Below, piece after piece: positions 1 to 64,000 of a stretch of DNA of 64,000 nucleotides (within the stretch, counting starts at the first letter, position 1; every line of letters starts with the position of its first letter). Below the pieces are notes generated by a model. The model was not told the origin of the DNA and searched no databases. It saw only the letters and a program-made list of their open reading frames with translations. The stretch lies in the sequence record OR496884.1; one strand, 5' to 3'. A program made the position numbers and the translations under genes.

Positions 1-2
1 TA

Positions 3-34
3 TACCTACCTAGCTCAAGTGAGCTAGGTAGGTA
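3..34. terminator. 14-bp perfect hairpin downstream of tailspike 1
   Basis: tacctacctagctc-aagt-gagctaggtaggta; T-rich tail with TATGTT follows on + strand. Confidence 0.75.
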
Positions 35-44
35 GTTTTATGTT

Positions 45-1817
45 TTATTCATCAAGACCTAAACGACTTGAAACTTCTGCAACTACAGTTACTTGGAGTG
101 TTTTTGTTCCAGAGTTATTTAAATTAACATTAATCGAAACTTTATCGGAAACAGCATTACTCGGAGTGATACTATTAAAATCAATTCCGTAGGTTCCGTA
201 TTTCCCACTAAAATCTAATGCAACAGTGTTTCCAACAACACGATACATCCCAGTTACTTTAAAACAAGATGTATTGTTACTGTTAGGGTCCCTAATCATT
301 ATCCAAAGTGAAACACCTCTGAATGATTGTGTTCCAGCATCGGGGATTGCGAGAGAAATGACGCCATTATCGCCAGCCGCGATCGAGCCACTATATTTGC
401 TGGAATAAACATATTTACCTGGAAGATCCAAATAGTTAGGATCGACTCTCAGCAAATTACCTAAATGTCGACTATCACTTGCGCCATTAAGTGTTGTATT
501 ATCGTTTCCGTATTCAATGACTTTACCACCTGAACCAGAAATAACAATTTGACGATTAACCCTGGACTGGTTATTTCTAAATAAATGATTAGCGGTTGCA
601 TGACGGACTGCCGCGATTGCACTACCGGATTCACCGTTAAGACTAACATTTTGGACTACAACACGTTCAGCGGTTTCATCCATGAAAATATCATGAGCGC
701 CAGCACCCCCACCTGTTAATGTAATTCCGTTAATATTAATACTTTTGTGTTTAGACCCTATTGCCAGTTCACCAAATTTGGTAATGGAAATACGATCAGC
801 AACACCACCGGAAATATTGATGTTATCTGTATCATTATGTTCGGCAGTAATTAAAATACGATCTTTAACAACACAGTCAGAAACAGATACGTTTGCGGTA
901 TCATCAATCCAAAGTTGTTTACCAAACGCACAAGCATCTACAGCTGCATAAGAAACTTTGTTGTTTTCAATTTCAAGTGAACCGTAGCTGTTGTTTTCAT
1001 CGTAACAACCTTGAACAATAATGAATCCATTACCATTGATAAAGTTGTAACTGGTTGCGTTCTGACCGTTATGAGTGGTACACCCAATACACTTAGCGTT
1101 TGTAATGCCGGTGTGTTGGAAGTGTCCCGCATTTTTACCGACAGGTGCAATTGATGTACACCCTAATAACAATGTATTTTTAACAACACGATTAGTCGGA
1201 TCGTCATCAGTTGAATAATAACCTTTCCCCCTAAAATCGGTTGAGTAAAAGAACCCTTCAAAACGATTATACAGAATCTTAATATCTTCGTAATCTGCAA
1301 CATCCTCATATGCAATCACTTGGAAAGCACGAGAAGAGCTAGAAAAGTTTTTAGATGTTTGTGTCCCAAGTAACATAGAAGTGAATTTAGATGTTTTAAG
1401 TCTAAATCCGTTATGCGTTAATGCAGCGTCTCCCGTTAATATAATTGGTTTAGAAATAGTTACTTTATCAAAAGTAAACGGTCCACCAATTAAACTTAAC
1501 GTCCCGCCACTAGGTGTCTCATCAATTGCTTGTTGAAGAAGTGCTGTAACATCTGATCCGTCAGTTGCAGGACGGTAATCATTAAACGATCTATAATCTC
1601 TTAAAACAAATCGACCATCATGTTCCCTAAGAACATCACTTAATAAGTTTTGTTTTAATTCTACTATTAATTTAGAGAGCGCATCAAACGTAGGTCTCTC
1701 CACACCGAATCGATCAATCCAACTTGTTAGAGTTGAATTTAACGCTTTATCTAAGTTCCCTGCGTTGAAGAACAAGTCTGTCATCGCAGTAGAACCAATA
1801 GGATTGTTGCTACCCAT
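45..1817 (-). CDS. Tailspike / polysaccharide depolymerase 1 (beta-helix, pectate-lyase-like)
   Basis: Start moved to ATG 1817 (GAGG RBS). N-terminal anchor MGSNNPIGSTAMTDLFFNAGNLDKAL...WIDRFGVER; then DxTxxLQxAID motif and N/D/G-rich beta-helix repeats. Confidence 0.8.
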   Translation of the reverse strand: MGSNNPIGSTAMTDLFFNAGNLDKALNSTLTSWIDRFGVERPTFDALSKLIVELKQNLLSDVLREHDGRFVLRDYRSFNDYRPATDGSDVTALLQQAIDETPSGGTLSLIGGPFTFDKVTISKPIILTGDAALTHNGFRLKTSKFTSMLLGTQTSKNFSSSSRAFQVIAYEDVADYEDIKILYNRFEGFFYSTDFRGKGYYSTDDDPTNRVVKNTLLLGCTSIAPVGKNAGHFQHTGITNAKCIGCTTHNGQNATSYNFINGNGFIIVQGCYDENNSYGSLEIENNKVSYAAVDACAFGKQLWIDDTANVSVSDCVVKDRILITAEHNDTDNINISGGVADRISITKFGELAIGSKHKSININGITLTGGGAGAHDIFMDETAERVVVQNVSLNGESGSAIAAVRHATANHLFRNNQSRVNRQIVISGSGGKVIEYGNDNTTLNGASDSRHLGNLLRVDPNYLDLPGKYVYSSKYSGSIAAGDNGVISLAIPDAGTQSFRGVSLWIMIRDPNSNNTSCFKVTGMYRVVGNTVALDFSGKYGTYGIDFNSITPSNAVSDKVSINVNLNNSGTKTLQVTVVAEVSSRLGLDE

Positions 1818-1883
1818 AACCAACCTCAAGTGTTTTGTCTAATAACAAATGATCTTATTACAAAACAAGTTAATAAATAATGT

Positions 1884-1915
1884 AACTTCTCCTAGGAATT
1901 ACCCTAGGAGAAGTT
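1884..1915. terminator. 13-bp hairpin between tailspikes 2 and 1
   Basis: aacttctcctagg-aattac-cctaggagaagtt. Confidence 0.7.
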
Positions 1916-1924
1916 TTAGTCTAA

Positions 1925-3688
1925 TTAACTAGGTTTTGTTTTACCAACAAATCGTCCCAATGTAGTTATTTCAAAAATGGCATTAACTTGATCAAATTCA
2001 GTGACAGTATTTTCCGCCCATAAATTCAAAACCAAATTGTTCCCTGATTTTATACATTCGTACCTTACTACAATTCTGGTTCCGGTTTGATTATTAAATC
2101 CTTCGACAATTGTTCCTAAAGTTCCAGAATTAGAACTTATATCAAATTGAATATGTGCATTTTTGATAAAGGACCCGGCTGTATCCACACCAGAAATTTT
2201 TATGTTAATGTGTGCATAACAATAAACATATGTAGTAGCAAAATTATGTATTTCCAAACAAGGAACTTTTGTCATCCCAAGTAGATCAAGTTTCTTACCA
2301 AAAATAACTTTTTCGCCACCTAAATTTGTATCGACGTCTAATAAAACTGGATAGCGTGAAACCTTAGAAATTAACTCCTCAGAACTAATTCTCTTGGTAT
2401 ACAAAATACTCTTACCATCAACAGAATACAGTTGAAGTTTCTTTCTGGAAAAGTTTTCAACCTGTGTTAATTCCCAATCTTCAGTTCCGGTATGTGTATG
2501 ACCTTTGACGTCGAAATAGAATGCCTTTGGACCCATGTCAATTAAGTATAAAGGTCCAGGTGTTTCAGCTGTTTTACCAAGGTTTGTTTTAATATTTTCA
2601 AATGTCCAGTTAGTACATTGACCTTGATAACCTGCTATTACTTTATTGGATATAGACTTTCCGCCAAAGAACTTTGGTGTTCCTGTAAATGAGACATTCC
2701 CCTTTGTGTGAGTAGAACTATCGATTACAGCAATACCGGGTTGTTCAAAATACGGATTATGGAAATTTAAATCAAATATTCGGGCGCCAATAGAAACTGA
2801 ATTAGGAGAAGCAAATTCGCAATCAGTAAAACGGATACCTTGCATCCCTAAAGAAAGCGGTAAAGTGGGTTCAACAAATTCGATATCCCATTCCGTGGCA
2901 TGTGAGAACCGGCAACTAGTCCAAATGTTTAAATTACTGAAATCGGTAATTCTTAAATTGATTCTGTTTTTTCTGTACCAAACAGATTTAGTATGGCACC
3001 AGTAACAGCCGGTGACGTCAGTAGTCCCGATGCCATCTTGTTGAGCTATATCAAAGCCTTCAATAATCAATTCTTCTAAATTATCCCACCACGCTTCTCC
3101 GCGATGAAGTCCGATGCCTTTATTATTCGCACCAAGCAATGTTAGCTTTTTAATGCTTGTGTGATACTGACCAGTATTATTTCCGATTATTGCGTCATTT
3201 CTTGATTTTAATAAAACCTTTTCGTACATTATTGCAGGTGTTGCTAAATCGGTATTTTCCCAATATAGTTCGGTTGCATATTGTCCAACACCTTCAATGT
3301 GTACACCAGCCCTTCTTTTTATTGTTGTCGAAAAACGATAACGCTCTCCCTCAAGAATAATTGAAGACCCATAAGGTAATGAAGAAATAACAGCGTTAAT
3401 AACAGGACCGTAATCTAAAACAGCTGCAAAATAAGGAATAAACTTTTTAACATCTAAAACTCGTTTTACAGTAACATCACCGTGTCCTATTTTATCTGAT
3501 CCTAAGGGACCTGAAATATTATTGATTAAATCAGTAACATTTCTTTCCATGTAAGAGTACGTAATACGCTGAACACCAAATCTATCTGTCCAAATATTTG
3601 CATCAGAATGCATTGCCTTATCTAAATTGGCAGCGTTTAGGAATAACTCATTCATTCCATTACTGCCAATAGGCGGAATACTACTCAT
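1925..3688 (-). CDS. Tailspike / polysaccharide depolymerase 2
   Basis: Same anchor (PPIGSNGMNELFLNAANLDKAM...WTDRFGVQR); beta-helix start ERYRFSTTI...VHIEGVG...TELY. Confidence 0.78.
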   Translation of the reverse strand: MSSIPPIGSNGMNELFLNAANLDKAMHSDANIWTDRFGVQRITYSYMERNVTDLINNISGPLGSDKIGHGDVTVKRVLDVKKFIPYFAAVLDYGPVINAVISSLPYGSSIILEGERYRFSTTIKRRAGVHIEGVGQYATELYWENTDLATPAIMYEKVLLKSRNDAIIGNNTGQYHTSIKKLTLLGANNKGIGLHRGEAWWDNLEELIIEGFDIAQQDGIGTTDVTGCYWCHTKSVWYRKNRINLRITDFSNLNIWTSCRFSHATEWDIEFVEPTLPLSLGMQGIRFTDCEFASPNSVSIGARIFDLNFHNPYFEQPGIAVIDSSTHTKGNVSFTGTPKFFGGKSISNKVIAGYQGQCTNWTFENIKTNLGKTAETPGPLYLIDMGPKAFYFDVKGHTHTGTEDWELTQVENFSRKKLQLYSVDGKSILYTKRISSEELISKVSRYPVLLDVDTNLGGEKVIFGKKLDLLGMTKVPCLEIHNFATTYVYCYAHINIKISGVDTAGSFIKNAHIQFDISSNSGTLGTIVEGFNNQTGTRIVVRYECIKSGNNLVLNLWAENTVTEFDQVNAIFEITTLGRFVGKTKPS

Positions 3689-3779
3689 AGATTAAACTCC
3701 TATTAACTGTTTTACTCAGACGGTATTACAAACGATCCACTTGACATTATGATAGTTCCAGTTTAAATAAAAAAAAAAT

Positions 3780-3819
3780 AAAAGTATTCTACTTCCCAGT
3801 TGGGAAGTAGAATACTTTT
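3780..3819. terminator. 19-bp perfect hairpin with long T tract on - strand
   Basis: aaaagtattctacttccca-gt-tgggaagtagaatactttt; A-run at ~3769-3778. Confidence 0.8.
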
Positions 3820-3833
3820 TACATAGACCGTTA

Positions 3834-4466
3834 TTAATTATAACTACAAATCCTACTTAACAAATCAATATGATTTAAATAAGCAGCTTGATTCATGTGA
3901 CATTTATAACTTGTTACTTCATTATACATCAACACCCTACTATCAAAACCCCTTACTTCATTTTTAGATCCAAAAGGATTATCATCAATCAATAAAATTC
4001 TTGAACTAGGATACATTTTTTCTAAATAGCCCAATTTATCTTTATTGATTTCATGATCAATAGAATGTATCATATCAAACTTATTTTCCAACCCATGTTT
4101 CTTTAGATAATTATAAGTACTCATCCAAGCCTCTATATTGTCGCCTCTATGAGTACAAATAACAATCTTTATACTGTTCCCAAAATGAACTCTAGCTCCA
4201 TCCAATACTCCAACTAAATTTCTTAATAACTCACTTGGTTGCGCTTCATTCATATACTCTCGTTTTTCTATTACTTCTTTTAAAACAATTTGTTTCAAAT
4301 CCCCGGTATAATCACTAAAATGAACAAATGGATTCTCTGTTAACCACACTGACTCTTCTAGCAAAAAGTTATTAAGACAATAGTGTAAAGTTCTTTTATA
4401 AACTTCATTGTGAGTATTACACAATGTATCATCCATATCAAATGCCAAAATCATATCGTGATGCAT
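3834..4466 (-). CDS. HAD-superfamily phosphatase, 5'(3')-nucleotidase-like
   Basis: Motif I AFDMDDTL, motif II ICTHRG, motif IV LIDDNP. Confidence 0.75.
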   Translation of the reverse strand: MHHDMILAFDMDDTLCNTHNEVYKRTLHYCLNNFLLEESVWLTENPFVHFSDYTGDLKQIVLKEVIEKREYMNEAQPSELLRNLVGVLDGARVHFGNSIKIVICTHRGDNIEAWMSTYNYLKKHGLENKFDMIHSIDHEINKDKLGYLEKMYPSSRILLIDDNPFGSKNEVRGFDSRVLMYNEVTSYKCHMNQAAYLNHIDLLSRICSYN

Positions 4467-4497
4467 AGTAACTACTAAAAATAATTACAAGTATTAA

Positions 4498-4517
4498 TTA
4501 CGCAGTGATAATGTCTA
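4498..4517 (-). promoter_or_regulatory. Candidate phage early-type promoter
   Basis: - strand TAGACATTATCACTGCGTAA, 16/20 identical to the element at 16589-16608; 41 nt upstream of the HAD gene. Confidence 0.5.
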
Positions 4518-4577
4518 CTTGATCCAAAATGGATATTAAATATTTTGGATTTAACTGTATAAACTAAGGAATTAGTA

Positions 4578-5522
4578 ATGAACGTTAATATTGATAACCT
4601 TGAACACGTATTTCAAACATTGAATGGATTTGAATCGTTAAGTTCTGGTGATACAACTTCTCCAGATTCTATTTATGCAAAAACAGTTTTAAAGTTAAAT
4701 GGGGTAGATTTTAAAGGCAGAGAAGGTTCTGAAAGTTTTATATCTTCTTTAAAAGCCGGTGCTAAAAAAGTTTATGAAATGATTAAAAACTTTATTAAGG
4801 CTGTTAGAGATTTCTTTTTTGGCAGTAAGGGGCCCAAACAAACTAAAACTATTAATGACGCCATTAAAAACACGCAAAATAATAGTAAAGAAATAATCAG
4901 TAAAAAGAATAATAACAGTTTCGATGAAACAGAGATAAGTGCACTTAGTGCCTATAAAACAGAAAAAGAACGTATCCAAAAATTAATGAATAATGAAAAA
5001 ATTAAACTTGAAACTTACAACAGCACGACATTTTTACTAAAATTTAGCGATAGCATTTGGACTGCTGGGATTGCCGGTACAAGGTTGAGTGAGATCCCTG
5101 GAATTTCGATATCTGACTTAAAATCTACGGCTGCACGCCTAGAAGATATAAACACAGCAATTGGATTTATATCCGAGAAGCAATCAGCTAAACATAACTT
5201 TTACACTAATCAAGAGCGTGTAAGTATTTTTGATACCATTCCGCCACTTGTTGAATTGCAAAAATTGTTTAATGAGATGAGGACTGTCGCTTCTAATGCT
5301 CTAGCGACGGTTACTAAAGATCTTGAACATAACAATGAACTAGCAAATAAACAAGAAAATAGTGATAGTGTTGAATTAAAATATGCCGCTGAAAAGGTTA
5401 GGAGATTGTGTAACAAGATGGTGACTGCGTCTAATAAATTAACTGAATTGATTAAACATTGCGATAATAAAATTATTAAAATTAATCAAGTTATGGAAGC
5501 AGTGAAAGAGCTAACTTCTTAA
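4578..5522 (+). CDS. Probable internal head (ejection) protein, phiKZ-like family
   Basis: N-terminal G-x-E motifs (NGFESL, GREGSESF) followed by amphipathic FISSLKAGAKKVYEMIKNFIKAVRDFF and a helical body; pattern resembles cleaved giant-phage head proteins. Confidence 0.55.
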   Translation: MNVNIDNLEHVFQTLNGFESLSSGDTTSPDSIYAKTVLKLNGVDFKGREGSESFISSLKAGAKKVYEMIKNFIKAVRDFFFGSKGPKQTKTINDAIKNTQNNSKEIISKKNNNSFDETEISALSAYKTEKERIQKLMNNEKIKLETYNSTTFLLKFSDSIWTAGIAGTRLSEIPGISISDLKSTAARLEDINTAIGFISEKQSAKHNFYTNQERVSIFDTIPPLVELQKLFNEMRTVASNALATVTKDLEHNNELANKQENSDSVELKYAAEKVRRLCNKMVTASNKLTELIKHCDNKIIKINQVMEAVKELTS

Positions 5523-5534
5523 CGACAGTCGCGT

Positions 5535-5602
5535 TGGGAAATATTTTTAATATTTCCCAGATACAAAAATCCCTACCTACCCAATGGGTAGGTAGGGATT
5601 TT
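5535..5602. terminator. Tandem hairpins at a convergent junction
   Basis: tgggaaatatt-ttt-aatatttccca (5535-5559) and aaaatccctacctaccca-a-tgggtaggtagggatttt (5566-5602). Confidence 0.75.
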
Positions 5603-5606
5603 ATCG

Positions 5607-5696
5607 TTAGTGGAAGTAATACTTTTGTTGTACATTTCCGGCTTTAAAGAAAAGATCTGGTATTGTTGTTGACCCAATAGGGTTAGTACTACTCAT
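5607..5696 (-). pseudogene. Truncated fifth tailspike gene (anchor only, 29 aa)
   Basis: Hand translation MSSTNPIGSTTIPDLFFKAGNVQQKYYFH*; AGGAG RBS intact; matches tailspike 1 NPIGST..DLFF.AGN; below ORF-track cutoff. Confidence 0.85.
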
Positions 5697-5709
5697 TTAG
5701 GTCTCCTAA

Positions 5710-5735
5710 TAAATGGGGTAAAATCCCCCCATTTA
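5710..5735. terminator. Hairpin after tailspike 3
   Basis: taaatgggg...ccccattta (9-bp stem). Confidence 0.55.
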
Positions 5736-5738
5736 AAA

Positions 5739-7676
5739 TTATAGTTTTTTACCTTTTATCCATCTTACTGCCGATGCCGAACTTACAGAAATTATTTTTA
5801 ACGTAAATTCATCTATTACATCGACTCTAACAACGCCGCCATCTATATGAGGAAATGTAATATAATCACCTACTCTAAAACCGGTTGCTCTTGAATAAGG
5901 ATAACCCTCGTGCGACATGAATTGTCCATTTCCTACTGTACCGATACCTACAATAATGGAATCAAACTCAAAAACAGAACAAGGTAAAGTAATCAAGGTA
6001 TTAGGAGTAAAATCACCTTGGTTAGTCAGATTCTGTATCCCATTGATAGTGTACCCTGTTTCGGTTAGAATTGTTGAAAGGTATTTTCTGTTTGGTGGGA
6101 CGGTGGGACCAAACCTATTAAAGTCCATCCTGACGTTATCGCCTTTAGAAAGACAACGTATAGCAGCAAAGGTCAAACCAATTTCGTTGATAAAATTATC
6201 ACCAATATAAACATTTGGTTTTGCATCTACACCCGCTTCTAAACGGATGACATCACGGTCACCGTCAATCCCGCAATTATAGAATTTATTTTTGGTTAAT
6301 TCAAGATAATCAGCATCTGGACCAATTAACAACGCGGTTTTATTAACATTTCTAAAAATGTTATTTTCAGTATATACTCGACTTGCTTTACTAATATACA
6401 TTCCACCAGAAAGAAAAAGACCTTCATCTGGGTTAGATATCATGCTATCTATCATGTTATTAAATAGAATAATGTCTTCAGATGGATACGCATTGGGAAC
6501 ATAATTATTTACTACAATTGAATTTCCGCCATTCAAATTGGAGACTTTCGCCCCGCTGCCGTCGTAATCATACAAAATTTTGTTAATCCCGGCTACAAGA
6601 TCTTTACAGGAATCAATCACTAACCCTCGTTGAAATGCCCCTCTGGTACGATTGTTTAAGACAATAGAATCATGTAAATTTGTACACTTTATTGGATAAA
6701 TCGTTCTATTAATTTCAAGATTAATGAAATTAATTTTTGTATGTGGTTTGAGACGATCTGGATTAGCCGCGTGCGAACCAACGCCTCCATGGCACATGTC
6801 AAATCGACTATTGGTTATTAAAATATTATTGCAAGGTGTTCCGTCCCAGGGCGGTCCTGCAGGAGCCCCAGCTTGTGATGAATAATCTATCTGTATTGCT
6901 TCATACCCATAAACGGTTGATAGGTCTAGATGGAAATTTCCAAAAAATCCGCAATTATCAACAAGAACATTTTCGCAAGAATTAAATTCAAAAATATGAG
7001 TTTCACGGCCATTATAAAAGTCTATACCAAAAACATAAATATTTTTAGAGTGTACAGGCGTAAAAAACCCTCGGTAACCCGTCGAAATCTTATCACCACC
7101 TAAGAAAATTTTTGCACGTCCATTAAAACATACAAAATTTATTCTATTTCCTAAATCGTATTCCCCAATTATATTCGTGGTTCCGCCGTCAAAAGCAACG
7201 GCCATGCCACCGACATTACAATCAAGTTCAGTACCGGTTTCTAACACCCAGGATGTTGAGTAAGGAATAAATAATCTCCCGGAAATTTTATATTTCCCAT
7301 ATGGGAAATATATTGATCTCCAAACACCTGCAGCCAAAATAGCTTTTTGTATTCCATCAGTAGAATCAGTTTCACCTGTTGGATCTACACCTGGAAATTG
7401 TAATACAGATACTTTTTCTTTAAACATTAATTCTATCGGTACTACTTTTGAACCTTCGCCTTCTTGTTGGAAACCTAAAAGTTCACTTCCCAGTTTAGTT
7501 GAAAAATCATTTTTTAAATTTAAAACTTCTCTTTCAACCAAATGGTACGTTTTTCTTTGTGTACCGAATCGATCCATCCAAAAATCTTCATTACTATGCA
7601 GCGCACGATCCAAATTTCCGGCGTTTGTTAGTAAATCAGACATTGTGCTAGACCCTATTGGGTTTTGACTACTCAT
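5739..7676 (-). CDS. Tailspike / polysaccharide depolymerase 3 (pectate_lyase_3-like)
   Basis: Anchor MSSQNPIGSSTMSDLLTNAGNLDRAL...WMDRFGTQR; GVDPTGETDSTDGIQKAI...IYFPYGKYKIS; EAIQID...DGTPCNNI...GVGSH. Confidence 0.82.
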   Translation of the reverse strand: MSSQNPIGSSTMSDLLTNAGNLDRALHSNEDFWMDRFGTQRKTYHLVEREVLNLKNDFSTKLGSELLGFQQEGEGSKVVPIELMFKEKVSVLQFPGVDPTGETDSTDGIQKAILAAGVWRSIYFPYGKYKISGRLFIPYSTSWVLETGTELDCNVGGMAVAFDGGTTNIIGEYDLGNRINFVCFNGRAKIFLGGDKISTGYRGFFTPVHSKNIYVFGIDFYNGRETHIFEFNSCENVLVDNCGFFGNFHLDLSTVYGYEAIQIDYSSQAGAPAGPPWDGTPCNNILITNSRFDMCHGGVGSHAANPDRLKPHTKINFINLEINRTIYPIKCTNLHDSIVLNNRTRGAFQRGLVIDSCKDLVAGINKILYDYDGSGAKVSNLNGGNSIVVNNYVPNAYPSEDIILFNNMIDSMISNPDEGLFLSGGMYISKASRVYTENNIFRNVNKTALLIGPDADYLELTKNKFYNCGIDGDRDVIRLEAGVDAKPNVYIGDNFINEIGLTFAAIRCLSKGDNVRMDFNRFGPTVPPNRKYLSTILTETGYTINGIQNLTNQGDFTPNTLITLPCSVFEFDSIIVGIGTVGNGQFMSHEGYPYSRATGFRVGDYITFPHIDGGVVRVDVIDEFTLKIISVSSASAVRWIKGKKL

Positions 7677-7692
7677 ATGTCATCCTCTTAAA

Positions 7693-7722
7693 GTTAGTAT
7701 CCCTTACATAAGGGATACTAAC
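7693..7722. terminator. 14-bp hairpin between tailspikes 4 and 3
   Basis: gttagtatccctta-ca-taagggatactaac. Confidence 0.7.
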
Positions 7723-7728
7723 ATTTTG

Positions 7729-9594
7729 TTATATTAGTGCTTTAATACTAATATTAGTATTTGAAAAACTGGTTATGATTTCACATCCAGCATTCCCGGT
7801 TACATATTGTACCCGATAAACCTTTCCTGCTAAAAGTTTAATCGCTATATATGGAATAGGTAGCGTGTTAATTCCTGAAAATACTCTGGTATCAAAGAAA
7901 GTTTGTAAAACAAAATTATCAGTTTCATTGAATAATCGAATCGCCACTCTGGTCCCATCGGCTGGGACATTGACTGTAAATATTCCGCTAAATGAATATA
8001 TACAATCTTCTATGGGGACTATTCCTACATCTACCCATTCCCCGTTTAAATTTTTACCAACTTGTGTAAAGGGGATGTTGACAAAATTTCCAGTTGCGGT
8101 AGGGGTGAAATTTGCTGAAAATCCAAGTTGGATATCTGAGATAGGTGTATTTCCTTGATTAGGAACTGCAGACTTTAATTCAACAGCTGAAAGTATTCTC
8201 CCGCCCGCATTGGAAAGTATGTGGGGTTTTGATCCAAACTCACACATAGAGTCTATTTCAATACGCATTTCGGTATTTCTGGAAATAGACATTGCATAAG
8301 TAAGTGCGTCAGATATATTCTTGTTACCTTTAAATCTGAGTAACTTACAAACGGATCCAGCTATATTGTAACTTGTAGTATAAGAATTTCCCATGTTACT
8401 ATGGGATGCGGGATCTAATGTGTTATAGAAGAAATCCACATTACATCTTTGGGGGTTATTTACCGATCCATATTTTTCAACAACAAATCTTCCAGCTGTG
8501 TTACCAATGAATGTGATGTCTTTCATTTCAAACGTGGAATACTGACTTCCTGTTGAAACTCTTAATACTCGAGCAAAACAAGAAGATACCTTGACACCGC
8601 TAGAAGAAGAAATCCAAATATCATGTTCAAAATTGCAATTGATAATCCGGCCATTACAATTTTCGGAATCTTCTATCTGTGCACCCGCCTCAACGTTTGT
8701 CAACGTCTGGGCTAATCCCGTTTCTGAACAACCATCTATCAAGATTGTTTTACATCTGGCGGCACCAAAAACACTAGTATTTCTTCCACCGGTAACATCA
8801 GAATGCAGGTATTTTACATCGTCAACACTAAAACATAAAAAATGCCCGCCGTTGACTTCATTGGATGCAGTTGATTTACAAGAATCAATAATAACTCTTT
8901 TAGTGGGGTAACCCGTTAATGCGGTTATTGAGGTTCCTGCCCGCACTGCGTAAAAGCCGCCTTTAAATTCTGTACCAAGACACTTTACTTCATCAATACC
9001 ATCTATGTCATTAGGTTCTGCTCGAATTAAAACACCTCTTGTTGTTGATTCTAAGGTCAAACCAAATACATGAGTAATTTTACCTCTAGCGTGAACGTGA
9101 GGAAGACCGGTCACGACACCAGCAAAAACAATTTTAGTTGTTTTTGGGCCGTGGATTATCGTATTTTGTAAATTTAAAATAGTACCGTTAACTAAATAGT
9201 AGTTAGCTGGATTTTTTGGTTCTGGAAAATAAATAGGTCTTCCGGTAGCAAGGGCTAACTTTAAAACAGTACTAATATCAGTTTGATTGGCACGAGCGTT
9301 ATAAGGCGCGTCTGTTATATCTATGGCATTTGCCAATTTAAATCCAACTGTTGCAGGTAGATGTTCTAAATCGCTACTAAATCCAATTTTTCCAGCACCA
9401 GCACCTTGTGCATATGAAAATTCAAAATCATTAACTTTACGTTCCATGCGAGAATAAGTAATGCGCTCTACCCCGAATCTATCGGTGAACGTATCTTCTT
9501 CACTATTCATTGCAAAATCTAAATTTGTTGCATTTAAATAGGCGTCACGGAAGTCTGGACTTCCTATGGGATTACCCGTGCTACTCATGTCCAT
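7729..9594 (-). CDS. Tailspike / depolymerase 4 with C1q-like C-terminal domain
   Basis: Anchor TGNPIGSPDFRDAYLNATNLDFAMNS...FTDRFGVER; beta-helix; C-terminus FSANF...IPFTQVGKNLNG...IYSFSG...KLLAGKVYRVQ resembles the C1q/TNF fold. Confidence 0.8.
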   Translation of the reverse strand: MDMSSTGNPIGSPDFRDAYLNATNLDFAMNSEEDTFTDRFGVERITYSRMERKVNDFEFSYAQGAGAGKIGFSSDLEHLPATVGFKLANAIDITDAPYNARANQTDISTVLKLALATGRPIYFPEPKNPANYYLVNGTILNLQNTIIHGPKTTKIVFAGVVTGLPHVHARGKITHVFGLTLESTTRGVLIRAEPNDIDGIDEVKCLGTEFKGGFYAVRAGTSITALTGYPTKRVIIDSCKSTASNEVNGGHFLCFSVDDVKYLHSDVTGGRNTSVFGAARCKTILIDGCSETGLAQTLTNVEAGAQIEDSENCNGRIINCNFEHDIWISSSSGVKVSSCFARVLRVSTGSQYSTFEMKDITFIGNTAGRFVVEKYGSVNNPQRCNVDFFYNTLDPASHSNMGNSYTTSYNIAGSVCKLLRFKGNKNISDALTYAMSISRNTEMRIEIDSMCEFGSKPHILSNAGGRILSAVELKSAVPNQGNTPISDIQLGFSANFTPTATGNFVNIPFTQVGKNLNGEWVDVGIVPIEDCIYSFSGIFTVNVPADGTRVAIRLFNETDNFVLQTFFDTRVFSGINTLPIPYIAIKLLAGKVYRVQYVTGNAGCEIITSFSNTNISIKALI

Positions 9595-9676
9595 CTCCTA
9601 AATTATATAAATATTTTACCAACTCCACATAGGATCGACAGTAATATTTTATGGTATTTCCTAAGAGAAAATTCAA

Positions 9677-10027
9677 ATGGATCAATTTCAATTTAAAAAT
9701 CCAAAGTTAGAATTTATTGTTGAGACAGGTAAATTTAGATTACTGGAAGATTATGTTACTCCAGAGTGTACAGTTCCCAAAGGCTTTGTTACTAATGGTG
9801 CGTCTTCGGGTAGAGTATTACAAACTTTCTTTCCATCTTATCATAAATATTTTCCAGCAGCAATCGTGCACGACTATATGTATGCAACGGGAATAGTTTC
9901 TAAAGAAGAAGCTGATAAGTTATTTAAATACAACATTGAAGTTAGATTAAAAATGAGTGCTAAATATTACGTCCCAATGTACTACGCGGTAAAGTTATTT
10001 GGTAAGTCGCATTACAAACAAAAATAA
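9677..10027 (+). CDS. DUF1353 family protein
   Basis: VPKGFVTNGAS...AAIVHDYMY...SKEEADKLF signature. Confidence 0.8.
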   Translation: MDQFQFKNPKLEFIVETGKFRLLEDYVTPECTVPKGFVTNGASSGRVLQTFFPSYHKYFPAAIVHDYMYATGIVSKEEADKLFKYNIEVRLKMSAKYYVPMYYAVKLFGKSHYKQK

Positions 10028-10036
10028 AATAAACAT

Positions 10037-10071
10037 AGTAGCTAGAGCACCCATTGGGTGCTCTAGCTACT
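10037..10071. terminator. Bidirectional hairpin, 16-17 bp stem
   Basis: agtagctagagcaccca-t-tgggtgctctagctact between convergent genes. Confidence 0.8.
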
Positions 10072-10080
10072 TTTATTAAG

Positions 10081-10644
10081 TTAACGTTGACGTAGTTTTA
10101 TACATTGATTTTTGTACCTTTCAATCCAGTCTGGTGAATCAAACTTTTCTTCATTATCCAGAATGTGTTTTAATTCAACTGGGAACTGAACATTGTATTT
10201 GGATATTACTCCTTTAATAAAATACGCTCCAAAAACATCGCAAGGCATCCAGATACCGCATGCTAAATGGAAAGAGACTCTTGTTTTTGGTTGTATTGTT
10301 TCATTGGTATGAACTTGTAACCAAGTGGCTTCAGCACCTTCTTTAGGATACCCAGAAGGATGAACTGTGTCATAATCAATATTGTTATGACTTAACCAGC
10401 AGTGGTTATGAATCATACAAATGTCAAGTTCTATTCCAAATCCAAATTTAAGAACGTGATAAGCAGCAATTGCCATCATCCCGCAATCACCTGAATTAAT
10501 TTGTTTCACAACATCTTCATCAGGGATTTTCTTATCAGCGTTATAAATTTTCCAACATTCAATCAGATCTTTAAAAACACGTTCGATAGCCTTTGCTTCA
10601 CAGAAGTTTTTGTAACTACCGTATTGTGTTAAATAAAAGCCCAC
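10081..10644 (-). CDS. Hypothetical protein with transglutaminase/papain-like Cys-His-Asp pattern
   Basis: INSGDCGMMA...HNHCWL...IDYD; GTG start with AAGGA RBS. Confidence 0.55.
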   Translation of the reverse strand: MGFYLTQYGSYKNFCEAKAIERVFKDLIECWKIYNADKKIPDEDVVKQINSGDCGMMAIAAYHVLKFGFGIELDICMIHNHCWLSHNNIDYDTVHPSGYPKEGAEATWLQVHTNETIQPKTRVSFHLACGIWMPCDVFGAYFIKGVISKYNVQFPVELKHILDNEEKFDSPDWIERYKNQCIKLRQR

Positions 10645-10687
10645 GGTGATTTCCTTTAAATAAATGTTTTCTAAGAAACTAATTGAA

Positions 10688-11251
10688 TTAAATTGTCAAT
10701 TCAGTATGATGATTTTCGGGATTCATGATCATCGCCATTGATTTAGTTATTCGAATTAATTCTTCAACATTCAATACAGTTTTATATCCATTTTTAACTT
10801 CGTATTCAAAAATAATTCCTGACTCATCAGTGACTGTAATTTTTATTCCATTTTTGTCATATACAAAAGTGTAACCGACAATATCATTATGACCATCATC
10901 TTTATCCAAAAATTCAATCGACAATTTTGAAAGAATTTGAATAAAAATATTATTAACATACGGTTCCAATCGGTTTTCTCGAACAGACACTGCGTTAAAA
11001 ACAGGTATTGTCGCAATCAATTTATTTGAAATGCTGGTTCCATTAGGAAACGTTTCAGTATTCAGATGAACTAGAATTTTGGAAATTCCAAAAGAATGAA
11101 TCAAAGAAAAATTTAGACTAACAGTACTGGTAACGGTATCACCCAATACTGTTTTAGTTTCAAACACGGCTGTTTGATTTTCACACATGAATTTCAAAAT
11201 CTTAACGACGCTTGGACGAACTTGGAGAAGATCATAAACATTTTTAAACAT
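10688..11251 (-). CDS. Hypothetical protein
   Basis: 187-aa ORF with AAGGA RBS, co-oriented with neighbours. Confidence 0.6.
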   Translation of the reverse strand: MFKNVYDLLQVRPSVVKILKFMCENQTAVFETKTVLGDTVTSTVSLNFSLIHSFGISKILVHLNTETFPNGTSISNKLIATIPVFNAVSVRENRLEPYVNNIFIQILSKLSIEFLDKDDGHNDIVGYTFVYDKNGIKITVTDESGIIFEYEVKNGYKTVLNVEELIRITKSMAMIMNPENHHTELTI

Positions 11252-11281
11252 GTTATTTTCCTTTTCTAAATAGAGGATTAA

Positions 11282-11593
11282 TTAAACTTTTCCACCTTGG
11301 AGATAACCTTCGCCTATCCAAGATTTCCAATAGTGCGAACATTCCGCTTTACCTAATTTCATTCTGCACTCTTTGTAAACGTTATTTCCTTTTTTAACTT
11401 TGTTATCTACTACATCGGGAAGTAATTGTCCATCTTTGTTTAGAATAACCATACATACGTCATTTCCTTTATCAGGAACACAACCATCCACATGCTCCAC
11501 TGTTGCTATCTGGTAGCGTTTTTGAACATCTTCAGCAGCCATGGTATTAAAAGAGATAACAAATGCAATACAAAGAGATACAGACGTTTTCAC
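11282..11593 (-). CDS. Small secreted/periplasmic protein
   Basis: Start moved to GTG 11593 (AAGGA RBS); signal-like MKTSVSLCIAFVISFNTMA-AED; four Cys in the mature part. Confidence 0.55.
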   Translation of the reverse strand: MKTSVSLCIAFVISFNTMAAEDVQKRYQIATVEHVDGCVPDKGNDVCMVILNKDGQLLPDVVDNKVKKGNNVYKECRMKLGKAECSHYWKSWIGEGYLQGGKV

Positions 11594-11621
11594 GACAAAA
11601 TCCTTAACTAAGTAAAAGGAG

Positions 11622-12188
11622 TTATTTGATAAAGAAATTACAGATATCTGTGGTGGTAGTGGCATTAAAGTTAAAATGACCGATTTTATCTTTTCCTTTA
11701 ATTACCAAGGTTGTCTCAGAACTTTTGTCGGAAATTTCCATATCCAACATTTTAAGCGCCTTGACCAGGCCACGTGTGACACATTGGTTATTAATACACC
11801 AATTGACAATAACGGAAATTGGATACCCTTGAGTTTTAAAATCTTTCAAGAAGTATTCTTCAATGTCGTCACGGACGTTATCGACATTACTCCAATCAAA
11901 AATCTGTTTAACAGATTTTAGTCCAATCCCTTGAATACCGGCATGCAATACTGCTGCTTCACCGCGAGCTTTAGAAATAGTGATATTGTCGCTATGGATA
12001 AACCCTACCATGAGAAAACTGCCAGTAACACGGGTTAGCGTTACTCGATATTCAAGACCGTTAAAAATACCTGCCAATTTCTTTTCACCGACATTTTCTA
12101 TTTTTGTGTAAAGCTCAGGATTCATGGTGTCAACCAAAGCTTTGACAATTGGGTTTTCTTTTATTTCAATCCCGTACAATGTTTCCAT
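11622..12188 (-). CDS. Hypothetical protein
   Basis: 188-aa ORF in a tightly packed run. Confidence 0.6.
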   Translation of the reverse strand: METLYGIEIKENPIVKALVDTMNPELYTKIENVGEKKLAGIFNGLEYRVTLTRVTGSFLMVGFIHSDNITISKARGEAAVLHAGIQGIGLKSVKQIFDWSNVDNVRDDIEEYFLKDFKTQGYPISVIVNWCINNQCVTRGLVKALKMLDMEISDKSSETTLVIKGKDKIGHFNFNATTTTDICNFFIK

Positions 12189-12190
12189 TA

Positions 12191-12532
12191 TTATGCTCCT
12201 TTCTTAACACGTTCAACCCAGTCTTGCATAAATGCAATGAAGTTTTCTTTGTTGGTCAAACCAACAGTAATGGGTTCACAAACATGACCACCCATACGAC
12301 GTTGGAATTTAGCCAGATAAGCATCTTCTTTTTTGGTCATTGTGATGTGTTGCCAATCGATATAACCAGTTAGCGACATTTCATTACCTTCAAAGCTAAC
12401 ACACAGCTCAAATGTTCCAAGTGCTTCGGTAGAACCACCAACTCTGAATTCACCTTGATTGGGCATGACGCGGTGCTTGGATTTTGGGTTGGTCATCAGA
12501 TCAGCAATTTTAGTGATAAATTCAAGCTTCAT
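12191..12532 (-). CDS. Hypothetical protein
   Basis: Start moved to ATG 12532 (AGGA RBS; MKLEFITK...). Confidence 0.55.
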   Translation of the reverse strand: MKLEFITKIADLMTNPKSKHRVMPNQGEFRVGGSTEALGTFELCVSFEGNEMSLTGYIDWQHITMTKKEDAYLAKFQRRMGGHVCEPITVGLTNKENFIAFMQDWVERVKKGA

Positions 12533-12609
12533 TTTGTTTTCCTGGTGTTGAAGTAAAAAACATAAAAATGTCAAGGATCTGTATTAAAATTACAGCGTGC
12601 TATTAAACG

Positions 12610-12930
12610 TCAAAGAAATAGTTCACCTACGCGTTCAGCCAAAAGTTCGGCTTTCTCTTCGTAAAGCGTTTTCTTTCCAATAGCGGTTATTTCAAAAATA
12701 ACCTGTGCTGTTTCAACAGCTTTGCATTTTGGATTGGAGATAACTACTTCAAGTGACATATTTCCGTTAATTGTTTTTTCGGTTTTCACTAAAGCACTTG
12801 AACCATTGGAAAGATTAAAACGTTTAAAATCTTTGTTAGTTGTCGCCCACAGGCTTTTAGCGGATACGGCAACTGCGTTAATCAATCGGGCTTTACCTAC
12901 TGGAGTCAAATCTTCAAATACACTTTCCAT
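12610..12930 (-). CDS. Hypothetical protein
   Basis: 106 aa, AAGG RBS, abuts the upstream gene. Confidence 0.6.
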   Translation of the reverse strand: MESVFEDLTPVGKARLINAVAVSAKSLWATTNKDFKRFNLSNGSSALVKTEKTINGNMSLEVVISNPKCKAVETAQVIFEITAIGKKTLYEEKAELLAERVGELFL

Positions 12931-12931
12931 T

Positions 12932-13612
12932 TTAATTACCTTCTAAGTTGGCTGGAAGTAATGATGCTTTTAATGCTTCAGTTATTTCAATGTACCCTGT
13001 TTTCATTCCGTCTTTTGCGGTGATGCTAAACTTTTCTTTTGCGACTTGATCGACAATGTCAAATCCATTAACAAGTACCTTTTGTCTATCAAGTTGAGAG
13101 AAGTCTTTTGATACTTTTATCAAACCAAGAATGATTTCTTGATCCATTTTATCAAAGTTTAATCCATCTTCATTTATCCAACTGTAATAATAACCGTAGG
13201 ATAAATAGTTAGATTTAAGAGAACTGTATTCCTCGGATTCAAACAACATGTCCCTTGTTTTAATCCCCAGTTCTGTAATGGAGTCCGCTCCCCCAGACAT
13301 TGTTACACCTGTGATTAAACACTCCACAGGAACAGCTTCAACAAAGTCGTCGTATTGGAAAAAATGGTAAACCATTAAACACCAATCTCTTGGTTCTCCA
13401 AAAAGAAAATCGACAATAAGTTTTTTAGCAATGATTAAATCTTCACCTTTTAACTTCATATATAATTCTGAAAAATTGAAACTAGAGGGAAGTGTGAATT
13501 CATCACCAATCATGTAATACTTTCCAACAATGGAATTCACTACATATTTTATTGCACTGATTCGATCCCGTTTTTTGTTTTGGTTCTTTTTACGGACCTT
13601 AGCAACAGCCAT
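12932..13612 (-). CDS. Hypothetical protein with basic N-terminus
   Basis: 226 aa; MAVAKVRKKNQNKKRDR; GAGG RBS; first gene after promoter motif. Confidence 0.65.
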   Translation of the reverse strand: MAVAKVRKKNQNKKRDRISAIKYVVNSIVGKYYMIGDEFTLPSSFNFSELYMKLKGEDLIIAKKLIVDFLFGEPRDWCLMVYHFFQYDDFVEAVPVECLITGVTMSGGADSITELGIKTRDMLFESEEYSSLKSNYLSYGYYYSWINEDGLNFDKMDQEIILGLIKVSKDFSQLDRQKVLVNGFDIVDQVAKEKFSITAKDGMKTGYIEITEALKASLLPANLEGN

Positions 13613-13643
13613 GGAAATACCTCTAAATTAAAAAGTGTTTATC

Positions 13644-13667
13644 TTATCACATTGATAATATAGGTTT
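13644..13667 (-). promoter_or_regulatory. Candidate early promoter (phiKZ-type TATATTAY)
   Basis: - strand AAACCTATATTATCAATGTGATAA; near-copy at 50928-50951. Confidence 0.65.
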
Positions 13668-13704
13668 TAATATTTATGGGAATAAATAAACATACAGCAT
13701 AGTA

Positions 13705-13731
13705 GGTAAGAGGGGAAATTCCCCTCTTACC
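13705..13731. terminator. Hairpin
   Basis: ggtaagaggggaa-a-ttcccctcttacc; T-rich tail on - strand. Confidence 0.75.
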
Positions 13732-13734
13732 TGT

Positions 13735-14472
13735 TTACACACCGTAAAGATAATCGTTACCATCAATTACAGCATAGCGGTTTATTTCTTTATTATAAAG
13801 CAGTGTCGCCCCGCGTTCAGGAATAATTGTTCTGATAAAAAGATCTGTATTTTCATTTGAAATTAAATGATCATTTCCAGAGCTATCAGTTACAATAAAT
13901 TTCCAATAACTTGAACTAAAAGCAACAGCATGACCTTTACCAGAAGGCGCATCTAGATTTTGTATTGTAGTAACAAAATCATAATCCAAATTGATCATAG
14001 TAGTATTAATGACGTGTTCGTTTGCCAACAATACAATCTGACCACTAATGACTGTTTCGTTTTCGCAAGAAATGAGTATAAACCAATATGTTCTTTCTGA
14101 TACTTCCATTTCTTTTGAAAGTTCATTTAAACTTTCTTCCCATTGAGCTTCATCAATAACATATTTTTCGTTAGATGGAAGATCAAAAAGAGGGGTTATT
14201 TCCAAACCCCTTAGAAAATCAAACATTTGGTCCTTTGCACAGCACTCATCGTTTTCATCTGGGTAAAGTGTTCCAGGACAAGGATTAATCCTCATTTGAA
14301 TAAAGGGTTGTTTAATCCCATCTTTACTTTTAAAACAAACTTTACCTTCACCTGACAAAGACAGATAAAGTGTTCCAGAATTACGAAGAGCTTTTGCACG
14401 AATAGATCGAAAAGCATCAGTACGGGCTTTAACGATATCGTCCATTTCTTCTTTTGTTTTAGGTTGTGTCAT
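13735..14472 (-). CDS. Hypothetical protein
   Basis: 245-aa ORF. Confidence 0.65.
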   Translation of the reverse strand: MTQPKTKEEMDDIVKARTDAFRSIRAKALRNSGTLYLSLSGEGKVCFKSKDGIKQPFIQMRINPCPGTLYPDENDECCAKDQMFDFLRGLEITPLFDLPSNEKYVIDEAQWEESLNELSKEMEVSERTYWFILISCENETVISGQIVLLANEHVINTTMINLDYDFVTTIQNLDAPSGKGHAVAFSSSYWKFIVTDSSGNDHLISNENTDLFIRTIIPERGATLLYNKEINRYAVIDGNDYLYGV

Positions 14473-14474
14473 AC

Positions 14475-15680
14475 TTAACCTTTAGTCACTGATGCGATCA
14501 GCTCCCACAAATTCAACCTAGACTCAATCTGTGATTTAATATGGTCATATTGAGACCAAATAGATTGATTGTTAAACGAAGGAAAATTCTTAGGAGCATA
14601 CGCCTGGTTAAACAAAGAGAAAATGAATTTTTGAATGTCATTTTCCGGAATGATTGTTGGAACGTTGGGTTGATAAGTGAATGCCGGTTCAATAGGCTGA
14701 AAAGGTTGGAATGGGGTTTTAAAACGATCATCGTTTTTCAGATCAGCCATTGTTACAATTCGGTCTTTAATGTACATACCGATATTTTTGCTACGGTAAT
14801 CATCTTCACTGATCAACATAAACTCATTGGAATCAATGCCTTGAATGATCCCATAATGACTACGATGTCTGACAGTATAAACCCCACTTGCCCGAGCATG
14901 AATACTAAAATCCCAAATGTTTACATCGTCAACAACAAGAGATGTTCCACCTTTAGACCAGTTACCAAATGTAAATTTATTGAAATCGCATTTTGTTATG
15001 GAAACACGGTTTGTAACATTAATGCTGGTTTCTTTACACTCGTGTTCATCAATCCAAACATAATCTCCTCTGATAGAACTATTAGAAATGGAAGAACTTT
15101 TAATTGCTCCAGAACTCATTTCTAGTGTAGAAGATCGAATGCTTACCTTGCTTAAATCCAAGGAGTTTTCAATTTTACACGAGACATTATAGAGATTGAC
15201 AAGATTATTGATATAAAGGTTTTTACCTTCAATACTTCCACCATTCAAAATAAGAACGTTACAGTTTTCAACCAGTTCAAGTTCGGCGTTACCGTACGAA
15301 GTTTCAATGTCTTTTAATTTTATTTTACTTCCCAGCGAGATATAAATTTTGACATGATTGACTAGCGCATAAAACCATTTATTATTCTTTCTTGTGGTTT
15401 CAAAATCGTCTTGATTATAAGCACCAAAATAACCTTTATTGGATACCTCCCCTCTATCTCGAGAAAATCGATTTCTTCGATTAGGGACATCCGATTGTTT
15501 AACTTCTATTAGTTCAATTTGTTTATCATTAATAAAAATAGTCGGAGTATCTTCCGGTTCCAATCTGGAAGAAGGTACGGATTGATTTTGAATTTCTGAC
15601 AGGTTTGTTTTTTCAGCAAATGGTTCCATTTGAGCTTCGATACTTTCAAAACTAGCAGCACTTTTCTTTTTAACAGTCAT
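14475..15680 (-). CDS. Hypothetical protein with Ser/Ile-rich beta-solenoid-like centre
   Basis: Start moved to ATG 15680 (AAGGA RBS; the longer ORF runs through a terminator hairpin); repeats such as SKVSIRSSTLEMSSGAIKSSSISNSSIRG. Confidence 0.6.
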   Translation of the reverse strand: MTVKKKSAASFESIEAQMEPFAEKTNLSEIQNQSVPSSRLEPEDTPTIFINDKQIELIEVKQSDVPNRRNRFSRDRGEVSNKGYFGAYNQDDFETTRKNNKWFYALVNHVKIYISLGSKIKLKDIETSYGNAELELVENCNVLILNGGSIEGKNLYINNLVNLYNVSCKIENSLDLSKVSIRSSTLEMSSGAIKSSSISNSSIRGDYVWIDEHECKETSINVTNRVSITKCDFNKFTFGNWSKGGTSLVVDDVNIWDFSIHARASGVYTVRHRSHYGIIQGIDSNEFMLISEDDYRSKNIGMYIKDRIVTMADLKNDDRFKTPFQPFQPIEPAFTYQPNVPTIIPENDIQKFIFSLFNQAYAPKNFPSFNNQSIWSQYDHIKSQIESRLNLWELIASVTKG

Positions 15681-15706
15681 CAGATTTTCCTTTTTAGACA
15701 AAAATA

Positions 15707-15732
15707 AAAAGGAGGAAACATTTCCTCCTTTT
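15707..15732. terminator. 12-bp hairpin
   Basis: aaaaggaggaaa-ca-tttcctcctttt. Confidence 0.7.
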
Positions 15733-15743
15733 ACCACCAAACG

Positions 15744-15848
15744 TTATTTGCTAAAGTACATCGGAATAATGCTTCCCACTAATCCCCAGAAAAGCACTAT
15801 AATAACAATGGCTAACAAACCCCGTTTTTTATTCTTTAACCCTACCAC
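15744..15848 (-). CDS. 34-aa single-pass membrane peptide (not in ORF track)
   Basis: GGAG-7nt-GTG; MVGLKNKKRGLLAIVIIVLFWGLVGSIIPMYFSK*; overlaps the end of the upstream gene by 20 nt. Confidence 0.55.
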   Translation of the reverse strand: MVGLKNKKRGLLAIVIIVLFWGLVGSIIPMYFSK

Positions 15849-16161
15849 TTTTGTACTCCATGTGAAGCGGAGGTGAGAAGTCATAAATACAAAATGTTTC
15901 TATGACTCTTTCCCCAGTTTTAGGATCAGTTACCCTGGAAGTCCAACCGTGTTCGTCTCGACAGTCCATTAAAAAGTTAGGGTAAACAATGACTTCTTGT
16001 TTACCAATTTCAACTAACCGTTTAGTGAGGTCTGATTGTTCTTTTGCAATGATAACCACATCAGCAATTATCCCTGGCAAAAGCAAAACAAACACGACTA
16101 GCAATATCCAGGCTAACTCGGATTTGACTCGTTGTGTGATATTATATTTATCTTCCATCAA
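15829..16161 (-). CDS. Membrane-anchored hypothetical protein
   Basis: N-terminal TM LAWILLVVFVLLLPGIIADVVIIA; two Cys in the soluble part. Confidence 0.6.
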   Translation of the reverse strand: MMEDKYNITQRVKSELAWILLVVFVLLLPGIIADVVIIAKEQSDLTKRLVEIGKQEVIVYPNFLMDCRDEHGWTSRVTDPKTGERVIETFCIYDFSPPLHMEYKSGRVKE

Positions 16162-16167
16162 TACACC

Positions 16168-16527
16168 TTAGTGATGTGAGAGACTCCTTTCCAGTTGGGT
16201 ATTTTTATAACCATGTTTCTTTTGCAGCATGGCTTCCATTTCCACATAGGTCGGGAAGGCTACACTGACATTGTGGATTCCATTGGTTCGTTCCAAAGTG
16301 ACAGTAAAATCAACACCCAGGCGATCGCAAATGGTCAACAAGTGTTCAAAAGAAACTTGATTTGCTTTACCGTTTTTCACAGCAAGCAACCCATGGTAAG
16401 AAGCGGTGGTATCATCGGCGATGTTCTTGACACTATTTCCTTGACTCATCATCAGGTTGATGACATAGGCAAGACGAATTACCAGAACTTTCTTTGCATT
16501 TTTTACAGTATTATGATTATAACGCAT
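16168..16527 (-). CDS. Cro/C1-type (XRE) helix-turn-helix protein
   Basis: SVKNIADDTTASYHGLLAVKNGKANQVSFEHLLTICDRLGVD. Confidence 0.7.
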   Translation of the reverse strand: MRYNHNTVKNAKKVLVIRLAYVINLMMSQGNSVKNIADDTTASYHGLLAVKNGKANQVSFEHLLTICDRLGVDFTVTLERTNGIHNVSVAFPTYVEMEAMLQKKHGYKNTQLERSLSHH

Positions 16528-16588
16528 CGTTTTATTTTCCTAAATAAATAAAAGTGAAGGTCTTACAGTAGAAGAAACGATTTTCTTC

Positions 16589-16608
16589 TTACACATCGAT
16601 AATATCTA
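16589..16608 (-). promoter_or_regulatory. Candidate early-type promoter
   Basis: - strand TAGATATTATCGATGTGTAA upstream of the HTH gene. Confidence 0.5.
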
Positions 16609-16626
16609 TCTGTAAAAATATGGAAA

Positions 16627-17526
16627 TCAAATATCAGACAAATGGTATTTCTTGCTAATCATCGTCATTGTTCGAATCCCGCTATAACCCTGTTTAAACG
16701 GATATTTAACGCGGTTGATCCTATTAGATAGTTCTTTAATTCCCTCGGACATGGGTTCAAAGAAATTTGATGTTTTTAACCATTTTCCAAAGACATTTGT
16801 CAGCACTGTTTTAATACTGAAATAATCAATTAGATTTAATTGATTATTAAAAGTAACAGCGTCAGGAATGATAATTTGGTTCATTGTTTTGTATTCGTTT
16901 ATTTTAACTCCACCTAACTGAAAACTGACAGTATCTTTACCCATTAACATACTTGTTGAATATCCAGCAATAATTTTATCTTTAATCTCATTAGGTAACG
17001 ACTCAAACATCATCTTTTTATCTAAATCCCAAACAGGAAGTTCTATCTTTATTCCAGATTTTTTTCTGTTGTAACAATGGACTTCTTTTGAAATATCAGC
17101 TAAATGAAAATAGTGATCTTGATCAAATGTAGAATCAACGTCGTCTTTATGCCAGCCAACATAAATTACGGCATTTTCAAAATACCCAGCAACTTGTATT
17201 AATGCGTTTCTTACCGCCAATTGCTGAGGGAGTGTTTCAATCATGGCGTGTTCATTGCTTCCATTTTCATCAATTTCTGTTCCAAAAATACACAAAGATG
17301 TCGTAGTAGGAAGATGAAAATTTAACTCATCAGAGATTTGATTTGGATAAAGTTTATGGAGTTCATTAATGATGTTTCTTTTTGCATAAATTTCCGGTAT
17401 TGCAGTGATGGCAGGAGCACCAACATTAATATGGACGACAACAACTTCTTTACCTTCTGAAAGAAGTTTATTTACAATATAAGTCGAATCCAAACCGCCA
17501 CTAAATGCCACGTAGTGTTTAACCAT
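16627..17526 (-). CDS. QueC-like N-type ATP pyrophosphatase
   Basis: Start moved to ATG 17526 (AAGGA RBS); PP-loop VAFSGGLDSTY; no C-terminal Zn-binding Cys cluster seen. Confidence 0.7.
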   Translation of the reverse strand: MVKHYVAFSGGLDSTYIVNKLLSEGKEVVVVHINVGAPAITAIPEIYAKRNIINELHKLYPNQISDELNFHLPTTTSLCIFGTEIDENGSNEHAMIETLPQQLAVRNALIQVAGYFENAVIYVGWHKDDVDSTFDQDHYFHLADISKEVHCYNRKKSGIKIELPVWDLDKKMMFESLPNEIKDKIIAGYSTSMLMGKDTVSFQLGGVKINEYKTMNQIIIPDAVTFNNQLNLIDYFSIKTVLTNVFGKWLKTSNFFEPMSEGIKELSNRINRVKYPFKQGYSGIRTMTMISKKYHLSDI

Positions 17527-17594
17527 TTTCAATTTTCCTTTTATTATAATTACACATAAGTTAGTCACAGTTGTTATTAAAAACATAACAAAAA

Positions 17595-17628
17595 TAGAAA
17601 CTAATCGGGATGTCCCGATTAGTTTCTA
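17595..17628. terminator. 16-bp hairpin
   Basis: tagaaactaatcggga-tg-tcccgattagtttcta. Confidence 0.78.
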
Positions 17629-17638
17629 AATGTATGAT

Positions 17639-18628
17639 TTATTTAACCGAATAAAGAATCCAGTTCTCAAGGAACTTTAGGATTTCTAGCATAATCTTTT
17701 CAACTGGATCAGTAAAGGGATCCAGTTGTTTATTATCTATATCACCCCACTCGGCAGCCAGCGCTAACTCCTTCACAACGTCATCAGAGACATTCATCCA
17801 GAAATCACTATCCATGATATCACTCCAATCCAGAGCAATATCTACTAAATTTTCACGTTCTGTAGCCAACCCCCAAACAAACAAAGAAACTGTCTTCATC
17901 AAATCGGCAATTTCTTTTACTTGATCTTTGGTCAAAACAGGAACACTATTATGAACGTATTCATTTCCAATCAATGATAAATACGCTTCTTTATTAACTG
18001 GCATTATAGCAGGCTTGATGGGATAAAGTTTTTTAACTTTTTCTACATCTTCTTCGTTGTATTGTTTATTTTTAAATTGATTAAAAATCTTAAGTCCTGT
18101 TCCCAAACGACGCTCTGCATTTTTAATAATGCCGGAATAGTCATTTTTACATTTGTCAAGAATGTCTTTAATAACTTTCTTATATTCATCCGCTGTTTTC
18201 AATTCATTAAAAACACCAGGAGTTTGGAATTTGCTAAACCCAATGTTAATAAATGTTTGATCTGCTTGCCAGCGGTTACTTTTATAAAGTTCAACAGCTT
18301 TGTCTGTTTCGCCTATATGAGTTTTTATGGCCGCCAGTGCCTTTTTATTTGGTTTTCCTTTAATAGCTTCGACAACAGCCTTTAACCCTTTTTTCATGGT
18401 GTCAACAAAACCTTCCATCCCAGAGATAGTTGGTTCTACTTCAGTTCCATAAGTCTCTTTGATATAGTTTACAGTTCGCTTCAGTGTTTCTTCTTCATTA
18501 CTTCCACTTTCACAACCAGCGTACTTTTCTTTGTTATTGATAAAAGTTTCTTCAATAACAGTAATATCGACTTTACATGTTGCAGCATAATCTTTTAATT
18601 CAACTGCGTTTAAATTACGGATATCCAT
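17639..18628 (-). CDS. Probable internal head protein, phiKZ-like family
   Basis: AGCESG and ISGMEGFVDTMKKGLKAVVEAI: G-x-E site then amphipathic helix, as in 4578..5522. Confidence 0.55.
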   Translation of the reverse strand: MDIRNLNAVELKDYAATCKVDITVIEETFINNKEKYAGCESGSNEEETLKRTVNYIKETYGTEVEPTISGMEGFVDTMKKGLKAVVEAIKGKPNKKALAAIKTHIGETDKAVELYKSNRWQADQTFINIGFSKFQTPGVFNELKTADEYKKVIKDILDKCKNDYSGIIKNAERRLGTGLKIFNQFKNKQYNEEDVEKVKKLYPIKPAIMPVNKEAYLSLIGNEYVHNSVPVLTKDQVKEIADLMKTVSLFVWGLATERENLVDIALDWSDIMDSDFWMNVSDDVVKELALAAEWGDIDNKQLDPFTDPVEKIMLEILKFLENWILYSVK

Positions 18629-18677
18629 CTTAACTTTCCTTGGTTAATTAATGCAAAGGATAAATGAAAGCAAAATG

Positions 18678-18705
18678 TCCTGCACCGCATTATAGCGGTG
18701 CAGGA
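18678..18705. terminator. 11-bp GC-rich hairpin
   Basis: tcctgcaccgc-attata-gcggtgcagga. Confidence 0.65.
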
Positions 18706-18714
18706 GCATCTTAA

Positions 18715-19257
18715 TTATTTTTTATAAAATTTATTTTTCCAATTCCATTTTGGCTTTGTTGCATTAGATTTTGGAATTTGGCTAGTAGGAATAAATCCAG
18801 CATCTGTTTCTGTTGGACTTCTAGCAGCTTCACCCGCTAACCTATCAGCTGCTTCATTCCCAGGGTCACCAGAATGACCCTTAACTTTTACAAATGTTAC
18901 TTTATGGAATTTTACCAGTTTAAAAAGTTGCTGAAACAAATCTCTGTTTTTAACAGCTTCTCCATTAACCGTTTCCCAGTTATTTTTAATCCAACCATAA
19001 ATCCATTTAGTGATTCCATTGATGACGTACTCGGAATCTGTTCTAATAACAATTTCAACAGGTTCTTGAAACTGCTCTAGGGCTTTTATTACCGCCATGA
19101 TTTCCATGCGGTTATTGGTTGTTTTAAAATATCCAACTCCCCACTCAACAGGTGGTTCATCTTTATAGATTAACTGTATTCCATACCCACCAGGTCCTCC
19201 TTCTGGGTCAGCGTTTTTCAAAGCTGACCCATCAGTACTTGCTACCCAAGGAGCCAT
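18715..19257 (-). CDS. rnhA: Ribonuclease HI
   Basis: STDGS, TNNRMEI, TDSEYV, W..NNW, KVKGHSGDPGNEAADRLA. Confidence 0.95.
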   Translation of the reverse strand: MAPWVASTDGSALKNADPEGGPGGYGIQLIYKDEPPVEWGVGYFKTTNNRMEIMAVIKALEQFQEPVEIVIRTDSEYVINGITKWIYGWIKNNWETVNGEAVKNRDLFQQLFKLVKFHKVTFVKVKGHSGDPGNEAADRLAGEAARSPTETDAGFIPTSQIPKSNATKPKWNWKNKFYKK

Positions 19258-19294
19258 TATATTCTCCTATTTTTGATTTCTTATAATTCTTGCT

Positions 19295-20008
19295 TTAGTT
19301 TCTCTTTACTTGTCCGTTTAAAAGAAACTCACTCATATTTGAATTACAAGGAAACCCAGCGCCACCGTTCCAACTCATGATAAACACCATACCTGCCCCA
19401 GTGACTCTAACGTCAAATCCGGTATCAGATATACGATGAATGTCATAAGAAAGAAACGCTTTAGATTTACCTATCATATATGGAAAGGTGTCAGTCAGCT
19501 CAGTGCAATTATTATCGTAAGCTCTGATTGCGCTCATCATCACATCATAACAGAAATGATGGTTAACAAGTTCTGGTTGATAAAATCCGCCCTTTATGTC
19601 AAAGAACTCATTAATCTTTTTATTGGGACCGACGTCATTAAGCATCCTTGTAAACATCAATGAAAAATTACCATCAACTGGGGCAAGATGGTTATCTTTA
19701 GCATTTTGTTTAAATGGAATATAAGGTCTATTTCTTTTTGAGTTGTTTTTTGGTGTGACCTTAAAATAATTGTCTTGTGGAATACACCACGTCACACCTT
19801 TGTCTTCTGTGTTAAAAACAAACAGACGTTGGGTTTTATGGTATCTTCCAATAAATGTCTTTTCTTTAATAACAATCCCTGCTTCCACATTAGGGATTTG
19901 TTTCAACTCGTTTAGGGTCTCGTGTAACAGCACCATCATTTCATGAAGATTTTTCATGGTGTTATTAGGAGAAGCATAATTTAATACGTCAATCAACCTT
20001 GCTTGCAT
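19295..20008 (-). CDS. Hypothetical protein
   Basis: 237-aa ORF, AAGGA RBS. Confidence 0.6.
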   Translation of the reverse strand: MQARLIDVLNYASPNNTMKNLHEMMVLLHETLNELKQIPNVEAGIVIKEKTFIGRYHKTQRLFVFNTEDKGVTWCIPQDNYFKVTPKNNSKRNRPYIPFKQNAKDNHLAPVDGNFSLMFTRMLNDVGPNKKINEFFDIKGGFYQPELVNHHFCYDVMMSAIRAYDNNCTELTDTFPYMIGKSKAFLSYDIHRISDTGFDVRVTGAGMVFIMSWNGGAGFPCNSNMSEFLLNGQVKRN

Positions 20009-20026
20009 TTTCTTTTCCTTAGCAAA

Positions 20027-20401
20027 TCAATGTATTACCGTGTCTTTGGTAACTTCAATTTTAGTCAACAGTTGAGACATCTTATCCAAACTGTTGTCGC
20101 TTATTTGATCGAGTAGTTCCGGCTTTTCTTTTAATAATCGATTTACAGCTAGCGCGGCATGAATTGCAATTTCTTCAGTAGGATTAGGATCCATGTCCTC
20201 TGAATACTTTCGATTATCCCAATCTTGGGCAAGTTGCGCTATCATCGTACTAAAAGGGCTTCCAGGCATTTCCACTAATTGACAATAACCCCATTCACCT
20301 GGTTTTGTTGAATATTCATATTTTCCATTAACGTAGGTATTTGACCTTAACCAAAAAGAAACGTTGGTAGGAACAAACGGGTTATTTTTAGGATTTCTCA
20401 T
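20027..20401 (-). CDS. Hypothetical protein
   Basis: 124-aa ORF, AAGGA RBS. Confidence 0.6.
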   Translation of the reverse strand: MRNPKNNPFVPTNVSFWLRSNTYVNGKYEYSTKPGEWGYCQLVEMPGSPFSTMIAQLAQDWDNRKYSEDMDPNPTEEIAIHAALAVNRLLKEKPELLDQISDNSLDKMSQLLTKIEVTKDTVIH

Positions 20402-20410
20402 AAATTATCC

Positions 20411-20716
20411 TTAAAAGAGATTACCTGCTCTGTGGTTTGCAACACCTTCTAAGCCATCGCTGGCAGTAAATCTAATTACTTCTATTCCATCGCAATTACC
20501 GTGACTTCTTGGTTCCAATCCAAAGAAATGAGTTTGAACAATTTGTTTTACCTTGTCCAAAGAAGGCCCTCTTATAACACAAATTGTAATACTAAATGGT
20601 GTTATGGTTTCAATAACAATATCAGAAACGCCTTTATTTAGTGTTTTACCAAATTCAATAACTTGGGACATTTCCATGTAATCAAAACCAATGATTAATT
20701 TACTAAAAGTTCGCAT
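20411..20716 (-). CDS. Hypothetical protein
   Basis: 101-aa ORF, AAGGA RBS. Confidence 0.6.
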   Translation of the reverse strand: MRTFSKLIIGFDYMEMSQVIEFGKTLNKGVSDIVIETITPFSITICVIRGPSLDKVKQIVQTHFFGLEPRSHGNCDGIEVIRFTASDGLEGVANHRAGNLF

Positions 20717-20767
20717 TTTATATTCCTTTAAAAAATAATAGGGGAGAAATCCTCCCCGTATTAATAG

Positions 20768-22708
20768 TTATTTATTAAGCAGTTTAACCAACATTTGATA
20801 GCTTGTATTACTGTTGATTTCAATAATACGAATACCGTATTGTTCTGCTTTAGCAATTTTTGCAGGAGATGGATCTTTGGAAACAATAAGCTGTGTTATG
20901 CTTTTTGTTACTTTATCCACTAATCCAAAACCTTCTTCTGCCAGTTTTCTTTTCAACTCTTCTCTAGAGATTACCCAACTGCCAGTAATTGCAATTGGAA
21001 TCAGATCAGGAATTGTTTTTACTGGATTGTAAAAGTTGTGGTGCGAAAAGAAACTTGTCAATTTTGATTCGTTATCTTTTACGTATTTACTCATTACAAT
21101 ACCATCAACCCCAAACAACTCCATCATCGCTGTTTGAGATTTAAGTACAACAATCATCTCACTTAAATCGTTATAACGTTTTCCTTGTTCTTGAGCAAAT
21201 TCCAACGCCGCAACCGCGCCCATGTTTGGAATACATGATGCGTATAACCAGTGTTCCAACCCAAGCAATGACGTTTGAGAAAGTTGTTCCAAAATGTTAT
21301 CAACTTGGTTTTGATCAAATACATCTAGGTTAAGATAATCTTCCCTAGAGATTTGAAACAATTCATGGGGTGCTGATAAATACCCAGCGTCAATTAGAGC
21401 TTCCAACCCTTTTGGACCAAGACCTTTAATGTTCAAGCCTTGAGTATCCACCAATCTTGACATTTGTTTTAGAAACTTTCCAATACAACTGTCGTTAACA
21501 CAACGACGAATAGAAGGTGTTTCAACAATCAATATTGAATCACAACAAGGACATTTATCTGGGAACGTAATTTTCTTTCCTTTACCAAGTTCTTTAATTC
21601 CCACCAACTTAGGAATAATTTCGTTAGCCTTTGTTACTTCAATAACAGAGTCAATTCTAATACCTGCTCTGATGTATTCATCTGGGTAATCAAATTTAGC
21701 ACGTTGTAGCATTGTCCCGTCGTATTCAACAGGGTCATATAGCAAGACACCGGTTAAGCAACCTTGGGTGGTCAAATTCCAGATCACATCACGTAGCTTA
21801 GTTACCAAACTAATTGTCGGGAATTTATAACAAGCTGTGTAACTATAATACCCTGTCATCTGAGTATCATTCCAATTTAATAGATCATTGTCTTTAACAA
21901 CAATTCCATCAATTGGATAGCCAAAGTTTGGTTTAGAGGTAGCTTTCAGTAAGTCCCTAAGTAATGTCCCGTCTAGCTGCTGTGGAATGTCAAATCCCCA
22001 CTCTTCAAATTTCTTTCTTAAAATAGGGTACTCTTTACATTTTTCCCTGGTTGCTTTATCAGCATTGAAGGCTTTAAAATACATGACCAATGTATCAGTT
22101 TCATGATCTTTCAAACGTTTGATCATACCAGCAACAGTGGTCCGTGGCTCTGTTTCGGAATAATCCTTATCCCACTTTTCGCAATATTTTTCTAAATCAG
22201 CATATGTGCAAAATACTTCACCATCAATGTGAGCGTATTCAACATTAGCAAGTTCAGGAATTTCTGTTGGAATATTTTTAACTAACTTTAAACGGTGAGT
22301 AACATCGATACCATATGGCGACCTAGACCCTCTTAAATGACCATGAGCGAGTATCCCGTATTGATACCCGAGTCTGACACTAAGACCATCAAGCTTTTCT
22401 TCTTCAGTTGCCGTGGTGTCGATATTCTTTTTGATCCAAGCATTAAAATCTTCAACGGTCTTTTTCTTTACAATAGAGATCAATGGCTCTTTAATTTTGA
22501 TTAATTTAAACCCTTCAGGAGCTTCAACAAACCCTGGTGTGTGTTGCGGTTTAAATAACGGATTAGATTCTAATAGTTCGTGATACTCATGAACCAATCG
22601 ATCATATTCCGCATCCGAAATAATTGGTTTATCAACAACAGTGTAAAGGTAGTCGTGATATTTAATTTGTTTTTCTAATTCAACAAAATCCAGATAGGTT
22701 TTTGACAT
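20768..22708 (-). CDS. ligA: NAD-dependent DNA ligase
   Basis: Domain Ia YHDYLY...ISDAEYDRL, KxDG motif EKLDG, YPIDGIVVK, YKFP, Zn finger CPCC...C...C, HhH GLGPKG, C-terminal BRCT. Confidence 0.95.
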   Translation of the reverse strand: MSKTYLDFVELEKQIKYHDYLYTVVDKPIISDAEYDRLVHEYHELLESNPLFKPQHTPGFVEAPEGFKLIKIKEPLISIVKKKTVEDFNAWIKKNIDTTATEEEKLDGLSVRLGYQYGILAHGHLRGSRSPYGIDVTHRLKLVKNIPTEIPELANVEYAHIDGEVFCTYADLEKYCEKWDKDYSETEPRTTVAGMIKRLKDHETDTLVMYFKAFNADKATREKCKEYPILRKKFEEWGFDIPQQLDGTLLRDLLKATSKPNFGYPIDGIVVKDNDLLNWNDTQMTGYYSYTACYKFPTISLVTKLRDVIWNLTTQGCLTGVLLYDPVEYDGTMLQRAKFDYPDEYIRAGIRIDSVIEVTKANEIIPKLVGIKELGKGKKITFPDKCPCCDSILIVETPSIRRCVNDSCIGKFLKQMSRLVDTQGLNIKGLGPKGLEALIDAGYLSAPHELFQISREDYLNLDVFDQNQVDNILEQLSQTSLLGLEHWLYASCIPNMGAVAALEFAQEQGKRYNDLSEMIVVLKSQTAMMELFGVDGIVMSKYVKDNESKLTSFFSHHNFYNPVKTIPDLIPIAITGSWVISREELKRKLAEEGFGLVDKVTKSITQLIVSKDPSPAKIAKAEQYGIRIIEINSNTSYQMLVKLLNK

Positions 22709-22713
22709 GATAA

Positions 22714-22887
22714 TTAACCTTCTTTAATTTTACAAACTTGTTTAACCAATCGTTCTATTTTCTCTTGGCGATGGTTATGACCGGATAACGGAATACTAAC
22801 ACCTTTCTCGTCTATGGTGATAATAGTGAATTTATCAAAGTTTAATACAATTTCTTCCACTTGATAGGTGGGGATGTTTTTATTCAT
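22714..22887 (-). CDS. 57-aa hypothetical protein (not in ORF track)
   Basis: Hand translation MNKNIPTYQVEEIVLNFDKFTIITIDEKGVSIPLSGHNHRQEKIERLVKQVCKIKEG*; fills the gap between terminator and ligA. Confidence 0.55.
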   Translation of the reverse strand: MNKNIPTYQVEEIVLNFDKFTIITIDEKGVSIPLSGHNHRQEKIERLVKQVCKIKEG

Positions 22888-22929
22888 TTCTTTATTGTCC
22901 CGATGTTTCTAAAATACAACAAAAATAAT

Positions 22930-22959
22930 AACTCAGAGCAACCGTAGCTGCTCTGAGTT
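22930..22959. terminator. Hairpin
   Basis: aactcagagca...tgctctgagtt; T tail on - strand. Confidence 0.65.
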
Positions 22960-22971
22960 TAAATAAAGAAA

Positions 22972-23235
22972 TTATAGACCATTAACAATGTTTACCAATG
23001 ATTGTAAAACGACGGGATCTTCATATGCTGGTGTAAATCCAATGACAGTGTTACTTTCTGCAGCAAAATGTAAAAATCCTTGTACAGAACCAGCCCAGCT
23101 AACAGTACCGGTACGTCCAGTAAGAGGATCTTCCATAATGATAATGTTAACACTAATTGGTGTTCCGACTACGCCAGATTTAACATGATGAAGAATGCGA
23201 TATTGATCAAATACACAGGGAAGTTGTGAAACCAT
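22972..23235 (-). CDS. Hypothetical protein
   Basis: 87-aa ORF co-oriented, AAGGA upstream. Confidence 0.5.
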   Translation of the reverse strand: MVSQLPCVFDQYRILHHVKSGVVGTPISVNIIIMEDPLTGRTGTVSWAGSVQGFLHFAAESNTVIGFTPAYEDPVVLQSLVNIVNGL

Positions 23236-23298
23236 GTTGGGGAATCCTTGAAAATGAAAATTATTATTGTTTCACAGCATCCCATTGTTGGTAATACA

Positions 23299-24054
23299 TT
23301 AAGTAATAGGAATAGTTGATTTAGCCAACATTACAACTTGTCCTACACTTCTAATATTATCAATGAAATTGTGAACAGGTTCAAAGAACCGTTTAACTTG
23401 ATATTCCATAATGACTTTTTCATAAACCGCAAGTTCATTTTTAGCTAACTCGTCCATGTAAAGTCGAAATTCTCTTGCAGTTCTGATTTGGCCATTAGGT
23501 TTATAATAGTAACGGCTGTTTCCTTTATGGATAGTTACTATTTGGTTAATAGGTTTATGAGAATAAGAATTAATTAATTTAACAGCACCATTTTCCCCAA
23601 GGAAATGGGAAATATAAACATCGCCTAAACGGACCGTCTCGTTTGTCAGGTGAGTATTTTCAATTAGCCATTCTTTTGTTTGGCTAAGATCTTTGCTTCC
23701 AATGAGCAAATTTGCTCGAGGGTTAATAGGTTGCGCATTGGAATCAATACCAAGTTCTTGAGCGTACTTACCACGTTTATATTTCCACGTGCGTTTAGTG
23801 TATTGCAACACACCTGTTGCCGTACTATTTGGATTTTTAACTTTTGTTTGGAGTTTGGATTCAAGAGAAGCGATGGCGGTCAACTCAGCCATGTTGATTC
23901 CCGTTTTATGGGATGCTTCAAATAAGTGATCGGCTACATTACTAAACCGTTCTAGCATAACTTGTTTAGCATGGTCGTTATACTGGGAAATACCACTACC
24001 GGCGTAGGTGAATGTACTCATTACAAGTGCAATGAGAATCAGAAACGTCTTCAT
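23299..24054 (-). CDS. Lytic transglycosylase (SLT / phiKZ gp144-like catalytic domain) with signal peptide
   Basis: AIASLESKL (catalytic Glu), ATGVLQYTKRTW, YISHFLGENGA; N-terminus MKTFLILIALVMSTFTYA-G. Confidence 0.85.
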   Translation of the reverse strand: MKTFLILIALVMSTFTYAGSGISQYNDHAKQVMLERFSNVADHLFEASHKTGINMAELTAIASLESKLQTKVKNPNSTATGVLQYTKRTWKYKRGKYAQELGIDSNAQPINPRANLLIGSKDLSQTKEWLIENTHLTNETVRLGDVYISHFLGENGAVKLINSYSHKPINQIVTIHKGNSRYYYKPNGQIRTAREFRLYMDELAKNELAVYEKVIMEYQVKRFFEPVHNFIDNIRSVGQVVMLAKSTIPIT

Positions 24055-24113
24055 GTTTATTTTCTCCTAAGAGTGAAGTATAGTAAGAATTACTCTTCTC
24101 ATTCTTACTTTAA

Positions 24114-24127
24114 GATAATATCGGTTT
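24114..24127 (-). promoter_or_regulatory. Candidate early-type promoter
   Basis: - strand AAACCGATATTATC, 60 nt upstream of the transglycosylase. Confidence 0.55.
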
Positions 24128-24276
24128 GACTTATTTTAGAAGCCCTAAAAGATATAATAGAACACACCTCGTTCTACCGCTTTAATGGCGTGTAGAACGA
24201 GAACCTTACATAGGATCGACCAATCTATGGATTATTGTGTTAAACCTCTCAGAACGAATCCTAAGAGGTTTAAACA

Positions 24277-26751
24277 TTATTTAATAATAGATTGCTTATT
24301 AACAGTTAGTCCAATATTCAATCCTTCTGTATTTAACGCAATAATATTGGCATTTTGGAATAACCCAAATTGTTTTATATAATGGCTAATCATAAATATC
24401 TGGGGAAGTTTATCCATTCTGAATTGTTCTTCTATCCACATTCCAAAACGACCACGATGTAACTCGTCAAACGCAACACCGACTTCATCCATAAGAAGTG
24501 GGATCCCAGAATGTTTTCCTAAATACCTTAGAAATGTTATCCTAAAGGCAAAGTTAATGATTTCACGTTCACCTCCAGAACAGTCTCCAATATCACTATT
24601 GACTTCATTGTCATATCCAGTGATTACGGGAAACTCGTAATCGAGATCAATAGTATCATCATCACCCTTTTTAGGTTGGCAATTTAATACGTGCAATTTG
24701 TCACTCCAAATTGGATTGATGATTGCATTAACATTTGAAATAACAGATTTTAAAAAGTCATTCATTAAATGACCAATAAACCCTTTTACTGGAGAAAGTC
24801 CGTCCATTAACAGAAGTAAATGTTTTTCTCTCTTTTCTAAATCAGCTATGTTTTCTTTTATTGACTCAATTACTGAACACAGGGACTGCGCTCTAATCAA
24901 TCCGGAAATTGCTTGATCTTTTCTAGGAGATATATCATTAATCACTTCTTCTATTTTCTGTTTTAATACATACTTTCCATTGTTCTCAACACGTTCTTTA
25001 ATTTCCAATATCAATTGTGCTAAGTGATCCCTTAAAAAATCATCATGATCAATTAAACCAATACAAGTTTCAATTTCTTTGATCTCGTCTTTAGTTTGAT
25101 ATATTTGACGTTGCGTGATTGCAAGTTCTCGTTCTGTATCTTCAGCTCTTAGAAAAAGTGCGTCCATATCAGAATTTTTAAGAAACTTGATTTGTGCGGT
25201 CAATTGTTCTTGTTCATTTTCAAGTTGAACAATTTGATTGGTTAATGTTTTAATGGTTAAACTTTTACGGATAGACTCAATAAGAATATTACTGTCCTTT
25301 TTACCTACCTTAAATTGTTTAATAACATTAACGAGTTCCAAGGAATCATGCTGACGTTTAACATAACGCATCAGAGCGTCCATAGAGTAATACCAACTCT
25401 CATTAGACTCTATGTACTCGCTTAGGACTTTAATCTCTCCAGAGAGCGTTTGAGCTTGGTTTGCAAGGAGGTTTAACTTATCTTTCATTTCTACTAAGTT
25501 AAATTTCTCAAACCCTAGTTTAAAGTCCGTTTTGCATTCAGGACAGTTAACGTTTTCAGCATTGTTAAAATGTTTTAACTGGTGGTTAATCCCTTCAATG
25601 TCTTTTTGGAGATTTTCATAACGATTTTGTTTTCCAATTAATTTTTCTTTGCAGTTGTTGTACGATACAGAAGTAACTTCTAAATCAACTGCTCGTGAAA
25701 CTTGTTGCAATTGATTAATAAACTCTTCACCGTATTTTTCAAATAAAGGTTGGAGAGAATCATCAATTTTATTATAATTAAAAAACTCTATCGCTTGAAC
25801 TTTTTCTTGCTGATATAATTCAACTAAATCACAGACTTGTTTTAATCTTAATTCATAACCTTCTAAGTTTTCAGTTCCGTTTTCAAAACCTTGAAGTTGT
25901 GTTGTGATTTCAGTTAATATCGCACCTAATCTAGTATTGACTGTGATTGTTTTTTCTAATCGAATCAAGCACTGTTCACGTCGTTCAATATACTGAGATT
26001 TTGTACATTTTATTCTTGAATCCATACTAATCAATTGACTAATGATACTATTGATTTCATTTTTAAGTTCATTAATTTCACTGTAGTTAAATTGAGAAAG
26101 CGCACCATGAAGAACCAATGCATTTTTCAATTGGTCGTCCATAACCGAAATTTCTTTTCTTAATTCTTCAACGTCCATGGAAGCCAGCTGATTCATTCGG
26201 TTTTCTTCAACAGCTAAACGTTGGTGTTGAGTTTTTAATCCGCCTTTAATAGTGTTATAAGCAGTTTTTAACCTATTAAAGGTTTTGTTCCCAAATGTCG
26301 TATCATTGGGATTAATAGCCATTAGAAATTCTTTTCTACGTTGAGATGACATTGTTGTGAAAAGATCTCTTAAATCCAAACCCGTTAAAATAGCTTTAAT
26401 ATTTGGTGTAATACCAAAATGGATCTTGACCAATTCTTTTTGTACAGAAAGTGTATTACCTTCATTTAAATTTTTACCATTGAAGATAAATTGATGTTTT
26501 GAACTCTTTCCAGTTTCAGATATTAAAACATATGTTCCACGGTCATCTTTGTATTTCCATTCTTTATATCCGCCTTTACCATAATGTGCGTTATCAGGCG
26601 GTAACGGAGACATTTCTCTTAAAAGGGATGTTTTACCATGACCATTCCTTCCAAGAATGATGTTGAACATATCACGTGTATCTAATTGTACTATACTCAC
26701 ACCCTTCAATAAAAGCGGTATATAGTTTTTCAAAATTAATCCAATTATCAT
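24277..26751 (-). CDS. sbcC: SbcC/Rad50-like SMC ATPase
   Basis: Walker A GRNGHGKT, Zn-hook CPEC within coiled coil, signature CSGGE, Walker B LLMDE, ISH. Confidence 0.9.
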   Translation of the reverse strand: MIIGLILKNYIPLLLKGVSIVQLDTRDMFNIILGRNGHGKTSLLREMSPLPPDNAHYGKGGYKEWKYKDDRGTYVLISETGKSSKHQFIFNGKNLNEGNTLSVQKELVKIHFGITPNIKAILTGLDLRDLFTTMSSQRRKEFLMAINPNDTTFGNKTFNRLKTAYNTIKGGLKTQHQRLAVEENRMNQLASMDVEELRKEISVMDDQLKNALVLHGALSQFNYSEINELKNEINSIISQLISMDSRIKCTKSQYIERREQCLIRLEKTITVNTRLGAILTEITTQLQGFENGTENLEGYELRLKQVCDLVELYQQEKVQAIEFFNYNKIDDSLQPLFEKYGEEFINQLQQVSRAVDLEVTSVSYNNCKEKLIGKQNRYENLQKDIEGINHQLKHFNNAENVNCPECKTDFKLGFEKFNLVEMKDKLNLLANQAQTLSGEIKVLSEYIESNESWYYSMDALMRYVKRQHDSLELVNVIKQFKVGKKDSNILIESIRKSLTIKTLTNQIVQLENEQEQLTAQIKFLKNSDMDALFLRAEDTERELAITQRQIYQTKDEIKEIETCIGLIDHDDFLRDHLAQLILEIKERVENNGKYVLKQKIEEVINDISPRKDQAISGLIRAQSLCSVIESIKENIADLEKREKHLLLLMDGLSPVKGFIGHLMNDFLKSVISNVNAIINPIWSDKLHVLNCQPKKGDDDTIDLDYEFPVITGYDNEVNSDIGDCSGGEREIINFAFRITFLRYLGKHSGIPLLMDEVGVAFDELHRGRFGMWIEEQFRMDKLPQIFMISHYIKQFGLFQNANIIALNTEGLNIGLTVNKQSIIK

Positions 26752-26777
26752 AAAAAGACCTCAATAGGATTTTTATC

Positions 26778-27719
26778 ATGAATGTACTTGAGTGCTACGG
26801 TGTTGGAACCGTGATGCAGGATAAAGATAATGACAGTGACGAAGTCTTTGTGCATTGTCCAGGAATTTTTAGCGGAGCGGATGGTGAAGCACTTGCCACT
26901 GTAGAAGAAAAGAAAACCGACATCAAAACACCCACAGGGGATGCCACTTCTAGTTTTGGTTTAAGTAGTAACGGGATCCCATGTAAATGGATGGCATTTA
27001 ACACCAACCGTATTACACCACCAAACGTAAGAAAGGGGAGTAAAGTTGTTGTTTATAAATTCTCAGGTTCTAACCAATATCGATGGATGTACTTTGGTAT
27101 GGATGGAACGATGCGGTTGGAGACAGTTGTTTATGCTTGGTCAAGTTCGCCAAATGTAAATGAGAATTCCCCGCTTACACCTGATAATTATTATATCTTA
27201 ATGATCTCCACTCATACTGGTAAAATCCAATTATTAACCGGTCAGGGAAACGGGGAGAAAGCGTCTTACGCATTAACTCTTGATACTGCTAATGCAATAT
27301 TTTCATTAACAGACAGCGAAGAAAACTTGATGGCGCTTAACACCATGGAACATACGTGGAGTTTTAGCAACCAAGAAAAAAGTGTTATCGCAATAGATAA
27401 AAAGAAAATACTAATTAGTTGTGAAGAACAGCTTGCTATAAAAGCTAAAGAAAATATCACCATCCACACTAAAACATTAGATGTGGAAGTTGGTCAGACA
27501 TTTAATTTGAATGTAGGCCAAGCAACCAATATGACTTCACCTAAGTTTAATTTTAATGGTGATTTAATTCATACTGGGAACACTACCCAAGACGGGGAGT
27601 ATAGTGCTACCGGTAAAATTTCCTCGGATACTGATTGTGTCTCTGCTGGTAAATCTGGTAAAGGTCACCGTCATACCGATGTTCAAGGTGGGAATGGGAT
27701 CAGTGGTCCTGTTCAATAA
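26778..27719 (+). CDS. Central baseplate spike (gpV/gp138-type)
   Basis: OB-fold-like N-terminus (PPNVRKGSKVVVY), beta-strand repeats, C-terminal HxH tip motif GKGHRHTD. Confidence 0.75.
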   Translation: MNVLECYGVGTVMQDKDNDSDEVFVHCPGIFSGADGEALATVEEKKTDIKTPTGDATSSFGLSSNGIPCKWMAFNTNRITPPNVRKGSKVVVYKFSGSNQYRWMYFGMDGTMRLETVVYAWSSSPNVNENSPLTPDNYYILMISTHTGKIQLLTGQGNGEKASYALTLDTANAIFSLTDSEENLMALNTMEHTWSFSNQEKSVIAIDKKKILISCEEQLAIKAKENITIHTKTLDVEVGQTFNLNVGQATNMTSPKFNFNGDLIHTGNTTQDGEYSATGKISSDTDCVSAGKSGKGHRHTDVQGGNGISGPVQ

Positions 27720-27734
27720 ACAAAAGCAAAAGAG

Positions 27735-27766
27735 AACCTCTACCTCCCACTTGGGAGGTAGAGGTT
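27735..27766. terminator. 15-bp bidirectional hairpin
   Basis: aacctctacctccca-ct-tgggaggtagaggtt. Confidence 0.8.
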
Positions 27767-27769
27767 TAA

Positions 27770-30700
27770 TTAACGTGTGTAAGTTGGAAACGTTGGTTTG
27801 GGAAGTACCCAACTAGTTGTTCCTGTATCCCAGTTAAAGAAAGTAGCAACGCGGTTCATATACCAGTTTGATAAATCTTGGTTTAAATTACTTGCACCAA
27901 AGAAACAATCATTCATGGTATAAACATGACCCATATCCCAAAATTCTAATCCTGGATAAGAAACAGCAACGGAGTTTCTAAACACCCCATTAAAGTTTGC
28001 AATGTTTTTAGAAAGTGTAGCTGTGATTTTAAACCCTTCCGAGTTACTAAAATCTAATTCAGTTACACGAGAACCGATAGTCAGCAGTTCTGTTAAACCT
28101 AATCCCCACTTTAATACTGAAACACCAAAAATATCAACGGTGACAATACCAGTGTGAGCACCAGGAATGGTGAAACTATTTAAACCAGCTAATTGATAAA
28201 TTGTTCCATTAACTAACAAATAGGGGGTTCCACCTACCCTGTTAGTAATTGGAATTACTCTTCCTTTAGCGGTATCCCAAAGTAGCCTGGTTGCAACTGT
28301 TTGTTTAAAGAAACGGTTGACAGGTAATCCACTTCCAGGTTTCCCTAAAAACACCGGGAACGAACTACCATCACTGGTTACGTTCATCCGTTTGCGAGCG
28401 ATAACAGGCAATAATGAATTACGCCACCCAGATTGATCTTGGTAACTGAATTCTGTACCGTTTATAAACCCTGCCGGAACGGAACCAAGATGCGGTTCTA
28501 TTTCATAACCAGTTGGATTATTGTAACGACCATAGGCAATCAAGTCGTCACCAATCTGTGTGACAAACAACTCGTCGTAACCAAAGAACTCCTCTATCCT
28601 TGCCTTTACTGGTTTTTTAACCAAGGTGTTTTTTCCATTCACCATGATCACACCACCGACCGGATAAAGTGTGAATCCTTCAGTAGTACCCATCAACCCA
28701 CCAGTCAACGTCAGGAAACCGTATTCCCTAGTAAAGACGCCGTAGTTGTTAGGTGTTTTACGAAACGCCCACATTCCCTTTGATAACATTACAGGACTTT
28801 GATAGTTGATATGAAGTCTATGAGGAAGTTTAGTTCCATAACAAATTTCTTTATCGTAATCTATCTGGTATCCAAGGACAGGATCGTACGGAAAAACAGG
28901 ATCAACGGAATCTAACTTAGGACCAAATGTAAATGTTCCTGTTATTGGATTATGAGTGATTTGTAATTCAACATAAAAGTTATTAAACGGAGCTACATTA
29001 AGCATGACATCATACTTAACTTGATTTAACGCATCTGTCATTTTCATGATGTAAACATCTTGGGATTTAAAACTATCGTACCCAAGAATTGCACCGTGGT
29101 TTATTTGAAGCGTTGATTTCTTGTTAACGTTCATGGTATTAACGGTAATACTGTTAGCTACTGTACCTTGGGGCTTAATTGTTTTACGACCAGACCCGTC
29201 GGTATGAACATAACAATTTTTAATGATTCCGTAATAACAGTCCTTTTCATTACTTGGGTAATCTGCGCTTCCAACGCACTGATTCATCCAAAACAATGTA
29301 GATTTGAAAAAGAAGAACACCTTATGTTGCTTGAACCAACTGCCTGCATTTTTAGCGATCCAATTTAATATATCCTCATGAATGGAGATTGGATTACTAA
29401 AGGTAATTGGATTTTCTAGGTTATTGGGATCAAGTTCATAATTGAGATAACTGGTAAATCCATTACCATTATTGAACACCATGTTGTTGATGTTAATGGT
29501 GCTGGATAAATCATCGTTCTCAATTAAGAAAGACGGAACATCTTCCATCCCGCCAGTAATCCAATTGACGTTTTCTGTTTTAGGACCTAAATAACTTCCG
29601 TAAGGATTTCCTTGCAAATAGTTAGTCCCTGCGTCAACTGTTACCAACCCCCACCGATAACGGTTGCGATAATCTCGACTATAAGTTAAATAAGTAATCT
29701 TTAACTTAGTAGCAGCACCAGGATCTGGGACTGGGACAGGATCATCGGTTAAACCATCATATCGAGGCCAGCGGTTATTCATTGTGATATCAAGAATAGC
29801 ACGTTCTTGTTCAGTAGCAGTCCCTACAGCGACTTTGACGGGAATATGCCTGAGGTGATCACCATACATGCAATCTTGTTCAATATTAGATTGCGCAACG
29901 TAATTGTATTTAGTTGGCTTAGGGAATGGTTTATTGCCATTATTAATAAAAGCAAGACCAGACGTAATTGAATGGTCGTAACTTCCGATATACTGGCGGT
30001 TATAAAACGTATACGTTTTTAAATGTCCGCCAGCCGGATCAAAGACGCCATCTTGACAAAGTGGGTGTTCAGGTTGTTCTTTAACATGAGGAGTGTAACT
30101 TTTAAACAAACCAGATTCAATTAAATCCCAGTTGTCGTTTAAGGTCTGTTTTGCTTGTTCAAAAACACTATCTGTGATCACGTTTACTGACATCTGTTTG
30201 GTAGTGTCATTGAATGTAAATTCTAAACGTGAATCAAGATAACCGTGCCAGTATGCGGTTTTATCTTTATTGAACCAACCAAAATACAACCGAATAGCGC
30301 CACGATGTCTAAGTTTCATCTCCCAACCAAATGTTAACCGTTTCAGTCGTCTAACATCTAGCGATTGAAAGAACAACTCAGTTTCTTCAGCAGGTAGATT
30401 AAACAAGTTTTTAAAAGGGATGACTAAATCAATCTGACCATTTCCGGTATAATCAACAGCTTGTAATTTAGAGCCTACTGGAACGGTAATTTCATTAGTT
30501 TCGTATTTAACGGGATCTTTGGTAATAAATTCGGCTAGTCTGTTAGGGGGACCTTCCTGAAGATCAATTGCCCAAGGATTTAATTTCATTCCATTTAAGG
30601 ATAATCTCAAATGGGGAGATGAAGTAGATTCCCCTGGATAACTTCCTTTTATTAACTTTAAACTAAATTGATACAGGTAATCTTCAGCGCTTTCAAATAT

Positions 30701-31699
30701 ACCGTCAAAAGGAACAGAACTTCCTGTTGTTTCCATTACATCGAACGGAAGAATGTTTTTGTTAAAAGAACGTAAACAAACTTTGTTCCCTTCCATATAA
30801 GAGAAAGCCGAAACTCCAAATAGATTCTCGGAAGTTTTCATAACAGTTCCAAGACTACCTGGGATTCGCCATCCTCTTAACTGAGCGGGTCTAGAACGAC
30901 GTGTATCAATGCGTTTTGCATAAGCCCGTACTTTGGTACCACCTCGAGATGTTTGGACCTCTGGTGCGCTTCCAGTGGGTGTAGCGGTATATCTACCTAA
31001 TTCTGGAGATTGATTAATGTTGGGGAAAATATGCATCCCGGTTTGCGTTGCAAAACACCAAGCAGTTTCACCAATAAACGCTTTAGGATCACTTGGACTT
31101 TGTACCAATTCACCTTTATAAAAGTCAAAATGCCACTGAGGAACTTCTCCGAGATTCCCGCCGGATGCAATAGGGAGAGAACGAGCCGGAATATAAGAAC
31201 GTGGGTCAACTTTAACGCGTTCGTCAATAATAGCAGAAAGCCCTGCTGGATGACAATATAAATCGTTAGCATCACCCTCTCTGTGTTGTTGAACAGTTGC
31301 CATCCCCCAGTTGTCTTTTTTACCAAGACCTACCGTGGTTTTAGTCTCACCATGAACGGGACCAACTTTGTTAGTGTGCTGAAGAAGATGTTCATCAACT
31401 AACGCACCCATTTCATCTATTTTGGTAGCGACAACGTTCCTAACTTCTTCTATGATTTCTTCTTGGGTAATTTCAACAACTTCTCCAGGAGCCGGAATAG
31501 GAACTTCTGGATCAGTAATCCCATCTTCGCGAGGCCAGGTATTGTTGACAATGATATCCAAAATAATACGATCATTGTCAGATGACCCAGAAGACTTTTC
31601 TTGTATTTTCCTATCTACCCGGATAAACGCATCCAACACAACACCTATTGGATTAGTACGTTCCACAGGTACAAGGGGTTTATCTTTATCAATTTTCAT
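27770..31699 (-). CDS. Large tail/baseplate fibre protein with C-terminal DUF285-like repeat
   Basis: 1309 aa; paralog segment HGETKTTVGLGKKDNWGMATVQQ; two ILDI..NN.WPR motifs; C-terminal FWDMGHVYTMNDCFFGASNLNQDLSNW. Confidence 0.7.
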   Translation of the reverse strand: MKIDKDKPLVPVERTNPIGVVLDAFIRVDRKIQEKSSGSSDNDRIILDIIVNNTWPREDGITDPEVPIPAPGEVVEITQEEIIEEVRNVVATKIDEMGALVDEHLLQHTNKVGPVHGETKTTVGLGKKDNWGMATVQQHREGDANDLYCHPAGLSAIIDERVKVDPRSYIPARSLPIASGGNLGEVPQWHFDFYKGELVQSPSDPKAFIGETAWCFATQTGMHIFPNINQSPELGRYTATPTGSAPEVQTSRGGTKVRAYAKRIDTRRSRPAQLRGWRIPGSLGTVMKTSENLFGVSAFSYMEGNKVCLRSFNKNILPFDVMETTGSSVPFDGIFESAEDYLYQFSLKLIKGSYPGESTSSPHLRLSLNGMKLNPWAIDLQEGPPNRLAEFITKDPVKYETNEITVPVGSKLQAVDYTGNGQIDLVIPFKNLFNLPAEETELFFQSLDVRRLKRLTFGWEMKLRHRGAIRLYFGWFNKDKTAYWHGYLDSRLEFTFNDTTKQMSVNVITDSVFEQAKQTLNDNWDLIESGLFKSYTPHVKEQPEHPLCQDGVFDPAGGHLKTYTFYNRQYIGSYDHSITSGLAFINNGNKPFPKPTKYNYVAQSNIEQDCMYGDHLRHIPVKVAVGTATEQERAILDITMNNRWPRYDGLTDDPVPVPDPGAATKLKITYLTYSRDYRNRYRWGLVTVDAGTNYLQGNPYGSYLGPKTENVNWITGGMEDVPSFLIENDDLSSTININNMVFNNGNGFTSYLNYELDPNNLENPITFSNPISIHEDILNWIAKNAGSWFKQHKVFFFFKSTLFWMNQCVGSADYPSNEKDCYYGIIKNCYVHTDGSGRKTIKPQGTVANSITVNTMNVNKKSTLQINHGAILGYDSFKSQDVYIMKMTDALNQVKYDVMLNVAPFNNFYVELQITHNPITGTFTFGPKLDSVDPVFPYDPVLGYQIDYDKEICYGTKLPHRLHINYQSPVMLSKGMWAFRKTPNNYGVFTREYGFLTLTGGLMGTTEGFTLYPVGGVIMVNGKNTLVKKPVKARIEEFFGYDELFVTQIGDDLIAYGRYNNPTGYEIEPHLGSVPAGFINGTEFSYQDQSGWRNSLLPVIARKRMNVTSDGSSFPVFLGKPGSGLPVNRFFKQTVATRLLWDTAKGRVIPITNRVGGTPYLLVNGTIYQLAGLNSFTIPGAHTGIVTVDIFGVSVLKWGLGLTELLTIGSRVTELDFSNSEGFKITATLSKNIANFNGVFRNSVAVSYPGLEFWDMGHVYTMNDCFFGASNLNQDLSNWYMNRVATFFNWDTGTTSWVLPKPTFPTYTR
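29716..29805 (-). repeat. ILDI-NN-WPR peptide repeat, copy B
   Basis: ERAILDITMNNRWPRYDGLTDDPVPVPDP; 24 nt (29774-29797) identical to 31816-31839. Confidence 0.9.
31487..31573 (-). repeat. ILDI-NN-WPR peptide repeat, copy A
   Basis: DRIILDIIVNNTWPREDGITDPEVPIPAP, about aa 43-71 of the 1309-aa protein. Confidence 0.9.
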
Positions 31700-31720
31700 A
31701 AGCTGTTCTCGATTAAGTAA

Positions 31721-31752
31721 AAAAAGATGGAAGGTTTCCCCTCCATCTTTTT
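31721..31752. terminator. Hairpin between tail genes
   Basis: aaaaagatgga...tccatcttttt. Confidence 0.6.
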
Positions 31753-31758
31753 CAATAT

Positions 31759-34700
31759 TTAAGCCGGAGGAAGCGGAATCTCTGGATCTGTTTCACCATC
31801 CAAACGTGGCCATTTGTTATTCATTGTGATATCAAGAATTGAACGATCACGAGTTGGAATGTCTCCGCCGTAAAGTTCAGATTGCTTAATAAACTGATAT
31901 GTTCCAACTTCTGAAAGTTTACCAGAAGATACAGGAATACCGGCATCACGAACCCTGGTTAAAGGATAGCCTGAAATTGCAAATGGTTGATATAAATCTA
32001 TTGTTATAATACCATTTTCACCTGTGGTGATTTTGGATACTAATAGATTATGACCGTCCGCGTGTTTTAATGTCTTGGTGATTTCATAAACACCCCGAGA
32101 ACCAACGGCAGAACAATACAGATAAAATACCGAATTTCTATAATTATCAGAATAAAGACGTAAATCAAATGTTTTCTTTGACGCCAACATGGAGTATCCA
32201 TTAAAAGTCACATTTACGTCACTATTAATAAATACAGTCCAGTTATCCTGTACAAATGTCGCACCTAGGAACCCCAGATCATTAGTGGTAAACCCATTAT
32301 TCTGGGTTATCAATGTTGGATCAATAGGTCTGCCTATATTCATGGCTCCACCAGAAGCAGCTGGGAGATATCCGTTCAATAATCCAATTCCATCGACAGC
32401 CACGGTAGTTTGAGTGTAATATCCAAATACGTTTGCCGGATGGAAATAAAGTTCCGGGCATCCTTGATATTTGCGTTTATCCAGTCGGACATTTGGACTG
32501 TTCATATTACCGACGGTCGGCATAGTGCATCCGGAATAAGTATGAACAATAAGTTCATTATTAGTCTCTCCAACACTATAAACTTCTGAACGAGGTTTAA
32601 GTAAAGTTACTCCTTTAGCTCCGTAACCTGCTATCCAATATCCGGATGATAACGTATAGACATCGGTATTACATATGTCACTGCCGGGGGTAAGATCTAC
32701 GACCGGGGAATCACTATATTTATTTAATGGTGTACAATACGTTCTGGTTGTTAATACATTAATGGTTATCTTTTTATATCCAGTAACAGAATCAATACCA
32801 TTTGGGGACCAATTAAAGGTAATAATAAATCCACGTGTGATTGTTGGATCTTGAGAATAGTGATAAACCACAGTCATTGTGGACGCATAAACAGTTGTGC
32901 TTTCTGGTCCAGGATAAGGGCAAAGATCCACCGACACTATTATATCCATTACATCGACAAATCTTGCACCAATGTATTGTTTTGGAATATCAAGATATTG
33001 TTCTTTTGTTAAAACAATTATCTCCTCAGGTTTATGAGATGGAACAAGTTGTTTAGTGTTTTCATTGTAATCCCATTTCATTGTAATTGGAAGAAACATT
33101 CTTCCAAGGCTACTATCCACCGAGCGTTGTTCTATGCTGGGATTCGCTAACCCGGGAAAAGTGGTCGTATTCCAACTGTTTTTCTTTGGTTGATGTACAT
33201 ATCCGGCGATTGAGTGGGTAGTGGAATACTTATCTCTTTTTTGCGGCCAATTTCTAATTGCATGGGTTTGCAATAAGTTTAATGTGTTCCCGTAATTAGA
33301 ATTAGGTTCCCTACCAAACAACCTATTCGGTATAAAAGGACTTTGCAAGGATTCTCTAAATAAATATTTATTTCCATCCCCACCTTCCGTTAAACGGTTA
33401 AATCCAATTGTTCCTCCACTTTCATTAGTTGCAATGAATTGCTCTAATGGTTTTGTTTTGACACCGCCGTTGTATTCGTAGATGTCTGTGAAAAACCGAG
33501 GAAATCCAGACACACCAAATGGTGACGGTAAACGCTGACTTATAGCAAAGGCTGTGGTCTGCCCTAAATCATTGACTTTACAGGTTGGATTAAAAACACT
33601 TTCATAATCAAAATTTGAATCTCCGGTTTCGTTTAATGGGAGGTAAACGTTCCCGTACGGAGGACCTCCGTCGGAGTCACTATAAACAGCAACCGGACCA
33701 AACCCTCTGACCCAGGAAGCAGCGGGTCTAGTAAATGTACTATTAAAAAGTCTGGCGTATCCTCCCACGTTATCGCCATCCGTAATATACTTTTTTTCTT
33801 CTGCTGTTAAATTAGTGGATTCTCCGGTCAATGGATTTAAAATAGGTTTTTTCCATTTTGGATCAAGTGTCATGATCCCTGCATTAAAATCCAAATCATA
33901 ATTAGGTGTTATTATGCTCCATAGTCCACCAGATGTGCCATTAATGTTGTAGGTCCAATAAACAGAAGCCAATATTTTTAATTTAGCAACACCCTTTACG
34001 TTTGGATTTTCAACAATAATAAAAGTACGGCGCCGATGTGATTGTGTTATATTGACAGGTTGTGAAAAACCAGTTAAAAAACTAGTTACTAAACCGGAAG
34101 CATTTTTTACGTATTCCCCAATCCTGATATTTGGAGAGCTTGGCTTCCTAACTCTATCAACAGTGTCATAACTTAATGATATTTGGGTGGGGGTTATTTT
34201 TGGTTTACCAGGCGCACTTAATGCTGAAAGCGGAAACTTAAATATTTTAATAGTGTAGTTGTTTGGCGCGCCAGCTGGAGGAACAGTAACACCTGTTATA
34301 TCTGATGATGAACCAACCAGGTAAACCCAGTCTCCAACTTTGGAAATTGTTAAAGCGCCAAATAACCCGGCTTCAGCAGTGATTCCTGCCGCCACCAGCG
34401 GCGCAATATCAACCTCAACAAAACTGTGACTATTTGGATCAAGCGTTCCGTTTGAAAAGCTGACCATTATGTTTGACATTGTTGGAGGAAGAGAGCATAT
34501 GGCTATTAAATCAGGACCTGACCCAGCAAGAACATAATCCGGGTTAATTCCCTTTGCTTGCAAATCAGGATGATTATAAGGAAAATATGTCAGTACTGGC
34601 GGAGTGTAATTATACCGATCCAACATGATCTGCTGGTAAATATAATACAATCCCTTTACTTTCCCGTCAAAATGACGCATTAGTCCGACTAACCAACCAT

Positions 34701-35637
34701 TCCCTTCTCTAACAAAACAAGAGTTTTCTGCATCACCACCAAGTCCTTCAAATGAACCTGTTATTGAAGGAGGAAGATAAATTCCTGATCCATAATAACT
34801 AAAGGGTAATTCATTTTGGAAAAGATATTCTTCAGAGTCCGGTTCTGATTCAGAAATCAGTTTTGCCAATCCGGCAGGGGTTGAGTAAAGATCTTGTCTA
34901 AGTCCTTCACCATCTTGTTGTGTAGTTGCTGTTTGAAAGTTTTGTATGTTTTCAATATTAACGTCAACAGGTTTAAGATTGTGGGGATTAATAGATCTAC
35001 GGGCATGGTTTTTTAACGCATTCCAACGTAGGTCGTAAATGTAATCTAATTTCTCCCAGGAATCTTTTTCCATTTCATCAAGCAAAGAGGAGATCTTTTC
35101 ACTTTGTGCTTCAACACGACTTTTCAGTATTGTAAATAACTGAAGCATGTTACCAAACCCGATTACTTCTTCTTTACGTCTAACGTCCATTTGATGCGCT
35201 GACGGATAAAACGTAGATGGTTTACCATCGATTTGAGTTTCGTAGTCAATCTCTCCACCGGAAATCAATGCATTTTCTAAAAGCTCAAGTAACTTGTTTC
35301 GTGAGATAACACCGTTACCAACTTTTTGATAAATAACATCAAGTTCTATGGCGGAGTTTAGAATATGCGGTTTTAATTCAATATGAAGATAAACCGCTTT
35401 GCCTAACAATTTAGTTAATTTAGGAACTTGCGTTTCAAAGGTAAAATCTTGATCCTTTAAAAGTCTAGTCCCGCCGTTATAAATAATAAGACCTTCTTCA
35501 TAGAACGGACCCTCTCCTGGGACAATCCAAGGAGTAGGGATTTCTGACACTTTATGAGTTTCCTCAATTTTGTAAAGAGGATTAACACCAGTGTAATCTA
35601 TGTCGATAATTTCAATATCTTTCATAGCAAACCTCAA
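31759..35637 (-). CDS. Large tail/baseplate protein (paralog family)
   Basis: 1292 aa; NFQTATTQQ...DLYSTPAGL, PPSITGSFEGLGG; ends in the ILDITMNN.WPR motif. Confidence 0.7.
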   Translation of the reverse strand: MRFAMKDIEIIDIDYTGVNPLYKIEETHKVSEIPTPWIVPGEGPFYEEGLIIYNGGTRLLKDQDFTFETQVPKLTKLLGKAVYLHIELKPHILNSAIELDVIYQKVGNGVISRNKLLELLENALISGGEIDYETQIDGKPSTFYPSAHQMDVRRKEEVIGFGNMLQLFTILKSRVEAQSEKISSLLDEMEKDSWEKLDYIYDLRWNALKNHARRSINPHNLKPVDVNIENIQNFQTATTQQDGEGLRQDLYSTPAGLAKLISESEPDSEEYLFQNELPFSYYGSGIYLPPSITGSFEGLGGDAENSCFVREGNGWLVGLMRHFDGKVKGLYYIYQQIMLDRYNYTPPVLTYFPYNHPDLQAKGINPDYVLAGSGPDLIAICSLPPTMSNIMVSFSNGTLDPNSHSFVEVDIAPLVAAGITAEAGLFGALTISKVGDWVYLVGSSSDITGVTVPPAGAPNNYTIKIFKFPLSALSAPGKPKITPTQISLSYDTVDRVRKPSSPNIRIGEYVKNASGLVTSFLTGFSQPVNITQSHRRRTFIIVENPNVKGVAKLKILASVYWTYNINGTSGGLWSIITPNYDLDFNAGIMTLDPKWKKPILNPLTGESTNLTAEEKKYITDGDNVGGYARLFNSTFTRPAASWVRGFGPVAVYSDSDGGPPYGNVYLPLNETGDSNFDYESVFNPTCKVNDLGQTTAFAISQRLPSPFGVSGFPRFFTDIYEYNGGVKTKPLEQFIATNESGGTIGFNRLTEGGDGNKYLFRESLQSPFIPNRLFGREPNSNYGNTLNLLQTHAIRNWPQKRDKYSTTHSIAGYVHQPKKNSWNTTTFPGLANPSIEQRSVDSSLGRMFLPITMKWDYNENTKQLVPSHKPEEIIVLTKEQYLDIPKQYIGARFVDVMDIIVSVDLCPYPGPESTTVYASTMTVVYHYSQDPTITRGFIITFNWSPNGIDSVTGYKKITINVLTTRTYCTPLNKYSDSPVVDLTPGSDICNTDVYTLSSGYWIAGYGAKGVTLLKPRSEVYSVGETNNELIVHTYSGCTMPTVGNMNSPNVRLDKRKYQGCPELYFHPANVFGYYTQTTVAVDGIGLLNGYLPAASGGAMNIGRPIDPTLITQNNGFTTNDLGFLGATFVQDNWTVFINSDVNVTFNGYSMLASKKTFDLRLYSDNYRNSVFYLYCSAVGSRGVYEITKTLKHADGHNLLVSKITTGENGIITIDLYQPFAISGYPLTRVRDAGIPVSSGKLSEVGTYQFIKQSELYGGDIPTRDRSILDITMNNKWPRLDGETDPEIPLPPA
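31762..31851 (-). repeat. ILDI-NN-WPR peptide repeat, copy C (extreme C-terminus)
   Basis: DRSILDITMNNKWPRLDGETDPEIPLPPA*. Confidence 0.9.
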
Positions 35638-35647
35638 AAGAAATAAA

Positions 35648-35679
35648 CTGGAAGTACGATCAAAAGATCGTACTTCCAG
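35648..35679. terminator. 14-bp hairpin
   Basis: ctggaagtacgatc-aaaa-gatcgtacttccag. Confidence 0.75.
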
Positions 35680-35690
35680 AAGGATATTAA

Positions 35691-38600
35691 TTATTCAGGT
35701 ACAAAATCCGTTAATGGATTAAGTATTGTGGAAGTATCCCCAACTTCGTAGATACTCCCTCCTGTTGCCATAATGATTGAACCTTGTCGTGTTTCTCCAA
35801 TAATAGCGCCATCCATGCTAAATCGGTTATAGGCCGTAATGGCATTTATTTGACTAGTTCCACAAATAACTGAAGCAATTAATGAGTTAACTGCTGTTTC
35901 AGCCGTTTGTGTTGGAGTAATCAAATATTCCGGTTTACCAGCACCATACTTTAAATAGACATAAAACCTTTTATTAGCAGGATTAGGGTCTATGTCTCTA
36001 ATGTCGATATAAGTCGCTGGAATATCATAAGCTTTTCCACCGAGGATAACGTTTTTCATTGCTTTAAAATAAACGGTGTATGTGGAACTTAACAAGTTAC
36101 TGACCGTCATTGTGTTATCTGCTTCATACCCTCCTTGAGCAACACGATCATAATACTTGGTATTTGCAGGGACCGTGTATTTCCTAGCAATGATCGCTGC
36201 GCCTTCTGTAAGGGTCCTGTTAGCAAGTGTAGGGACACCCATTGTTGGACCCGGTGTGACAACCGTAGTTGACTCAATAATAACAGATGCGGTTATGTAT
36301 GCTCTAGACCGTGTAATTGTAAAGTCATTTGCAATCTCCAAACCAATCCCAGGCATTAATGTATCACCCACTACGGAATAACGATGGAGAGCTCTGATTT
36401 GAGCAAATATTCCACCTGTATTAACAAGTACGCCGCTTGCATTAGCTAAATTCCAACTTTGGAAATTAACGGGAGTATGCGGTGCCGCACTACCACTAAA
36501 CCCATAAATACCTATGTTAGAAAACGCATCAGAACGGAATAACACTTTAGGGATAAAATCTTTTAAAAACGTAATATTTACGTCAGAGTAATACTGATAC
36601 CCGTTCACTGTTGTAGGTGTCCCAATAGGAACTATTTTAACAGCGGCAGCTGACATATACACTGAGCTAATAGTACTAGATGTTGCTTCTTTCCAACTGA
36701 CTAACAAAATAAAGAACTCTTCATTAGTTGTTGTCCAAGCGCGAGTCAGTGTCCAGCTTTGACTCACATCTTTACCAGTTATCCCTATCTTAGCAAGTTC
36801 AACTGGAAGCTGTCTTGCAAGAGCCAGTTTCAATTGATAAACAACTTTAGGGATAATTCTGATTTCTTTACCGACCGTCCGGATATCATTATCGTAACAA
36901 AGAAGTCCGTCACCAACATCAGCATAGTTCCCTAAAAGAGTTGAAAATCCATCTGCACCTAAGAACTTTCTAAAAGTGTTATTTCTACCAGCTACAACAC
37001 CAGGCATGGCTGCTTGTGTAATAACACATTGAGGACCTAAATTTAACTCATAGGTTTCATTAGCAAGTGGGTAGTGTTTTACAGGTGTTGAACCAAATGT
37101 CATTGTCAACAAGTTATCTGTTTTGGTACTCCAATCTGTATTAAGGTATTTTGTTGCGCGAGCAATCCATTTTGAAGGACCTTTAATAGCTCGTTCAGCA
37201 GGATCTAAAACAGATTGTCTAGCAACAACAACGGCTGTGTTTGGATCACGATCATCGGCAACTCCACACCATGGATTAAAGTTACCAGCAGAAAACCCTA
37301 ATGGATTTCGCTCATCAATAAGTGAATCATCTAACTTTTTAAAAAGTAACGAATCTTCTTTATCAATTAAACTGTCACCAGTTTTATAAACATCGTACTT
37401 AAACAACGTACCGATCAATGGTACTGTGGAAGGTATCACGGGGGACATAACCAGTCTGTAATTTTCGCCTAGAAAAGCGCTACCAGAACCATCTTGTCCA
37501 CTAAACGGCCATTGCGGTATTTTATAACTTCTGAAGTCTTCCCACTCAGGTGAAGAAACAATATCTTCCGGGTTTATACTGTAAAGTTTTTCCCCAGGGC
37601 CTCTTTCAATAACAACACTAGGGGTTGTGTTATTGACCGGTTGAAACAGACCTTTCCACACTATTGTAGTAAGCTGAGTTAAATTACTACCGTCTGTAAC
37701 CCAGAAACAGTTCTGCTCAATTATTACAGCCCATTTACCGTTACTGTGTTTTTTCATAAATGCATGGGGGGAACGATACTGCCAAAATCCACTTAACGGT
37801 TTAGTCGGTATAAATGCCGCTCGAATAATTTTGTTATTTGCATCATATTTTCTAATATACGGTGTAAATACTTTATCATTCATTTTACCGTCATCAGTTT
37901 CAAAATCAATATTGGCAAGTTTGTATGTACCGTCATAGTTAATGTTGGTAAAGATTAACCAGCCGTCTAGGGTGGAAGCACCGGTAAAAGGAATAATGTA
38001 ATCTGGTCTAAGAACTTTAACTTGTGCAGCACTGATTCCAAGTATGATGGAATTAAATTCTCGATGATTACGATCAGCACAGACTTGTGCCAAAGCCCAG
38101 TTTGCACTATAACTTAACCAGTCTCCAGTAATACGCTTTAAAATATGCCGAGATGGATCCAACGTGCCATTTGTTTGAGCCCAGTACCAAATATTTTTAT
38201 CCTCGTCACCTACAACAAGAATGTTTGGACCAGATCCATTAATGATAGCATTTAAATCTGCCCCATCTGCTGTTGCGGTTGGATGTGTATAACGATGACC
38301 GGTATTTTCCCAAATAGGTCTACCTTCTCCCCAACGTTGACATTTAAGAAAATAAAGTCCTTTTACACGACCATTATTTCGACGTTGCAGAACAAGTAAA
38401 TCTCCATTTGATTCAATAGTTGCACCACACCGATGTATCGTTCCACCAAGTCCTTCAAATGAACCATCGATTTTAGGCGGTATAAATGAATCTGAACCAT
38501 ACCTAAGAATAGGTAATGCACCAGCAGGGAAAAGACGTTCGTTACGTCCGGCAGCTAATTCAGCAGCTTTGGTAGCATTATAAGGTGTAATATGAAGGTC

Positions 38601-39329
38601 ATCGCGTAGCCCATCCAATGTTTCTTGCAAAGTTGCTGTTGCAAAGTTATCGACTAAGTCTTTTCCAAGTGCTGCTTTATTGACCCCATGTTCATTATGC
38701 ATTGCACCATCATGGTCATCAATCAATTTAAACAACTGTTTGCGATATTCTTCTATATAAACCAAAATACGTTCTTGGAATTTATTTAAACGAATAGCCA
38801 CGTTGGGTGTGTTGTTTTCTTGAATGGTAACAAGACGAAGAAGTTGTTTTGCAAAATCAGCAAATGCAAAGAACTGATAAGTCCAGTCGTGCTGATGGAT
38901 ATCAGGGACAAACCAAAGCGGTTTATTATCAATATTATCCCAATGTACCATTCGATCATCTTCAGTAAGATTTCTTAACATGTTAAGAATTTCATTACTC
39001 AGTTTATTAAAATTCCCTACTGTTTGATAATCGATTTTCCATTGATCTACATCTTTATTTAAAATCCGGATAAACAACCCAACAGGTTTACTAGTGTATT
39101 GGGTTAGTTTTCCCATTAATCCATAGAACTCGTAATCTTTATCGAGTTCCATTCGTTGACCATTGGGAAAATACATTTTTACACTATTGATGTAAAATGG
39201 TGCTTGTAATGGAATAAAGAAATTATTATGGGGGTTACTGGACCGTTTCCCAGCTTCTAATGTAATTTGATTAAAGGTAGAAATACCTGTTAAATCAAGT
39301 TTGTAAAGACCGTGATCTTCTCTGTTCAT
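35691..39329 (-). CDS. Large tail/baseplate protein (paralog family)
   Basis: 1212 aa; DNFATATLQE...DLHITP, PPKIDGSFEGLGG shared with neighbour (23 nt identical at about 38443 and 34736). Confidence 0.7.
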   Translation of the reverse strand: MNREDHGLYKLDLTGISTFNQITLEAGKRSSNPHNNFFIPLQAPFYINSVKMYFPNGQRMELDKDYEFYGLMGKLTQYTSKPVGLFIRILNKDVDQWKIDYQTVGNFNKLSNEILNMLRNLTEDDRMVHWDNIDNKPLWFVPDIHQHDWTYQFFAFADFAKQLLRLVTIQENNTPNVAIRLNKFQERILVYIEEYRKQLFKLIDDHDGAMHNEHGVNKAALGKDLVDNFATATLQETLDGLRDDLHITPYNATKAAELAAGRNERLFPAGALPILRYGSDSFIPPKIDGSFEGLGGTIHRCGATIESNGDLLVLQRRNNGRVKGLYFLKCQRWGEGRPIWENTGHRYTHPTATADGADLNAIINGSGPNILVVGDEDKNIWYWAQTNGTLDPSRHILKRITGDWLSYSANWALAQVCADRNHREFNSIILGISAAQVKVLRPDYIIPFTGASTLDGWLIFTNINYDGTYKLANIDFETDDGKMNDKVFTPYIRKYDANNKIIRAAFIPTKPLSGFWQYRSPHAFMKKHSNGKWAVIIEQNCFWVTDGSNLTQLTTIVWKGLFQPVNNTTPSVVIERGPGEKLYSINPEDIVSSPEWEDFRSYKIPQWPFSGQDGSGSAFLGENYRLVMSPVIPSTVPLIGTLFKYDVYKTGDSLIDKEDSLLFKKLDDSLIDERNPLGFSAGNFNPWCGVADDRDPNTAVVVARQSVLDPAERAIKGPSKWIARATKYLNTDWSTKTDNLLTMTFGSTPVKHYPLANETYELNLGPQCVITQAAMPGVVAGRNNTFRKFLGADGFSTLLGNYADVGDGLLCYDNDIRTVGKEIRIIPKVVYQLKLALARQLPVELAKIGITGKDVSQSWTLTRAWTTTNEEFFILLVSWKEATSSTISSVYMSAAAVKIVPIGTPTTVNGYQYYSDVNITFLKDFIPKVLFRSDAFSNIGIYGFSGSAAPHTPVNFQSWNLANASGVLVNTGGIFAQIRALHRYSVVGDTLMPGIGLEIANDFTITRSRAYITASVIIESTTVVTPGPTMGVPTLANRTLTEGAAIIARKYTVPANTKYYDRVAQGGYEADNTMTVSNLLSSTYTVYFKAMKNVILGGKAYDIPATYIDIRDIDPNPANKRFYVYLKYGAGKPEYLITPTQTAETAVNSLIASVICGTSQINAITAYNRFSMDGAIIGETRQGSIIMATGGSIYEVGDTSTILNPLTDFVPE

Positions 39330-39346
39330 TTGTTAATCTCACAAAG

Positions 39347-39376
39347 AGAAAGAGAGATCCGAAGATCTCTCTTTCT
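39347..39376. terminator. 13-bp hairpin, TTCG loop on - strand
   Basis: agaaagagagatc-cgaa-gatctctctttct. Confidence 0.78.
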
Positions 39377-39381
39377 GTCAA

Positions 39382-40146
39382 TTAAGTCCAAAGACCTTGA
39401 GCGTATGCACGAATAAGGTATTTTGTTGCATTTAGATTCATTAATACCTGCGAGCTTTCACCCTCGAGCAAATCTTCTTGTTCGACCATTGCCCAGTCCT
39501 GTAAATGCAAAAGACCTAGGTCAGCAAGTGTTGCTTTATGTGCGTCTCGAAGATCGGCTTCTAAATGACGTTCAATCAATGCTTGTAAAGATTCCGGGTT
39601 TCCTGGAGAGGCTACCGCATCAATATAACTTTGCATAGCAACCATCATGTCGTCATAGCCGATGGTATCACTTGCAGGATGATCATGAGGGTCCGGCGGG
39701 AACACCAATGGAATATTGACAATCTGACTCCAATCCGCACGTCTTGGTGCTGTCAGAATAGTAGCAACTGCTTCTGCATACGCAATGTCATCCAGAACAA
39801 AATCAGCACCAATTGTGTTATATTCAATAACAAGGTTGGTTGGATCTGTTACGTTATGAACTTGTACACCGCTGTATGCTAACTGGCCGTATTGTCGAAC
39901 AAAGGCACCAAAAGGAAACGCAAAGGAAAAGTCGCCAGTTTCCATTCTAAGTTCACGACCAGAATCTTTTAAAAACATTTTAAAACTGGTTGTAAAAAAT
40001 GGACCTTTACGGGGAAGAAACACGACACCTTTTGGATTAGGTTCTACGTGAACTAATTCGTCACGTATTTCGTTTTCTGGATTATCGTTAAACGGATTCC
40101 AAGGATAGATCAATTGACCGACTGAGGTGGCGATATCATTTGCCAT
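39382..40146 (-). CDS. Virion structural protein, short paralog of the large tail proteins' N-domain
   Basis: FLPRKGPFF...YNTIG...DWSQIVNIPLVFPPDPHDH...AHKATLADLG parallels the N-termini of the adjacent paralogs. Confidence 0.65.
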   Translation of the reverse strand: MANDIATSVGQLIYPWNPFNDNPENEIRDELVHVEPNPKGVVFLPRKGPFFTTSFKMFLKDSGRELRMETGDFSFAFPFGAFVRQYGQLAYSGVQVHNVTDPTNLVIEYNTIGADFVLDDIAYAEAVATILTAPRRADWSQIVNIPLVFPPDPHDHPASDTIGYDDMMVAMQSYIDAVASPGNPESLQALIERHLEADLRDAHKATLADLGLLHLQDWAMVEQEDLLEGESSQVLMNLNATKYLIRAYAQGLWT

Positions 40147-40174
40147 AGAAACCTCTATTAAGGGTAAGGTAAAA

Positions 40175-41407
40175 ATGTATAAATACTTATATGCTGTTGG
40201 ACGATATAAGGATTTTCAACCTGGTTTTCATGTCGTGGACATTAGCAATTACTATGTTAAAGATTTAGAGAAATTATTCTCAATTCTCTATATAGTCGTC
40301 GAGGATCAACTCTATAATAATAACGTAGCAATTACGTTAGATGATTATAGAACTGATTTTGCTAAAGATACCCTGAATGGTATTCAGGAATGGCTCGATA
40401 ACAAAAACCAAGTTGTCCTTAAAACGTCAGAAATTGTTCCTGGTAAAAACAAGCAGTATGTGAAAATGGAACGGTTATTTACAAACGGTTATTTTCATCA
40501 TCCTGCTGATATCAATCTTGCAAAAGATAGCCAGTCAAGCCTGTTAGCTGATTCTTCTCCAGATGTTCGACTTTCTCATTATAAATACATTGATGGTATT
40601 GATTATAACAAACAAGTTGAACACAGTTTGTTTACTGTTAATGGTGTTTTTGTAAGAGCAGTCGGAAGACAAGATGGGATCTATTTACTAGGAGCTGGTT
40701 TTGATTACATGGAGACAAAACAAGACCTGCGTATTGGGGCATTAAATTTTCAGAAAATAGGGAAATTAAAAACGGTCCCAATTACTGAAGACATGGTTTT
40801 AGACGTCGATAGCAACAGTACTAAAAGATGGAAAATAACTATTCCAAATCAAGATCTTGGAAATAAAACCATTTGGGCTGTTATTAATGGACAACTTATT
40901 GCTGATCCAGATTTAATTTATCAAGTTGAAAGTAATCAAGTTATTCTTGATATGGGTTCTTTTGATGCAATGACTCATTATCAAACTTATCGAGAATATA
41001 CCAGAACCCCTAAATTAACAAACATGTTAAAAATAGATGAGTATAAACGCAAAGTACTAACAATGCATAACTCATTTATAGTGATAGTAGATAACCCAAC
41101 AATTGGGATTACTGTCACACCTTTAACTACATTTTATTATCCAAACGTATTTCACACTGAAGAACGTTTTGAACATCCACTGGTACTTGAAAACGGATTG
41201 TTTCCTATTCCTTATGTTAAAACATACGGGATTAAACAACGAGTATTGAATCATGACGTTAGAATAAAACGTTATTATCCAATTCAAACTAGTGGTGTTA
41301 ACGCTAATAATTTTGTTAATTCCCTGGATGCATTATCAGGTAATCCAGGTCATCTTCCTAAAGGTTTTCTATTTAAGATCTTTGGGGTTACTTTTGAGAG
41401 GGCTTGA
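40175..41407 (+). CDS. Probable virion structural protein
   Basis: Start moved to ATG 40175 (AAGGT RBS); 410 aa in the structural block; function by context only. Confidence 0.55.
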   Translation: MYKYLYAVGRYKDFQPGFHVVDISNYYVKDLEKLFSILYIVVEDQLYNNNVAITLDDYRTDFAKDTLNGIQEWLDNKNQVVLKTSEIVPGKNKQYVKMERLFTNGYFHHPADINLAKDSQSSLLADSSPDVRLSHYKYIDGIDYNKQVEHSLFTVNGVFVRAVGRQDGIYLLGAGFDYMETKQDLRIGALNFQKIGKLKTVPITEDMVLDVDSNSTKRWKITIPNQDLGNKTIWAVINGQLIADPDLIYQVESNQVILDMGSFDAMTHYQTYREYTRTPKLTNMLKIDEYKRKVLTMHNSFIVIVDNPTIGITVTPLTTFYYPNVFHTEERFEHPLVLENGLFPIPYVKTYGIKQRVLNHDVRIKRYYPIQTSGVNANNFVNSLDALSGNPGHLPKGFLFKIFGVTFERA

Positions 41408-41408
41408 T

Positions 41409-41924
41409 ATGTTTCCTAGTATTATTCCAACTGGTCTTGTCGGGATGGACAAAACAAAGTTGTTAACCACCCTAGGTGTTTGGATATTAATTATCTTTGC
41501 AAGTTACGCAATGTTCTTTAAAGATGATCCAAATAAATTAAATCAAGAAACTGTTGAGAAATTAGTCATAGCAGTTGATAAGTTTTCGGAAGCTTCTGTT
41601 AATTTAACAAAAGCTGCCAACGAACAACGAGAATGGGTTCAAAACTTAGAGCAACAAATAGCTAAACAAAATGTATTATTGGAGCAAGGTTATCGGGGAA
41701 TCTATGAACAGTTTAATTATGATAAAACAGATAGTACTGCTAGTCTTGATGACATTTATGCTAAGCAGCTGTTCCAATCAACCCAAAGTGACGGTGGGCG
41801 GGACTTACGTAGAAATGAAAACGGAGCTAGCAAAGCTTCAGCTGTACAAACAACAATTGAAGAGCTTAAAAACATCGTTCACCCAGCTCCCGGAGACCGT
41901 ATATTCCCCAAGCTGGAAAAGTAA
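41409..41924 (+). CDS. Candidate inner-membrane spanin (Rz-like)
   Basis: Start ATG 41409 (GAGG RBS); one N-terminal TM followed by coiled coil; overlaps a lipoprotein gene. Confidence 0.55.
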   Translation: MFPSIIPTGLVGMDKTKLLTTLGVWILIIFASYAMFFKDDPNKLNQETVEKLVIAVDKFSEASVNLTKAANEQREWVQNLEQQIAKQNVLLEQGYRGIYEQFNYDKTDSTASLDDIYAKQLFQSTQSDGGRDLRRNENGASKASAVQTTIEELKNIVHPAPGDRIFPKLEK

Positions 41925-42150
41925 ACCTGAACGCATGGGTCAGTTAAATCAGTTCTTAATGATGAATGATTGCTTAACTACCTCTGCAAGGGAAACATGT
42001 TATAAAACCACCCGACTGCTTTTAATTGCAACAACTCGCGAATTGGATATGACAAATATTCAAGTAGAAGGTTTGAATAAATCTATTGATCAATTAATTA
42101 AAAATATCGATGTGATCATTGCTGAATTAAGTAAAGAAGAAATAAAGTAA
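41704..42150 (+). CDS. Candidate outer-membrane spanin lipoprotein (Rz1-like)
   Basis: Start ATG 41704 (GGGGA RBS); signal peptide with lipobox LSSC; overlaps the previous gene by 221 nt in another frame. Confidence 0.6.
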   Translation: MNSLIMIKQIVLLVLMTFMLSSCSNQPKVTVGGTYVEMKTELAKLQLYKQQLKSLKTSFTQLPETVYSPSWKSKPERMGQLNQFLMMNDCLTTSARETCYKTTRLLLIATTRELDMTNIQVEGLNKSIDQLIKNIDVIIAELSKEEIK

Positions 42151-42158
42151 CATAATGT

Positions 42159-42192
42159 TAACTCTCACTCTCCTAGTGGAGAGTGAGAGTTA
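42159..42192. terminator. 15-bp bidirectional hairpin
   Basis: taactctcactctcc-tagt-ggagagtgagagtta. Confidence 0.8.
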
Positions 42193-42197
42193 GTCTA

Positions 42198-42887
42198 TTA
42201 TTTTGTTTTTACAGCAAGTGCTTCGGCAAGCCATGTTCTCAGTTTAATAATGATTCCGCCAGATTTAACTAATACGTTTAATGTATTAGCTGCCCTAACA
42301 AAATGCCAAGAAGTAATAATTGGGCCTACTACAGCCAGAAATATCTCTATGTCACCTGGCATTAATTTGTCCGATAAAATGGCTTCTCTAATCGACCAGG
42401 TAAAGATTAAGCTACCAAAACAAATCACATGAACAGAGACACATCCTGCAACCGCTCTCATCAGCACTGTAGACAATCCAAACAGTTGTCGTTCTATTGC
42501 CACATCTGCTTCAGTGGCTATCTTAGAATGTACGTTAGAGTGTTTTGTAGTGCATTTTAAATCATCACAGACTCGAACAGTTTCATCTTGCGGTAGTTCT
42601 TCAACTTCTGGTTCTTGTTCAACACGTAATACAGATGACAACATTGTGTTAGCATTAACAAAATGCCATGCCATTATTACAACACCACATGTCATTAAAA
42701 ATATTTGTGTTGGTGTAAACCAACCTATTTTTGTATACATAATAGCGTCATGCATAGTAACCACAAATATTAATGTTGTTACTGCGACCGTTAAACAAGA
42801 ATTAAATCCAGAGGTTGATTTTAAAATCATCGGGATCCAATCGTAATCATCGATCGGGTTTACCGATGGCGTTGGTTTCTTGTCCAT
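42198..42887 (-). CDS. Four-TM membrane protein with internal duplication (holin candidate)
   Basis: Two 2-TM halves each ending WHFV.A..(T/L); start uncertain (42887 or 42830). Confidence 0.55.
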   Translation of the reverse strand: MDKKPTPSVNPIDDYDWIPMILKSTSGFNSCLTVAVTTLIFVVTMHDAIMYTKIGWFTPTQIFLMTCGVVIMAWHFVNANTMLSSVLRVEQEPEVEELPQDETVRVCDDLKCTTKHSNVHSKIATEADVAIERQLFGLSTVLMRAVAGCVSVHVICFGSLIFTWSIREAILSDKLMPGDIEIFLAVVGPIITSWHFVRAANTLNVLVKSGGIIIKLRTWLAEALAVKTK

Positions 42888-43437
42888 TGAGCACATTCCA
42901 TCCAAGATCTTTATAGTACTGGACAGCAACGTACAGAGCCATTAGAATTCCATCATGAGCATGTTCGGAAAGAAGATCTAAATCAAAACCATTTAAATCT
43001 AAAAAGGGGCATTTCTTTAATCCCTTTTTAACATCTTCTTTTTCAGAACCTCTAAAGTCTGCACCAACGATTTGTTTACCGAGTCTTGGGAGGATCAGTT
43101 TAAACGGCGTGTCTTTCTTGTTGGTTGTCGTATAAATATTGAAGTAAGAGACTACTTCAATAAGACGTTTAAACGACGCTGGGTTCAAACCTAAGAAGTT
43201 ATCCTCACAACCTACTACGTCAGGTTCAATTAAATCAAAGACGTGAGAATAGGCACGTGTGAGCCCTTTAGCAAAAACCTGATGGTCTCCATCGGCTCTG
43301 ATGCCATACGTATTGTAATCTCCAAGGATAGTGTCTGCGTAAACCAACTTAAAGGGTTTCTTTTCATGTATTGAAACTTCTAAAGCTGCTAAACCCAAAC
43401 TCCTTGTCCCTGGGTCAATACCCATTATTTTTATCAT
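42847..43437 (-). CDS. ruvC: RuvC-like Holliday junction resolvase
   Basis: IMGIDPGTRSLG, VGCED, KEDVK, HAHDGILMA. Confidence 0.88.
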   Translation of the reverse strand: MIKIMGIDPGTRSLGLAALEVSIHEKKPFKLVYADTILGDYNTYGIRADGDHQVFAKGLTRAYSHVFDLIEPDVVGCEDNFLGLNPASFKRLIEVVSYFNIYTTTNKKDTPFKLILPRLGKQIVGADFRGSEKEDVKKGLKKCPFLDLNGFDLDLLSEHAHDGILMALYVAVQYYKDLGWNVLNGQETNAIGKPDR

Positions 43438-43441
43438 ACTC

Positions 43442-44065
43442 TTATCCTACTGACAAAGAGTACACAACGGGAACACCCATACTCTTCAATTCAACGATTG
43501 CGACGTACGCAACATTAGGATTGAGTTTATATTGTTCTGGTAGATTTTCATATTCCCCTATATAGAGTAATTTAAAATCTGCCGTTGTGTTAGCACGATC
43601 TGGATTACAGCTCCATCCTAAACCAATTTTGTATTGATTTAAAAGTTCCATCAATTGTCGTGCTTTTTCTAATTGAACCAAATTGTTTTGTTCACCACTA
43701 TAATTATTAGTTAAGAAATCTAATTCCTTTTTGCTATTAATAAGTAGCGCTTGATATTTCATAATTTCAGGGTGTTGTAAACTTTTTGGATGAACGAGTA
43801 TTTTAATCTCTTCGATCATCTCACCGGATTCACCTGATAAAGATTGGTTATCTTTAACAATCCATTCAACCAAGCCAGATTTATGATTAATTAGGTCTAT
43901 TCGCAATCTACCTGTTTGATCAAGTGAAACAGTTCGGTCTAGATAATTAGACCGAACTAAATTTAACTGATAGATCTTGTTAACCTTATTAACAACACTT
44001 TCAATTTTTTCATCAATTTCAAGTGGTATCTTTAAACTAGCTTGGGAGGTTGTTTTTAAATTCAT
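43442..44065 (-). CDS. Hypothetical (probably virion-associated) protein
   Basis: 207-aa ORF in a co-oriented structural run. Confidence 0.55.
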   Translation of the reverse strand: MNLKTTSQASLKIPLEIDEKIESVVNKVNKIYQLNLVRSNYLDRTVSLDQTGRLRIDLINHKSGLVEWIVKDNQSLSGESGEMIEEIKILVHPKSLQHPEIMKYQALLINSKKELDFLTNNYSGEQNNLVQLEKARQLMELLNQYKIGLGWSCNPDRANTTADFKLLYIGEYENLPEQYKLNPNVAYVAIVELKSMGVPVVYSLSVG

Positions 44066-44080
44066 ACAACCTCCTTGATA

Positions 44081-45001
44081 TTAACCAGCGAGCTGTGATT
44101 GATCGATGAGCAGCGGGAGCGAATTACCGTAATGGAAGAACCAAGGCATCTTGGTATTGGTGTTTGCATCACGCGCCCAAGCTTCAGTAATTACATATGC
44201 AGTGACTGCTGATTGAAGCTCTTGGTAAGGAGTAGTACCGGTTTCACCAATCTGACCGTCGTGAGTAGTTTCTACGCCGTATACAAGGTATACTTCGTTG
44301 ATGGCTGCAATGGATGCATCATTAAACAGAATACGGCAAACGTTTTTAATTTCGGTAAGATCCGATTCTGTCAAACTTAGATCCATCTTTCCAGTAGCGT
44401 TAACATAATCGTCCGCCACAGGAATTGCATTAACAGAAGTAAGTTCATACGGAGTTGGGGTCAGATCTTCTTCTTTTGGAATATAAGGACGTTCGGTTTC
44501 GTTACCAGTTTCAGGATCTTTACTACCAATTTTGGCAGAGGCATCAAATTCAGCAAAACCAATTTTCTTTAGGTAATAGAAAACATAAACTTTATCCCCA
44601 ATTGGTCGAACAACGCGCAATCGATAATTCTTACGAATTTCAGGATCGATATCATTAGTAATTTCACGACCCAAGAAAGGAATAGGATAAAACGCATTAC
44701 CATCTGTGGTCTTGTGCTGATTCACTTTACGTGCTTCAATACCAGTAGATCCAACACCAATGGAACGTGATCCACCAATCCCAATACCGTAATAACCTAA
44801 ATAGAAATCTTTACCGTGTTTATCACCCCAGGACTCATCAGCAAGGACGCCATACTTTTCGTTTAGAGTAGACCATTTAGGAAGAGTAAAAGGCTGGCGC
44901 GTTGTAACAGCGGCAGAAACAACTTGTCCCATTGCCAATGGTGTCGCTAGTGTACTTGGTAGTTTAGACTTGGTACGGCCAGTATCAATAGTTGTAGACA
45001 T
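44081..45001 (-). CDS. Probable virion structural (baseplate) protein
   Basis: 306 aa; STLNEKYGV...YYGIGIGG...FYPIPF...YFYYLK pattern recalled from phiKZ-like structural proteins. Confidence 0.6.
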   Translation of the reverse strand: MSTTIDTGRTKSKLPSTLATPLAMGQVVSAAVTTRQPFTLPKWSTLNEKYGVLADESWGDKHGKDFYLGYYGIGIGGSRSIGVGSTGIEARKVNQHKTTDGNAFYPIPFLGREITNDIDPEIRKNYRLRVVRPIGDKVYVFYYLKKIGFAEFDASAKIGSKDPETGNETERPYIPKEEDLTPTPYELTSVNAIPVADDYVNATGKMDLSLTESDLTEIKNVCRILFNDASIAAINEVYLVYGVETTHDGQIGETGTTPYQELQSAVTAYVITEAWARDANTNTKMPWFFHYGNSLPLLIDQSQLAG

Positions 45002-45004
45002 TAT

Positions 45005-45322
45005 TTATTCCTTATAAATTATAAATTGCCCGTAATGAATTAACGTGTCACTTTTAATGGTGATTTCAAAACAATCTTCTTTAGCAATAATTGACTCAAT
45101 GTCCGATGCATAAAAAGGTAAATAAGATTCCCTTACAATATTTGCGACATCGGCATTTGACAATACTTCTAACAATGTTTTAAATTTAAAACTATTGAGA
45201 AAACCAAGATTTGTTTTCTCGTATTTAATGTGGCGATTTTCAACTAAAAGAAAAAGTTCAGTTTCCTTAATAATAAGTATTTGAACCTTCTCTTCTGGGA
45301 ACAGTGCTTGTAAACGTTCCAT
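45005..45322 (-). CDS. Hypothetical protein
   Basis: 105 aa; 1-3 nt spacing to neighbours. Confidence 0.55.
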   Translation of the reverse strand: MERLQALFPEEKVQILIIKETELFLLVENRHIKYEKTNLGFLNSFKFKTLLEVLSNADVANIVRESYLPFYASDIESIIAKEDCFEITIKSDTLIHYGQFIIYKE

Positions 45323-45323
45323 T

Positions 45324-47444
45324 TTAACTCCAGTTTGCTGGGTCAGAACGAAGTATCAAATTGTTTCTGATGATATATGCAACAGGTTCAGCTTGTGTTT
45401 CAACATCATATAAATTCTGTTCATTAACAACAGAACCGCATCCAATGGATATTGCATCTACATGATGGATAAGAGTACCTTCTACTGATTGCGCTTTATT
45501 GGTAATTTCCAACTGACCTTCTGGAATAACTTTTAATCCCATTTGAACAGGCTGTTGTTTATTATCATTCTCAAGCGCGGTATCACCATTCCCTGGATAG
45601 ACATCGCTGTCAATTAACAAAGGGATTTCAATATTGTAATCACCTTCGGTATTTTCAGTGCTACCAATGTACTGGACGGTATAGCTGGACAAATCTGCCA
45701 TCAAATTAATCAAGGCTCTTTGTTGATCTCCAATACTAATGAAGTTTACGTTTTCCCAGCCAGTGACTTTCTTCCAGATACTCCAAGCTAAATCTAATAA
45801 TTCTTCCTGACCATAATCGCTAAATGAAAGATCATTTTCACTTAAGAATTGTTGATAAGTTGGTATCTCGGTTAATTTAGCAATCCCAGTTTCGTATAAA
45901 GCTTCAACTGCATTTTTTACTCTTGATTGAGTAAATAAATTATTGATTCTTAAATATAACTTTTTATGACTCCAAATCTTATCATGAACTTCTTTTACCT
46001 TACTAAAGAAACCATCCGGTGAAACTAATTTTGGATAACTAATTTCTACATTCAATATACTTTTAACAACATCCTCGGTTAAAATTTCTTTATGACCAAG
46101 TTCCATTAATTCCAAGTATGTTGGAGGAGTGATTTTTCTAACAAAATAATAATCGTAATAAGGAATATCAGGACGCTGATATCCCCTGTATTTGTCTATT
46201 AAATAACACCAAAGTATGTAGGCTCCTTTAGTGTCTAATCTAAATCGTCTTGCTGTTCTGACATCTGTGAAATCATGATTAATCACATATAAGTCATTAG
46301 CAGCCAAATACAACCAATGATTATGTAGAACACGCATAACAGATTGTGGATTACGATCAGTTGCATCGACCATGGTAGATTCCAATACCTTTGTTGGGAT
46401 ATTAGAAATCATATCATATCGGATGGCGTAATCGGTAATTTCATGATCCATCTCTTGGTTGATTTCGTTATCAAACGCAAGTGGATTTTCTTTTCTAATA
46501 ACTTCCTGGACACTAAAGAGTCTAGTGGAAACTCCAAACTGTTCAGCTAAGTTAACAGGTTTTGAAATTAACTTAGGAGTAGGTGTTAATGTTTGCAATT
46601 GATCAGTTGTGGTTTGTAATACCTCATAACGAGCTAAAGGAATAGAACGTTCAGTTAACAAAATGTCCACTAACTCATCAAACGTTTTACGCCTACCTTG
46701 CAATCTTAATACATAATCTAGATTACGGTAAAGCCACATTGTTTGCTTTCTAGATAAGACTTCTTTATAGATTGTGGATAATCCTAAAGAACTTAATCTA
46801 GACCAAATATAAAACTCATGAGCATAACGTGTACCTTCCGCTTCTTTTCTTATTTGCAAAATAGCAGAAACTAAAGAACCATAAAGATTTGCCAACAATA
46901 CAGTTAACATTAAATTATCGGTTAACAAATACTCGGTATTGAAAGAAGTCTCTACCATGTTATAAATATGGTCTTGAAGAGCAGGTATTAATTGATACTC
47001 ATTCCAAAGAACATAATCAGTATTATAACGAAGAATTTGATAATTCTTTGCTGGTATGGATTCCTCTGGCGGAATAGGGTTTATGATTCCGTTAATCAAA
47101 TCACGCTGACCTTGATATTTATCTACCAACCTAGTGTAGTGATAACTACCTTGTCGATACGCCCGGCGGGTTGCTGGGTGAAGATCAAGATCTGCTTTTG
47201 TAAAATTAATGACCTCGCCATTATCTAGAGACTGAACAGTCATCATGGTATCAGTACTGTGGTACTCACCATTAAGATTTAAATAATAGCGCCATTTTGT
47301 TTTGTCATTACCTGGGGTTAATCCATAATAACCTTCCATTAAACGGTTATCCAATAATGCTTGGTCTTCACATTTAATCACAAAGGTTCGACAAAACGAG
47401 ATGGTCCTTTTTATGTAAGCACCAAATTCGACATTATTGAGCAT
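45324..47444 (-). CDS. Virion structural protein, probable baseplate wedge
   Basis: 706 aa; WRYYLNLNGEYH, LYRNLDYV..QGRRKTFDEL; divergent from the probable portal, as recalled for phiKZ-like phages. Confidence 0.6.
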   Translation of the reverse strand: MLNNVEFGAYIKRTISFCRTFVIKCEDQALLDNRLMEGYYGLTPGNDKTKWRYYLNLNGEYHSTDTMMTVQSLDNGEVINFTKADLDLHPATRRAYRQGSYHYTRLVDKYQGQRDLINGIINPIPPEESIPAKNYQILRYNTDYVLWNEYQLIPALQDHIYNMVETSFNTEYLLTDNLMLTVLLANLYGSLVSAILQIRKEAEGTRYAHEFYIWSRLSSLGLSTIYKEVLSRKQTMWLYRNLDYVLRLQGRRKTFDELVDILLTERSIPLARYEVLQTTTDQLQTLTPTPKLISKPVNLAEQFGVSTRLFSVQEVIRKENPLAFDNEINQEMDHEITDYAIRYDMISNIPTKVLESTMVDATDRNPQSVMRVLHNHWLYLAANDLYVINHDFTDVRTARRFRLDTKGAYILWCYLIDKYRGYQRPDIPYYDYYFVRKITPPTYLELMELGHKEILTEDVVKSILNVEISYPKLVSPDGFFSKVKEVHDKIWSHKKLYLRINNLFTQSRVKNAVEALYETGIAKLTEIPTYQQFLSENDLSFSDYGQEELLDLAWSIWKKVTGWENVNFISIGDQQRALINLMADLSSYTVQYIGSTENTEGDYNIEIPLLIDSDVYPGNGDTALENDNKQQPVQMGLKVIPEGQLEITNKAQSVEGTLIHHVDAISIGCGSVVNEQNLYDVETQAEPVAYIIRNNLILRSDPANWS

Positions 47445-47466
47445 AAGTTATTTCCAAGGGAGATAT

Positions 47467-50316
47467 ATGAAAAGTAAAAACGCAGGTCTTCCACTAGGCT
47501 TTAAGCCAGCAGACCGAACTGCATTAAAAGGTAGGCTTGAGACGCTCGGGACAATTGAGCAAAGTCTTCAAGCAATCATGGTTCGCGATGAACGACATCG
47601 TAACCAAAGTCAAGTTGAAGAAAACAGTAAACCGCAGTTTCGTAAAGTAAAGAAGCTCTCAGATGTTATTGCCAAAAGTATTCAAGCAGCTAATGACCTT
47701 CGTTCAGTAACTCATTTTATCAAACGTGCTCAACACATTTGGTTAACAATGCTACTTAAACCGAATGGTGAACAAAAACAGCTTCTTCGTTACGACACTG
47801 AAGGTTCCGATATAAAGAATCAGAAACTCCATGAAACGTTGCTTCAAATTGTAGAAAACTATGGGACAAACAAATACCCCATAGAAGATCTTCCCGCTCA
47901 AATTATTAAAGACACACTTTTTGTTACTGGATCTTACGTTCTTATTAACCTTCCACATAGCGCGTTAGACCACTTGATCAATGGCATGGAAGTGTCTGGT
48001 AATGAAGCCAATGACCCAAATAAAGTTTTTGATCAAGTGCTTTCTACCCAATTTAATAACAACGATTTAGGAAAAGCCAAAAACATTGGGTTTATTCGTA
48101 AAACACCGGTTACAGATACTACATCAGGTTTTGAATCTCTTTGGAAAACTAATTCTGATGGCGGTGAAGAATTCTCACTTGTTGATCCAGAATTCAATTG
48201 GACATTTACTGATAATCCAAACGTTTTAAAAGTGGGTGAATTGCAACAGAAAATTAGGTCCGACAAATTGATGGCTAGGTCTGGTTTTGAAGATATTGGG
48301 ACAATGATGACCAATATTTTTAACAAGACCGAAAAGGGTAAAGGGAAACCCAATCCTAACCATGTCACGATTCCTGAAAGATCTGATTTAAATGAAGCGT
48401 TAAGTAAGCTTTATAAACAACGTAACTACCGCTACAACGAATCATTAAATATCCGTCGTAGTAAATTTTACACAGGTACTGGGAAGGGTATTGGTATCAC
48501 TTACCATGCGCCAAGTGAAGCTATTATACCTGTTCACGCCAATGGTGAGATTGGAAAACCTTTTGGTTATATAGGACTTATTGATCCCAAAACTGGTGAG
48601 TTTTTAAAATCCACTGGAGACGTTAAATTTTATCAAAGTAATAAACAAGCAAGCGGGAATCTTGATTCCGGTGCAGGTTACGGTACCTTGAATGAAATGG
48701 CGTCACATATCAAACAGATTGCTCAAGGTGGCGATTGTAACTTTGATATGGATTGGATGATTGAACTTGCTTCCGCTACTCTTGAAAAAGAGTTTGTAGA
48801 AAGTTTCTTTAATGGGGATTTGAATAAATCCGTTACTGTTTCACTTTCTGAAGCCAATAAAAAGATATTCCTTTCTCGGTCATTCAGACAACAAGGTGTT
48901 CGCTGTGTATTTATCCCCGCCGAATACGTAACCTATGTCGCAACTGACTTTAACCATTTAGGGATTGGGCGGTCGCTGGTAGAGGAAGCTAAACTTCACA
49001 TTACTCGTTTGGCGGTACTTGATACTGCGGATGCATTAGCTGCTGTTGAAAACTCTATTTCCAAAACAGAACTTCGCGTTACATTGGAAAAACAAAATAC
49101 AGATCCTCGTCAATTGATTGCAATGATACGAGATGAGTATTTTGCCAGTAACCCCACTATGCACGATATATTGGGTTATGCAAACCTTTCTATCGATGAA
49201 GTACTGGATAGGTTTAAAGAACAGCAGTTGATCATTAAAGTGGATGCCGGCGATAACAAACACATCATTGCTCCTTCTATTGAAGCAAGCCAAGCGCAAC
49301 ATGAACCTTTGAAATCTGTTGATAGAGATGTTAAAGAAGGACTGCTTAATGCCATTGCTGGTCACTTCATGCTCAAACGTAGTTGGCTTGAAGATACTGG
49401 TGAAGGTGTTGATTTTGCTATTGAAGCATTAGCCGACCAAGAGATACTGAGAAACCAAGCAAGTTCTTACTCTCGTGAATTCAGTAAGTTTATTAGTGAT
49501 TTCCTGAGAAAACATATTCGTTGTAACGAACCGTTGATGGTTGAATTAGTAAACGTTATTCGTGAGAATAAAAAGCTTTACGAAAAACCTGATCGTTACA
49601 AGAGTTTGGAAGAAGCACTTGATACTGGTGGTGAAGAAAGTAAATTAAGTGAACAAGAGAAAGTAGAAACTGTTTTCCTTGATTTCATTAATAACCTTTA
49701 CGTTGAACTTCCTCAGTTGTCCTTAAATGAAACATTGAGTAAGATTGAGAATAAGATTGATAGTATTGACAAGTTAGTTGAACGTTGGATGGCAATGGCC
49801 GGTGCTGAATTGGTTAAGAAGTACGCGGCAGAATTTGGTCTTCAAGGCGATGAATTAATGACTCAGATCAAAGGCGTCTTTATGTATGATGCATTTGAAC
49901 GTTTCAATCTTCCGGTTCCATTTGAAACCATTCTTAATGACGGTGACGGTGGCGGTATTCTTTCCATTGTCAATGGTATTAACAATCTGGATGGTAACGT
50001 TGCTAAGTTCTTTGAAGCTCTCTTAGGTGGACAATCTAAAGCAATGAAAATTTGGGAGAAGTTAAAAGAGAAATTTGGTACTGAAGAAAATCCGGATGGA
50101 GAGCAAGTTGAACCTTCTCAAGGTTTTGTAGATGATGGTTTGTTTAATGATCAAACATTACCAGAACCTGCAGACGAATTCCAGGAACTGGATGATGAAG
50201 ATAAACTTCCTGAAGATCAAGTAGAAACTGAAGGTACAAGTGATGATGAAAACGCTGAAAAAGTAGATGAAGAAAAATCTCCTTTTGATGATGTTGAGTT
50301 ACCACCGGAATCATAA
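47467..50316 (+). CDS. Probable portal protein (phiKZ-type)
   Basis: Start moved to ATG 47467 (GGGAG RBS); about 950 aa; PSEAIIPVH, P.EYVTY.A.DFN..G.GRSL; acidic tail; several SG-x-E sites; called mainly by synteny with the capsid gene. Confidence 0.55.
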   Translation: MKSKNAGLPLGFKPADRTALKGRLETLGTIEQSLQAIMVRDERHRNQSQVEENSKPQFRKVKKLSDVIAKSIQAANDLRSVTHFIKRAQHIWLTMLLKPNGEQKQLLRYDTEGSDIKNQKLHETLLQIVENYGTNKYPIEDLPAQIIKDTLFVTGSYVLINLPHSALDHLINGMEVSGNEANDPNKVFDQVLSTQFNNNDLGKAKNIGFIRKTPVTDTTSGFESLWKTNSDGGEEFSLVDPEFNWTFTDNPNVLKVGELQQKIRSDKLMARSGFEDIGTMMTNIFNKTEKGKGKPNPNHVTIPERSDLNEALSKLYKQRNYRYNESLNIRRSKFYTGTGKGIGITYHAPSEAIIPVHANGEIGKPFGYIGLIDPKTGEFLKSTGDVKFYQSNKQASGNLDSGAGYGTLNEMASHIKQIAQGGDCNFDMDWMIELASATLEKEFVESFFNGDLNKSVTVSLSEANKKIFLSRSFRQQGVRCVFIPAEYVTYVATDFNHLGIGRSLVEEAKLHITRLAVLDTADALAAVENSISKTELRVTLEKQNTDPRQLIAMIRDEYFASNPTMHDILGYANLSIDEVLDRFKEQQLIIKVDAGDNKHIIAPSIEASQAQHEPLKSVDRDVKEGLLNAIAGHFMLKRSWLEDTGEGVDFAIEALADQEILRNQASSYSREFSKFISDFLRKHIRCNEPLMVELVNVIRENKKLYEKPDRYKSLEEALDTGGEESKLSEQEKVETVFLDFINNLYVELPQLSLNETLSKIENKIDSIDKLVERWMAMAGAELVKKYAAEFGLQGDELMTQIKGVFMYDAFERFNLPVPFETILNDGDGGGILSIVNGINNLDGNVAKFFEALLGGQSKAMKIWEKLKEKFGTEENPDGEQVEPSQGFVDDGLFNDQTLPEPADEFQELDDEDKLPEDQVETEGTSDDENAEKVDEEKSPFDDVELPPES

Positions 50317-50336
50317 AAAAAAATAAGTTAATGTAA

Positions 50337-50368
50337 AGCACCTCACACCCATTTGGGTGTGAGGTGCT
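50337..50368. terminator. 15-bp bidirectional hairpin
   Basis: agcacctcacaccca-tt-tgggtgtgaggtgct. Confidence 0.8.
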
Positions 50369-50375
50369 ATTACTG

Positions 50376-50861
50376 TTATGCCAGTACGGCATCCAGGTCG
50401 CTGTCTTGCAGTTCGATCAGTTCAACTTCTTCATTAGCTGAACGTTCAGCCATGATCTTGTTGACGCGATAGGTAGCGGCACCGCCGATGTTCTTAACCA
50501 GCATGCCGGCCAGAGTACCGATAGCGAAAGATTGTGCGCCTTCGATTACGGCATGACCGATAGACGGCTTTGCCAGGTAACCAGCGCCAGCGCCAGCGGC
50601 AACTGCCACCACTGAGGAAACAGTGTTACTGATGTTGAAATCTTCAGTCAGCGCCAGCGGCAGAATTGCCAGAGTGGCACCGGCAGCACCGATCAGGGCG
50701 GCTTTACCTTTGCTCAGTCCCAGAGTTTCATCCAGATGCTTCTGGGTTTCCTTCATGGTTTCGGCCAGGTTGGCGTGGAGCTGTTGACTGGCGACTTGCA
50801 GATCTTGAGCCAGGGTGGTTTGGTCAACAGTTACTTGATCGTTAGTTTCGGTGGTTTTCAT
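50376..50861 (-). CDS. Glycine-zipper membrane protein, GC-rich codon usage
   Basis: GKAALIGAAGATLAILPL, VVAVAAGAGAGYL, FAIGTLAGML; GC 50% and 65% in two 60-nt lines counted, well above the AT-rich flanks; own promoter motif. Confidence 0.7.
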   Translation of the reverse strand: MKTTETNDQVTVDQTTLAQDLQVASQQLHANLAETMKETQKHLDETLGLSKGKAALIGAAGATLAILPLALTEDFNISNTVSSVVAVAAGAGAGYLAKPSIGHAVIEGAQSFAIGTLAGMLVKNIGGAATYRVNKIMAERSANEEVELIELQDSDLDAVLA

Positions 50862-50927
50862 GGTGAACCTCTAAATATTAAAAGTGAAAGTATCCAAATG
50901 GATTATAGTAATAAACATTGTTGTTGT

Positions 50928-50951
50928 TTATCACTTTAGTAATATAGGTTT
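50928..50951 (-). promoter_or_regulatory. Candidate early promoter (TATATTAC)
   Basis: - strand AAACCTATATTACTAAAGTGATAA; contains the phiKZ early consensus TATATTAC. Confidence 0.7.
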
Positions 50952-50987
50952 GAAAGTTTCATCATATTAAAAATAAACAAAAAAATA

Positions 50988-51013
50988 GCTAACTCTGGGA
51001 ATCCAGAGTTAGC
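50988..51013. terminator. 11-bp hairpin with T tail on - strand
   Basis: gctaactctgg-gaat-ccagagttagc. Confidence 0.7.
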
Positions 51014-51094
51014 CAAACGTCCACCTTCACCATAATACTTTCACCTTATCTACTTTAATAATGTATATCTAAAAATATATAGAAGATAAATAAC

Positions 51095-51125
51095 ACCCTA
51101 CTCTAACCAATGGTTAGAGTAGGGT
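51095..51125. terminator. 15-bp hairpin after the 817-aa gene
   Basis: accctactctaacca-a-tggttagagtagggt. Confidence 0.75.
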
Positions 51126-51134
51126 TAATTATAA

Positions 51135-53588
51135 TTATGTCAGATCAATCGGAATACGTCGCACCAACCCTTCATAACGATTGATAGCGCGCAGTTTTAC
51201 AACTGCTTCATCAAAGTCGCTAAAGGTCGCTACGCGAATTGCACCACCTTCTGGATACTTGAATTTAATCAAGATATCTGGTTTTGTTTTAAAGTGCTTT
51301 TGCCCATACTTATAAGCTTGTTCTATAATGGCAAACAACTTAGGTTCTTGGGATTGCTTAAGAACCATAATACCATCATCAATTGGACCTGCAAAATGGT
51401 TAACTGAAATAAGCATTGCGTCATTTACCCAAAGCAGATTTGTTTCACTCTGCTGAGTAGCCAATGCTTCTTCTATTTGGTCACCATTTGCTTTCTTAAC
51501 AAAATGTTCTACAACTTCTTCTTTAGGTGCAAAGATTTGGAAATTGTTCAAGAAGAACTCATTCTTTTGAAGTTGTTGGAACTGAGCTGCTGTCTCCGGA
51601 TCTTTAGTTGCAAGCATTTCATAAAGATCATCAGCGTCATTTAGAATATCCGTTACGTGCAAATATCCGCTGTTACCTTTACGGTTTTCTGGATATCCAC
51701 GACATTCTATCAGCCAACGATTAATAACGTTACTGAGGTGGTCTGTAACGAGTCGTGTGAACTCGTTATTATCAGTCCTGGTCAATGCCCTGGAAACAGC
51801 ATAGAAGTAGTCTGTGGTCTTCCTGTGATCAATTTCAACACCACGTACAAACATAAAGATTTCTTTATAGAGACGATCGATCTCGTCCATAGAAGAAAAC
51901 GTGAATGTTCCAATCATTTTTGTTGGAATGATAAAGGCATCCAGTTTACCTTTCGGATCAAAAGTTTTAACTGCCACGTCCAACTTATTAATAAGTTCTC
52001 CATCATTCTCAGATGTCACCACTGATTTCGCTACCAGGATTTGAGGTTCAACATCTTGAGGAGCCATCGGGTCTATTGGGGTGATTTTACCTTTGTCATC
52101 AAAGCGTTCTGATGTTTCTTGAACTTTTGGTGTCCAAGATGTTTTAACTTCGCCATCTTCCACATACATGAACGGAAGAATTTTTGAAGGATCAGTTAGG
52201 AATTTATCCATTTCATCTTCCAGATTATGAGTGACCATTTTTACTTTGATCAAATTAACTTTCAGAGAATTACTATCAGGAATAAATTGAATAACCGGAA
52301 TGATGTCGCTAGCATTACCAACAAACGCTTCCATTCCTAGTTTAACATTTCGACCTTCTTGATAGAAATGTTTACCAATGTTAACCGTGTCTTTCAAAGA
52401 ACCAATCAACCAAGGTGTTCCTGGAATTTCTTTGAAATAATCAGACATGTTAAATTTGTGTTTAACAGCCAAAGTAAAATGCTCAGACGGAACTGCTTTA
52501 TAATCATAACTATTTAAGGAGAGAGTGTTGTCATGCCATTGTTCAGCGATTTGTTCTGGTGTTGGTTGAACTTGGTATGCTTTAATTTGATTTTGCATCC
52601 ACTGTTCATTTTCCCTCATCATTTTTGCTTTAAATTCTGGTGTGATGGGTACACCATTATTATCAAACTCGAGTTGGTTTCCGAACATGGCAACTTCCCC
52701 TGTGTTGGGTAGGAAATCAATAGGATCATGAATTCCTGATGTGGTCATCAAGGTATCCAATAACGTGTTGTTAACTTGTTTACCTTGCAGCAATTCTTTT
52801 ACACGACCAACTTTCCATGGGTTTTCTGAATTTGCAGATTCATATCGCCCAACAAAGAAGATGTGTTGATCTTCGGCTTTTTGCATCAAATGTTTTAATG
52901 CTGGTGAAAGAACCGTCATGTGTATTGCACGATCGGGATGATGATAAACCCAATCGATCAATGTTTGGACAGCACAATACATCGCAGCATCCATTACATA
53001 ACTACGGACTTCGTCGCCATTGTTACTTGGTTCTCTACCGGCAATGGTATTTCTAGTAATCTCACCCACAACCTGCAAAATGACGTTACCCATAATACGC
53101 TGATAAATAAGCGCGGTACTTTGAATTTCGTTAAACACCATTTCGCCAATGGGATCAACAATATGCATTTCACGATTGTTGGGGTGGACAATAGTTTTTA
53201 GACCAGCCAAAAAGCTTGAATAAAATCCGTGCTTTTCATTACGCAATTGTATTGCACGCATAACGTGAAAACCAATTTCACTTGCTTGCTGGAATGCTTG
53301 AGCTCGAATAAACTTTTCATTTTCGAGATCATTGGCCATTTCCCCCCAAGTACCGGTAAGTGCACTTGTACCTTTTTCGTAACTAAATCCTAAGGGAACT
53401 TGTTGGCCGTTAGGAACTTTAGCTCCAGCCACCGCATTCAAGTTTGCAATAAACTGCTGATAACCATTCTGAGTTTGCTGTTGCTGTCCACCCATCCCAG
53501 GGACTGGCTGAGTAGTTCCCATACCCATTCCCATACCCATGGTTTGATTCATAGGACGGTTACCGGTAATTACACGACCGTTATTCAT
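51135..53588 (-). CDS. Large hypothetical protein with low-complexity Met/Gly/Gln N-terminus
   Basis: 817 aa; MNQTMGMGMGMGTTQPVPGMGGQQQQTQ; directly follows the RNAP subunit. Confidence 0.7.
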   Translation of the reverse strand: MNNGRVITGNRPMNQTMGMGMGMGTTQPVPGMGGQQQQTQNGYQQFIANLNAVAGAKVPNGQQVPLGFSYEKGTSALTGTWGEMANDLENEKFIRAQAFQQASEIGFHVMRAIQLRNEKHGFYSSFLAGLKTIVHPNNREMHIVDPIGEMVFNEIQSTALIYQRIMGNVILQVVGEITRNTIAGREPSNNGDEVRSYVMDAAMYCAVQTLIDWVYHHPDRAIHMTVLSPALKHLMQKAEDQHIFFVGRYESANSENPWKVGRVKELLQGKQVNNTLLDTLMTTSGIHDPIDFLPNTGEVAMFGNQLEFDNNGVPITPEFKAKMMRENEQWMQNQIKAYQVQPTPEQIAEQWHDNTLSLNSYDYKAVPSEHFTLAVKHKFNMSDYFKEIPGTPWLIGSLKDTVNIGKHFYQEGRNVKLGMEAFVGNASDIIPVIQFIPDSNSLKVNLIKVKMVTHNLEDEMDKFLTDPSKILPFMYVEDGEVKTSWTPKVQETSERFDDKGKITPIDPMAPQDVEPQILVAKSVVTSENDGELINKLDVAVKTFDPKGKLDAFIIPTKMIGTFTFSSMDEIDRLYKEIFMFVRGVEIDHRKTTDYFYAVSRALTRTDNNEFTRLVTDHLSNVINRWLIECRGYPENRKGNSGYLHVTDILNDADDLYEMLATKDPETAAQFQQLQKNEFFLNNFQIFAPKEEVVEHFVKKANGDQIEEALATQQSETNLLWVNDAMLISVNHFAGPIDDGIMVLKQSQEPKLFAIIEQAYKYGQKHFKTKPDILIKFKYPEGGAIRVATFSDFDEAVVKLRAINRYEGLVRRIPIDLT

Positions 53589-53611
53589 TGACAGCTCCTA
53601 AAAAGATTCGG

Positions 53612-55309
53612 TTATTCTTTAACTCGTAACCGTTTTTGTGTTTCACTGTACAATTGCCTATCTTCAGGTCGAAGAGATGTATACTTTCCTTGTATCAAGT
53701 GCACTCGTGGGAGTAACATACCTCGACAATCAGGAGCAGGTTTTGAGGCATATTGATAGCTACACACAAATGGTTGAGAAGGATGTATTTTTGATCCAGG
53801 GTGAGACGGATCGAATTCTTCTTTTTTACCACCAGGGCCTTTACTAATTGCAGACCTGGTTTGGAGTATAACCCCAGTACCATAATCGATAAACGGATTA
53901 TCAGTACCTGTTTGTTCCATGATGACGTTGTTATCACGTGTCGATCTATCGATATTGAATAGTCTAAAATGTGCGTCAATTTCACGGTTCAATGTTTTTG
54001 GCGTAATTAAGGTTTTATTCTTAATCTTGAATTTAAAATCGTTAGCCATTTTAATAATGGTATCCATCATAAATTCCATGCTGCTCAGTTCTTTATGCAA
54101 CATGTCCGCCGGATCATACAACTTAATCAAATTACTGTAGTTTACCATCAAGTGATTAAGAAGATCGTAGGTGTTCTTAACTTCAAGATCAAATTTGTTA
54201 TATTTGTCAATAGTCAAGTCATCCGCGTATTCTTCTACGGACGCAAAATGCTCATGCATCTGTCTGAGATAAACATCAGGAGAACTTTTTACCGGAAGTT
54301 TGATGCTACAATGTCCAATGATCAACCGCCAGTAATCGGTGTTATCTAACATACCTACATCAAGTCGGTGACTAAACACACCAAACATGAATAACAATCC
54401 ACCTACATATTGAATTGCCAGGTTATTGATGCGGCCATCCTTTTTCAAAGATCTAATGGCAATGGCCGGATCTTCTTCAATCGGAAGTCCTTTTGGACGA
54501 TCAAATGCTTTTGGATGAATTCCACCTGTGTTGGCATAAATCTCCCAACCGTCAGATTCTTTACAGATGTCTAACAAGGTATCCAAAGTGTCAATTTTGT
54601 ATTCACATTCGCCAAATTCTTTCATGGCTTGTGTAAATCCATATTTCCCAAAAATATACCAGGCCAATAAAGGAATAGGTACTTTGGTATTTTTGATTTG
54701 ACGATCACCTTTAGGACTGTAGAACCGGTTAGCTGGTAAAGACAAGTTTGTTGTATTAGTAACAACGTTTTCTCCAACACGATAAACTTTATTAATTGTG
54801 TGAAGTTCTTTTGTTACTTTAAATTTGTATCCCGTTACTCTAACAAATATTGTTTTGTCTTTACTGCCATCAACGGACGGTCCACGTTCTGATAATACGT
54901 ATTGTGCGCTATATAAACTTCCCCGAACATAAATGTCACCGTGTTTATTACTGAACGCCAAAAACATCAAAGGTTGTTTGATGTCGTGAACGATCCCTGT
55001 TTTGGGATCTTTAAAATGGTGTTTAATTCGAATACCATAAAAAGAGTTACGAGAAATTTCAAACTCTTTTGTTCCAGTTCCAGTTCCTTGCCCTGGTTTG
55101 GTGATTGAATTGTAAAATTCTATTGGATCGACTTTTTCAATTCCCTCAAAATAATATCCTTTTTCTTCAAGAGATCTGAACATATTTCTAAACGAATTCT
55201 CAAGGTAAGGAATAGCGCGTTTTAGATCTTTCATATGAAAGCCTTCAACCAACTCCTTGGTAAACCCACCTTGTTCTTTGGCCACTAACTTTAACAGCTG
55301 CGGATCCAT
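53612..55309 (-). CDS. Non-virion RNA polymerase beta-type subunit (N-terminal part, phiKZ gp123-like)
   Basis: 565 aa; GDIYVRGSLY..QYVLSERG, PVPLLAWY-like IPLLAWYIFGKYG, HPSQPFV at the C-terminus; position two genes after the capsid gene. Confidence 0.75.
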   Translation of the reverse strand: MDPQLLKLVAKEQGGFTKELVEGFHMKDLKRAIPYLENSFRNMFRSLEEKGYYFEGIEKVDPIEFYNSITKPGQGTGTGTKEFEISRNSFYGIRIKHHFKDPKTGIVHDIKQPLMFLAFSNKHGDIYVRGSLYSAQYVLSERGPSVDGSKDKTIFVRVTGYKFKVTKELHTINKVYRVGENVVTNTTNLSLPANRFYSPKGDRQIKNTKVPIPLLAWYIFGKYGFTQAMKEFGECEYKIDTLDTLLDICKESDGWEIYANTGGIHPKAFDRPKGLPIEEDPAIAIRSLKKDGRINNLAIQYVGGLLFMFGVFSHRLDVGMLDNTDYWRLIIGHCSIKLPVKSSPDVYLRQMHEHFASVEEYADDLTIDKYNKFDLEVKNTYDLLNHLMVNYSNLIKLYDPADMLHKELSSMEFMMDTIIKMANDFKFKIKNKTLITPKTLNREIDAHFRLFNIDRSTRDNNVIMEQTGTDNPFIDYGTGVILQTRSAISKGPGGKKEEFDPSHPGSKIHPSQPFVCSYQYASKPAPDCRGMLLPRVHLIQGKYTSLRPEDRQLYSETQKRLRVKE

Positions 55310-55336
55310 TATTCCTCCTTCGCTTTTTTTATATGG

Positions 55337-56401
55337 CTAAATGAATACCTTTATTAATCCCATTATCGATCCCTTTAATTCTGCCCCAAATATGGCAAAT
55401 ACGAACTTCAAGTAGTCGAGTATAAAATTACCAGTCTTGTTAGATTTAAAAAGTTTTGTTTCTGCGTTCATTTCTCTTACATCTCTTTGCAGTGTTTCAA
55501 ACTCTTTAATTTTCTTATCTAACTCTTTCTTAAGATTAGCATTTTCTTTACGTTTCAATTCCAATTTGGATTGGAGATCTTCGTAAGCTTTACTTGACTT
55601 ACCAATTTCCGCATCGCGCTTTTCAAAGAAAATTCCATGTTCTTTAAGTTTCTTTTCATAGTCGGGATCTTCAAAGCTGACATGAACGGTGTGACCGGCT
55701 ACATTACCAGTGACTGTTGCATCTATATAGATGCCATCTTTGAGCGATGAAGAACGGATAACAGGAATTTGAAATGCCTGTCCCAACATATGAGTCCAAA
55801 GCCCATATGTCCTTCCCAATTTGTCTACAATAAGAATCTTTGCTGTCAGAAACTTTTCTTCTTCAGAGTTAAGGACCAGCATACCTTGATCATCGCCTAA
55901 ACGACTAGGATCCATAGCAGCCAGTGCTTCGCGAGGCCAAAACCCCTCTCTGCGGATACATCTCATTAAATCTTCATAGCGAGCAATAATAATACCTAGT
56001 GCGTGATTGACATAACAATCACCAGGCTCGGGTGGATAGAAATACGCGTGCAATGCATTTTGATCACCAATGGTATCAATATAATGTTGATTATATTCCT
56101 TTTGGAATTTATCAATACCTGGTTTAAACTGATCATAAATGAAATCGCCATCGGTATCCAACGCAGTTTTTCTTATCTCCATTCCAAGACCCTGAGCGGC
56201 CATCCATGCCCTGGTAATTTTTACTTTACCTTGGTCTTGCGGATTAAACCGATTCCTTTCAGGAGGAAGTATGGAAATAATACCAGTTTTATCAGCACAC
56301 CACAATGCAATATCGGTGCCGTTACTGACTGCTGTTGTGAAACCATAATGAGAACGCTCTAGCACTCCGTAGCCTGTGTCATAACACAGTTGTACGCCCA
56401 C
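55337..56401 (-). CDS. Hypothetical protein with C-terminal coiled coil and hydrophobic tail
   Basis: 354 aa; GTG start; KLELKRKENANLKKELDKKIKEFETLQ...; FILDYLKFVFAIFG. Confidence 0.65.
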   Translation of the reverse strand: MGVQLCYDTGYGVLERSHYGFTTAVSNGTDIALWCADKTGIISILPPERNRFNPQDQGKVKITRAWMAAQGLGMEIRKTALDTDGDFIYDQFKPGIDKFQKEYNQHYIDTIGDQNALHAYFYPPEPGDCYVNHALGIIIARYEDLMRCIRREGFWPREALAAMDPSRLGDDQGMLVLNSEEEKFLTAKILIVDKLGRTYGLWTHMLGQAFQIPVIRSSSLKDGIYIDATVTGNVAGHTVHVSFEDPDYEKKLKEHGIFFEKRDAEIGKSSKAYEDLQSKLELKRKENANLKKELDKKIKEFETLQRDVREMNAETKLFKSNKTGNFILDYLKFVFAIFGAELKGSIMGLIKVFI

Positions 56402-56461
56402 GGAAACTTTCCTTTTGTTAGTTATACTTTCATTAAAGAAATCTCCTTAATGTTACAAAAA

Positions 56462-56475
56462 GATAATATCTGTTT
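56462..56475 (-). promoter_or_regulatory. Candidate promoter
   Basis: - strand AAACAGATATTATC, 61 nt upstream of 56401. Confidence 0.55.
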
Positions 56476-56505
56476 AAAAACTTATAGAAGAACAAAAATA
56501 AAATA

Positions 56506-56535
56506 CCTAGAGACTCCCGTTAAGGAGTCTCTAGG
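56506..56535. terminator. Terminator of the major capsid gene
   Basis: cctagagactcc-cgttaa-ggagtctctagg with T-rich tail on - strand. Confidence 0.8.
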
Positions 56536-56565
56536 ATTTATTTAGTTATAGCGTTAAACTATAAA

Positions 56566-58743
56566 TTACGGACCAGTAACCGGAGCCGGTTCCAGATCAA
56601 CTTCTAGTTTGTCATCTTGACCAGGCTGGCCACCAGAAACATCAGCAGTCAGGTTACCGGCAATCAGATGCTTGTTAACAGCAGCGATCAGACCTTCGTC
56701 ACCCAGCAGTTTGTCCATGTCTTCAACAACCATCTGACCAGCAACTGGACACAGATCGATGTGAGCATAAGACGGCTGAGAAATAACCATACGGTATTGA
56801 CGGTCAGCGGCAGCCACCAGACCTTCGATAACCAGCAGTTCCTTGGTCAAGCAAACACCCATACCACCAAAGATATCGATCTCACGATCAACAGTATGGG
56901 ACTTAGGTACAACCCACATTACACCAATTTCAGAATCGATGTTGGTTTCAACAACCTTGAACTTGATGTTCTCACCAAAGGTACGGTAATCACCAGTGGT
57001 CATCAGGAACGGAGCCAAGCAAGCGTGAGCCACAACTACGTACTCTTCTTCGCGTTGATCCAGCTCTTTCAGCGCGGAGATGTTAGAACGGACACGCAGA
57101 GCAGTGATGATGTCATAGATCTTGTTAACCAGAGCTGCTTCAATGTTGTCACGGGTATCTTTGGAATCCAGAGTGCTGACTTCATCGATCAGGTTAATGC
57201 TGGTCTTGACAGCAGTGGTGGTCATGAAATGCTGACCCGGCAGAACAGATGCAGAATCATCGTTGATGTTAACGATACGAGCACCGTTGTTATCATACAG
57301 ATTCTGGAAATGACGACGAGCTGCTTTGAAGGTATCATGGGTCATATTACGAGTAATCATGACATCCATTTGTTTAACCAACATTGCCAGTACATCGGCA
57401 TTGTTATCATCATCCAACATCGGGTAACGAACAGAGATCGGGTTACGCTTGTGGATGCTGTATGGTTTCAGGGTGTTGGCCATAACAACAGTGGTACCAT
57501 AACGGCTACGGTTTACGTTGTTGTGGTTCATATCAAGTTTGATACCAACAATCTCAGCTTCCAGTACTTGAGCCTTAACCAGAGCTTGAATATCAGCAGG
57601 CATGGACGGGGTATCCGGAACCATTTTAACACCGTCTTTCATTACATATGCAATGGAGACAGGACCAACGGTAGGTGCCCAAGCACGGGTAGAACGATGA
57701 TAAGTGGCTGAAAATTCAAACTGCAGATAAACCTTCAGACCAGCAGCAGTCAGAGAAGTAAATGCAGTAGTTGGAACACCCAGTTTGTCTTTAAAGTTAG
57801 CAACATCCAGACCATTGATCGGGAAGTACATCTGACGTTTTTCGTCGGAGGTAGTGCCGTTACTTGGACGCATAGCACGACCAGACATGGTACGGGTATC
57901 CAAGGCATAATAACCAACTTCAGTCTTATCCTTGGACTTCATAGAGAACAGGATGGAATCCAGAGCAATAGAGCTAGACTCAATTTCATCGTTCTGTTCA
58001 AAACGTGGAGCACCAGGAGCTTGGCACAGGCTCATCAAGTTATTGGCTTTACGGAGAGCCAAATAGTTGGTTTTATGGGCTTCACGATTCAACAGGTCGC
58101 TAGGACCGTAACTATGTTCTTGAGCCGGCCAAATAGAAGGATTGATAAATGCTTCGTTGTTAGCATTAGCTGCATCGTCCGGGAATACCGGAACCAGTTT
58201 CAGATCATCACCTTGGTTGAACTTGGAATCAGACAGAACAGCAGCGATCGGGCGCAGATCTTCGAAAGATTCGTTCACATTACCAGACAGGTTATATGCA
58301 CCAACGCCAGCAATATCAACTGGGAGTACAACAGTATCCTGATCGTAAGGAATTACGACTGAAGGATACAGCGCTTCACCAGCGACCCACTGACGGCTAC
58401 TACGAGCGTTCAGTTCAACAGTGGCTGCTTTCTGACGTTGAACGTCACCGGCTTCCAAAGATTGAGAGAAAGATTCCAGACCGGAAGCTTTCATGAAATC
58501 ACCCAGAGCTTTGGCGCGTTTGTTAAAGTTAGTGTCCTTTACAGAATCAATAACAGCTTTAGCGCCAGCAGCACGGATGGGACTGAATTTATCAGTACGC
58601 ATATTTGCAGTTAGAGATTCATTACCGGCAATACCGGCCCAGATATTTTCGGGGTTAAAAGAAATAGTGCTCAGGTTCCCCATGATGGCCTTCAGGCCAG
58701 CGCCCTGGCGACCAGAACCTTTTACAGAAAAATTAGTGGACAT
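56566..58743 (-). CDS. Major capsid protein (phiKZ-type)
   Basis: 725 aa; EALYPSVVIP, SQPSYAHIDLCPV; strongly biased GC-richer codons; G-x-E sites (AGNES, SGLES) in the N-terminal propeptide; located between helicase and RNAP subunit. Confidence 0.88.
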   Translation of the reverse strand: MSTNFSVKGSGRQGAGLKAIMGNLSTISFNPENIWAGIAGNESLTANMRTDKFSPIRAAGAKAVIDSVKDTNFNKRAKALGDFMKASGLESFSQSLEAGDVQRQKAATVELNARSSRQWVAGEALYPSVVIPYDQDTVVLPVDIAGVGAYNLSGNVNESFEDLRPIAAVLSDSKFNQGDDLKLVPVFPDDAANANNEAFINPSIWPAQEHSYGPSDLLNREAHKTNYLALRKANNLMSLCQAPGAPRFEQNDEIESSSIALDSILFSMKSKDKTEVGYYALDTRTMSGRAMRPSNGTTSDEKRQMYFPINGLDVANFKDKLGVPTTAFTSLTAAGLKVYLQFEFSATYHRSTRAWAPTVGPVSIAYVMKDGVKMVPDTPSMPADIQALVKAQVLEAEIVGIKLDMNHNNVNRSRYGTTVVMANTLKPYSIHKRNPISVRYPMLDDDNNADVLAMLVKQMDVMITRNMTHDTFKAARRHFQNLYDNNGARIVNINDDSASVLPGQHFMTTTAVKTSINLIDEVSTLDSKDTRDNIEAALVNKIYDIITALRVRSNISALKELDQREEEYVVVAHACLAPFLMTTGDYRTFGENIKFKVVETNIDSEIGVMWVVPKSHTVDREIDIFGGMGVCLTKELLVIEGLVAAADRQYRMVISQPSYAHIDLCPVAGQMVVEDMDKLLGDEGLIAAVNKHLIAGNLTADVSGGQPGQDDKLEVDLEPAPVTGP

Positions 58744-58786
58744 ACGTATAATCCTTGAAATTAAACATGAAACGGAAATGTAAAGA

Positions 58787-58827
58787 AAACAAATATATTT
58801 GTTTGCGTAACGTTATTTCCACGCATA
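58787..58827 (-). promoter_or_regulatory. Capsid leader: candidate TATG late promoter plus 18-bp perfect palindrome
   Basis: TATG at 58824-58827 (- strand); aaacaaatatatttgttt at 58787-58804. Confidence 0.4.
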
Positions 58828-58865
58828 ACATTCTGTATACGTGATAATGATTGATCGCAAAGTAT

Positions 58866-59417
58866 TTACGCGACTACTTTGGATAAAACAAACCCAGCGT
58901 CAATATATCCACGTTCTCTTACTGTTTGGGTGAGTAATTTTTCTTCTTTATGGTAAAAGCCAAAACTACCAACCGTGTTCAGTATTGCTCGATAAATGGA
59001 AAGAGACAGATTACCTTGTGAAATAGTGAACTTATCACTCATCACAGTATTATCAGAGTGCATAATAAATAGCAAACCATTGAACATGTAATAGCTACAA
59101 AATTTACCAGGTTTTGTTTTTTGATTTGTATTTAGTACACTTTGATATTTTGCTTTGTAAACAGTACCTTGACGATTAATTGGTCCGTTTGGATTATCAC
59201 TGGGATTGTCATAAGTTGTATTACAAAAACCACAGTATTGTTTTTCCATGGAACGTTGGTATTCTAACCATTCAAGACAGTCTTCATCACTGACCTCTTT
59301 GAAAGAGGGTAGAGAAAGAATATCTTTTAATTCCAGCTTATACGCTTTCAATAAATCAAGATGTTCTTTTTTAAGAAAGACCAGTTTGATTTCTTTATCG
59401 CCTAATTTTATTTTCAT
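58866..59417 (-). CDS. Hypothetical protein
   Basis: About 183 aa from ATG 59417 (TTG 59429 also possible). Confidence 0.6.
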   Translation of the reverse strand: MKIKLGDKEIKLVFLKKEHLDLLKAYKLELKDILSLPSFKEVSDEDCLEWLEYQRSMEKQYCGFCNTTYDNPSDNPNGPINRQGTVYKAKYQSVLNTNQKTKPGKFCSYYMFNGLLFIMHSDNTVMSDKFTISQGNLSLSIYRAILNTVGSFGFYHKEEKLLTQTVRERGYIDAGFVLSKVVA

Positions 59418-59446
59418 TTTGTTAACCAAATTTTAGTTAAAGGAGC

Positions 59447-60988
59447 ATGTCTATGAATAACCTCATTCGCCTTGTTAAATTGGCCACAATAATGTTTCAA
59501 GCATTTCGGCTAAAAGACAAGGACATGATGGATGAAATTTTGTTGCTTTCAGAATCTGTTCCTAAAAGCAAAGAAAATATTGTCGCTCAAGATAAAAAGG
59601 TAGAGCTTCTTTTACGTAAACTGTTGACTTGGATTAGGGAAACACCCAGTGACTCTAACATCATAACATCTTTGGCAACTAGTAAGATTGCTGAGATCGT
59701 TAAACTAGATCCTATCTTGGAACTTCCTCTTTCAAAAGTCTTTGATTTGTCCATAAAAGAAGAAGACAGCAGACAGCTTATCTTCCAAATTATTAAAGAG
59801 TTGCGTCAACAAGATGAGAAGTCAGGATTTAATCTCCAATTTAAAAGTATGGTTAGACCTTTTATGTTTGATGGTGAGGAAGATCTTACCACCGAAGATT
59901 GGGTTAAACTATCAGAATTGATTGCTGCTAAAATTCAAAGTAACGGAAGTAAATTTGATAGGGCTGTAGTTGAAAAGGCAGGGACAGATTCTCCAGAATC
60001 AATTGCTTCTCTAATTGATCAACTTAAAATTGAAAGTTCTCCGGAAGGTATAATTAAACTAGGGCTTGCTGGGATCAACAATGCATTGGGTCCTGACTTT
60101 GGTTTGAAGCGCGGATTGTTTTATATGTTAGAAGCATTAACAAACCGTGGTAAATCATTTTCACTTGCTCATGTCGTTGCCAGTATCCCACTTTATAATA
60201 AACCAGTACTAAGGGATAAAAGTAAGATTCCTACTGTGTTGTTGATGAGTGCGGAAGATTCACTTGGTTTGATTTTTAAACGGATGTACGAGTTATTTGG
60301 TACTGCTAAAACAGGAACTAAGCCTAATTTCTTTGAAGCAACCACTAATGAAGTTGTTAACACAATTGTTAATACCTTTAATGAAAATGGCTGGAATTTT
60401 ATATTCTATCGTGTTAACCCAAGTCATGATAATATTTATGAAATCATGCACCGCATCCGTGACCTGGAACTTAAAGGTCATGAAATTATATTTACCGCAT
60501 ACGACTACTTGGCGATGGCGGACCTTGAAGGGACAATGGGTGAATCTCGTTCTGATAGATTGCAGGACTTGTACCGTCGTGCTAGAAACTTCTTTTGTTC
60601 ACGCGGTTCCATTTTTATGACCCCGCATCAACTTAACCCTGATGCTAAAAAGTTTATTCGTGAAACTGACGACGATTCTGAAATTTACTTTATTCGAGAT
60701 GTCGGCGGTAAATCAATGACGGAAGGTTCTACTAAGTTAACAAACGAATGTGACGGCGTAATTGGGATACATGTTGCAAAACTACAAAATAATGAAAGCT
60801 ACTTTACTTATTACGTAGGAAAGCTGCGCGGTGAAGGAGCAGCGGAATCAGAACGATTTGGTATTTATCCGCTTGATCCAACAAATGGGTTAGTACATGA
60901 TATTAATTTTGATAAATCAACTTATCGTAAATCATTAGCGCACAGAAGTATGGCCATGGGTGGCGGAGAAGATTTTGACGCAATGTAA
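59447..60988 (+). CDS. dnaB: DnaB-like replicative helicase
   Basis: Walker A ALTNRGKS, Walker B AYDYL, TPHQLN, ECDGVI, VGKLRG; AAGGAG RBS. Confidence 0.85.
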   Translation: MSMNNLIRLVKLATIMFQAFRLKDKDMMDEILLLSESVPKSKENIVAQDKKVELLLRKLLTWIRETPSDSNIITSLATSKIAEIVKLDPILELPLSKVFDLSIKEEDSRQLIFQIIKELRQQDEKSGFNLQFKSMVRPFMFDGEEDLTTEDWVKLSELIAAKIQSNGSKFDRAVVEKAGTDSPESIASLIDQLKIESSPEGIIKLGLAGINNALGPDFGLKRGLFYMLEALTNRGKSFSLAHVVASIPLYNKPVLRDKSKIPTVLLMSAEDSLGLIFKRMYELFGTAKTGTKPNFFEATTNEVVNTIVNTFNENGWNFIFYRVNPSHDNIYEIMHRIRDLELKGHEIIFTAYDYLAMADLEGTMGESRSDRLQDLYRRARNFFCSRGSIFMTPHQLNPDAKKFIRETDDDSEIYFIRDVGGKSMTEGSTKLTNECDGVIGIHVAKLQNNESYFTYYVGKLRGEGAAESERFGIYPLDPTNGLVHDINFDKSTYRKSLAHRSMAMGGGEDFDAM

Positions 60989-60999
60989 ATAACATAATA

Positions 61000-61033
61000 A
61001 CCTCTACCTACTCCTTGTGGAGTAGGTAGAGGT
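61000..61033. terminator. 15-bp bidirectional hairpin
   Basis: acctctacctactcc-ttgt-ggagtaggtagaggt. Confidence 0.8.
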
Positions 61034-61040
61034 AACTTGT

Positions 61041-62387
61041 TTATGTTGTTTTATATTTTTCTTGTCGTTTCAAAAACAAACTTAATACACAGGTTCTTTT
61101 TAATAACGGTCTTAAATCTCCATTGACTGGTAAGTAGTCTTGTCGATATCCGACAAGAATTCCTTTACGAATAATCAATGTGTCATTTGGACCGATATAT
61201 TGATACCGAACAGGATGACCTGGCTCAAGATATCCAACATCCCCGTTATGCCATTCTATTTGTACTATCTCACCTTCATTAATTGAATTCTGAGATAAAG
61301 CAGCACATAGGTTTCCAGTTGGGTTTGAATCGATCGGGATGTATTCATTACCATCACCTCTTGAAGAGAGTTTAAACTCTTGCAAGGTATCTGCCCTGGT
61401 AATAACCGCTCTACCCTTTTCGTAATGTGTTCCTGTCTCACCTGACACTGCTGTTCCCAAGACAACACGTTTACCTACCCCCGCGTTTTGTTTACGGATA
61501 TCGGCATTATCATCATGACTTGATTGCCCAGTGGCAATAATGGTCATCGAAACATCAGAACGATAAAACGTGTAATCTAAGGTAGGAATTTTATCTTGAG
61601 GAACTTTAATGATATCAACAGGTCTGTGGTGAGTTTCGCATAACGTAGTGTTATACAACGGATAAACCCACCAATAATTTTGTTTGTAAAATGCACCGAG
61701 TCCTTTTGAATAAATTCCGTACTCATTTTGGGTTTGCAAATATTTGGGGACGTCAATTAACCTTGTCCCTTCCGGTATTAAAATTTGATTATAGTTATTA
61801 ACATTATCAAAAGGTTCATGAATATAAAGTCCTTTGTAAGGAGGACAATCTCTCATATCCACTTTTTTACTGTAATAATCCATTACTAATTTTAATACAT
61901 TACCGGGATTATTCATTAATAAGTTTTCACTTATTTGAACGTTTCTTAATTTAGAGAAACCTTTATCCATTAATTGAAATTCGTATTCCGCTAATGCAAC
62001 GTTATCAAACCCCTTCATGTTCCCGACATTAGACAACTGACCTTCTGTTCGAAGATCTCGATCATTAGTCGGGATAACAACAAACTCTCTGATCAATCGC
62101 TCCGACTCTGTATCCGCAATGACTTGTATTGTTAAGTTATCTCGGTACGGGATAATCTCATCAAAATAAACACTGGGTTGGAGTTTTAACTTAATGCCTA
62201 TCTTTTCTGATCTAGCATTAATCATATCGGCTATCTCAGTAAAGTGTGTTACGCCAAGTACGTTAATTTGTTTTTTAGGTGTAATAATAACGGCGTTTAG
62301 CGCAATTGATACAGATAGATTAACTTTGTGTTTGTCTGTTAATCTAGCTTGCTTTAAGAACCCCTTTATTTGCGCTTCTAAGCTCAT
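61041..62387 (-). CDS. Probable virion structural (baseplate hub-like) protein
   Basis: 448 aa; YLQ..YGIY..GLGAFY, WHNGDVGYLEPGHPVRY. Confidence 0.6.
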   Translation of the reverse strand: MSLEAQIKGFLKQARLTDKHKVNLSVSIALNAVIITPKKQINVLGVTHFTEIADMINARSEKIGIKLKLQPSVYFDEIIPYRDNLTIQVIADTESERLIREFVVIPTNDRDLRTEGQLSNVGNMKGFDNVALAEYEFQLMDKGFSKLRNVQISENLLMNNPGNVLKLVMDYYSKKVDMRDCPPYKGLYIHEPFDNVNNYNQILIPEGTRLIDVPKYLQTQNEYGIYSKGLGAFYKQNYWWVYPLYNTTLCETHHRPVDIIKVPQDKIPTLDYTFYRSDVSMTIIATGQSSHDDNADIRKQNAGVGKRVVLGTAVSGETGTHYEKGRAVITRADTLQEFKLSSRGDGNEYIPIDSNPTGNLCAALSQNSINEGEIVQIEWHNGDVGYLEPGHPVRYQYIGPNDTLIIRKGILVGYRQDYLPVNGDLRPLLKRTCVLSLFLKRQEKYKTT

Positions 62388-62390
62388 TTG

Positions 62391-63059
62391 TTAATCCCCT
62401 AGTCCGAATGGGTTAGTAGAGGAGAACATGTCCTCCATTGTGACCGGAGGACCTTTTACAGCAACAGGTTCATGGTAGAGACCGCTTTCAGCTTCTTTGA
62501 ATATTCCTAGGTGCGAAATAAAAGAAGGACCTTCTCGTGTATCGTGTCCATACATCCAAGTCGTTGTTAATGCATCCAAAAGCACAAGTTCTTTATTGCT
62601 AGAAACGCCGCACTTTTTGTTTACTTGTTGCATTTGATATTCACGATACCAACCAAATATGTATTTGGCTATTTTTTCCAAGATTTCTAGTTCTTGCATC
62701 TTGGGTCGGTCAAACCAAGGAAGTTTTCCCATGACCTCACACCAAGTAGAAATATATTCTTGAATATTTGTATACATAGGGATAATGTCTTTTGAAGGAT
62801 ATCTAAACGAAAATCCTGCATTGTCTCCCATGTGCAAAAACATATCGCAAAGCCTAGCTATTGTAGTAGGTCGTTCAACTACCTTCCCAAACATTTCCAA
62901 TCCATTGATAGGAGGATATTTTTCCATTTGTTTGATTTGCTCAAAACTTAAGAAAAATTGTCTTGGGGCAAAAATATGAAATGTCTTGTTGCTAATGTAA
63001 TGATGAAGCGTCACCAGACGCTCCCTATTGTACATATAACGTTCTACATCCATTGTCAA
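62391..63059 (-). CDS. Hypothetical protein
   Basis: 222-aa ORF, 3-nt gap to the next gene. Confidence 0.6.
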   Translation of the reverse strand: MTMDVERYMYNRERLVTLHHYISNKTFHIFAPRQFFLSFEQIKQMEKYPPINGLEMFGKVVERPTTIARLCDMFLHMGDNAGFSFRYPSKDIIPMYTNIQEYISTWCEVMGKLPWFDRPKMQELEILEKIAKYIFGWYREYQMQQVNKKCGVSSNKELVLLDALTTTWMYGHDTREGPSFISHLGIFKEAESGLYHEPVAVKGPPVTMEDMFSSTNPFGLGD

Positions 63060-63068
63060 TACCTTTTA

Positions 63069-64000
63069 TCACGTATAGAAAGAATTCTCTACCAGAGCGT
63101 GTTTAATCGCTCCTAGATAGATTCCTCCCATATAGAGCTTTTGAATATCGGTTAGATTCCAATAGTTCTCAACGACTTTCAATATTTCAGCTTTGTCCGC
63201 TGTCTTATCTCGCCAAACTTTCCAAATAAATTGCTCCAATTCATTTCCTTGACCGTCGTAAAACTCATCGGTAAAGAAATATGAATAAGACCTACCTGGT
63301 TCAGTTGGAACAACAGGTGTTGGACCAATAGGGAACAATGAACCGCTATTACGATACGCTTTTGGATTTGCTGATTGTTTATGAACAACGATGCAGCGAT
63401 CCATTTTGGAAAAGAATATTCCACCGTACGTTTTTGTGTTTAACATCTCACCGCGGTAGTGTTCGAAATATTCCTGTTTATATCGTTCTGGATGATTAAA
63501 CCCGTTTCGATAAAACATATCCCAAATAGTAATTGGTTCTTGCATTTTTAAACTGTCAACTTGATAATTGCAGTTTAATAGTTTAATGGGTTTTCTCATT
63601 CCAGTTAATTTAGACGGAATGGTATAACTTAAAAACTTGGCAAGATAAGGGTCATAAAGACGATCGTTCTTTTCATTAGGAATGATGATAGTTTCTTCTT
63701 CATTGTAATAATGATTCCCTAAAATATCATCTATCATCGCCAACCTAACAGAGTAAAGTTCGTTGTTAAGATCTTTATCTGTTTTTGTTAGTATTGCGTT
63801 ACCACCGGCTAATAAAATATCTTTTTGATAATACAGTTCCTCAATAACTTTAGCGTTGAGATTCTGCATGATCTGTTCGGTGACAATGGCAAGTAAACGC
63901 GCTTCAAACTGGTAACATTTATCAGCATGATACGTTTTTTCTTCCGGCTGTTCAAATACCGTATAAAGACCAGCCCTTCCGTCTCCGATGTCTTTAATGA
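63069..64000 (-). CDS. Probable virion structural protein, 5'-truncated by the window edge
   Basis: The frame of 63069..63869 stays open to the window end (IKDIGDGRAGLYTVFE...QIM-QNL). Confidence 0.65.
   Translation of the reverse strand, partial: IKDIGDGRAGLYTVFEQPEEKTYHADKCYQFEARLLAIVTEQIMQNLNAKVIEELYYQKDILLAGGNAILTKTDKDLNNELYSVRLAMIDDILGNHYYNEEETIIIPNEKNDRLYDPYLAKFLSYTIPSKLTGMRKPIKLLNCNYQVDSLKMQEPITIWDMFYRNGFNHPERYKQEYFEHYRGEMLNTKTYGGIFFSKMDRCIVVHKQSANPKAYRNSGSLFPIGPTPVVPTEPGRSYSYFFTDEFYDGQGNELEQFIWKVWRDKTADKAEILKVVENYWNLTDIQKLYMGGIYLGAIKHALVENSFYT

What the first reader, a model, noticed from the sequence alone, without database searches (positions are those of the whole stretch)
1..9594. 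Modular array of four tailspikes with one shared anchor and different catalytic/C-terminal modules
Seen: 45..1817, 1925..3688, 5739..7676 and 7729..9594 all start with [NP]PIGSxxxx[DE]xxxNAxNLDxA...[WF]xDRFGxxR and then diverge. Each gene is followed by its own hairpin. Established: beta-helix tailspikes set capsule/O-antigen specificity, and some jumbo phages of encapsulated enterobacteria (e.g. Klebsiella phiKp24) carry many on branched fibres. Inference: a multi-serotype toolkit of exchangeable cassettes whose anchor resembles that of small-phage/prophage tailspikes. The array may continue left of base 1.
Basis: partly seen in the sequence, partly recalled or inferred. Interest (0 to 1): 0.7.

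Follow-up and report, generated by a model that had tools for sequence, protein, structure and literature searches.

The report
Jumbo phage tailspike set, shared anchor
The window is the start of the published Aeromonas jumbo phage AerS_266, and the four genes are real tailspikes that share a ~55-residue attachment peptide joined to unrelated sugar-cutting bodies, which is ordinary phage modularity already noted by the phage's authors.

Summary
Four minus-strand genes (45..1817, 1925..3688, 5739..7676, 7729..9588) share an N-terminal anchor of about 55 residues and then diverge. Each is followed by a hairpin.

The window is bases 1-64000 of Aeromonas phage AerS_266 (OR496884.1), a nucleus-forming jumbo phage. 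Its 2023 paper already reports the shared N-termini of gp1, gp2 and gp5 and reads them as attachment sequences.

New here:
- gp6 carries the anchor too. So does a fifth spike outside the window, next to the terminase gene, and a 29-codon relic at 5610..5696.
- The anchor is homologous (E 1e-10) to residues 6-59 of Shigella siphophage Sf11 tailspike gp13. In PDB 9OCC that segment, as a trimer, wraps one adaptor helix of a tail protein.
- The anchors fall into five classes kept at the same gene positions in relatives, while the bodies are replaced. Swap scars are visible.
- The bodies are beta-helical. They recur in Aeromonas and E. coli prophages on four other kinds of N-terminus.
- The array does not continue left of base 1. 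A convergent adhesin gene lies there.

The docking partner was not found. A multi-serotype role is untested, and the published host range is narrow. Verdict: already known in kind, low to moderate interest.

The parts
3..34 (.). 14-bp perfect hairpin between the stop of gp1 and the convergent adhesin gene at the end of the record; likely a two-way terminator
   Evidence: It is 94-100% conserved in ZPAH34 and L013.
45..1817 (-). gp1 tailspike, 590 aa. Class-4 anchor (residues 1-55 or so, bases 1653..1817) joined to a beta-helix body.
   Evidence: The body from residue 45-89 is 47-59% identical to E. coli and Aeromonas prophage tailspikes that carry Head_binding, Tail_spike_N or tail-collar N-termini. 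The orthologue in L013 is 90% identical.
1884..1915 (.). 13-bp hairpin after gp2
   Evidence: This intergenic stretch plus the gp1 anchor is 75-84% conserved in ZPAH34 and L013.
1925..3688 (-). gp2 tailspike, 587 aa. Class-3 anchor (bases 3524..3688) joined to a beta-helix body and a C-terminal beta-sandwich.
   Evidence: The body from residue 46-54 is about 50% identical to proteins with Head_binding, Tail_spike_N, tail-collar or T7-tail-fibre N-termini. The AF2 model has pLDDT 66.7, and the top Foldseek hits are K2-2 TSP and Acinetobacter phage tailspikes, E 3e-9.
3780..3819 (.). 18-bp hairpin after the HAD-like gene
3834..4466 (-). HAD-like phosphatase gene lying inside the array; not a spike; absent from the ZPAH34 and L013 arrays
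   Evidence: A paralogue lies at record 218639..219283.
4578..5522 (+). gp4, 314 aa, opposite strand. Member of a family with several paralogues in this genome; not a spike. It arrived with the insertion that split the array.
   Evidence: (paralogues at record 70117..71127 and others; its last 55 aa match ZPAH34 gp131).
5535..5602 (.). Two hairpins (11-bp stem at 5535..5559, 17-bp stem at 5566..5602) between gp4 and the relic
5610..5696 (-). Relic of a spike gene: a 29-codon open frame with its own AGGAG and ATG. Its first 23 residues match anchor positions 1-23. The rest of the gene is gone (one truncation).
   Evidence: hmmsearch E 8.5e-9. Best match is the class-3 anchor of ZPAH34, 18 of 23. 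The DNA is 76-81% identical to the start of the third spike gene of ZPAH34 and L013.
5711..5734 (.). Short hairpin (8-bp stem) directly after the stop of gp5
   Evidence: Read from the sequence.
5739..7676 (-). gp5 tailspike, 645 aa. Class-2 anchor (bases 7512..7676) joined to a beta-helix body.
   Evidence: Pfam Pect-lyase_RHGA_epim and Beta_helix, both above threshold. PHROG tail spike. PDB 3zpp at E 9e-5. Nearest phage relatives are Bacillus phage tailspikes and pre-neck appendages at 21-29% identity.
7693..7722 (.). 13-bp hairpin after gp6
7729..9588 (-). gp6 tailspike, 619 aa. Class-1 anchor (bases 9424..9588) joined to a beta-helix body (about residues 90-460) and a C-terminal beta-sandwich.
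   Evidence: The AF2 model has pLDDT 74, and Foldseek hits are Depo32, Kp7 gp52, K2-2 TSP, CBA120 TSP2-4 and Sf6 TSP. The body is 60% identical to an A. hydrophila prophage tail-collar fibre and 79% identical to L013's fourth spike, which carries a different anchor class.
9677..10027 (+). DUF1353 gene, divergent from gp6; the conserved left border of the array. PHROG calls the family 'tail assembly chaperone'.
   Evidence: It is 89% identical in ZPAH34 and present at the same place in L013.
10037..10071 (.). 16-bp two-way hairpin after the DUF1353 gene

Best explanation
AerS_266 encodes five receptor-destroying tailspikes: four in this array and one beside the terminase gene at record 152927..155374, outside the window. 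Each has an N-terminal anchor of about 55 residues fused almost directly to a right-handed beta-helix body with a C-terminal beta-sandwich. By homology with Shigella siphophage Sf11 gp13, the three anchors of a spike trimer most likely form a helical bundle around one adaptor helix supplied by a tail or baseplate protein, and that fixes the spike to the virion. This step is inferred. The anchors form five sequence classes. Each class stays at its own gene position in related phages, whereas the body behind it is replaced by recombination at the anchor-body junction or between anchor-coding sequences. Donor bodies circulate among Aeromonas and enterobacterial prophages on other kinds of N-terminus. 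Each spike gene is bracketed by stem-loops and is probably its own transcription unit.
For: Shown:
- The shared anchor is present in four array genes, a fifth gene and a relic.
- The anchor profile hits PDB 9OCC chain G (Sf11 gp13) residues 6-59 at E 1e-10. Those residues were modelled as helices that bundle with one helix of the distal tail protein gp17, and gp13 was found in virions by mass spectrometry (PMC12724387).
- Some relatives' spikes (CF8_0009, ZPAH34 gp134, L013's 905-aa protein) match Sf11 gp13 over about 150-170 residues.
- The anchor family has 1,749 cluster representatives at E<=1e-3, nearly always at the extreme N-terminus of proteins of 500-980 aa.
- Reciprocal best matches between AerS_266 and ZPAH34 follow gene position: 76, 73, 69, 76 and 96%. 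Within-class identity averages 75% against 52% between classes.
- The fifth spike is 94.7% identical to ZPAH34 gp227 over 57 aa and then unrelated.
- The gp6 body is 79% identical to L013's fourth spike, while their anchors are only 54% identical and of different class.
- Swap scars are present: the relic at 5610..5696, and an 84-aa ORF in ZPAH34 that is 86% identical to the last 84 aa of gp1.
- Between phages the array DNA is conserved only at the anchors, short upstream spacers and the terminal hairpin.
- Beta-helix folds are supported.
- The same bodies occur on Head_binding, Tail_spike_N, tail-collar and T7-tail N-termini.
Against: - No homologue of the Sf11 adaptor protein gp17 was found among AerS_266 open frames (best E 0.5), so the socket is unknown.
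- The monomer models give the anchor only moderate (gp6, pLDDT about 60-70) or low (gp2, below 50) confidence.
- No virion proteomics or structure exists for AerS_266 or ZPAH34.
- Class fidelity is not absolute. CF8's terminase-side spike carries a class-4 anchor, and L013 has two class-4 anchors.
- Position-linked conservation could reflect plain vertical descent rather than site specificity.
- The residues that make the Sf11 salt bridges (Arg16, Lys19) are not conserved here.
Confidence: 0.72

Rival explanations
1. The anchors do not plug into a baseplate helix. They plug into another receptor-binding protein, giving a branched fibre as in Klebsiella KP32-type phages (docking peptide on a branching domain), CBA120, or the phiKZ gp131-135 hetero-oligomeric fibre base.
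For: - The same window holds a second fibre set (27770..40146) whose shared N-terminal domain is homologous to phiKZ gp131.
- In phiKZ such paralogues co-assemble through their N-termini and a helical bundle (PMC13250141).
- Three of the AerS_266 proteins are 1,200-1,300 aa, much longer than the phiKZ ones, which leaves room for docking sites.
- Docking-peptide systems are documented (PMC13352976).
Against: - No T4 gp10-like or Tail_spike_N branching domain was detected in the spikes or in the large fibre proteins.
- The only solved homologue of the anchor docks on a tail protein, not on another spike.
Confidence: 0.2
2. All five spikes compete for one kind of site, so particles carry a mixed or variable set. 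The anchor classes are only the trace of old duplications.
For: - Eleven of 45 core anchor columns are invariant in all 16 jumbo-phage anchors compared.
- Classes 2-4 reach up to 71% identity to each other.
- Classes can change place.
Against: - The classes have stayed distinct across three phages whose flanking genes are only 77-91% identical in DNA.
- One of the four class-discriminating columns aligns with Sf11 Lys19, a residue that contacts the adaptor.
Confidence: 0.15
3. The proteins are not virion parts but free enzymes, and the shared N-terminus serves expression or folding rather than attachment.
For: No proteomic or structural data exist for this phage.
Against: - The anchor is conserved as protein across phages with no DNA similarity (Sf11-like and D3-like siphophages and other ~250-kb jumbo phages).
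- Its solved homologue is virion-bound.
- The bodies are homologous to tail proteins of prophages.
Confidence: 0.04

Closest known systems
Shigella siphophage Sf11 tailspike gp13 and its adaptor helix on the distal tail protein gp17 (PDB 9OCC; PMC12724387)
   Same: The N-terminal ~55 residues are homologous (profile E 1e-10). They sit at the extreme N-terminus of a beta-helix tailspike. Some Chaoshanvirus spikes share about 165 residues with gp13.
   Different: Sf11 is a 46-kb siphophage with one spike gene. AerS_266 is a 244-kb contractile-tailed, nucleus-forming phage with five anchor paralogues. No gp17 homologue was found. The four array spikes lack the ~100-residue domain and hinge that follow the anchor in gp13. 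The salt-bridge residues differ.
AerS_266 as published (Morozova et al. 2023, PMC10673249) and its relative ZPAH34
   Same: This is the same sequence. The paper reports the shared N-termini of gp1, gp2 and gp5, their likeness to ZPAH34 receptor-binding proteins, and the reading that they attach the spikes to conserved tail proteins.
   Different: The paper states that gp6 has no similarity to proteins of other Aeromonas phages. Here gp6 carries the anchor (76% identical to ZPAH34 gp133 over the core), and its body matches an A. hydrophila prophage protein at 60%. The fifth spike, the relic, the anchor classes and the link to a solved structure are not in the passages of the paper that were read.
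phiKZ gp131-gp135 fibre paralogues (PMC13250141)
   Same: The design is the same: neighbouring paralogues with a common N-terminus for attachment and different C-termini, in a chimallivirus.
   Different: The N-terminal module is different and much larger (about 250 aa). AerS_266 has that set as well, at 27770..40146. The spike anchor was not detected in phiKZ by tblastn.
Multi-tailspike phages: CBA120/ViI-like TSP1-4, Klebsiella KP32-type two-spike systems, phiKp24
   Same: Several beta-helix depolymerase-type spikes per virion, and bodies exchanged horizontally. The gp2 and gp6 models match their solved structures.
   Different: Those systems attach through Tail_spike_N or gp10-like branching domains, or through a docking peptide on a primary spike. 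None of these was detected in the AerS_266 spikes.

Membership tests
Sf11-gp13-type N-terminal tailspike anchor (no Pfam or NCBIfam model) | Sequence homology to gp13 residues 4-59 | tested here: met
   A profile of the four anchors hits 9occ_G at residues 6-59, E 1e-10. gp2 alone gives E 8e-4. No Pfam or NCBIfam model matches the anchor.
Sf11-gp13-type N-terminal tailspike anchor (no Pfam or NCBIfam model) | Located at the extreme N-terminus of a tailspike or fibre protein | tested here: met
   Nearly all of the 150 listed relatives match from residues 1-8.
Sf11-gp13-type N-terminal tailspike anchor (no Pfam or NCBIfam model) | The trimer of anchors forms a helical bundle with one adaptor helix | not testable with these tools
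   Only monomer prediction was available. The gp6 model shows helices at residues 13-28 and 45-54 at pLDDT about 60-70.
Sf11-gp13-type N-terminal tailspike anchor (no Pfam or NCBIfam model) | A partner protein homologous to the gp17 adaptor | tested here: not met
   phmmer of Sf11 gp17 against all AerS_266 open frames gave a best E of 0.5. A single helix may escape sequence search.
Right-handed beta-helix tailspike (depolymerase-type) | Parallel beta-helix body | tested here: met
   gp5 by Pfam. gp6 and gp2 by AF2 models and Foldseek. gp1 by homologues with PF12708 and a profile hit to beta-helix enzymes.
Right-handed beta-helix tailspike (depolymerase-type) | Homotrimer with glycan-cleaving activity | not testable with these tools
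   No assay or multimer model was available. No catalytic residues were assigned.
CBA120/G7C-type branched tailspike complex | Tail_spike_N (PF18668) or gp10-like branching domains near the N-terminus | tested here: not met
   No such hit in any of the four array spikes or the fifth spike. The domain is present in homologues of the bodies from other phages.
phiKZ gp131-like fibre family | gp131-like N-terminal domain of about 250 aa | tested here: not met
   The spikes lack it. It is found instead in the four genes at 27770..40146.

The most novel reading that the evidence does not exclude
The five anchor classes are addresses. Each class fits its own adaptor helix on the chimallivirus baseplate, so that a plug-and-socket first seen in a small siphophage has been multiplied into a fixed five-socket rack on a jumbo contractile tail. 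The still unmodelled peripheral baseplate of these phages would then contain the sockets.
Probability: 0.3. Interest if true: 0.55.

Novelty: already known. Interest (0 to 1): 0.25.

Why it matters
Receptor-binding proteins decide which bacteria a phage can attach to. AerS_266 is a candidate agent against a fish pathogen. The core observation is published and the modular tailspike principle is textbook, so the finding itself adds little.

Three things are useful beyond it:
- The link between this unnamed but widespread anchor (at least 1,749 protein clusters) and a solved attachment structure.
- The evidence for position-linked anchor classes.
- The fact that how spikes attach to a chimallivirus baseplate is still unresolved in the phiKZ and Goslar structures.

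These give structural biologists a concrete motif to look for.

Tried and rejected
- Direct search for the socket. Sf11 gp17 against all AerS_266 frames found nothing. Pfam, PHROG and PDB scans of the adhesin, the three large tail proteins, the baseplate assembly protein and nine small neighbours of the array gave no branching or adaptor domain.
- DUF1353 as a spike-specific partner. It borders the array in AerS_266, ZPAH34 and L013. It is not next to the anchor-bearing genes in Miami-like phages, and no Sf11-like or D3-like siphophage appears among its 40 listed matches of 52. So it is not a general partner.
- HAD-like gene and gp4 as parts of the spike system. Rejected: both are absent from the arrays of ZPAH34 and L013, and both have paralogues elsewhere in the genome.
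- Hairpins as a special feature of the array, or as shared recombination sites. Rejected: they occur throughout the window and their sequences differ.
- A conserved promoter motif upstream of the spike genes. The alignment showed only the ribosome-binding region.
- Single-sequence PDB searches of the bodies gave little.
- Published proteomics for AerS_266 or ZPAH34. None exists.
Full report
**What the window is.** Bases 1-10000 match Aeromonas phage AerS_266 (OR496884.1, 243,674 bp, genus Chaoshanvirus, host A. salmonicida) at 100% identity from record position 1. Window and record coordinates are therefore the same. The record annotates chimallin, a phage tubulin and phiKZ-like RNA polymerases, so this is a nucleus-forming jumbo phage. 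The four genes are deposited as tail spike proteins gp1, gp2, gp5 and gp6.

**Observation.** The four ORFs are on the minus strand.
- Beyond about residue 55-70 they are unrelated, apart from a distant gp1-gp6 similarity.
- A profile of the four anchors finds only these genes plus one more among all 1,925 open frames of the genome.
- Each gene is followed by a stem-loop. This is a general trait of the genome. The window holds 27 perfect hairpins with a stem of at least 10 bp against about 0.6 in shuffles, and 20 of them lie in the 5% of DNA that is intergenic.
- The start of gp6 is better placed at 9588 than at 9594.

**Prior knowledge.** The 2023 description of the phage says that the first 10 kb is the region least like ZPAH34. 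It says that gp1, gp2 and gp5 share a short similar fragment at their starts, and that these N-termini resemble those of ZPAH34 receptor-binding proteins. It concludes that the spikes are probably attached to conserved tail proteins through these sequences, and it states that gp6 has no similarity to proteins of other Aeromonas phages (PMC10673249). The core of the finding is therefore published.

**What the anchor is.**
- Neither Pfam nor NCBIfam has a model for it.
- The anchor profile hits one solved protein, chain G of PDB 9OCC, at residues 6-59 with E 1e-10. This is tailspike gp13 of Shigella siphophage Sf11.
- In that cryo-EM structure, residues 4-59 were built as N-terminal helices. The three copies of a spike trimer pack around a single adaptor helix of the distal tail protein gp17, giving a helical bundle held by salt bridges. 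gp13 was detected in virions by mass spectrometry (PMC12724387).
- tblastn finds the anchor on tail proteins of several groups. These are Sf11-like 46-48 kb siphophages of Escherichia, Salmonella, Shigella and Klebsiella, D3-like Pseudomonas phages, and jumbo phages of Aeromonas, Klebsiella, Raoultella and Stenotrophomonas.
- In a library of 1.84 billion cluster representatives, 1,749 proteins match at E<=1e-3. The match is almost always at residues 1-8 onward, in proteins of 500-980 aa.

**More members.**
- A fifth AerS_266 protein carries the anchor (E 2.5e-13). It is the annotated polysaccharide-lyase tail spike next to the terminase gene, at record 152927..155374, outside the window.
- Its first 57 residues are 94.7% identical to ZPAH34 gp227 at the same genomic place. 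After that the two proteins have nothing in common.
- Inside the array, between gp5 and gp4, a 29-codon open frame at 5610..5696 keeps a ribosome-binding site, a start codon and the first 23 anchor residues (E 8.5e-9). The rest of the gene is missing, which is one truncation.

**Borders.** The gene order is conserved in two relatives. One is ZPAH34. The other is a 78.7-kb metagenomic contig, L013.
- The order is: DUF1353 gene (divergent), then the spike genes, then a convergent 1,065-aa adhesin-like gene, then nrdB.
- In AerS_266 the adhesin and nrdB genes are the last genes of the record. They are 79% identical in DNA to those of ZPAH34.
- The array therefore ends at gp1, and base 1 is only where the record was opened.

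**Anchor classes.**
- Over a 45-residue core, each AerS_266 anchor is most like the ZPAH34 anchor at the same gene position: 76, 73, 69, 76 and 96%. Paralogues within one phage are 38-56% alike in AerS_266 and 38-69% in ZPAH34.
- With L013 and CF8 added, within-class identity averages 75% (minimum 67%) and between-class identity 52% (maximum 71%). Eleven core columns are invariant in all 16 anchors.
- Four columns are fixed within classes but differ among them. One of these aligns with Sf11 Lys19, a residue that contacts the adaptor helix.
- Fidelity is not complete. CF8's terminase-side spike has a class-4 anchor, and L013 has two class-4 anchors.

**Cassette exchange.**
- Between AerS_266 and ZPAH34 or L013, array DNA is conserved only at the anchors, the short spacers upstream of them and the terminal hairpin. 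The flanks are 77-91% identical.
- The gp6 body is 79% identical to L013's fourth spike, which carries a class-4 anchor only 54% identical to gp6's class-1 anchor.
- ZPAH34 keeps an 84-aa ORF after its last spike that is 86% identical to the C-terminal 84 residues of gp1. This is the leftover of a replaced body.
- The AerS_266 relic sits where the third spike gene starts in ZPAH34 and L013. That fits an insertion that brought gp4, the HAD-like gene and the present gp2.
- In L013 the fourth and fifth spike genes are only 10 bases apart. That fits insertion by recombination between anchor-coding sequences; this reading is inference.

**Bodies.**
- gp5 passes Pfam thresholds for Pect-lyase_RHGA_epim and Beta_helix.
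- The AlphaFold2 model of gp6 (pLDDT 74, above 90 through most of residues 90-460) is a stack of short strands followed by a beta-sandwich. Its best Foldseek matches are Klebsiella depolymerases, CBA120 TSP2-4 and the Sf6 tailspike.
- The gp2 model is weaker (pLDDT 66.7) but matches K2-2 TSP and Acinetobacter phage tailspikes at E 3e-9.
- gp1's homologues carry PF12708. A profile of the gp1/gp6 family hits the first coils of known beta-helix enzymes.
- Whole-chain TM-scores are low (0.2-0.4). The claim is about fold class, not substrate.
- The same bodies occur at 40-60% identity in Aeromonas and E. coli prophage proteins. Their N-termini are P22-type Head_binding, Tail_spike_N, P2-type tail-collar or T7-type tail-fibre domains, and the similarity begins at residues 45-89 of the AerS_266 proteins.

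**What remains unknown.**
- The socket was not found.
- The phiKZ and Goslar virion structures leave the peripheral baseplate and fibres largely unmodelled. They describe other attachment modules: gp131-like N-termini and DUF7941.
- AerS_266 also has the gp131-like set, at 27770..40146.
- There are no proteomics for AerS_266 or ZPAH34.
- The published host range is narrow: 4 of 13 A. salmonicida strains and 0 of 32 other Aeromonas, with small clear plaques. A multi-serotype role is therefore unproven.

**Verdict.** The additions are incremental: the structural homologue of the anchor, the fifth member and the relic, the anchor classes and the swap scars.

I stopped, used none of those letters in any tool or in this report, and relied only on sequences returned by the tools.

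Noticed in passing
window 27770..40146 (-) and 40175..41407 (+): A second, independent 'shared N-terminus, different C-terminus' set. Four neighbouring genes share a ~250-aa N-terminal domain (phrog_2163). The smallest (39382..40146) matches the N-terminus of phiKZ gp131 (E 1e-8). The divergent neighbour sits where gp130 sits in phiKZ. In phiKZ this family forms the twelve peripheral fibres.
   Followed up: partly
window 31759..35625 (product C-end) and 27770..31699 (product residues ~43-69 and ~626-658): A ~30-residue proline-rich motif (I-L-D-I..N-N.W-P-R.D-G.T-D-P-E.P.P) ends one large fibre protein and occurs twice in the next. It may be an inter-protein contact motif.
   Followed up: no
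window 4578..5522 (+): gp4 belongs to a family with paralogues at record 70117..71127 (next to the phiKZ-like internal virion protein gene), 66974..67864 and 205339..206310. Its last 55 residues match a 76-aa ORF beside the DUF1353 gene in ZPAH34. The family therefore appears to move or decay around the array.
   Followed up: partly
whole window, e.g. 3..34, 5566..5602, 27735..27766, 61000..61033: Long perfect intergenic hairpins are very frequent: 27 with a stem of at least 10 bp, 20 of them in the 5% of DNA that is intergenic. Several stems share CTACCT-like words.
   Followed up: partly
window 10081..11251 (-): Two 187-aa genes beside the DUF1353 gene have no DNA counterpart in the ZPAH34 or L013 loci. 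This is a second small insertion at the edge of the array. One matches phrog_6870 (function unknown).
   Followed up: no
L013:2671-13628 (metagenomic relative): This relative has five anchor-bearing genes in the array, one of only 420 aa, plus two small ORFs. The number of spikes in the array varies among close relatives.
   Followed up: partly
L004:16225-16479 (ZPAH34): An annotated 84-aa hypothetical protein is the leftover C-terminus of a gp1-like spike body (86% identical).
   Followed up: yes

Follow-up and report, generated by a model that had tools for sequence, protein, structure and literature searches.

The probable recombination scar of a displaced third tailspike gene in the spike array of Aeromonas phage AerS_266

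Introduction

Module swapping reportedly shapes multi-tailspike arrays with conserved N-terminal anchors, as in TSP1-4 of phage CBA120 (Ackermannviridae), and T4-like phages shuffle cassettes at promoter/stem-loop repeats. The spike array described here resembles these systems in its conserved heads and exchangeable bodies, and in the small promoter-to-terminator cassettes found between structural genes. It differs from them in that its joint is illegitimate, in frame, and placed within the anchor coding sequence, and in that a translatable chimeric stump was left behind.

For the mounting of such anchors, the closest described case is the Shigella siphophage Sf11, in which the trimer of tailspike gp13 docks through its residues 4-59 onto a distal tail protein helix (PMC12724387). 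An anchor profile of the array matches residues 6-58 of gp13 (PDB 9OCC) with an E-value of 5.6e-14; the likeness lies in the N-terminal adaptor-binding helices. Unlike gp13, the stump holds only the first third of the domain, and Sf11 is a siphophage with one spike type.

The window analyzed here (the whole stretch of DNA under study, 64,000 nucleotides) corresponds to bases 1-64000 of the 243,674-bp genome of Aeromonas phage AerS_266 (OR496884), a phiKZ-like jumbo phage of Chaoshanvirus whose host is A. salmonicida. The paper on this phage describes four spikes and their common N-termini, and mentions no remnant (PMC10673249). The ORF of 29 codons with which we are concerned has no annotation in the GenBank record OR496884. 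It had been put forward, from the letters of the window alone, as the remnant of a fifth tailspike lost possibly by recombination at a palindrome.

Results

The spike array and its 29-codon ORF

On the minus strand, the genes follow each other in the order tailspike A, tailspike B, the 29-codon ORF (hereafter, the stump), a two-way terminator, p314 (on the opposite strand), a HAD gene, tailspike C (TSP C), and tailspike D. A convergent adhesin gene comes next after the array, across the ends of the record, and a separate fifth anchor-bearing spike lies far from the array, at 152927-155374 of AerS_266. Our main references for comparison are phage ZPAH34 (OM810292) and L040, a 16.4-kb metagenome contig that we recovered via its tailspike B protein (98% identical). 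The features of the window are the following:

7729-9588, minus strand: tailspike A
5739-7676, minus strand: tailspike B, 97% base identity to L040 from ATG to stop
5697-5738, minus strand: spacer between tailspike B and the stump, with a weak hairpin; orthologous to the L040 spacer (37/42)
5703-5707, minus strand: RBS of the stump, AGGAG; its context, TTAGGAGACC, is the same as in the intact third tailspike of L040 and ZPAH34
5607-5696, minus strand: stump, whole ORF, 29 codons
5634-5696, minus strand: stump codons 1-21, from the head of the third tailspike gene once resident here, with matches in the third tailspike of L040 and in TSP3 of ZPAH34
5607-5633, minus strand: codons 22-29 of the stump and stop, homologous to the 3' end of a 182-aa gene
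5563-5600, both strands: strong two-way terminator hairpin, -29.6 kcal/mol on either strand
4578-5522, plus strand: p314, a 314-aa gene of unknown function, with Ferozepurvirus-type homologues at 64-70% identity
3834-4466, minus strand: HAD-family phosphatase-like gene, with homologues 53-65% identical
3780-3819, minus strand: terminator hairpin 3' of the HAD gene, the one compared with the tail of the stump in the original prediction
1925-3688, minus strand: TSP C, the present third tailspike
45-1817, minus strand: tailspike D

The start of tailspike A in the record, 9588, agrees with the MSS start of the remaining spikes; an in-frame ATG upstream of it (MDMSS..., window 9588-9594) is present in ZPAH34 too.

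The ORF at 5607-5696 (minus) translates to MSSTNPIGSTTIPDLFFKAGNVQQKYYFH followed by a stop codon. Its coordinates, its peptide, its AGGAG, and its anchor start are exactly as first given; the AGGAG lies six bases ahead of the ATG, and the ORF does stand behind the hairpin of the spacer that follows the tailspike at 5739-7676. The stump is flanked by a weak hairpin ahead of it, at -15.5 kcal/mol, and by a strong one behind it, at -29.6 kcal/mol. We built an anchor profile from the four full tailspike N-termini, leaving the stump out, and scored with it the 2339 stop-to-stop frames of the window: the stump reached 31.9 bits (E 1.4e-8), and the runner-up frame 4.8 bits. Right behind its start codon, the stump carries the N-P-I-G-S ... 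D-L ... N-A-x-N motif, with the single exception of a K at the invariant N18. The homology to the tailspike anchor ends after codon 21, so that the stump does not attain the complete domain (~55-60 residues, including L-D, the W-x-D-R-F-G-x-x-R hairpin, and the second helix). The remnant reading of the original prediction is thus upheld, in that the stump truly is what remains of the 5' end of a tailspike gene, which breaks off behind codon 21. It is a real pseudogene fragment, unannotated until now, and annotation should flag it. As for its closest paralogue in the window, the tailspike at 45-1817 had been named, which holds for residues (15/21), but by bases the tailspike at 5739-7676 is closer (44/63).

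The head belongs to the third array tailspike

Each position in the array has its own type of head, and these types correspond one-to-one with those of ZPAH34: tailspike A to the first, B to the second, D to the fourth (28/28 residues), and the stump to the third. The head of the stump shares 51 of 63 bases and 18 of 21 residues with the third tailspike of L040, and 48 of 63 bases and again 18 of 21 residues with TSP3 of ZPAH34. In L040, where the upstream tailspike is the 97% identical tailspike B, the slot holds an intact 738-aa tailspike with a Peptidase_S74 end (5718-7934), followed by the fourth spike and the adhesin gene; this tailspike is 98% identical to the third spike of ZPAH34, UOX39547. 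The full gene that had been suggested as something to look for at this slot in relatives therefore exists, and the breakpoint could be mapped: similarity between AerS_266 and L040 breaks off inside the gene, at base 5631-5634. When public sequencing runs were compared with 3700-7700 of the window, we obtained freshwater-metagenome contigs with a 97% match over 5634-7676, which stops exactly at the end of codon 21 of the stump.

The third array tailspikes of ZPAH34 and L040 thus resemble the stump in their slot after the second array tailspike, in the context of the RBS, and in the head residues, and in L040 the spacer ahead is orthologous as well. They differ from it in being full genes with a pectate-lyase-like body and the Peptidase_S74 end, whereas the stump ends after codon 21 of the shared part. 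The body of the 738-aa tailspike has no match in the whole AerS_266 genome. ZPAH34 and L040 have four array members each, and AerS_266 also still has four. That the remnant is of a "fifth" tailspike, as it had been called, is then not supported, its head being orthologous to the third array member of both relatives. On these comparisons, the gene of this slot appears to have been displaced or replaced, and we found no sign of a former fifth array member.

Origin of the foreign tail

We aligned the 3' flank of p314 with that of its homologues in pAEv1810, PS1, and PS2. The codons at the end of the stump align there with the final seven, counting the stop, of a 182-aa gene (PS1_0084 / pAEv1810_102 type), which in Ferozepurvirus phages is placed tail to tail with the p314 homologue. 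The stump ends in Q-K-Y-Y-F-H-stop and the 182-aa gene in Q-E-Y-C-F-R-stop; 17 of 21 bases are the same as in pAEv1810, and both frame and stop are shared. Across the 860,000 positions of all fetched loci, the tail 21-mer had only two hits with at most four mismatches, and both are the end of the 182-aa gene beside a p314 homologue (in pAEv1810 and in locus L042). The tail-to-tail order of the two genes is the rule in that group, as two more contigs confirm. A related hairpin follows the end of the 182-aa gene as it follows the stump, and the terminator at 5563-5600 has the CCTACCTAcCC stem type that is found after p314 homologues in Ferozepurvirus. The sequence past the break has, in the end of the 182-aa gene, an identifiable and different origin, and as judged from the alignment, the stop codon of the stump is that gene's own. 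The homologue of the 182-aa gene that AerS_266 itself carries (88552-89097) was considered as the source and rejected, as the end of that gene and its hairpin differ. Because this copy ends differently, the alignment places the tail with the Ferozepurvirus-type p314 cassette.

The locus of AerS_266 around that copy has its own peculiarities: 87854-89097 (L049 3855-5098) contains an HNH homing endonuclease gene where Ferozepurvirus has the pair of 314-aa and 182-aa genes, and it lacks the p314-family paralogue that ZPAH34 and CF8 kept ~1-2.5 kb downstream.

At the joint, the parental sequences are AAT TTA GAT (tailspike) and AAT TTA CAA (182-aa gene of pAEv1810), and the product reads AAT GTA CAA; the crossover probably took place at the AAT-TA microhomology. 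The joint lies 33 bases from the stem of the terminator. Spelled out, the original prediction would explain the same structure by an extra, fifth tailspike deleted between palindromic terminator hairpins, the tail being a leftover arm of a hairpin like the one at 3780-3819. The resemblance on which this was based exists, since 5611-5626 can be aligned to the hairpin arm 3801-3819 with 17 matched positions and a 2-base gap, and in a post hoc comparison restricted to the spacers of the array, it has a p of about 0.012. Against the whole window, however, it is no better than chance (observed best 25, mean of the shuffled-tail null 25.6), and the 3' end of the 182-aa gene, the best of 860,000 positions, explains the tail better, its position and frame included. 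Besides, relatives have four array members, and the head of the stump is an orthologue of their third. We consequently discarded the hairpin arm as the origin of the tail, superseded by the end of the 182-aa gene, and we regard recombination at a palindrome as very improbable.

It is barely credible that the joint is instead a mis-join in the published genome. It is true that the reads we found are metagenome contigs of relatives only, none of AerS_266. Nevertheless, p314 and the HAD gene occur once in the genome (no other family member exceeds 29% identity to p314), so there is no repeat to cause a mis-join and no other place for the segment; moreover, the joint is in frame, and the orthologues of both sides end exactly there.

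The inserted cassettes and the present third tailspike

About 2 kb (3626-5633) separate the stump from codon 22 of TSP C. They contain the p314 cassette, a self-contained HAD cassette, and a new RBS with a diverged 21-codon head. The p314 gene belongs to a paralogous family that is called virion structural in some jumbo phages, and the ~50 bases upstream of it (about 4529-4577) are conserved with the Ferozepurvirus-type homologues. A promoter-like motif, conserved in five phages, is found upstream of the HAD gene (about 4467-4541). The homologues of the latter occupy various positions: that of ZPAH34 follows the separate fifth spike, that of locus L046 neighbours the small-subunit gene of ribonucleotide reductase, and those of L044, L045, and L048 are found elsewhere. 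Given the order in ZPAH34, we considered the stump and the HAD gene as the two ends of a moved unit of "fifth spike plus HAD"; this was rejected, the head of the stump being of the third-array type and not of the fifth-spike type.

In its details, the motif consists of TTTAAyATmCAT with ATTATC ~20 bases on, and it precedes every HAD homologue (window ~4467-4541; L034 4700-4823; L044, L046, and L048 ~7880-8000). A similar one stands upstream of the gene that is divergent from the p314 homologue in Ferozepurvirus. The motif upstream of the HAD gene may be both a phage promoter class and a cassette-joining site.

We compared TSP C with the third tailspike of L040. Codons 1-21 (3626-3688) show 63% base identity and codons 22-61 (3506-3625) 82.5%, and the body is unrelated. 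The corresponding value is 81% for the stump and about 78% for the common backbone (adhesin, ribonucleotide reductase). Because the head of TSP C is this much lower than codons 22-61 and the stump (Fisher p 0.006), the stump and TSP C from codon 22 onward resemble a single orthologous head and neck that the insertion has split. For the similarity of TSP C to L040, however, the best single break falls at base 117, not 63 (permutation p 0.009), so that the right-hand joint is not fixed.

A donor with the order 182-aa gene, 314-aa gene, HAD, and tailspike was absent from the contexts of the closest p314 and HAD homologues, which have only other arrangements. To find a donor or a second carrier, we queried IMG/VR with the 314-aa protein, viral contigs with degenerate patterns for the heads of TSP C and the stump, and metagenome contigs with patterns covering the joint or the TSP C head; nothing useful came of these searches.

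A further trace of p314 was observed in ZPAH34. UOX39552, a 76-aa "hypothetical protein" beside DUF1353 (L004 6270-6500), holds the decayed C-terminal 55 residues of the p314 subtype, 65% identical to the product of window 4578-5522 and with the common motif TELIKHCDNKIIKI; L040 is cleanly without the 187 bases of this piece. Because a p314 piece of the same subtype stands there, the p314 cassette may have moved within the lineage, with no need of import.

Divergence of the stump and exchange of tailspike B

The stump differs from its L040 orthologue by nine synonymous and three replacement changes (pS 0.64, pN 0.06, binomial 1.5e-4), and from that of ZPAH34 by 12 and three. This synonymous excess indicates that most of the divergence of the stump accumulated while it was part of a gene under selection, although a peptide that is selected to this day would agree with it as well. 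Among the three replacements with respect to L040, N18K is unique to the stump, at an N that is invariant in 16 full anchors. It is a weak sign of relaxed constraint, the 63 bases being too few for more.

A different picture emerges for tailspike B. The cassette (window 5739-7676, L040 3738-5675) is 97% identical, with a pS of 0.073, and the high identity begins exactly at the ATG and fades near the stop; the backbones of AerS_266 and L040 are 75-78% identical, and the L040 backbone is nearer to that of ZPAH34 (91-96%). The discrepancy between tailspike B and the backbone indicates that tailspike B was exchanged recently as a cassette, and the stump appears native to the AerS_266 backbone. The possibility that the stump arrived with the recent tailspike B cassette was rejected on the pS values, 0.64 against 0.073, both with respect to L040. 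The first nine bases are nearly the same in all array genes, and such exchanges may be guided by them. The collections searched contained no phage close to AerS_266, with a backbone identity above 90%.

The stump peptide

With only a weak hairpin ahead of it, the stump may be transcribed, and with its start signals intact, it may then be translated; no RNA sequencing run was found to contain this stretch. Using sequences from the window and the contigs, we modeled residues 1-70 of tailspike B (mean pLDDT 80.5), which form a coil (1-11), a helix (12-27), a hairpin (32-42), and a second helix (44-66). Compared with this model, the stump keeps the coil and 10 of the 16 helix 1 residues, less than 40% of the anchor fold, and its remaining eight residues are foreign. 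Neither helix 2 nor the beta hairpin that contains the invariant D-R-F is left. In light of the model, a folded, trimeric competitor made from the stump is unlikely. The same holds for the suggestion that the peptide might compete for anchor sites, given that 21 of ~55-60 anchor residues are left, one of them a K at an invariant N.

Could the stump nonetheless be a functional micropeptide, a 29-aa product made late that acts on spike assembly (e.g., by occupying the docking site of the third spike) or elsewhere? The RBS and the ATG are the same as those of the intact L040 gene, its differences from the orthologues are mostly synonymous, and the strong terminator behind it makes a defined short message end plausible. 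However, the stump retains 21 of ~55-60 anchor residues, the N replaced by K is invariant in all 16 full anchors, and the last eight residues come from the end of an unrelated gene, while the synonymous excess is explained by the past of the sequence within a full gene. Furthermore, the joint turned up in no second genome or metagenome contig: searches of the phage collection, the sequencing-run index, and the JGI metagenomes gave no other carrier of the 29-codon chimeric ORF, and the relatives have the full gene, so that the idea of an ORF kept in relatives found no support in the collections searched. We judge a functional micropeptide to be quite improbable, and infer that the stump has no function. 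Its more specific version, in which the 29-residue peptide is made late, binds the baseplate site of the old third spike head or nascent heads, and tunes the spikes mounted, strikes us as highly improbable. If true, the peptide would be a natural dominant-negative fragment, retained after a spike swap.

Discussion

We conclude that the stump is very probably a recombination scar, in which the head of the original third tailspike was joined in frame to the end of an unrelated gene, with no function of its own. We suggest the following history. The ancestor of AerS_266 would have had a third tailspike of the ZPAH34/L040 type (738 aa, with the Peptidase_S74 chaperone end) right behind tailspike B. 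An illegitimate crossover within codons 21-22, probably at AAT-TA, would have joined this gene to the 3' end of the 182-aa gene. The frames would have agreed by chance, leaving 21 tailspike codons and eight foreign codons, with a foreign stop and the two-way terminator, and the joint would represent the left edge of the approximately 2 kb (3626-5633) of inserted cassettes. From here, two endings can be envisaged. In the first, which we slightly prefer, the old gene would survive from about codon 22 within TSP C, its head only having been replaced. In the second, the whole old gene would have been replaced, by a single crossover with a differently arranged phage. In both, the catalytic body of the 738-aa gene is gone. 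The microhomology mechanism and the order of events are what we infer.

Read as a recombination scar, the stump is a base-level record of the rebuilding of a jumbo phage's row of host-recognition spikes: an in-frame crossover within the anchor sequence would have let two promoter-to-terminator cassettes land in the middle of the array, displacing the head of the resident spike. This is ordinary mosaic evolution, mapped to the base, and not a new kind of element. A comparable leftover of a tailspike swap exists in the same genus. After its fourth tailspike, ZPAH34 carries an 84-aa ORF, UOX39545 (L004 15820-16098; ORF region 15844-16098), which shares 85.7% identity with the C-terminal 84 residues of AerS_266 tailspike D. 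Unlike the stump, it is the tail end of the replaced gene and not its head, and there is no fusion to the end of a foreign gene. Because of this 3' remnant, of a tailspike B cassette that is 97% identical across backbones differing by >20%, and of the differing positions of the HAD and 314-aa cassettes, the comparisons together show a locus that turns over quickly. Such turnover of the spike locus matters when host ranges are to be predicted for Aeromonas phages that are under consideration for use in aquaculture.

Two other loci contain ORFs of potential relevance to spike arrays. In PS1 (MN032614, ~163557-163985; L027 1456-1884), a 142-aa ORF has a degenerate anchor-like N-terminus, with N-E-L-E-S for N-P-I-G-S and T-R-L-G for D-R-F-G. 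Full spike genes stand on both sides of this ORF, which is followed by a 133-aa ORF and is possibly another shortened spike or an adaptor. In L040 (1702-3658), the first array spike has just 420 aa and is followed by ORFs of 66 aa and 166 aa without homologues among the fetched loci; this may be a rebuilt slot.

What the first reader, a model, noticed from the sequence alone, without database searches (positions are those of the whole stretch)
29716..31851. A ~29-aa peptide module occurs three times in two giant tail proteins: candidate docking site for the tailspikes
Seen: R-x-ILDI-xx-NN-x-WPR-x-DG-x-TD-x(2-3)-P-x-P lies near the N-terminus of the 1309-aa protein (31487-31573, after an SSGSSDN linker), in its middle (29716-29805, between beta-like HIPVKV and KITYLTY) and at the extreme C-terminus of the 1292-aa protein (31762-31851). 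Copies B and C share 24 identical nt, pointing to recent copying or gene conversion. The third large paralog lacks it. Inference: all three positions look like termini or loops, so this may be a portable, exposed binding peptide. The phage also has four tailspikes with one shared anchor, so the motif could be a repeated socket for building a branched adsorption apparatus. I do not recognise it from any described family.
Basis: partly seen in the sequence, partly recalled or inferred. Interest (0 to 1): 0.85.

Follow-up and report, generated by a model that had tools for sequence, protein, structure and literature searches.

The report
Copied peptide cassette in phage fibres
A roughly 30-residue peptide found only in one small group of Aeromonas jumbo phages has been inserted three times into loops or ends of two neighbouring tail-fibre proteins and kept by selection, so it is probably an exposed binding peptide, but nothing ties it to the tailspikes.

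Summary
The window is Aeromonas phage AerS_266 (genus Chaoshanvirus, a phiKZ-like jumbo phage). The peptide occurs at residues 43-71 and 632-660 of the 1309-aa protein A and at the C-terminal end of the 1292-aa protein B.

- **Insertion.** Alignments with eight other jumbo-phage genera show each copy is a clean in-frame insertion of 34-38 residues: into an N-terminal linker, into a beta-hairpin turn, and onto a free C-terminus.
- **Order of gain.** The sister phage AhC3_1 has only the N-terminal copy. One copy therefore came first and two were added on the Chaoshanvirus stem.
- **Distribution.** A profile search of 1.84 billion proteins finds the motif nowhere else. Pfam and PDB give nothing.
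- **Selection.** Synonymous sites between copies are saturated while the peptide is conserved, which means selection on the protein.
- **Structure.** AlphaFold models each copy as a short helix followed by low-confidence coil.
- **Host proteins.** A and B belong to the phiKZ gp131 family of peripheral fibre proteins.
- **Tailspike idea.** The tailspike "NPIGS" anchor is widespread in phages that lack the motif, and anchor number does not track motif number. The "socket for tailspikes" reading is unsupported.

Best reading: a lineage-specific, exposed, multivalent interaction peptide with an unknown partner. Interest is moderate.

The parts
27770..31699 (-). Gene A, 1309 aa (annotated 'BspA family leucine-rich repeat surface protein'). 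It is a fibre protein with two motif copies. The C-terminal half from residue 662 matches phrog_17273, and the C-terminal end matches DUF285.
31487..31573 (-). Motif copy 1, core, A residues 43-71. The whole insertion relative to other genera is residues 37-73, nt 31481-31591. It lies between the conserved N-terminal helix and a predicted long helix (79-109).
29720..29806 (-). Motif copy 2, core, A residues 632-660. The whole insertion is residues 627-664, nt 29708-29821. It sits in the turn of a hairpin between the invariant GDHLRHIP strand and the YLT..RD..RYRW strand.
31759..35637 (-). Gene B, 1292 aa from TTG 35637 (the record starts it at ATG 35625, giving 1288 aa). It is a gp131-family fibre protein and its C-terminus carries motif copy 3.
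31762..31848 (-). Motif copy 3, core, the last 29 residues of B. The whole C-terminal extension beyond the end shared by other genera (...SELY) is nt 31762-31869, 36 residues.
35691..39329 (-). Gene C, 1212 aa, a paralogue of B (30% identity over the first ~400 residues and in the C-terminal domain). It has no motif.
39382..40146 (-). Gene D, 254 aa 'minor tail protein', a paralogue of the N-terminal domain of C. It completes the conserved D-C-B-A fibre gene block.
45..9594 (-). Tailspike cluster, given as context only; no link to the motif was shown. Four intact genes carry the NPIGS-type N-terminal anchor (45-1817, 1925-3688, 5739-7676, 7729-9594). There is also a short remnant of a fifth.

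Best explanation
The motif is a lineage-specific peptide cassette.

Build: a flexible Gly/Ser/Thr lead-in, an ~11-residue helix (D/E-R-x-I-L-D-I...N-N), a W-P-R...D-G-x-T-D turn, and a proline-rich tail.

History: it arose once in the N-terminal linker of fibre protein A, in the common ancestor of AhC3_1 and the Chaoshanviruses. On the Chaoshanvirus stem it was copied in frame into two more permissive places: a hairpin turn in A's central domain and the free C-terminus of the neighbouring fibre protein B. Copying was probably by ectopic recombination within the locus, with occasional short conversion tracts afterwards.

Host proteins: A and B belong to the phiKZ gp131 family of peripheral baseplate fibres, which in phiKZ form hetero-oligomeric, flexible adsorption fibres.

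Shown here: it is an insertion; it is confined to this clade; it is under purifying selection at the peptide level; it lies at ends or loops and is modelled as a short helix plus unstructured tail.

Inferred: the three copies display the same tethered, exposed short binding peptide several times per fibre complex. That would give multivalent attachment to one common ligand, either another virion component or a host-envelope component. The ligand is not identified.
For: - Clean insertions at all three sites compared with OBP, D3, D9, Kc263, AH04, SXP01, N1M2 and PS1. AhC3_1 has only copy 1.
- In an NJ tree of A built without the motif columns, AhC3_1-like is sister to Chaoshanvirus, bootstrap 76/100. 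This agrees with PMC12184794.
- Same three positions in AerS_266, ZPAH34, CF8 and environmental contigs L019 and L020.
- The profile against 1.84 billion representative proteins hits only the A and B proteins of this clade. tblastn against 50,697 phage records finds 3 phages with 3 places each.
- Between paralogous copies pS is 0.5-0.95 and pN 0.2-0.3. Between orthologues dN/dS is 0.02-0.22.
- Copies 1 and 3 rank at the 81st-85th percentile of 29-residue windows for AerS-CF8 identity. Eight columns are invariant in 9 copies.
- AlphaFold predicts helices at 41-51, 630-640 and B 1263-1273, followed by coil, with pLDDT below 50. Strands 619-626 and 665-675 flank copy 2.
- The N-terminal domain of B is homologous to PhiPA3 gp150 and a 201phi2-1 virion protein. 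PMC13250141 names PhiPA3 gp150 and 201phi2-1 gp216 as gp131 homologues.
- In the same phage family, a disordered segment docking onto another protomer has been proposed for the DUF7941 filaments (PMC13742148).
Against: - No partner is identified and no binding was tested.
- Low pLDDT may reflect the shallow alignments (19 and 11 sequences) rather than true flexibility.
- The middle copy has decayed in the CF8 lineage: 25 bits against about 65, and the 2nd percentile of conservation. So not every copy is needed.
- Short conversion tracts could keep copies alike without selection for a shared ligand.
- The whole case rests on about five genomes in one small clade.
Confidence: 0.45

Rival explanations
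1. One reading: each motif copy is a socket that binds the N-terminal NPIGS anchor of a tailspike, so that several tailspikes hang on fibres A and B as a branched adsorption apparatus.
For: - Chaoshanviruses combine three motif copies with an unusually large set of anchor-bearing spikes. The TS3 anchor finds 4-5 places and the AhC3_1-type anchor finds 2 more.
- AhC3_1 has one motif and one detected anchor gene.
- The AerS_266 paper itself suggests the shared N-termini attach the spikes to conserved tail proteins (PMC10673249).
Against: - The anchor is found in 94 phage records. These include Pseudomonas D3-like and Klebsiella siphophages that lack the motif, and jumbo phages whose A and B lack the insertion: PS1, PS2, ACP1 and AVP1 with 2 or more places each. 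BUCTxx100 has 4 places and gave no motif match. So anchors dock without the motif.
- The counts do not match: 3 motifs against at least 5-6 anchors.
- CF8 has a decayed middle copy but no fewer anchors.
- Nothing was tested directly.
Confidence: 0.12
2. Self-association. The helices of the copies bundle with each other, within a trimer or hexamer or between B's distal end and A. They would act as a small oligomerisation clamp or as a tie between fibre subunits, not as a site for a foreign ligand.
For: - Copy 1 lies directly before a predicted long helix (79-109). In phiKZ the fibre base contains a six-helix bundle made by gp131-family N-terminal segments (PMC13250141).
- Copy 3 caps a C-terminus, a usual place for fibre clamps.
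- B's C-terminus and A's N-terminus are encoded about 275 nt apart.
- The same residues are invariant in all copies.
Against: - Copy 2 sits in a loop of a globular domain, not on an obvious symmetry axis.
- Related phages assemble the same proteins without the motif.
- There is no sequence likeness to any solved oligomerisation element: the PDB profile search returned 0 hits at E up to 10.
- The oligomeric state of A and B is unknown.
Confidence: 0.15
3. A tolerated passenger. The cassette has no function of its own. It spread by local illegitimate recombination into places where insertions do no harm, and it looks conserved because of gene conversion and the short time elapsed.
For: - All three sites are permissive: a linker, a hairpin turn and a free end.
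- The motif is confined to one small clade.
- The middle copy is decaying in CF8.
- There are signs of conversion tracts.
- AlphaFold confidence is low.
Against: - Synonymous sites between copies are saturated while the peptide is kept; dN/dS is 0.02-0.22 between orthologues.
- Copies 1 and 3 are more conserved than most of their host proteins.
- No copy has been deleted in any of five genomes.
- The DNA shows no hairpin excess (z from -1.2 to +0.8) and no terminal inverted repeats, and there are no copies outside the two genes. It therefore does not behave as selfish DNA.
Confidence: 0.15
4. A structural spacer. The acidic N-N...D-G-x-T-D stretch binds a metal ion and, with the proline-rich tail, forms a stiff or hinged spacer that changes fibre geometry without binding a partner.
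For: The stretch contains an Asp/Asn/Gly-rich turn followed by alternating prolines, and the G and several D/N columns are conserved. This rests on inference only.
Against: - There is no match to any calcium-binding or other family in Pfam or PDB.
- A spacer would not need the conserved hydrophobic helix or the W-P-R triplet.
- A spacer has little meaning at the extreme C-terminus of B.
Confidence: 0.06

Closest known systems
phiKZ gp131-family peripheral fibre proteins (gp131, gp133-135; PhiPA3 gp150, 201phi2-1 gp216)
   Same: - The first 300 residues of B are homologous to PhiPA3 gp150 and to the 201phi2-1 and Goslar counterparts.
- D, C, B and part of A are clustered paralogues that share N-terminal segments. 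gp131-135 do the same in phiKZ, where they form hetero-hexameric fibres on the outer baseplate (PMC13250141).
   Different: This comparison concerns the host proteins, not the motif. No gp131-family member outside the AhC3_1 and Chaoshanvirus clade has the cassette. A shares only one subdomain with B and C and carries a DUF285/LRR C-terminus.
Head-to-tail docking of a disordered linker onto another protomer in chimallivirus DUF7941 filament proteins (Goslar gp22/gp23)
   Same: It is the same phage family. A flexible segment of one baseplate-associated protein is proposed to dock on another protomer to build extended host-recognition structures, and some of those proteins end in LRR domains, as A does (PMC13742148).
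   Different: Pfam finds no DUF7941 in A, B, C or D. The predicted secondary structure here is a helix, not an added beta strand. The docking partner here is unknown.
Branched tailspike assemblies with adaptor domains (CBA120 TSP1-4, G7C gp63.1/gp66, phiKp24 hyperbranched fibres)
   Same: This phage also has several receptor-binding proteins with a shared N-terminal anchor (PMC9700779 appears in the listing).
   Different: From my own knowledge, those systems use folded adaptor domains, not a 29-residue peptide. Here the anchors occur widely without the motif.
Rickettsia palindromic elements (in-frame selfish insertions in protein-coding genes)
   Same: Both are short in-frame insertions of about 100-150 nt that land at surface-permissive positions of unrelated parts of proteins (from my own knowledge of Ogata et al. 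2000).
   Different: There is no palindromic DNA and no terminal inverted repeats. There are only three copies, all in two adjacent genes. Conservation is at the peptide level, not the DNA level.
Short C-terminal trimerisation tags of phage fibres (T4 fibritin foldon)
   Same: The size is similar (about 27-30 residues) and one copy sits at the C-terminal end of a fibre protein.
   Different: The motif profile finds nothing in the PDB at E up to 10, although that tag is present in many entries. AlphaFold predicts a helix and not a beta hairpin. The two other copies are not C-terminal.

Membership tests
phiKZ gp131-family peripheral fibre proteins (host proteins B, C, D; A in part) | gp131-like N-terminal domain detectable by sequence | tested here: met
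   B residues 1-300 match PhiPA3 gp150 (12-263, E 3e-5), 201phi2-1 (E 5e-6), Goslar and EL. PMC13250141 names PhiPA3 gp150 and 201phi2-1 gp216 as gp131 homologues. A shares only residues 75-182 with B and C.
phiKZ gp131-family peripheral fibre proteins (host proteins B, C, D; A in part) | Cluster of paralogues with similar N-termini and different C-termini | tested here: met
   The D-C-B-A block is conserved in 12 phages.
phiKZ gp131-family peripheral fibre proteins (host proteins B, C, D; A in part) | Located as fibres on the outer baseplate of the virion | not testable with these tools
   There are no proteomic or structural data for this genus. No homologue has a solved structure findable by sequence.
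   The anchor is in 94 records. Most are small siphophages without the motif. It is also in PS1-like jumbo phages whose A and B lack the insertion.
   Chaoshanviruses have 3 motifs and at least 5-6 anchors. AhC3_1 has 1 and 1. PS1-like phages have 0 and at least 2. BUCTxx100 has 0 and 4.
   No multimer prediction or binding assay is available here.
In-frame selfish DNA of the Rickettsia palindromic element type | Palindromic DNA or terminal inverted repeats | tested here: not met
   Fold-energy z-scores are -1.24, +0.75 and -0.8. The longest terminal inverted match is 3-5 nt.
In-frame selfish DNA of the Rickettsia palindromic element type | Many copies spread over the genome, conserved as DNA | tested here: not met
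   There are three places per genome, all in genes A and B. Synonymous sites are saturated.
Any described protein domain or solved structure | Significant profile match | tested here: not met
   Pfam on pieces carrying the motif gives 0 families at E up to 1. The PDB profile search gives 0 hits at E up to 10. The search of 1.84 billion proteins finds only this clade.
DUF7941 filament proteins of chimalliviruses | DUF7941 module | tested here: not met
   Pfam scans of A, B, C and D show only DUF285 in A. I could not confirm that this Pfam copy holds the DUF7941 model.

The most novel reading that the evidence does not exclude
A jumbo-phage lineage invented a short peptide 'tag' and pasted it at several exposed points of its fibre proteins. 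One accessory component, for instance extra receptor-binding proteins, could then be hung on the fibres in multiple copies. That would be a natural plug-and-socket system based on a linear peptide, not on a folded adaptor domain, caught at the one-copy (AhC3_1) and three-copy (Chaoshanvirus) stages.
Probability: 0.15. Interest if true: 0.7.

Novelty: new variant of a known kind. Interest (0 to 1): 0.4.

Why it matters
The peripheral fibres of phiKZ-like jumbo phages are the least resolved part of their virions. How these phages mount many receptor-binding proteins is an open question.

This is a compact, datable example of a short peptide being invented and then copied to new positions within the adsorption apparatus. 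The intermediate one-copy stage is still extant, and the cassette is under clear purifying selection. It gives structural biologists three defined, probably exposed sites to look at in a future virion map.

If the peptide proves to be a docking tag, it would show a way of building multivalent fibres that differs from the folded adaptor domains known so far. If it does not, it remains a tidy case of lineage-specific insertion in fibre proteins, of interest mainly to specialists in this phage group.

Tried and rejected
- **Known domain.** Pfam on 100-120-residue pieces, a PDB profile search at E up to 10 and PHROGs name nothing for the motif.
- **External donor.** A word-based search of 5.8 billion protein clusters with the motif region found only ZPAH34. 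The exhaustive profile search of 1.84 billion proteins found only this clade.
- **Selfish palindromic DNA.** Rejected.
- **Fold of the host proteins.** phmmer and profile searches of the PDB with A and B gave nothing. Foldseek of the A model gave no match at E up to 0.001, with TM about 0.1. The models themselves are poor: mean pLDDT 54.7 and 43.4.
- **Anchor count in AhC3_1.** A local HMM scan of the whole genome failed, because loci fetched in one batch are not all copied to the script machine. I used tblastn and an ORF listing instead. The count of one anchor in AhC3_1 therefore has tblastn sensitivity only.
- **Rejected profile job.** It was rerun with permitted rows.
- **Proteomics.** There are none for AerS_266, ZPAH34 or AhC3_1 in their papers.


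Full report
**What the window is**

The 7.9 kb around the finding is 100% identical to Aeromonas phage AerS_266 (OR496884.1) at the same coordinates. AerS_266 is a 243.7-kb phiKZ-like jumbo phage of the genus Chaoshanvirus. ZPAH34 is 78% identical and CF8 is more distant.

The finding lies in a block of four minus-strand genes:
- D, 39382-40146, 254 aa
- C, 35691-39329, 1212 aa
- B, 31759-35637, 1292 aa
- A, 27770-31699, 1309 aa

Next come a baseplate gene on the other strand and an SbcC-like gene. The order D-C-B-A-baseplate-SbcC is kept in all twelve related phages I fetched: OBP, D3, D9, Kc263, AH04, SXP01, N1M2, PS1, AhC3_1, CF8 and ZPAH34, besides AerS_266 itself.

**The observation**

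The peptide is present three times:
- A residues 43-71, nt 31487-31573
- A residues 632-660, nt 29720-29806
- the last 29 residues of B, nt 31762-31848

The peptide and the quoted flanks are correct. Paralogue C has no copy. Each copy scores 57-72 bits against a motif profile. The 24-nt identical run between copies 2 and 3 is real.

**It is an insertion, gained stepwise**

I aligned the first 800 residues of A and the last 300 residues of B from twelve phages. The motif is absent, as one clean gap of 34-38 residues, from OBP, D3, D9, Kc263, AH04, SXP01, N1M2 and PS1 at all three sites.

- Copy 1 lies between a conserved N-terminal segment and a predicted long helix.
- Copy 2 replaces a turn of a few residues between two strands that carry invariant residues (G613-P620 before it; Y670, L671, R675, D676 and Y681 after it).
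- Copy 3 is an extension beyond the end that all other B proteins share.

AhC3_1, and a near-identical environmental protein P0005, have a diverged copy 1 only. A neighbour-joining tree of A built without the motif columns puts the AhC3_1 lineage as sister to the Chaoshanviruses (bootstrap 76/100). This agrees with the terminase and capsid trees of PMC12184794.

The most economical history is one gain in A's N-terminal linker, then two further copies on the Chaoshanvirus stem. All three copies are at the same positions in AerS_266, ZPAH34, CF8 and two environmental contigs.

**Distribution**

- tblastn of the motif against 50,697 phage records finds only these three phages, three places each.
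- A word-indexed search of 5.8 billion protein clusters finds only ZPAH34.
- A profile of eight copies, read against all 1.84 billion representative proteins, hits only A of CF8, the AhC3_1-like A, and B of CF8.
- Pfam and the PDB give nothing.

So there is no detectable donor outside the clade.

**Selection and conversion**

Over 27 aligned codons, paralogous copies differ at 50-95% of synonymous sites but only 20-30% of non-synonymous sites. Orthologous copies give dN/dS of 0.02-0.22.

Between AerS_266 and CF8, copies 1 and 3 are more conserved than 81-85% of all 29-residue windows of their proteins. The middle copy falls in the lowest 2%. In the CF8 lineage the middle copy keeps the N-N-R-W-P...D-G...D-P half but has lost the helix consensus.

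The 24-nt run is specific to AerS_266 and is improbable given the peptides and codon usage (P about 0.003 for that pair). CF8 has runs of 15-17 nt between other pairs. Short conversion tracts therefore occur, but the copies are old.

The DNA has no excess hairpin potential and no terminal inverted repeats.

**Structure**

AlphaFold2 of A 1-800 (19 sequences) and of B 900-1292 (11 sequences) gave poor models overall, with mean pLDDT 54.7 and 43.4. In all three copies the model has the same 11-residue helix (A 41-51, A 630-640, B 1263-1273) followed by coil, with pLDDT below 50. Copy 2 is flanked by strands 619-626 and 665-675.

Each copy is bracketed by Gly/Ser/Thr-rich and Pro-rich residues. 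This fits a tethered, exposed peptide. With such shallow alignments, low confidence is only weak evidence for flexibility.

**What A and B are**

No homologue has a solved structure findable by sequence or by fold.

The first 300 residues of B are homologous to PhiPA3 gp150 and to the 201phi2-1, Goslar, EL and RAY counterparts. The phiKZ structural atlas names PhiPA3 gp150 and 201phi2-1 gp216 as homologues of gp131. It shows that the gp131 paralogues form hetero-hexameric, flexible peripheral fibres attached under the outer baseplate through their N-terminal domains and a six-helix bundle (PMC13250141).

D, C and B share that N-terminal region. A shares one subdomain and ends in DUF285/LRR repeats. 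So the motif decorates the adsorption fibres themselves.

**The tailspike idea**

The window holds four intact spikes with the NPIGS-type N-terminus and a short remnant of a fifth. The genome has at least one more outside the window.

The anchor is found in 94 phage records:
- many 40-57-kb Pseudomonas and Klebsiella siphophages that lack the motif;
- jumbo phages whose A and B lack the insertion (PS1, PS2, ACP1, AVP1, pAEv1810), plus BUCTxx100 with four places and no motif match.

AhC3_1 has one motif copy and one detected anchor gene. Anchors therefore dock without the motif, and the numbers do not correspond. Binding itself could not be tested.

**Verdict**

The insertion history, the confinement to the clade, the peptide-level selection and the permissive, probably exposed positions are shown. 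The function is inferred.

I judge a repeated, exposed interaction peptide with an unidentified common ligand the most likely reading (0.45). The rivals are:
- self-association of the copies (0.15);
- a tolerated passenger without function (0.15);
- the tailspike socket (0.12);
- a metal-binding spacer (0.06).

The nearest published mechanism in this phage family is the proposed docking of a disordered segment of one DUF7941 protein onto another protomer (PMC13742148). A-D are not DUF7941 proteins by Pfam.

The likeness was tested only with the motif's own profile against the PDB, with no hit.

Noticed in passing
window 5607-5696 (-), with neighbours 4578-5522 (+) and 3834-4466 (-): A 29-codon remnant of a fifth NPIGS-anchor gene; only the start of the gene is left (one truncation). 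It lies next to two unrelated ORFs, one with a weak HAD-hydrolase match and one with no match. A spike gene seems to have been replaced here.
   Followed up: partly
window 35679-35648, 27766-27735, 31744-31730 (all - strand): Terminator-like hairpins followed by T-rich tails sit after fibre genes C and A (14-bp stems) and, weakly, after B. The fibre genes may be separate transcription units.
   Followed up: no
window 35623-35637: The open frame of B reaches a TTG at 35637. The GenBank record starts the gene at the ATG at 35625 (1292 against 1288 residues). The true start is undecided.
   Followed up: no
L008:4501-12531 (D3), L013:4501-8025 (PS1), L006:9001-15129 (D9): Homologues of A vary from 1174 to 2676 residues through their C-terminal DUF285/LRR part. 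The first ~1280 residues stay alignable. The distal end looks like the fast-changing part.
   Followed up: no
OR496884.1 155216-155353 (outside the window): AerS_266 has a further anchor-bearing gene, annotated as a polysaccharide lyase tail spike. It is of the anchor type also found in AhC3_1 and PS1-like phages.
   Followed up: no
L018:11577-12988 (AhC3_1 ORF234-235): AhC3_1's only detected anchor sits on a 163-residue protein. It is followed by a 311-residue glycine-rich ORF, which may be a two-part fibre.
   Followed up: no
L006:1472-5148 (D9): In phage D9 the counterpart of C is annotated as two ORFs (D9_0215 and D9_0216) instead of one. This could be a split gene or a sequencing error; I did not examine it.
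   Followed up: no
L002, L006, L007, L009-L013 and L015-L018 were readable by the other tools but not by scripts.
   Followed up: yes
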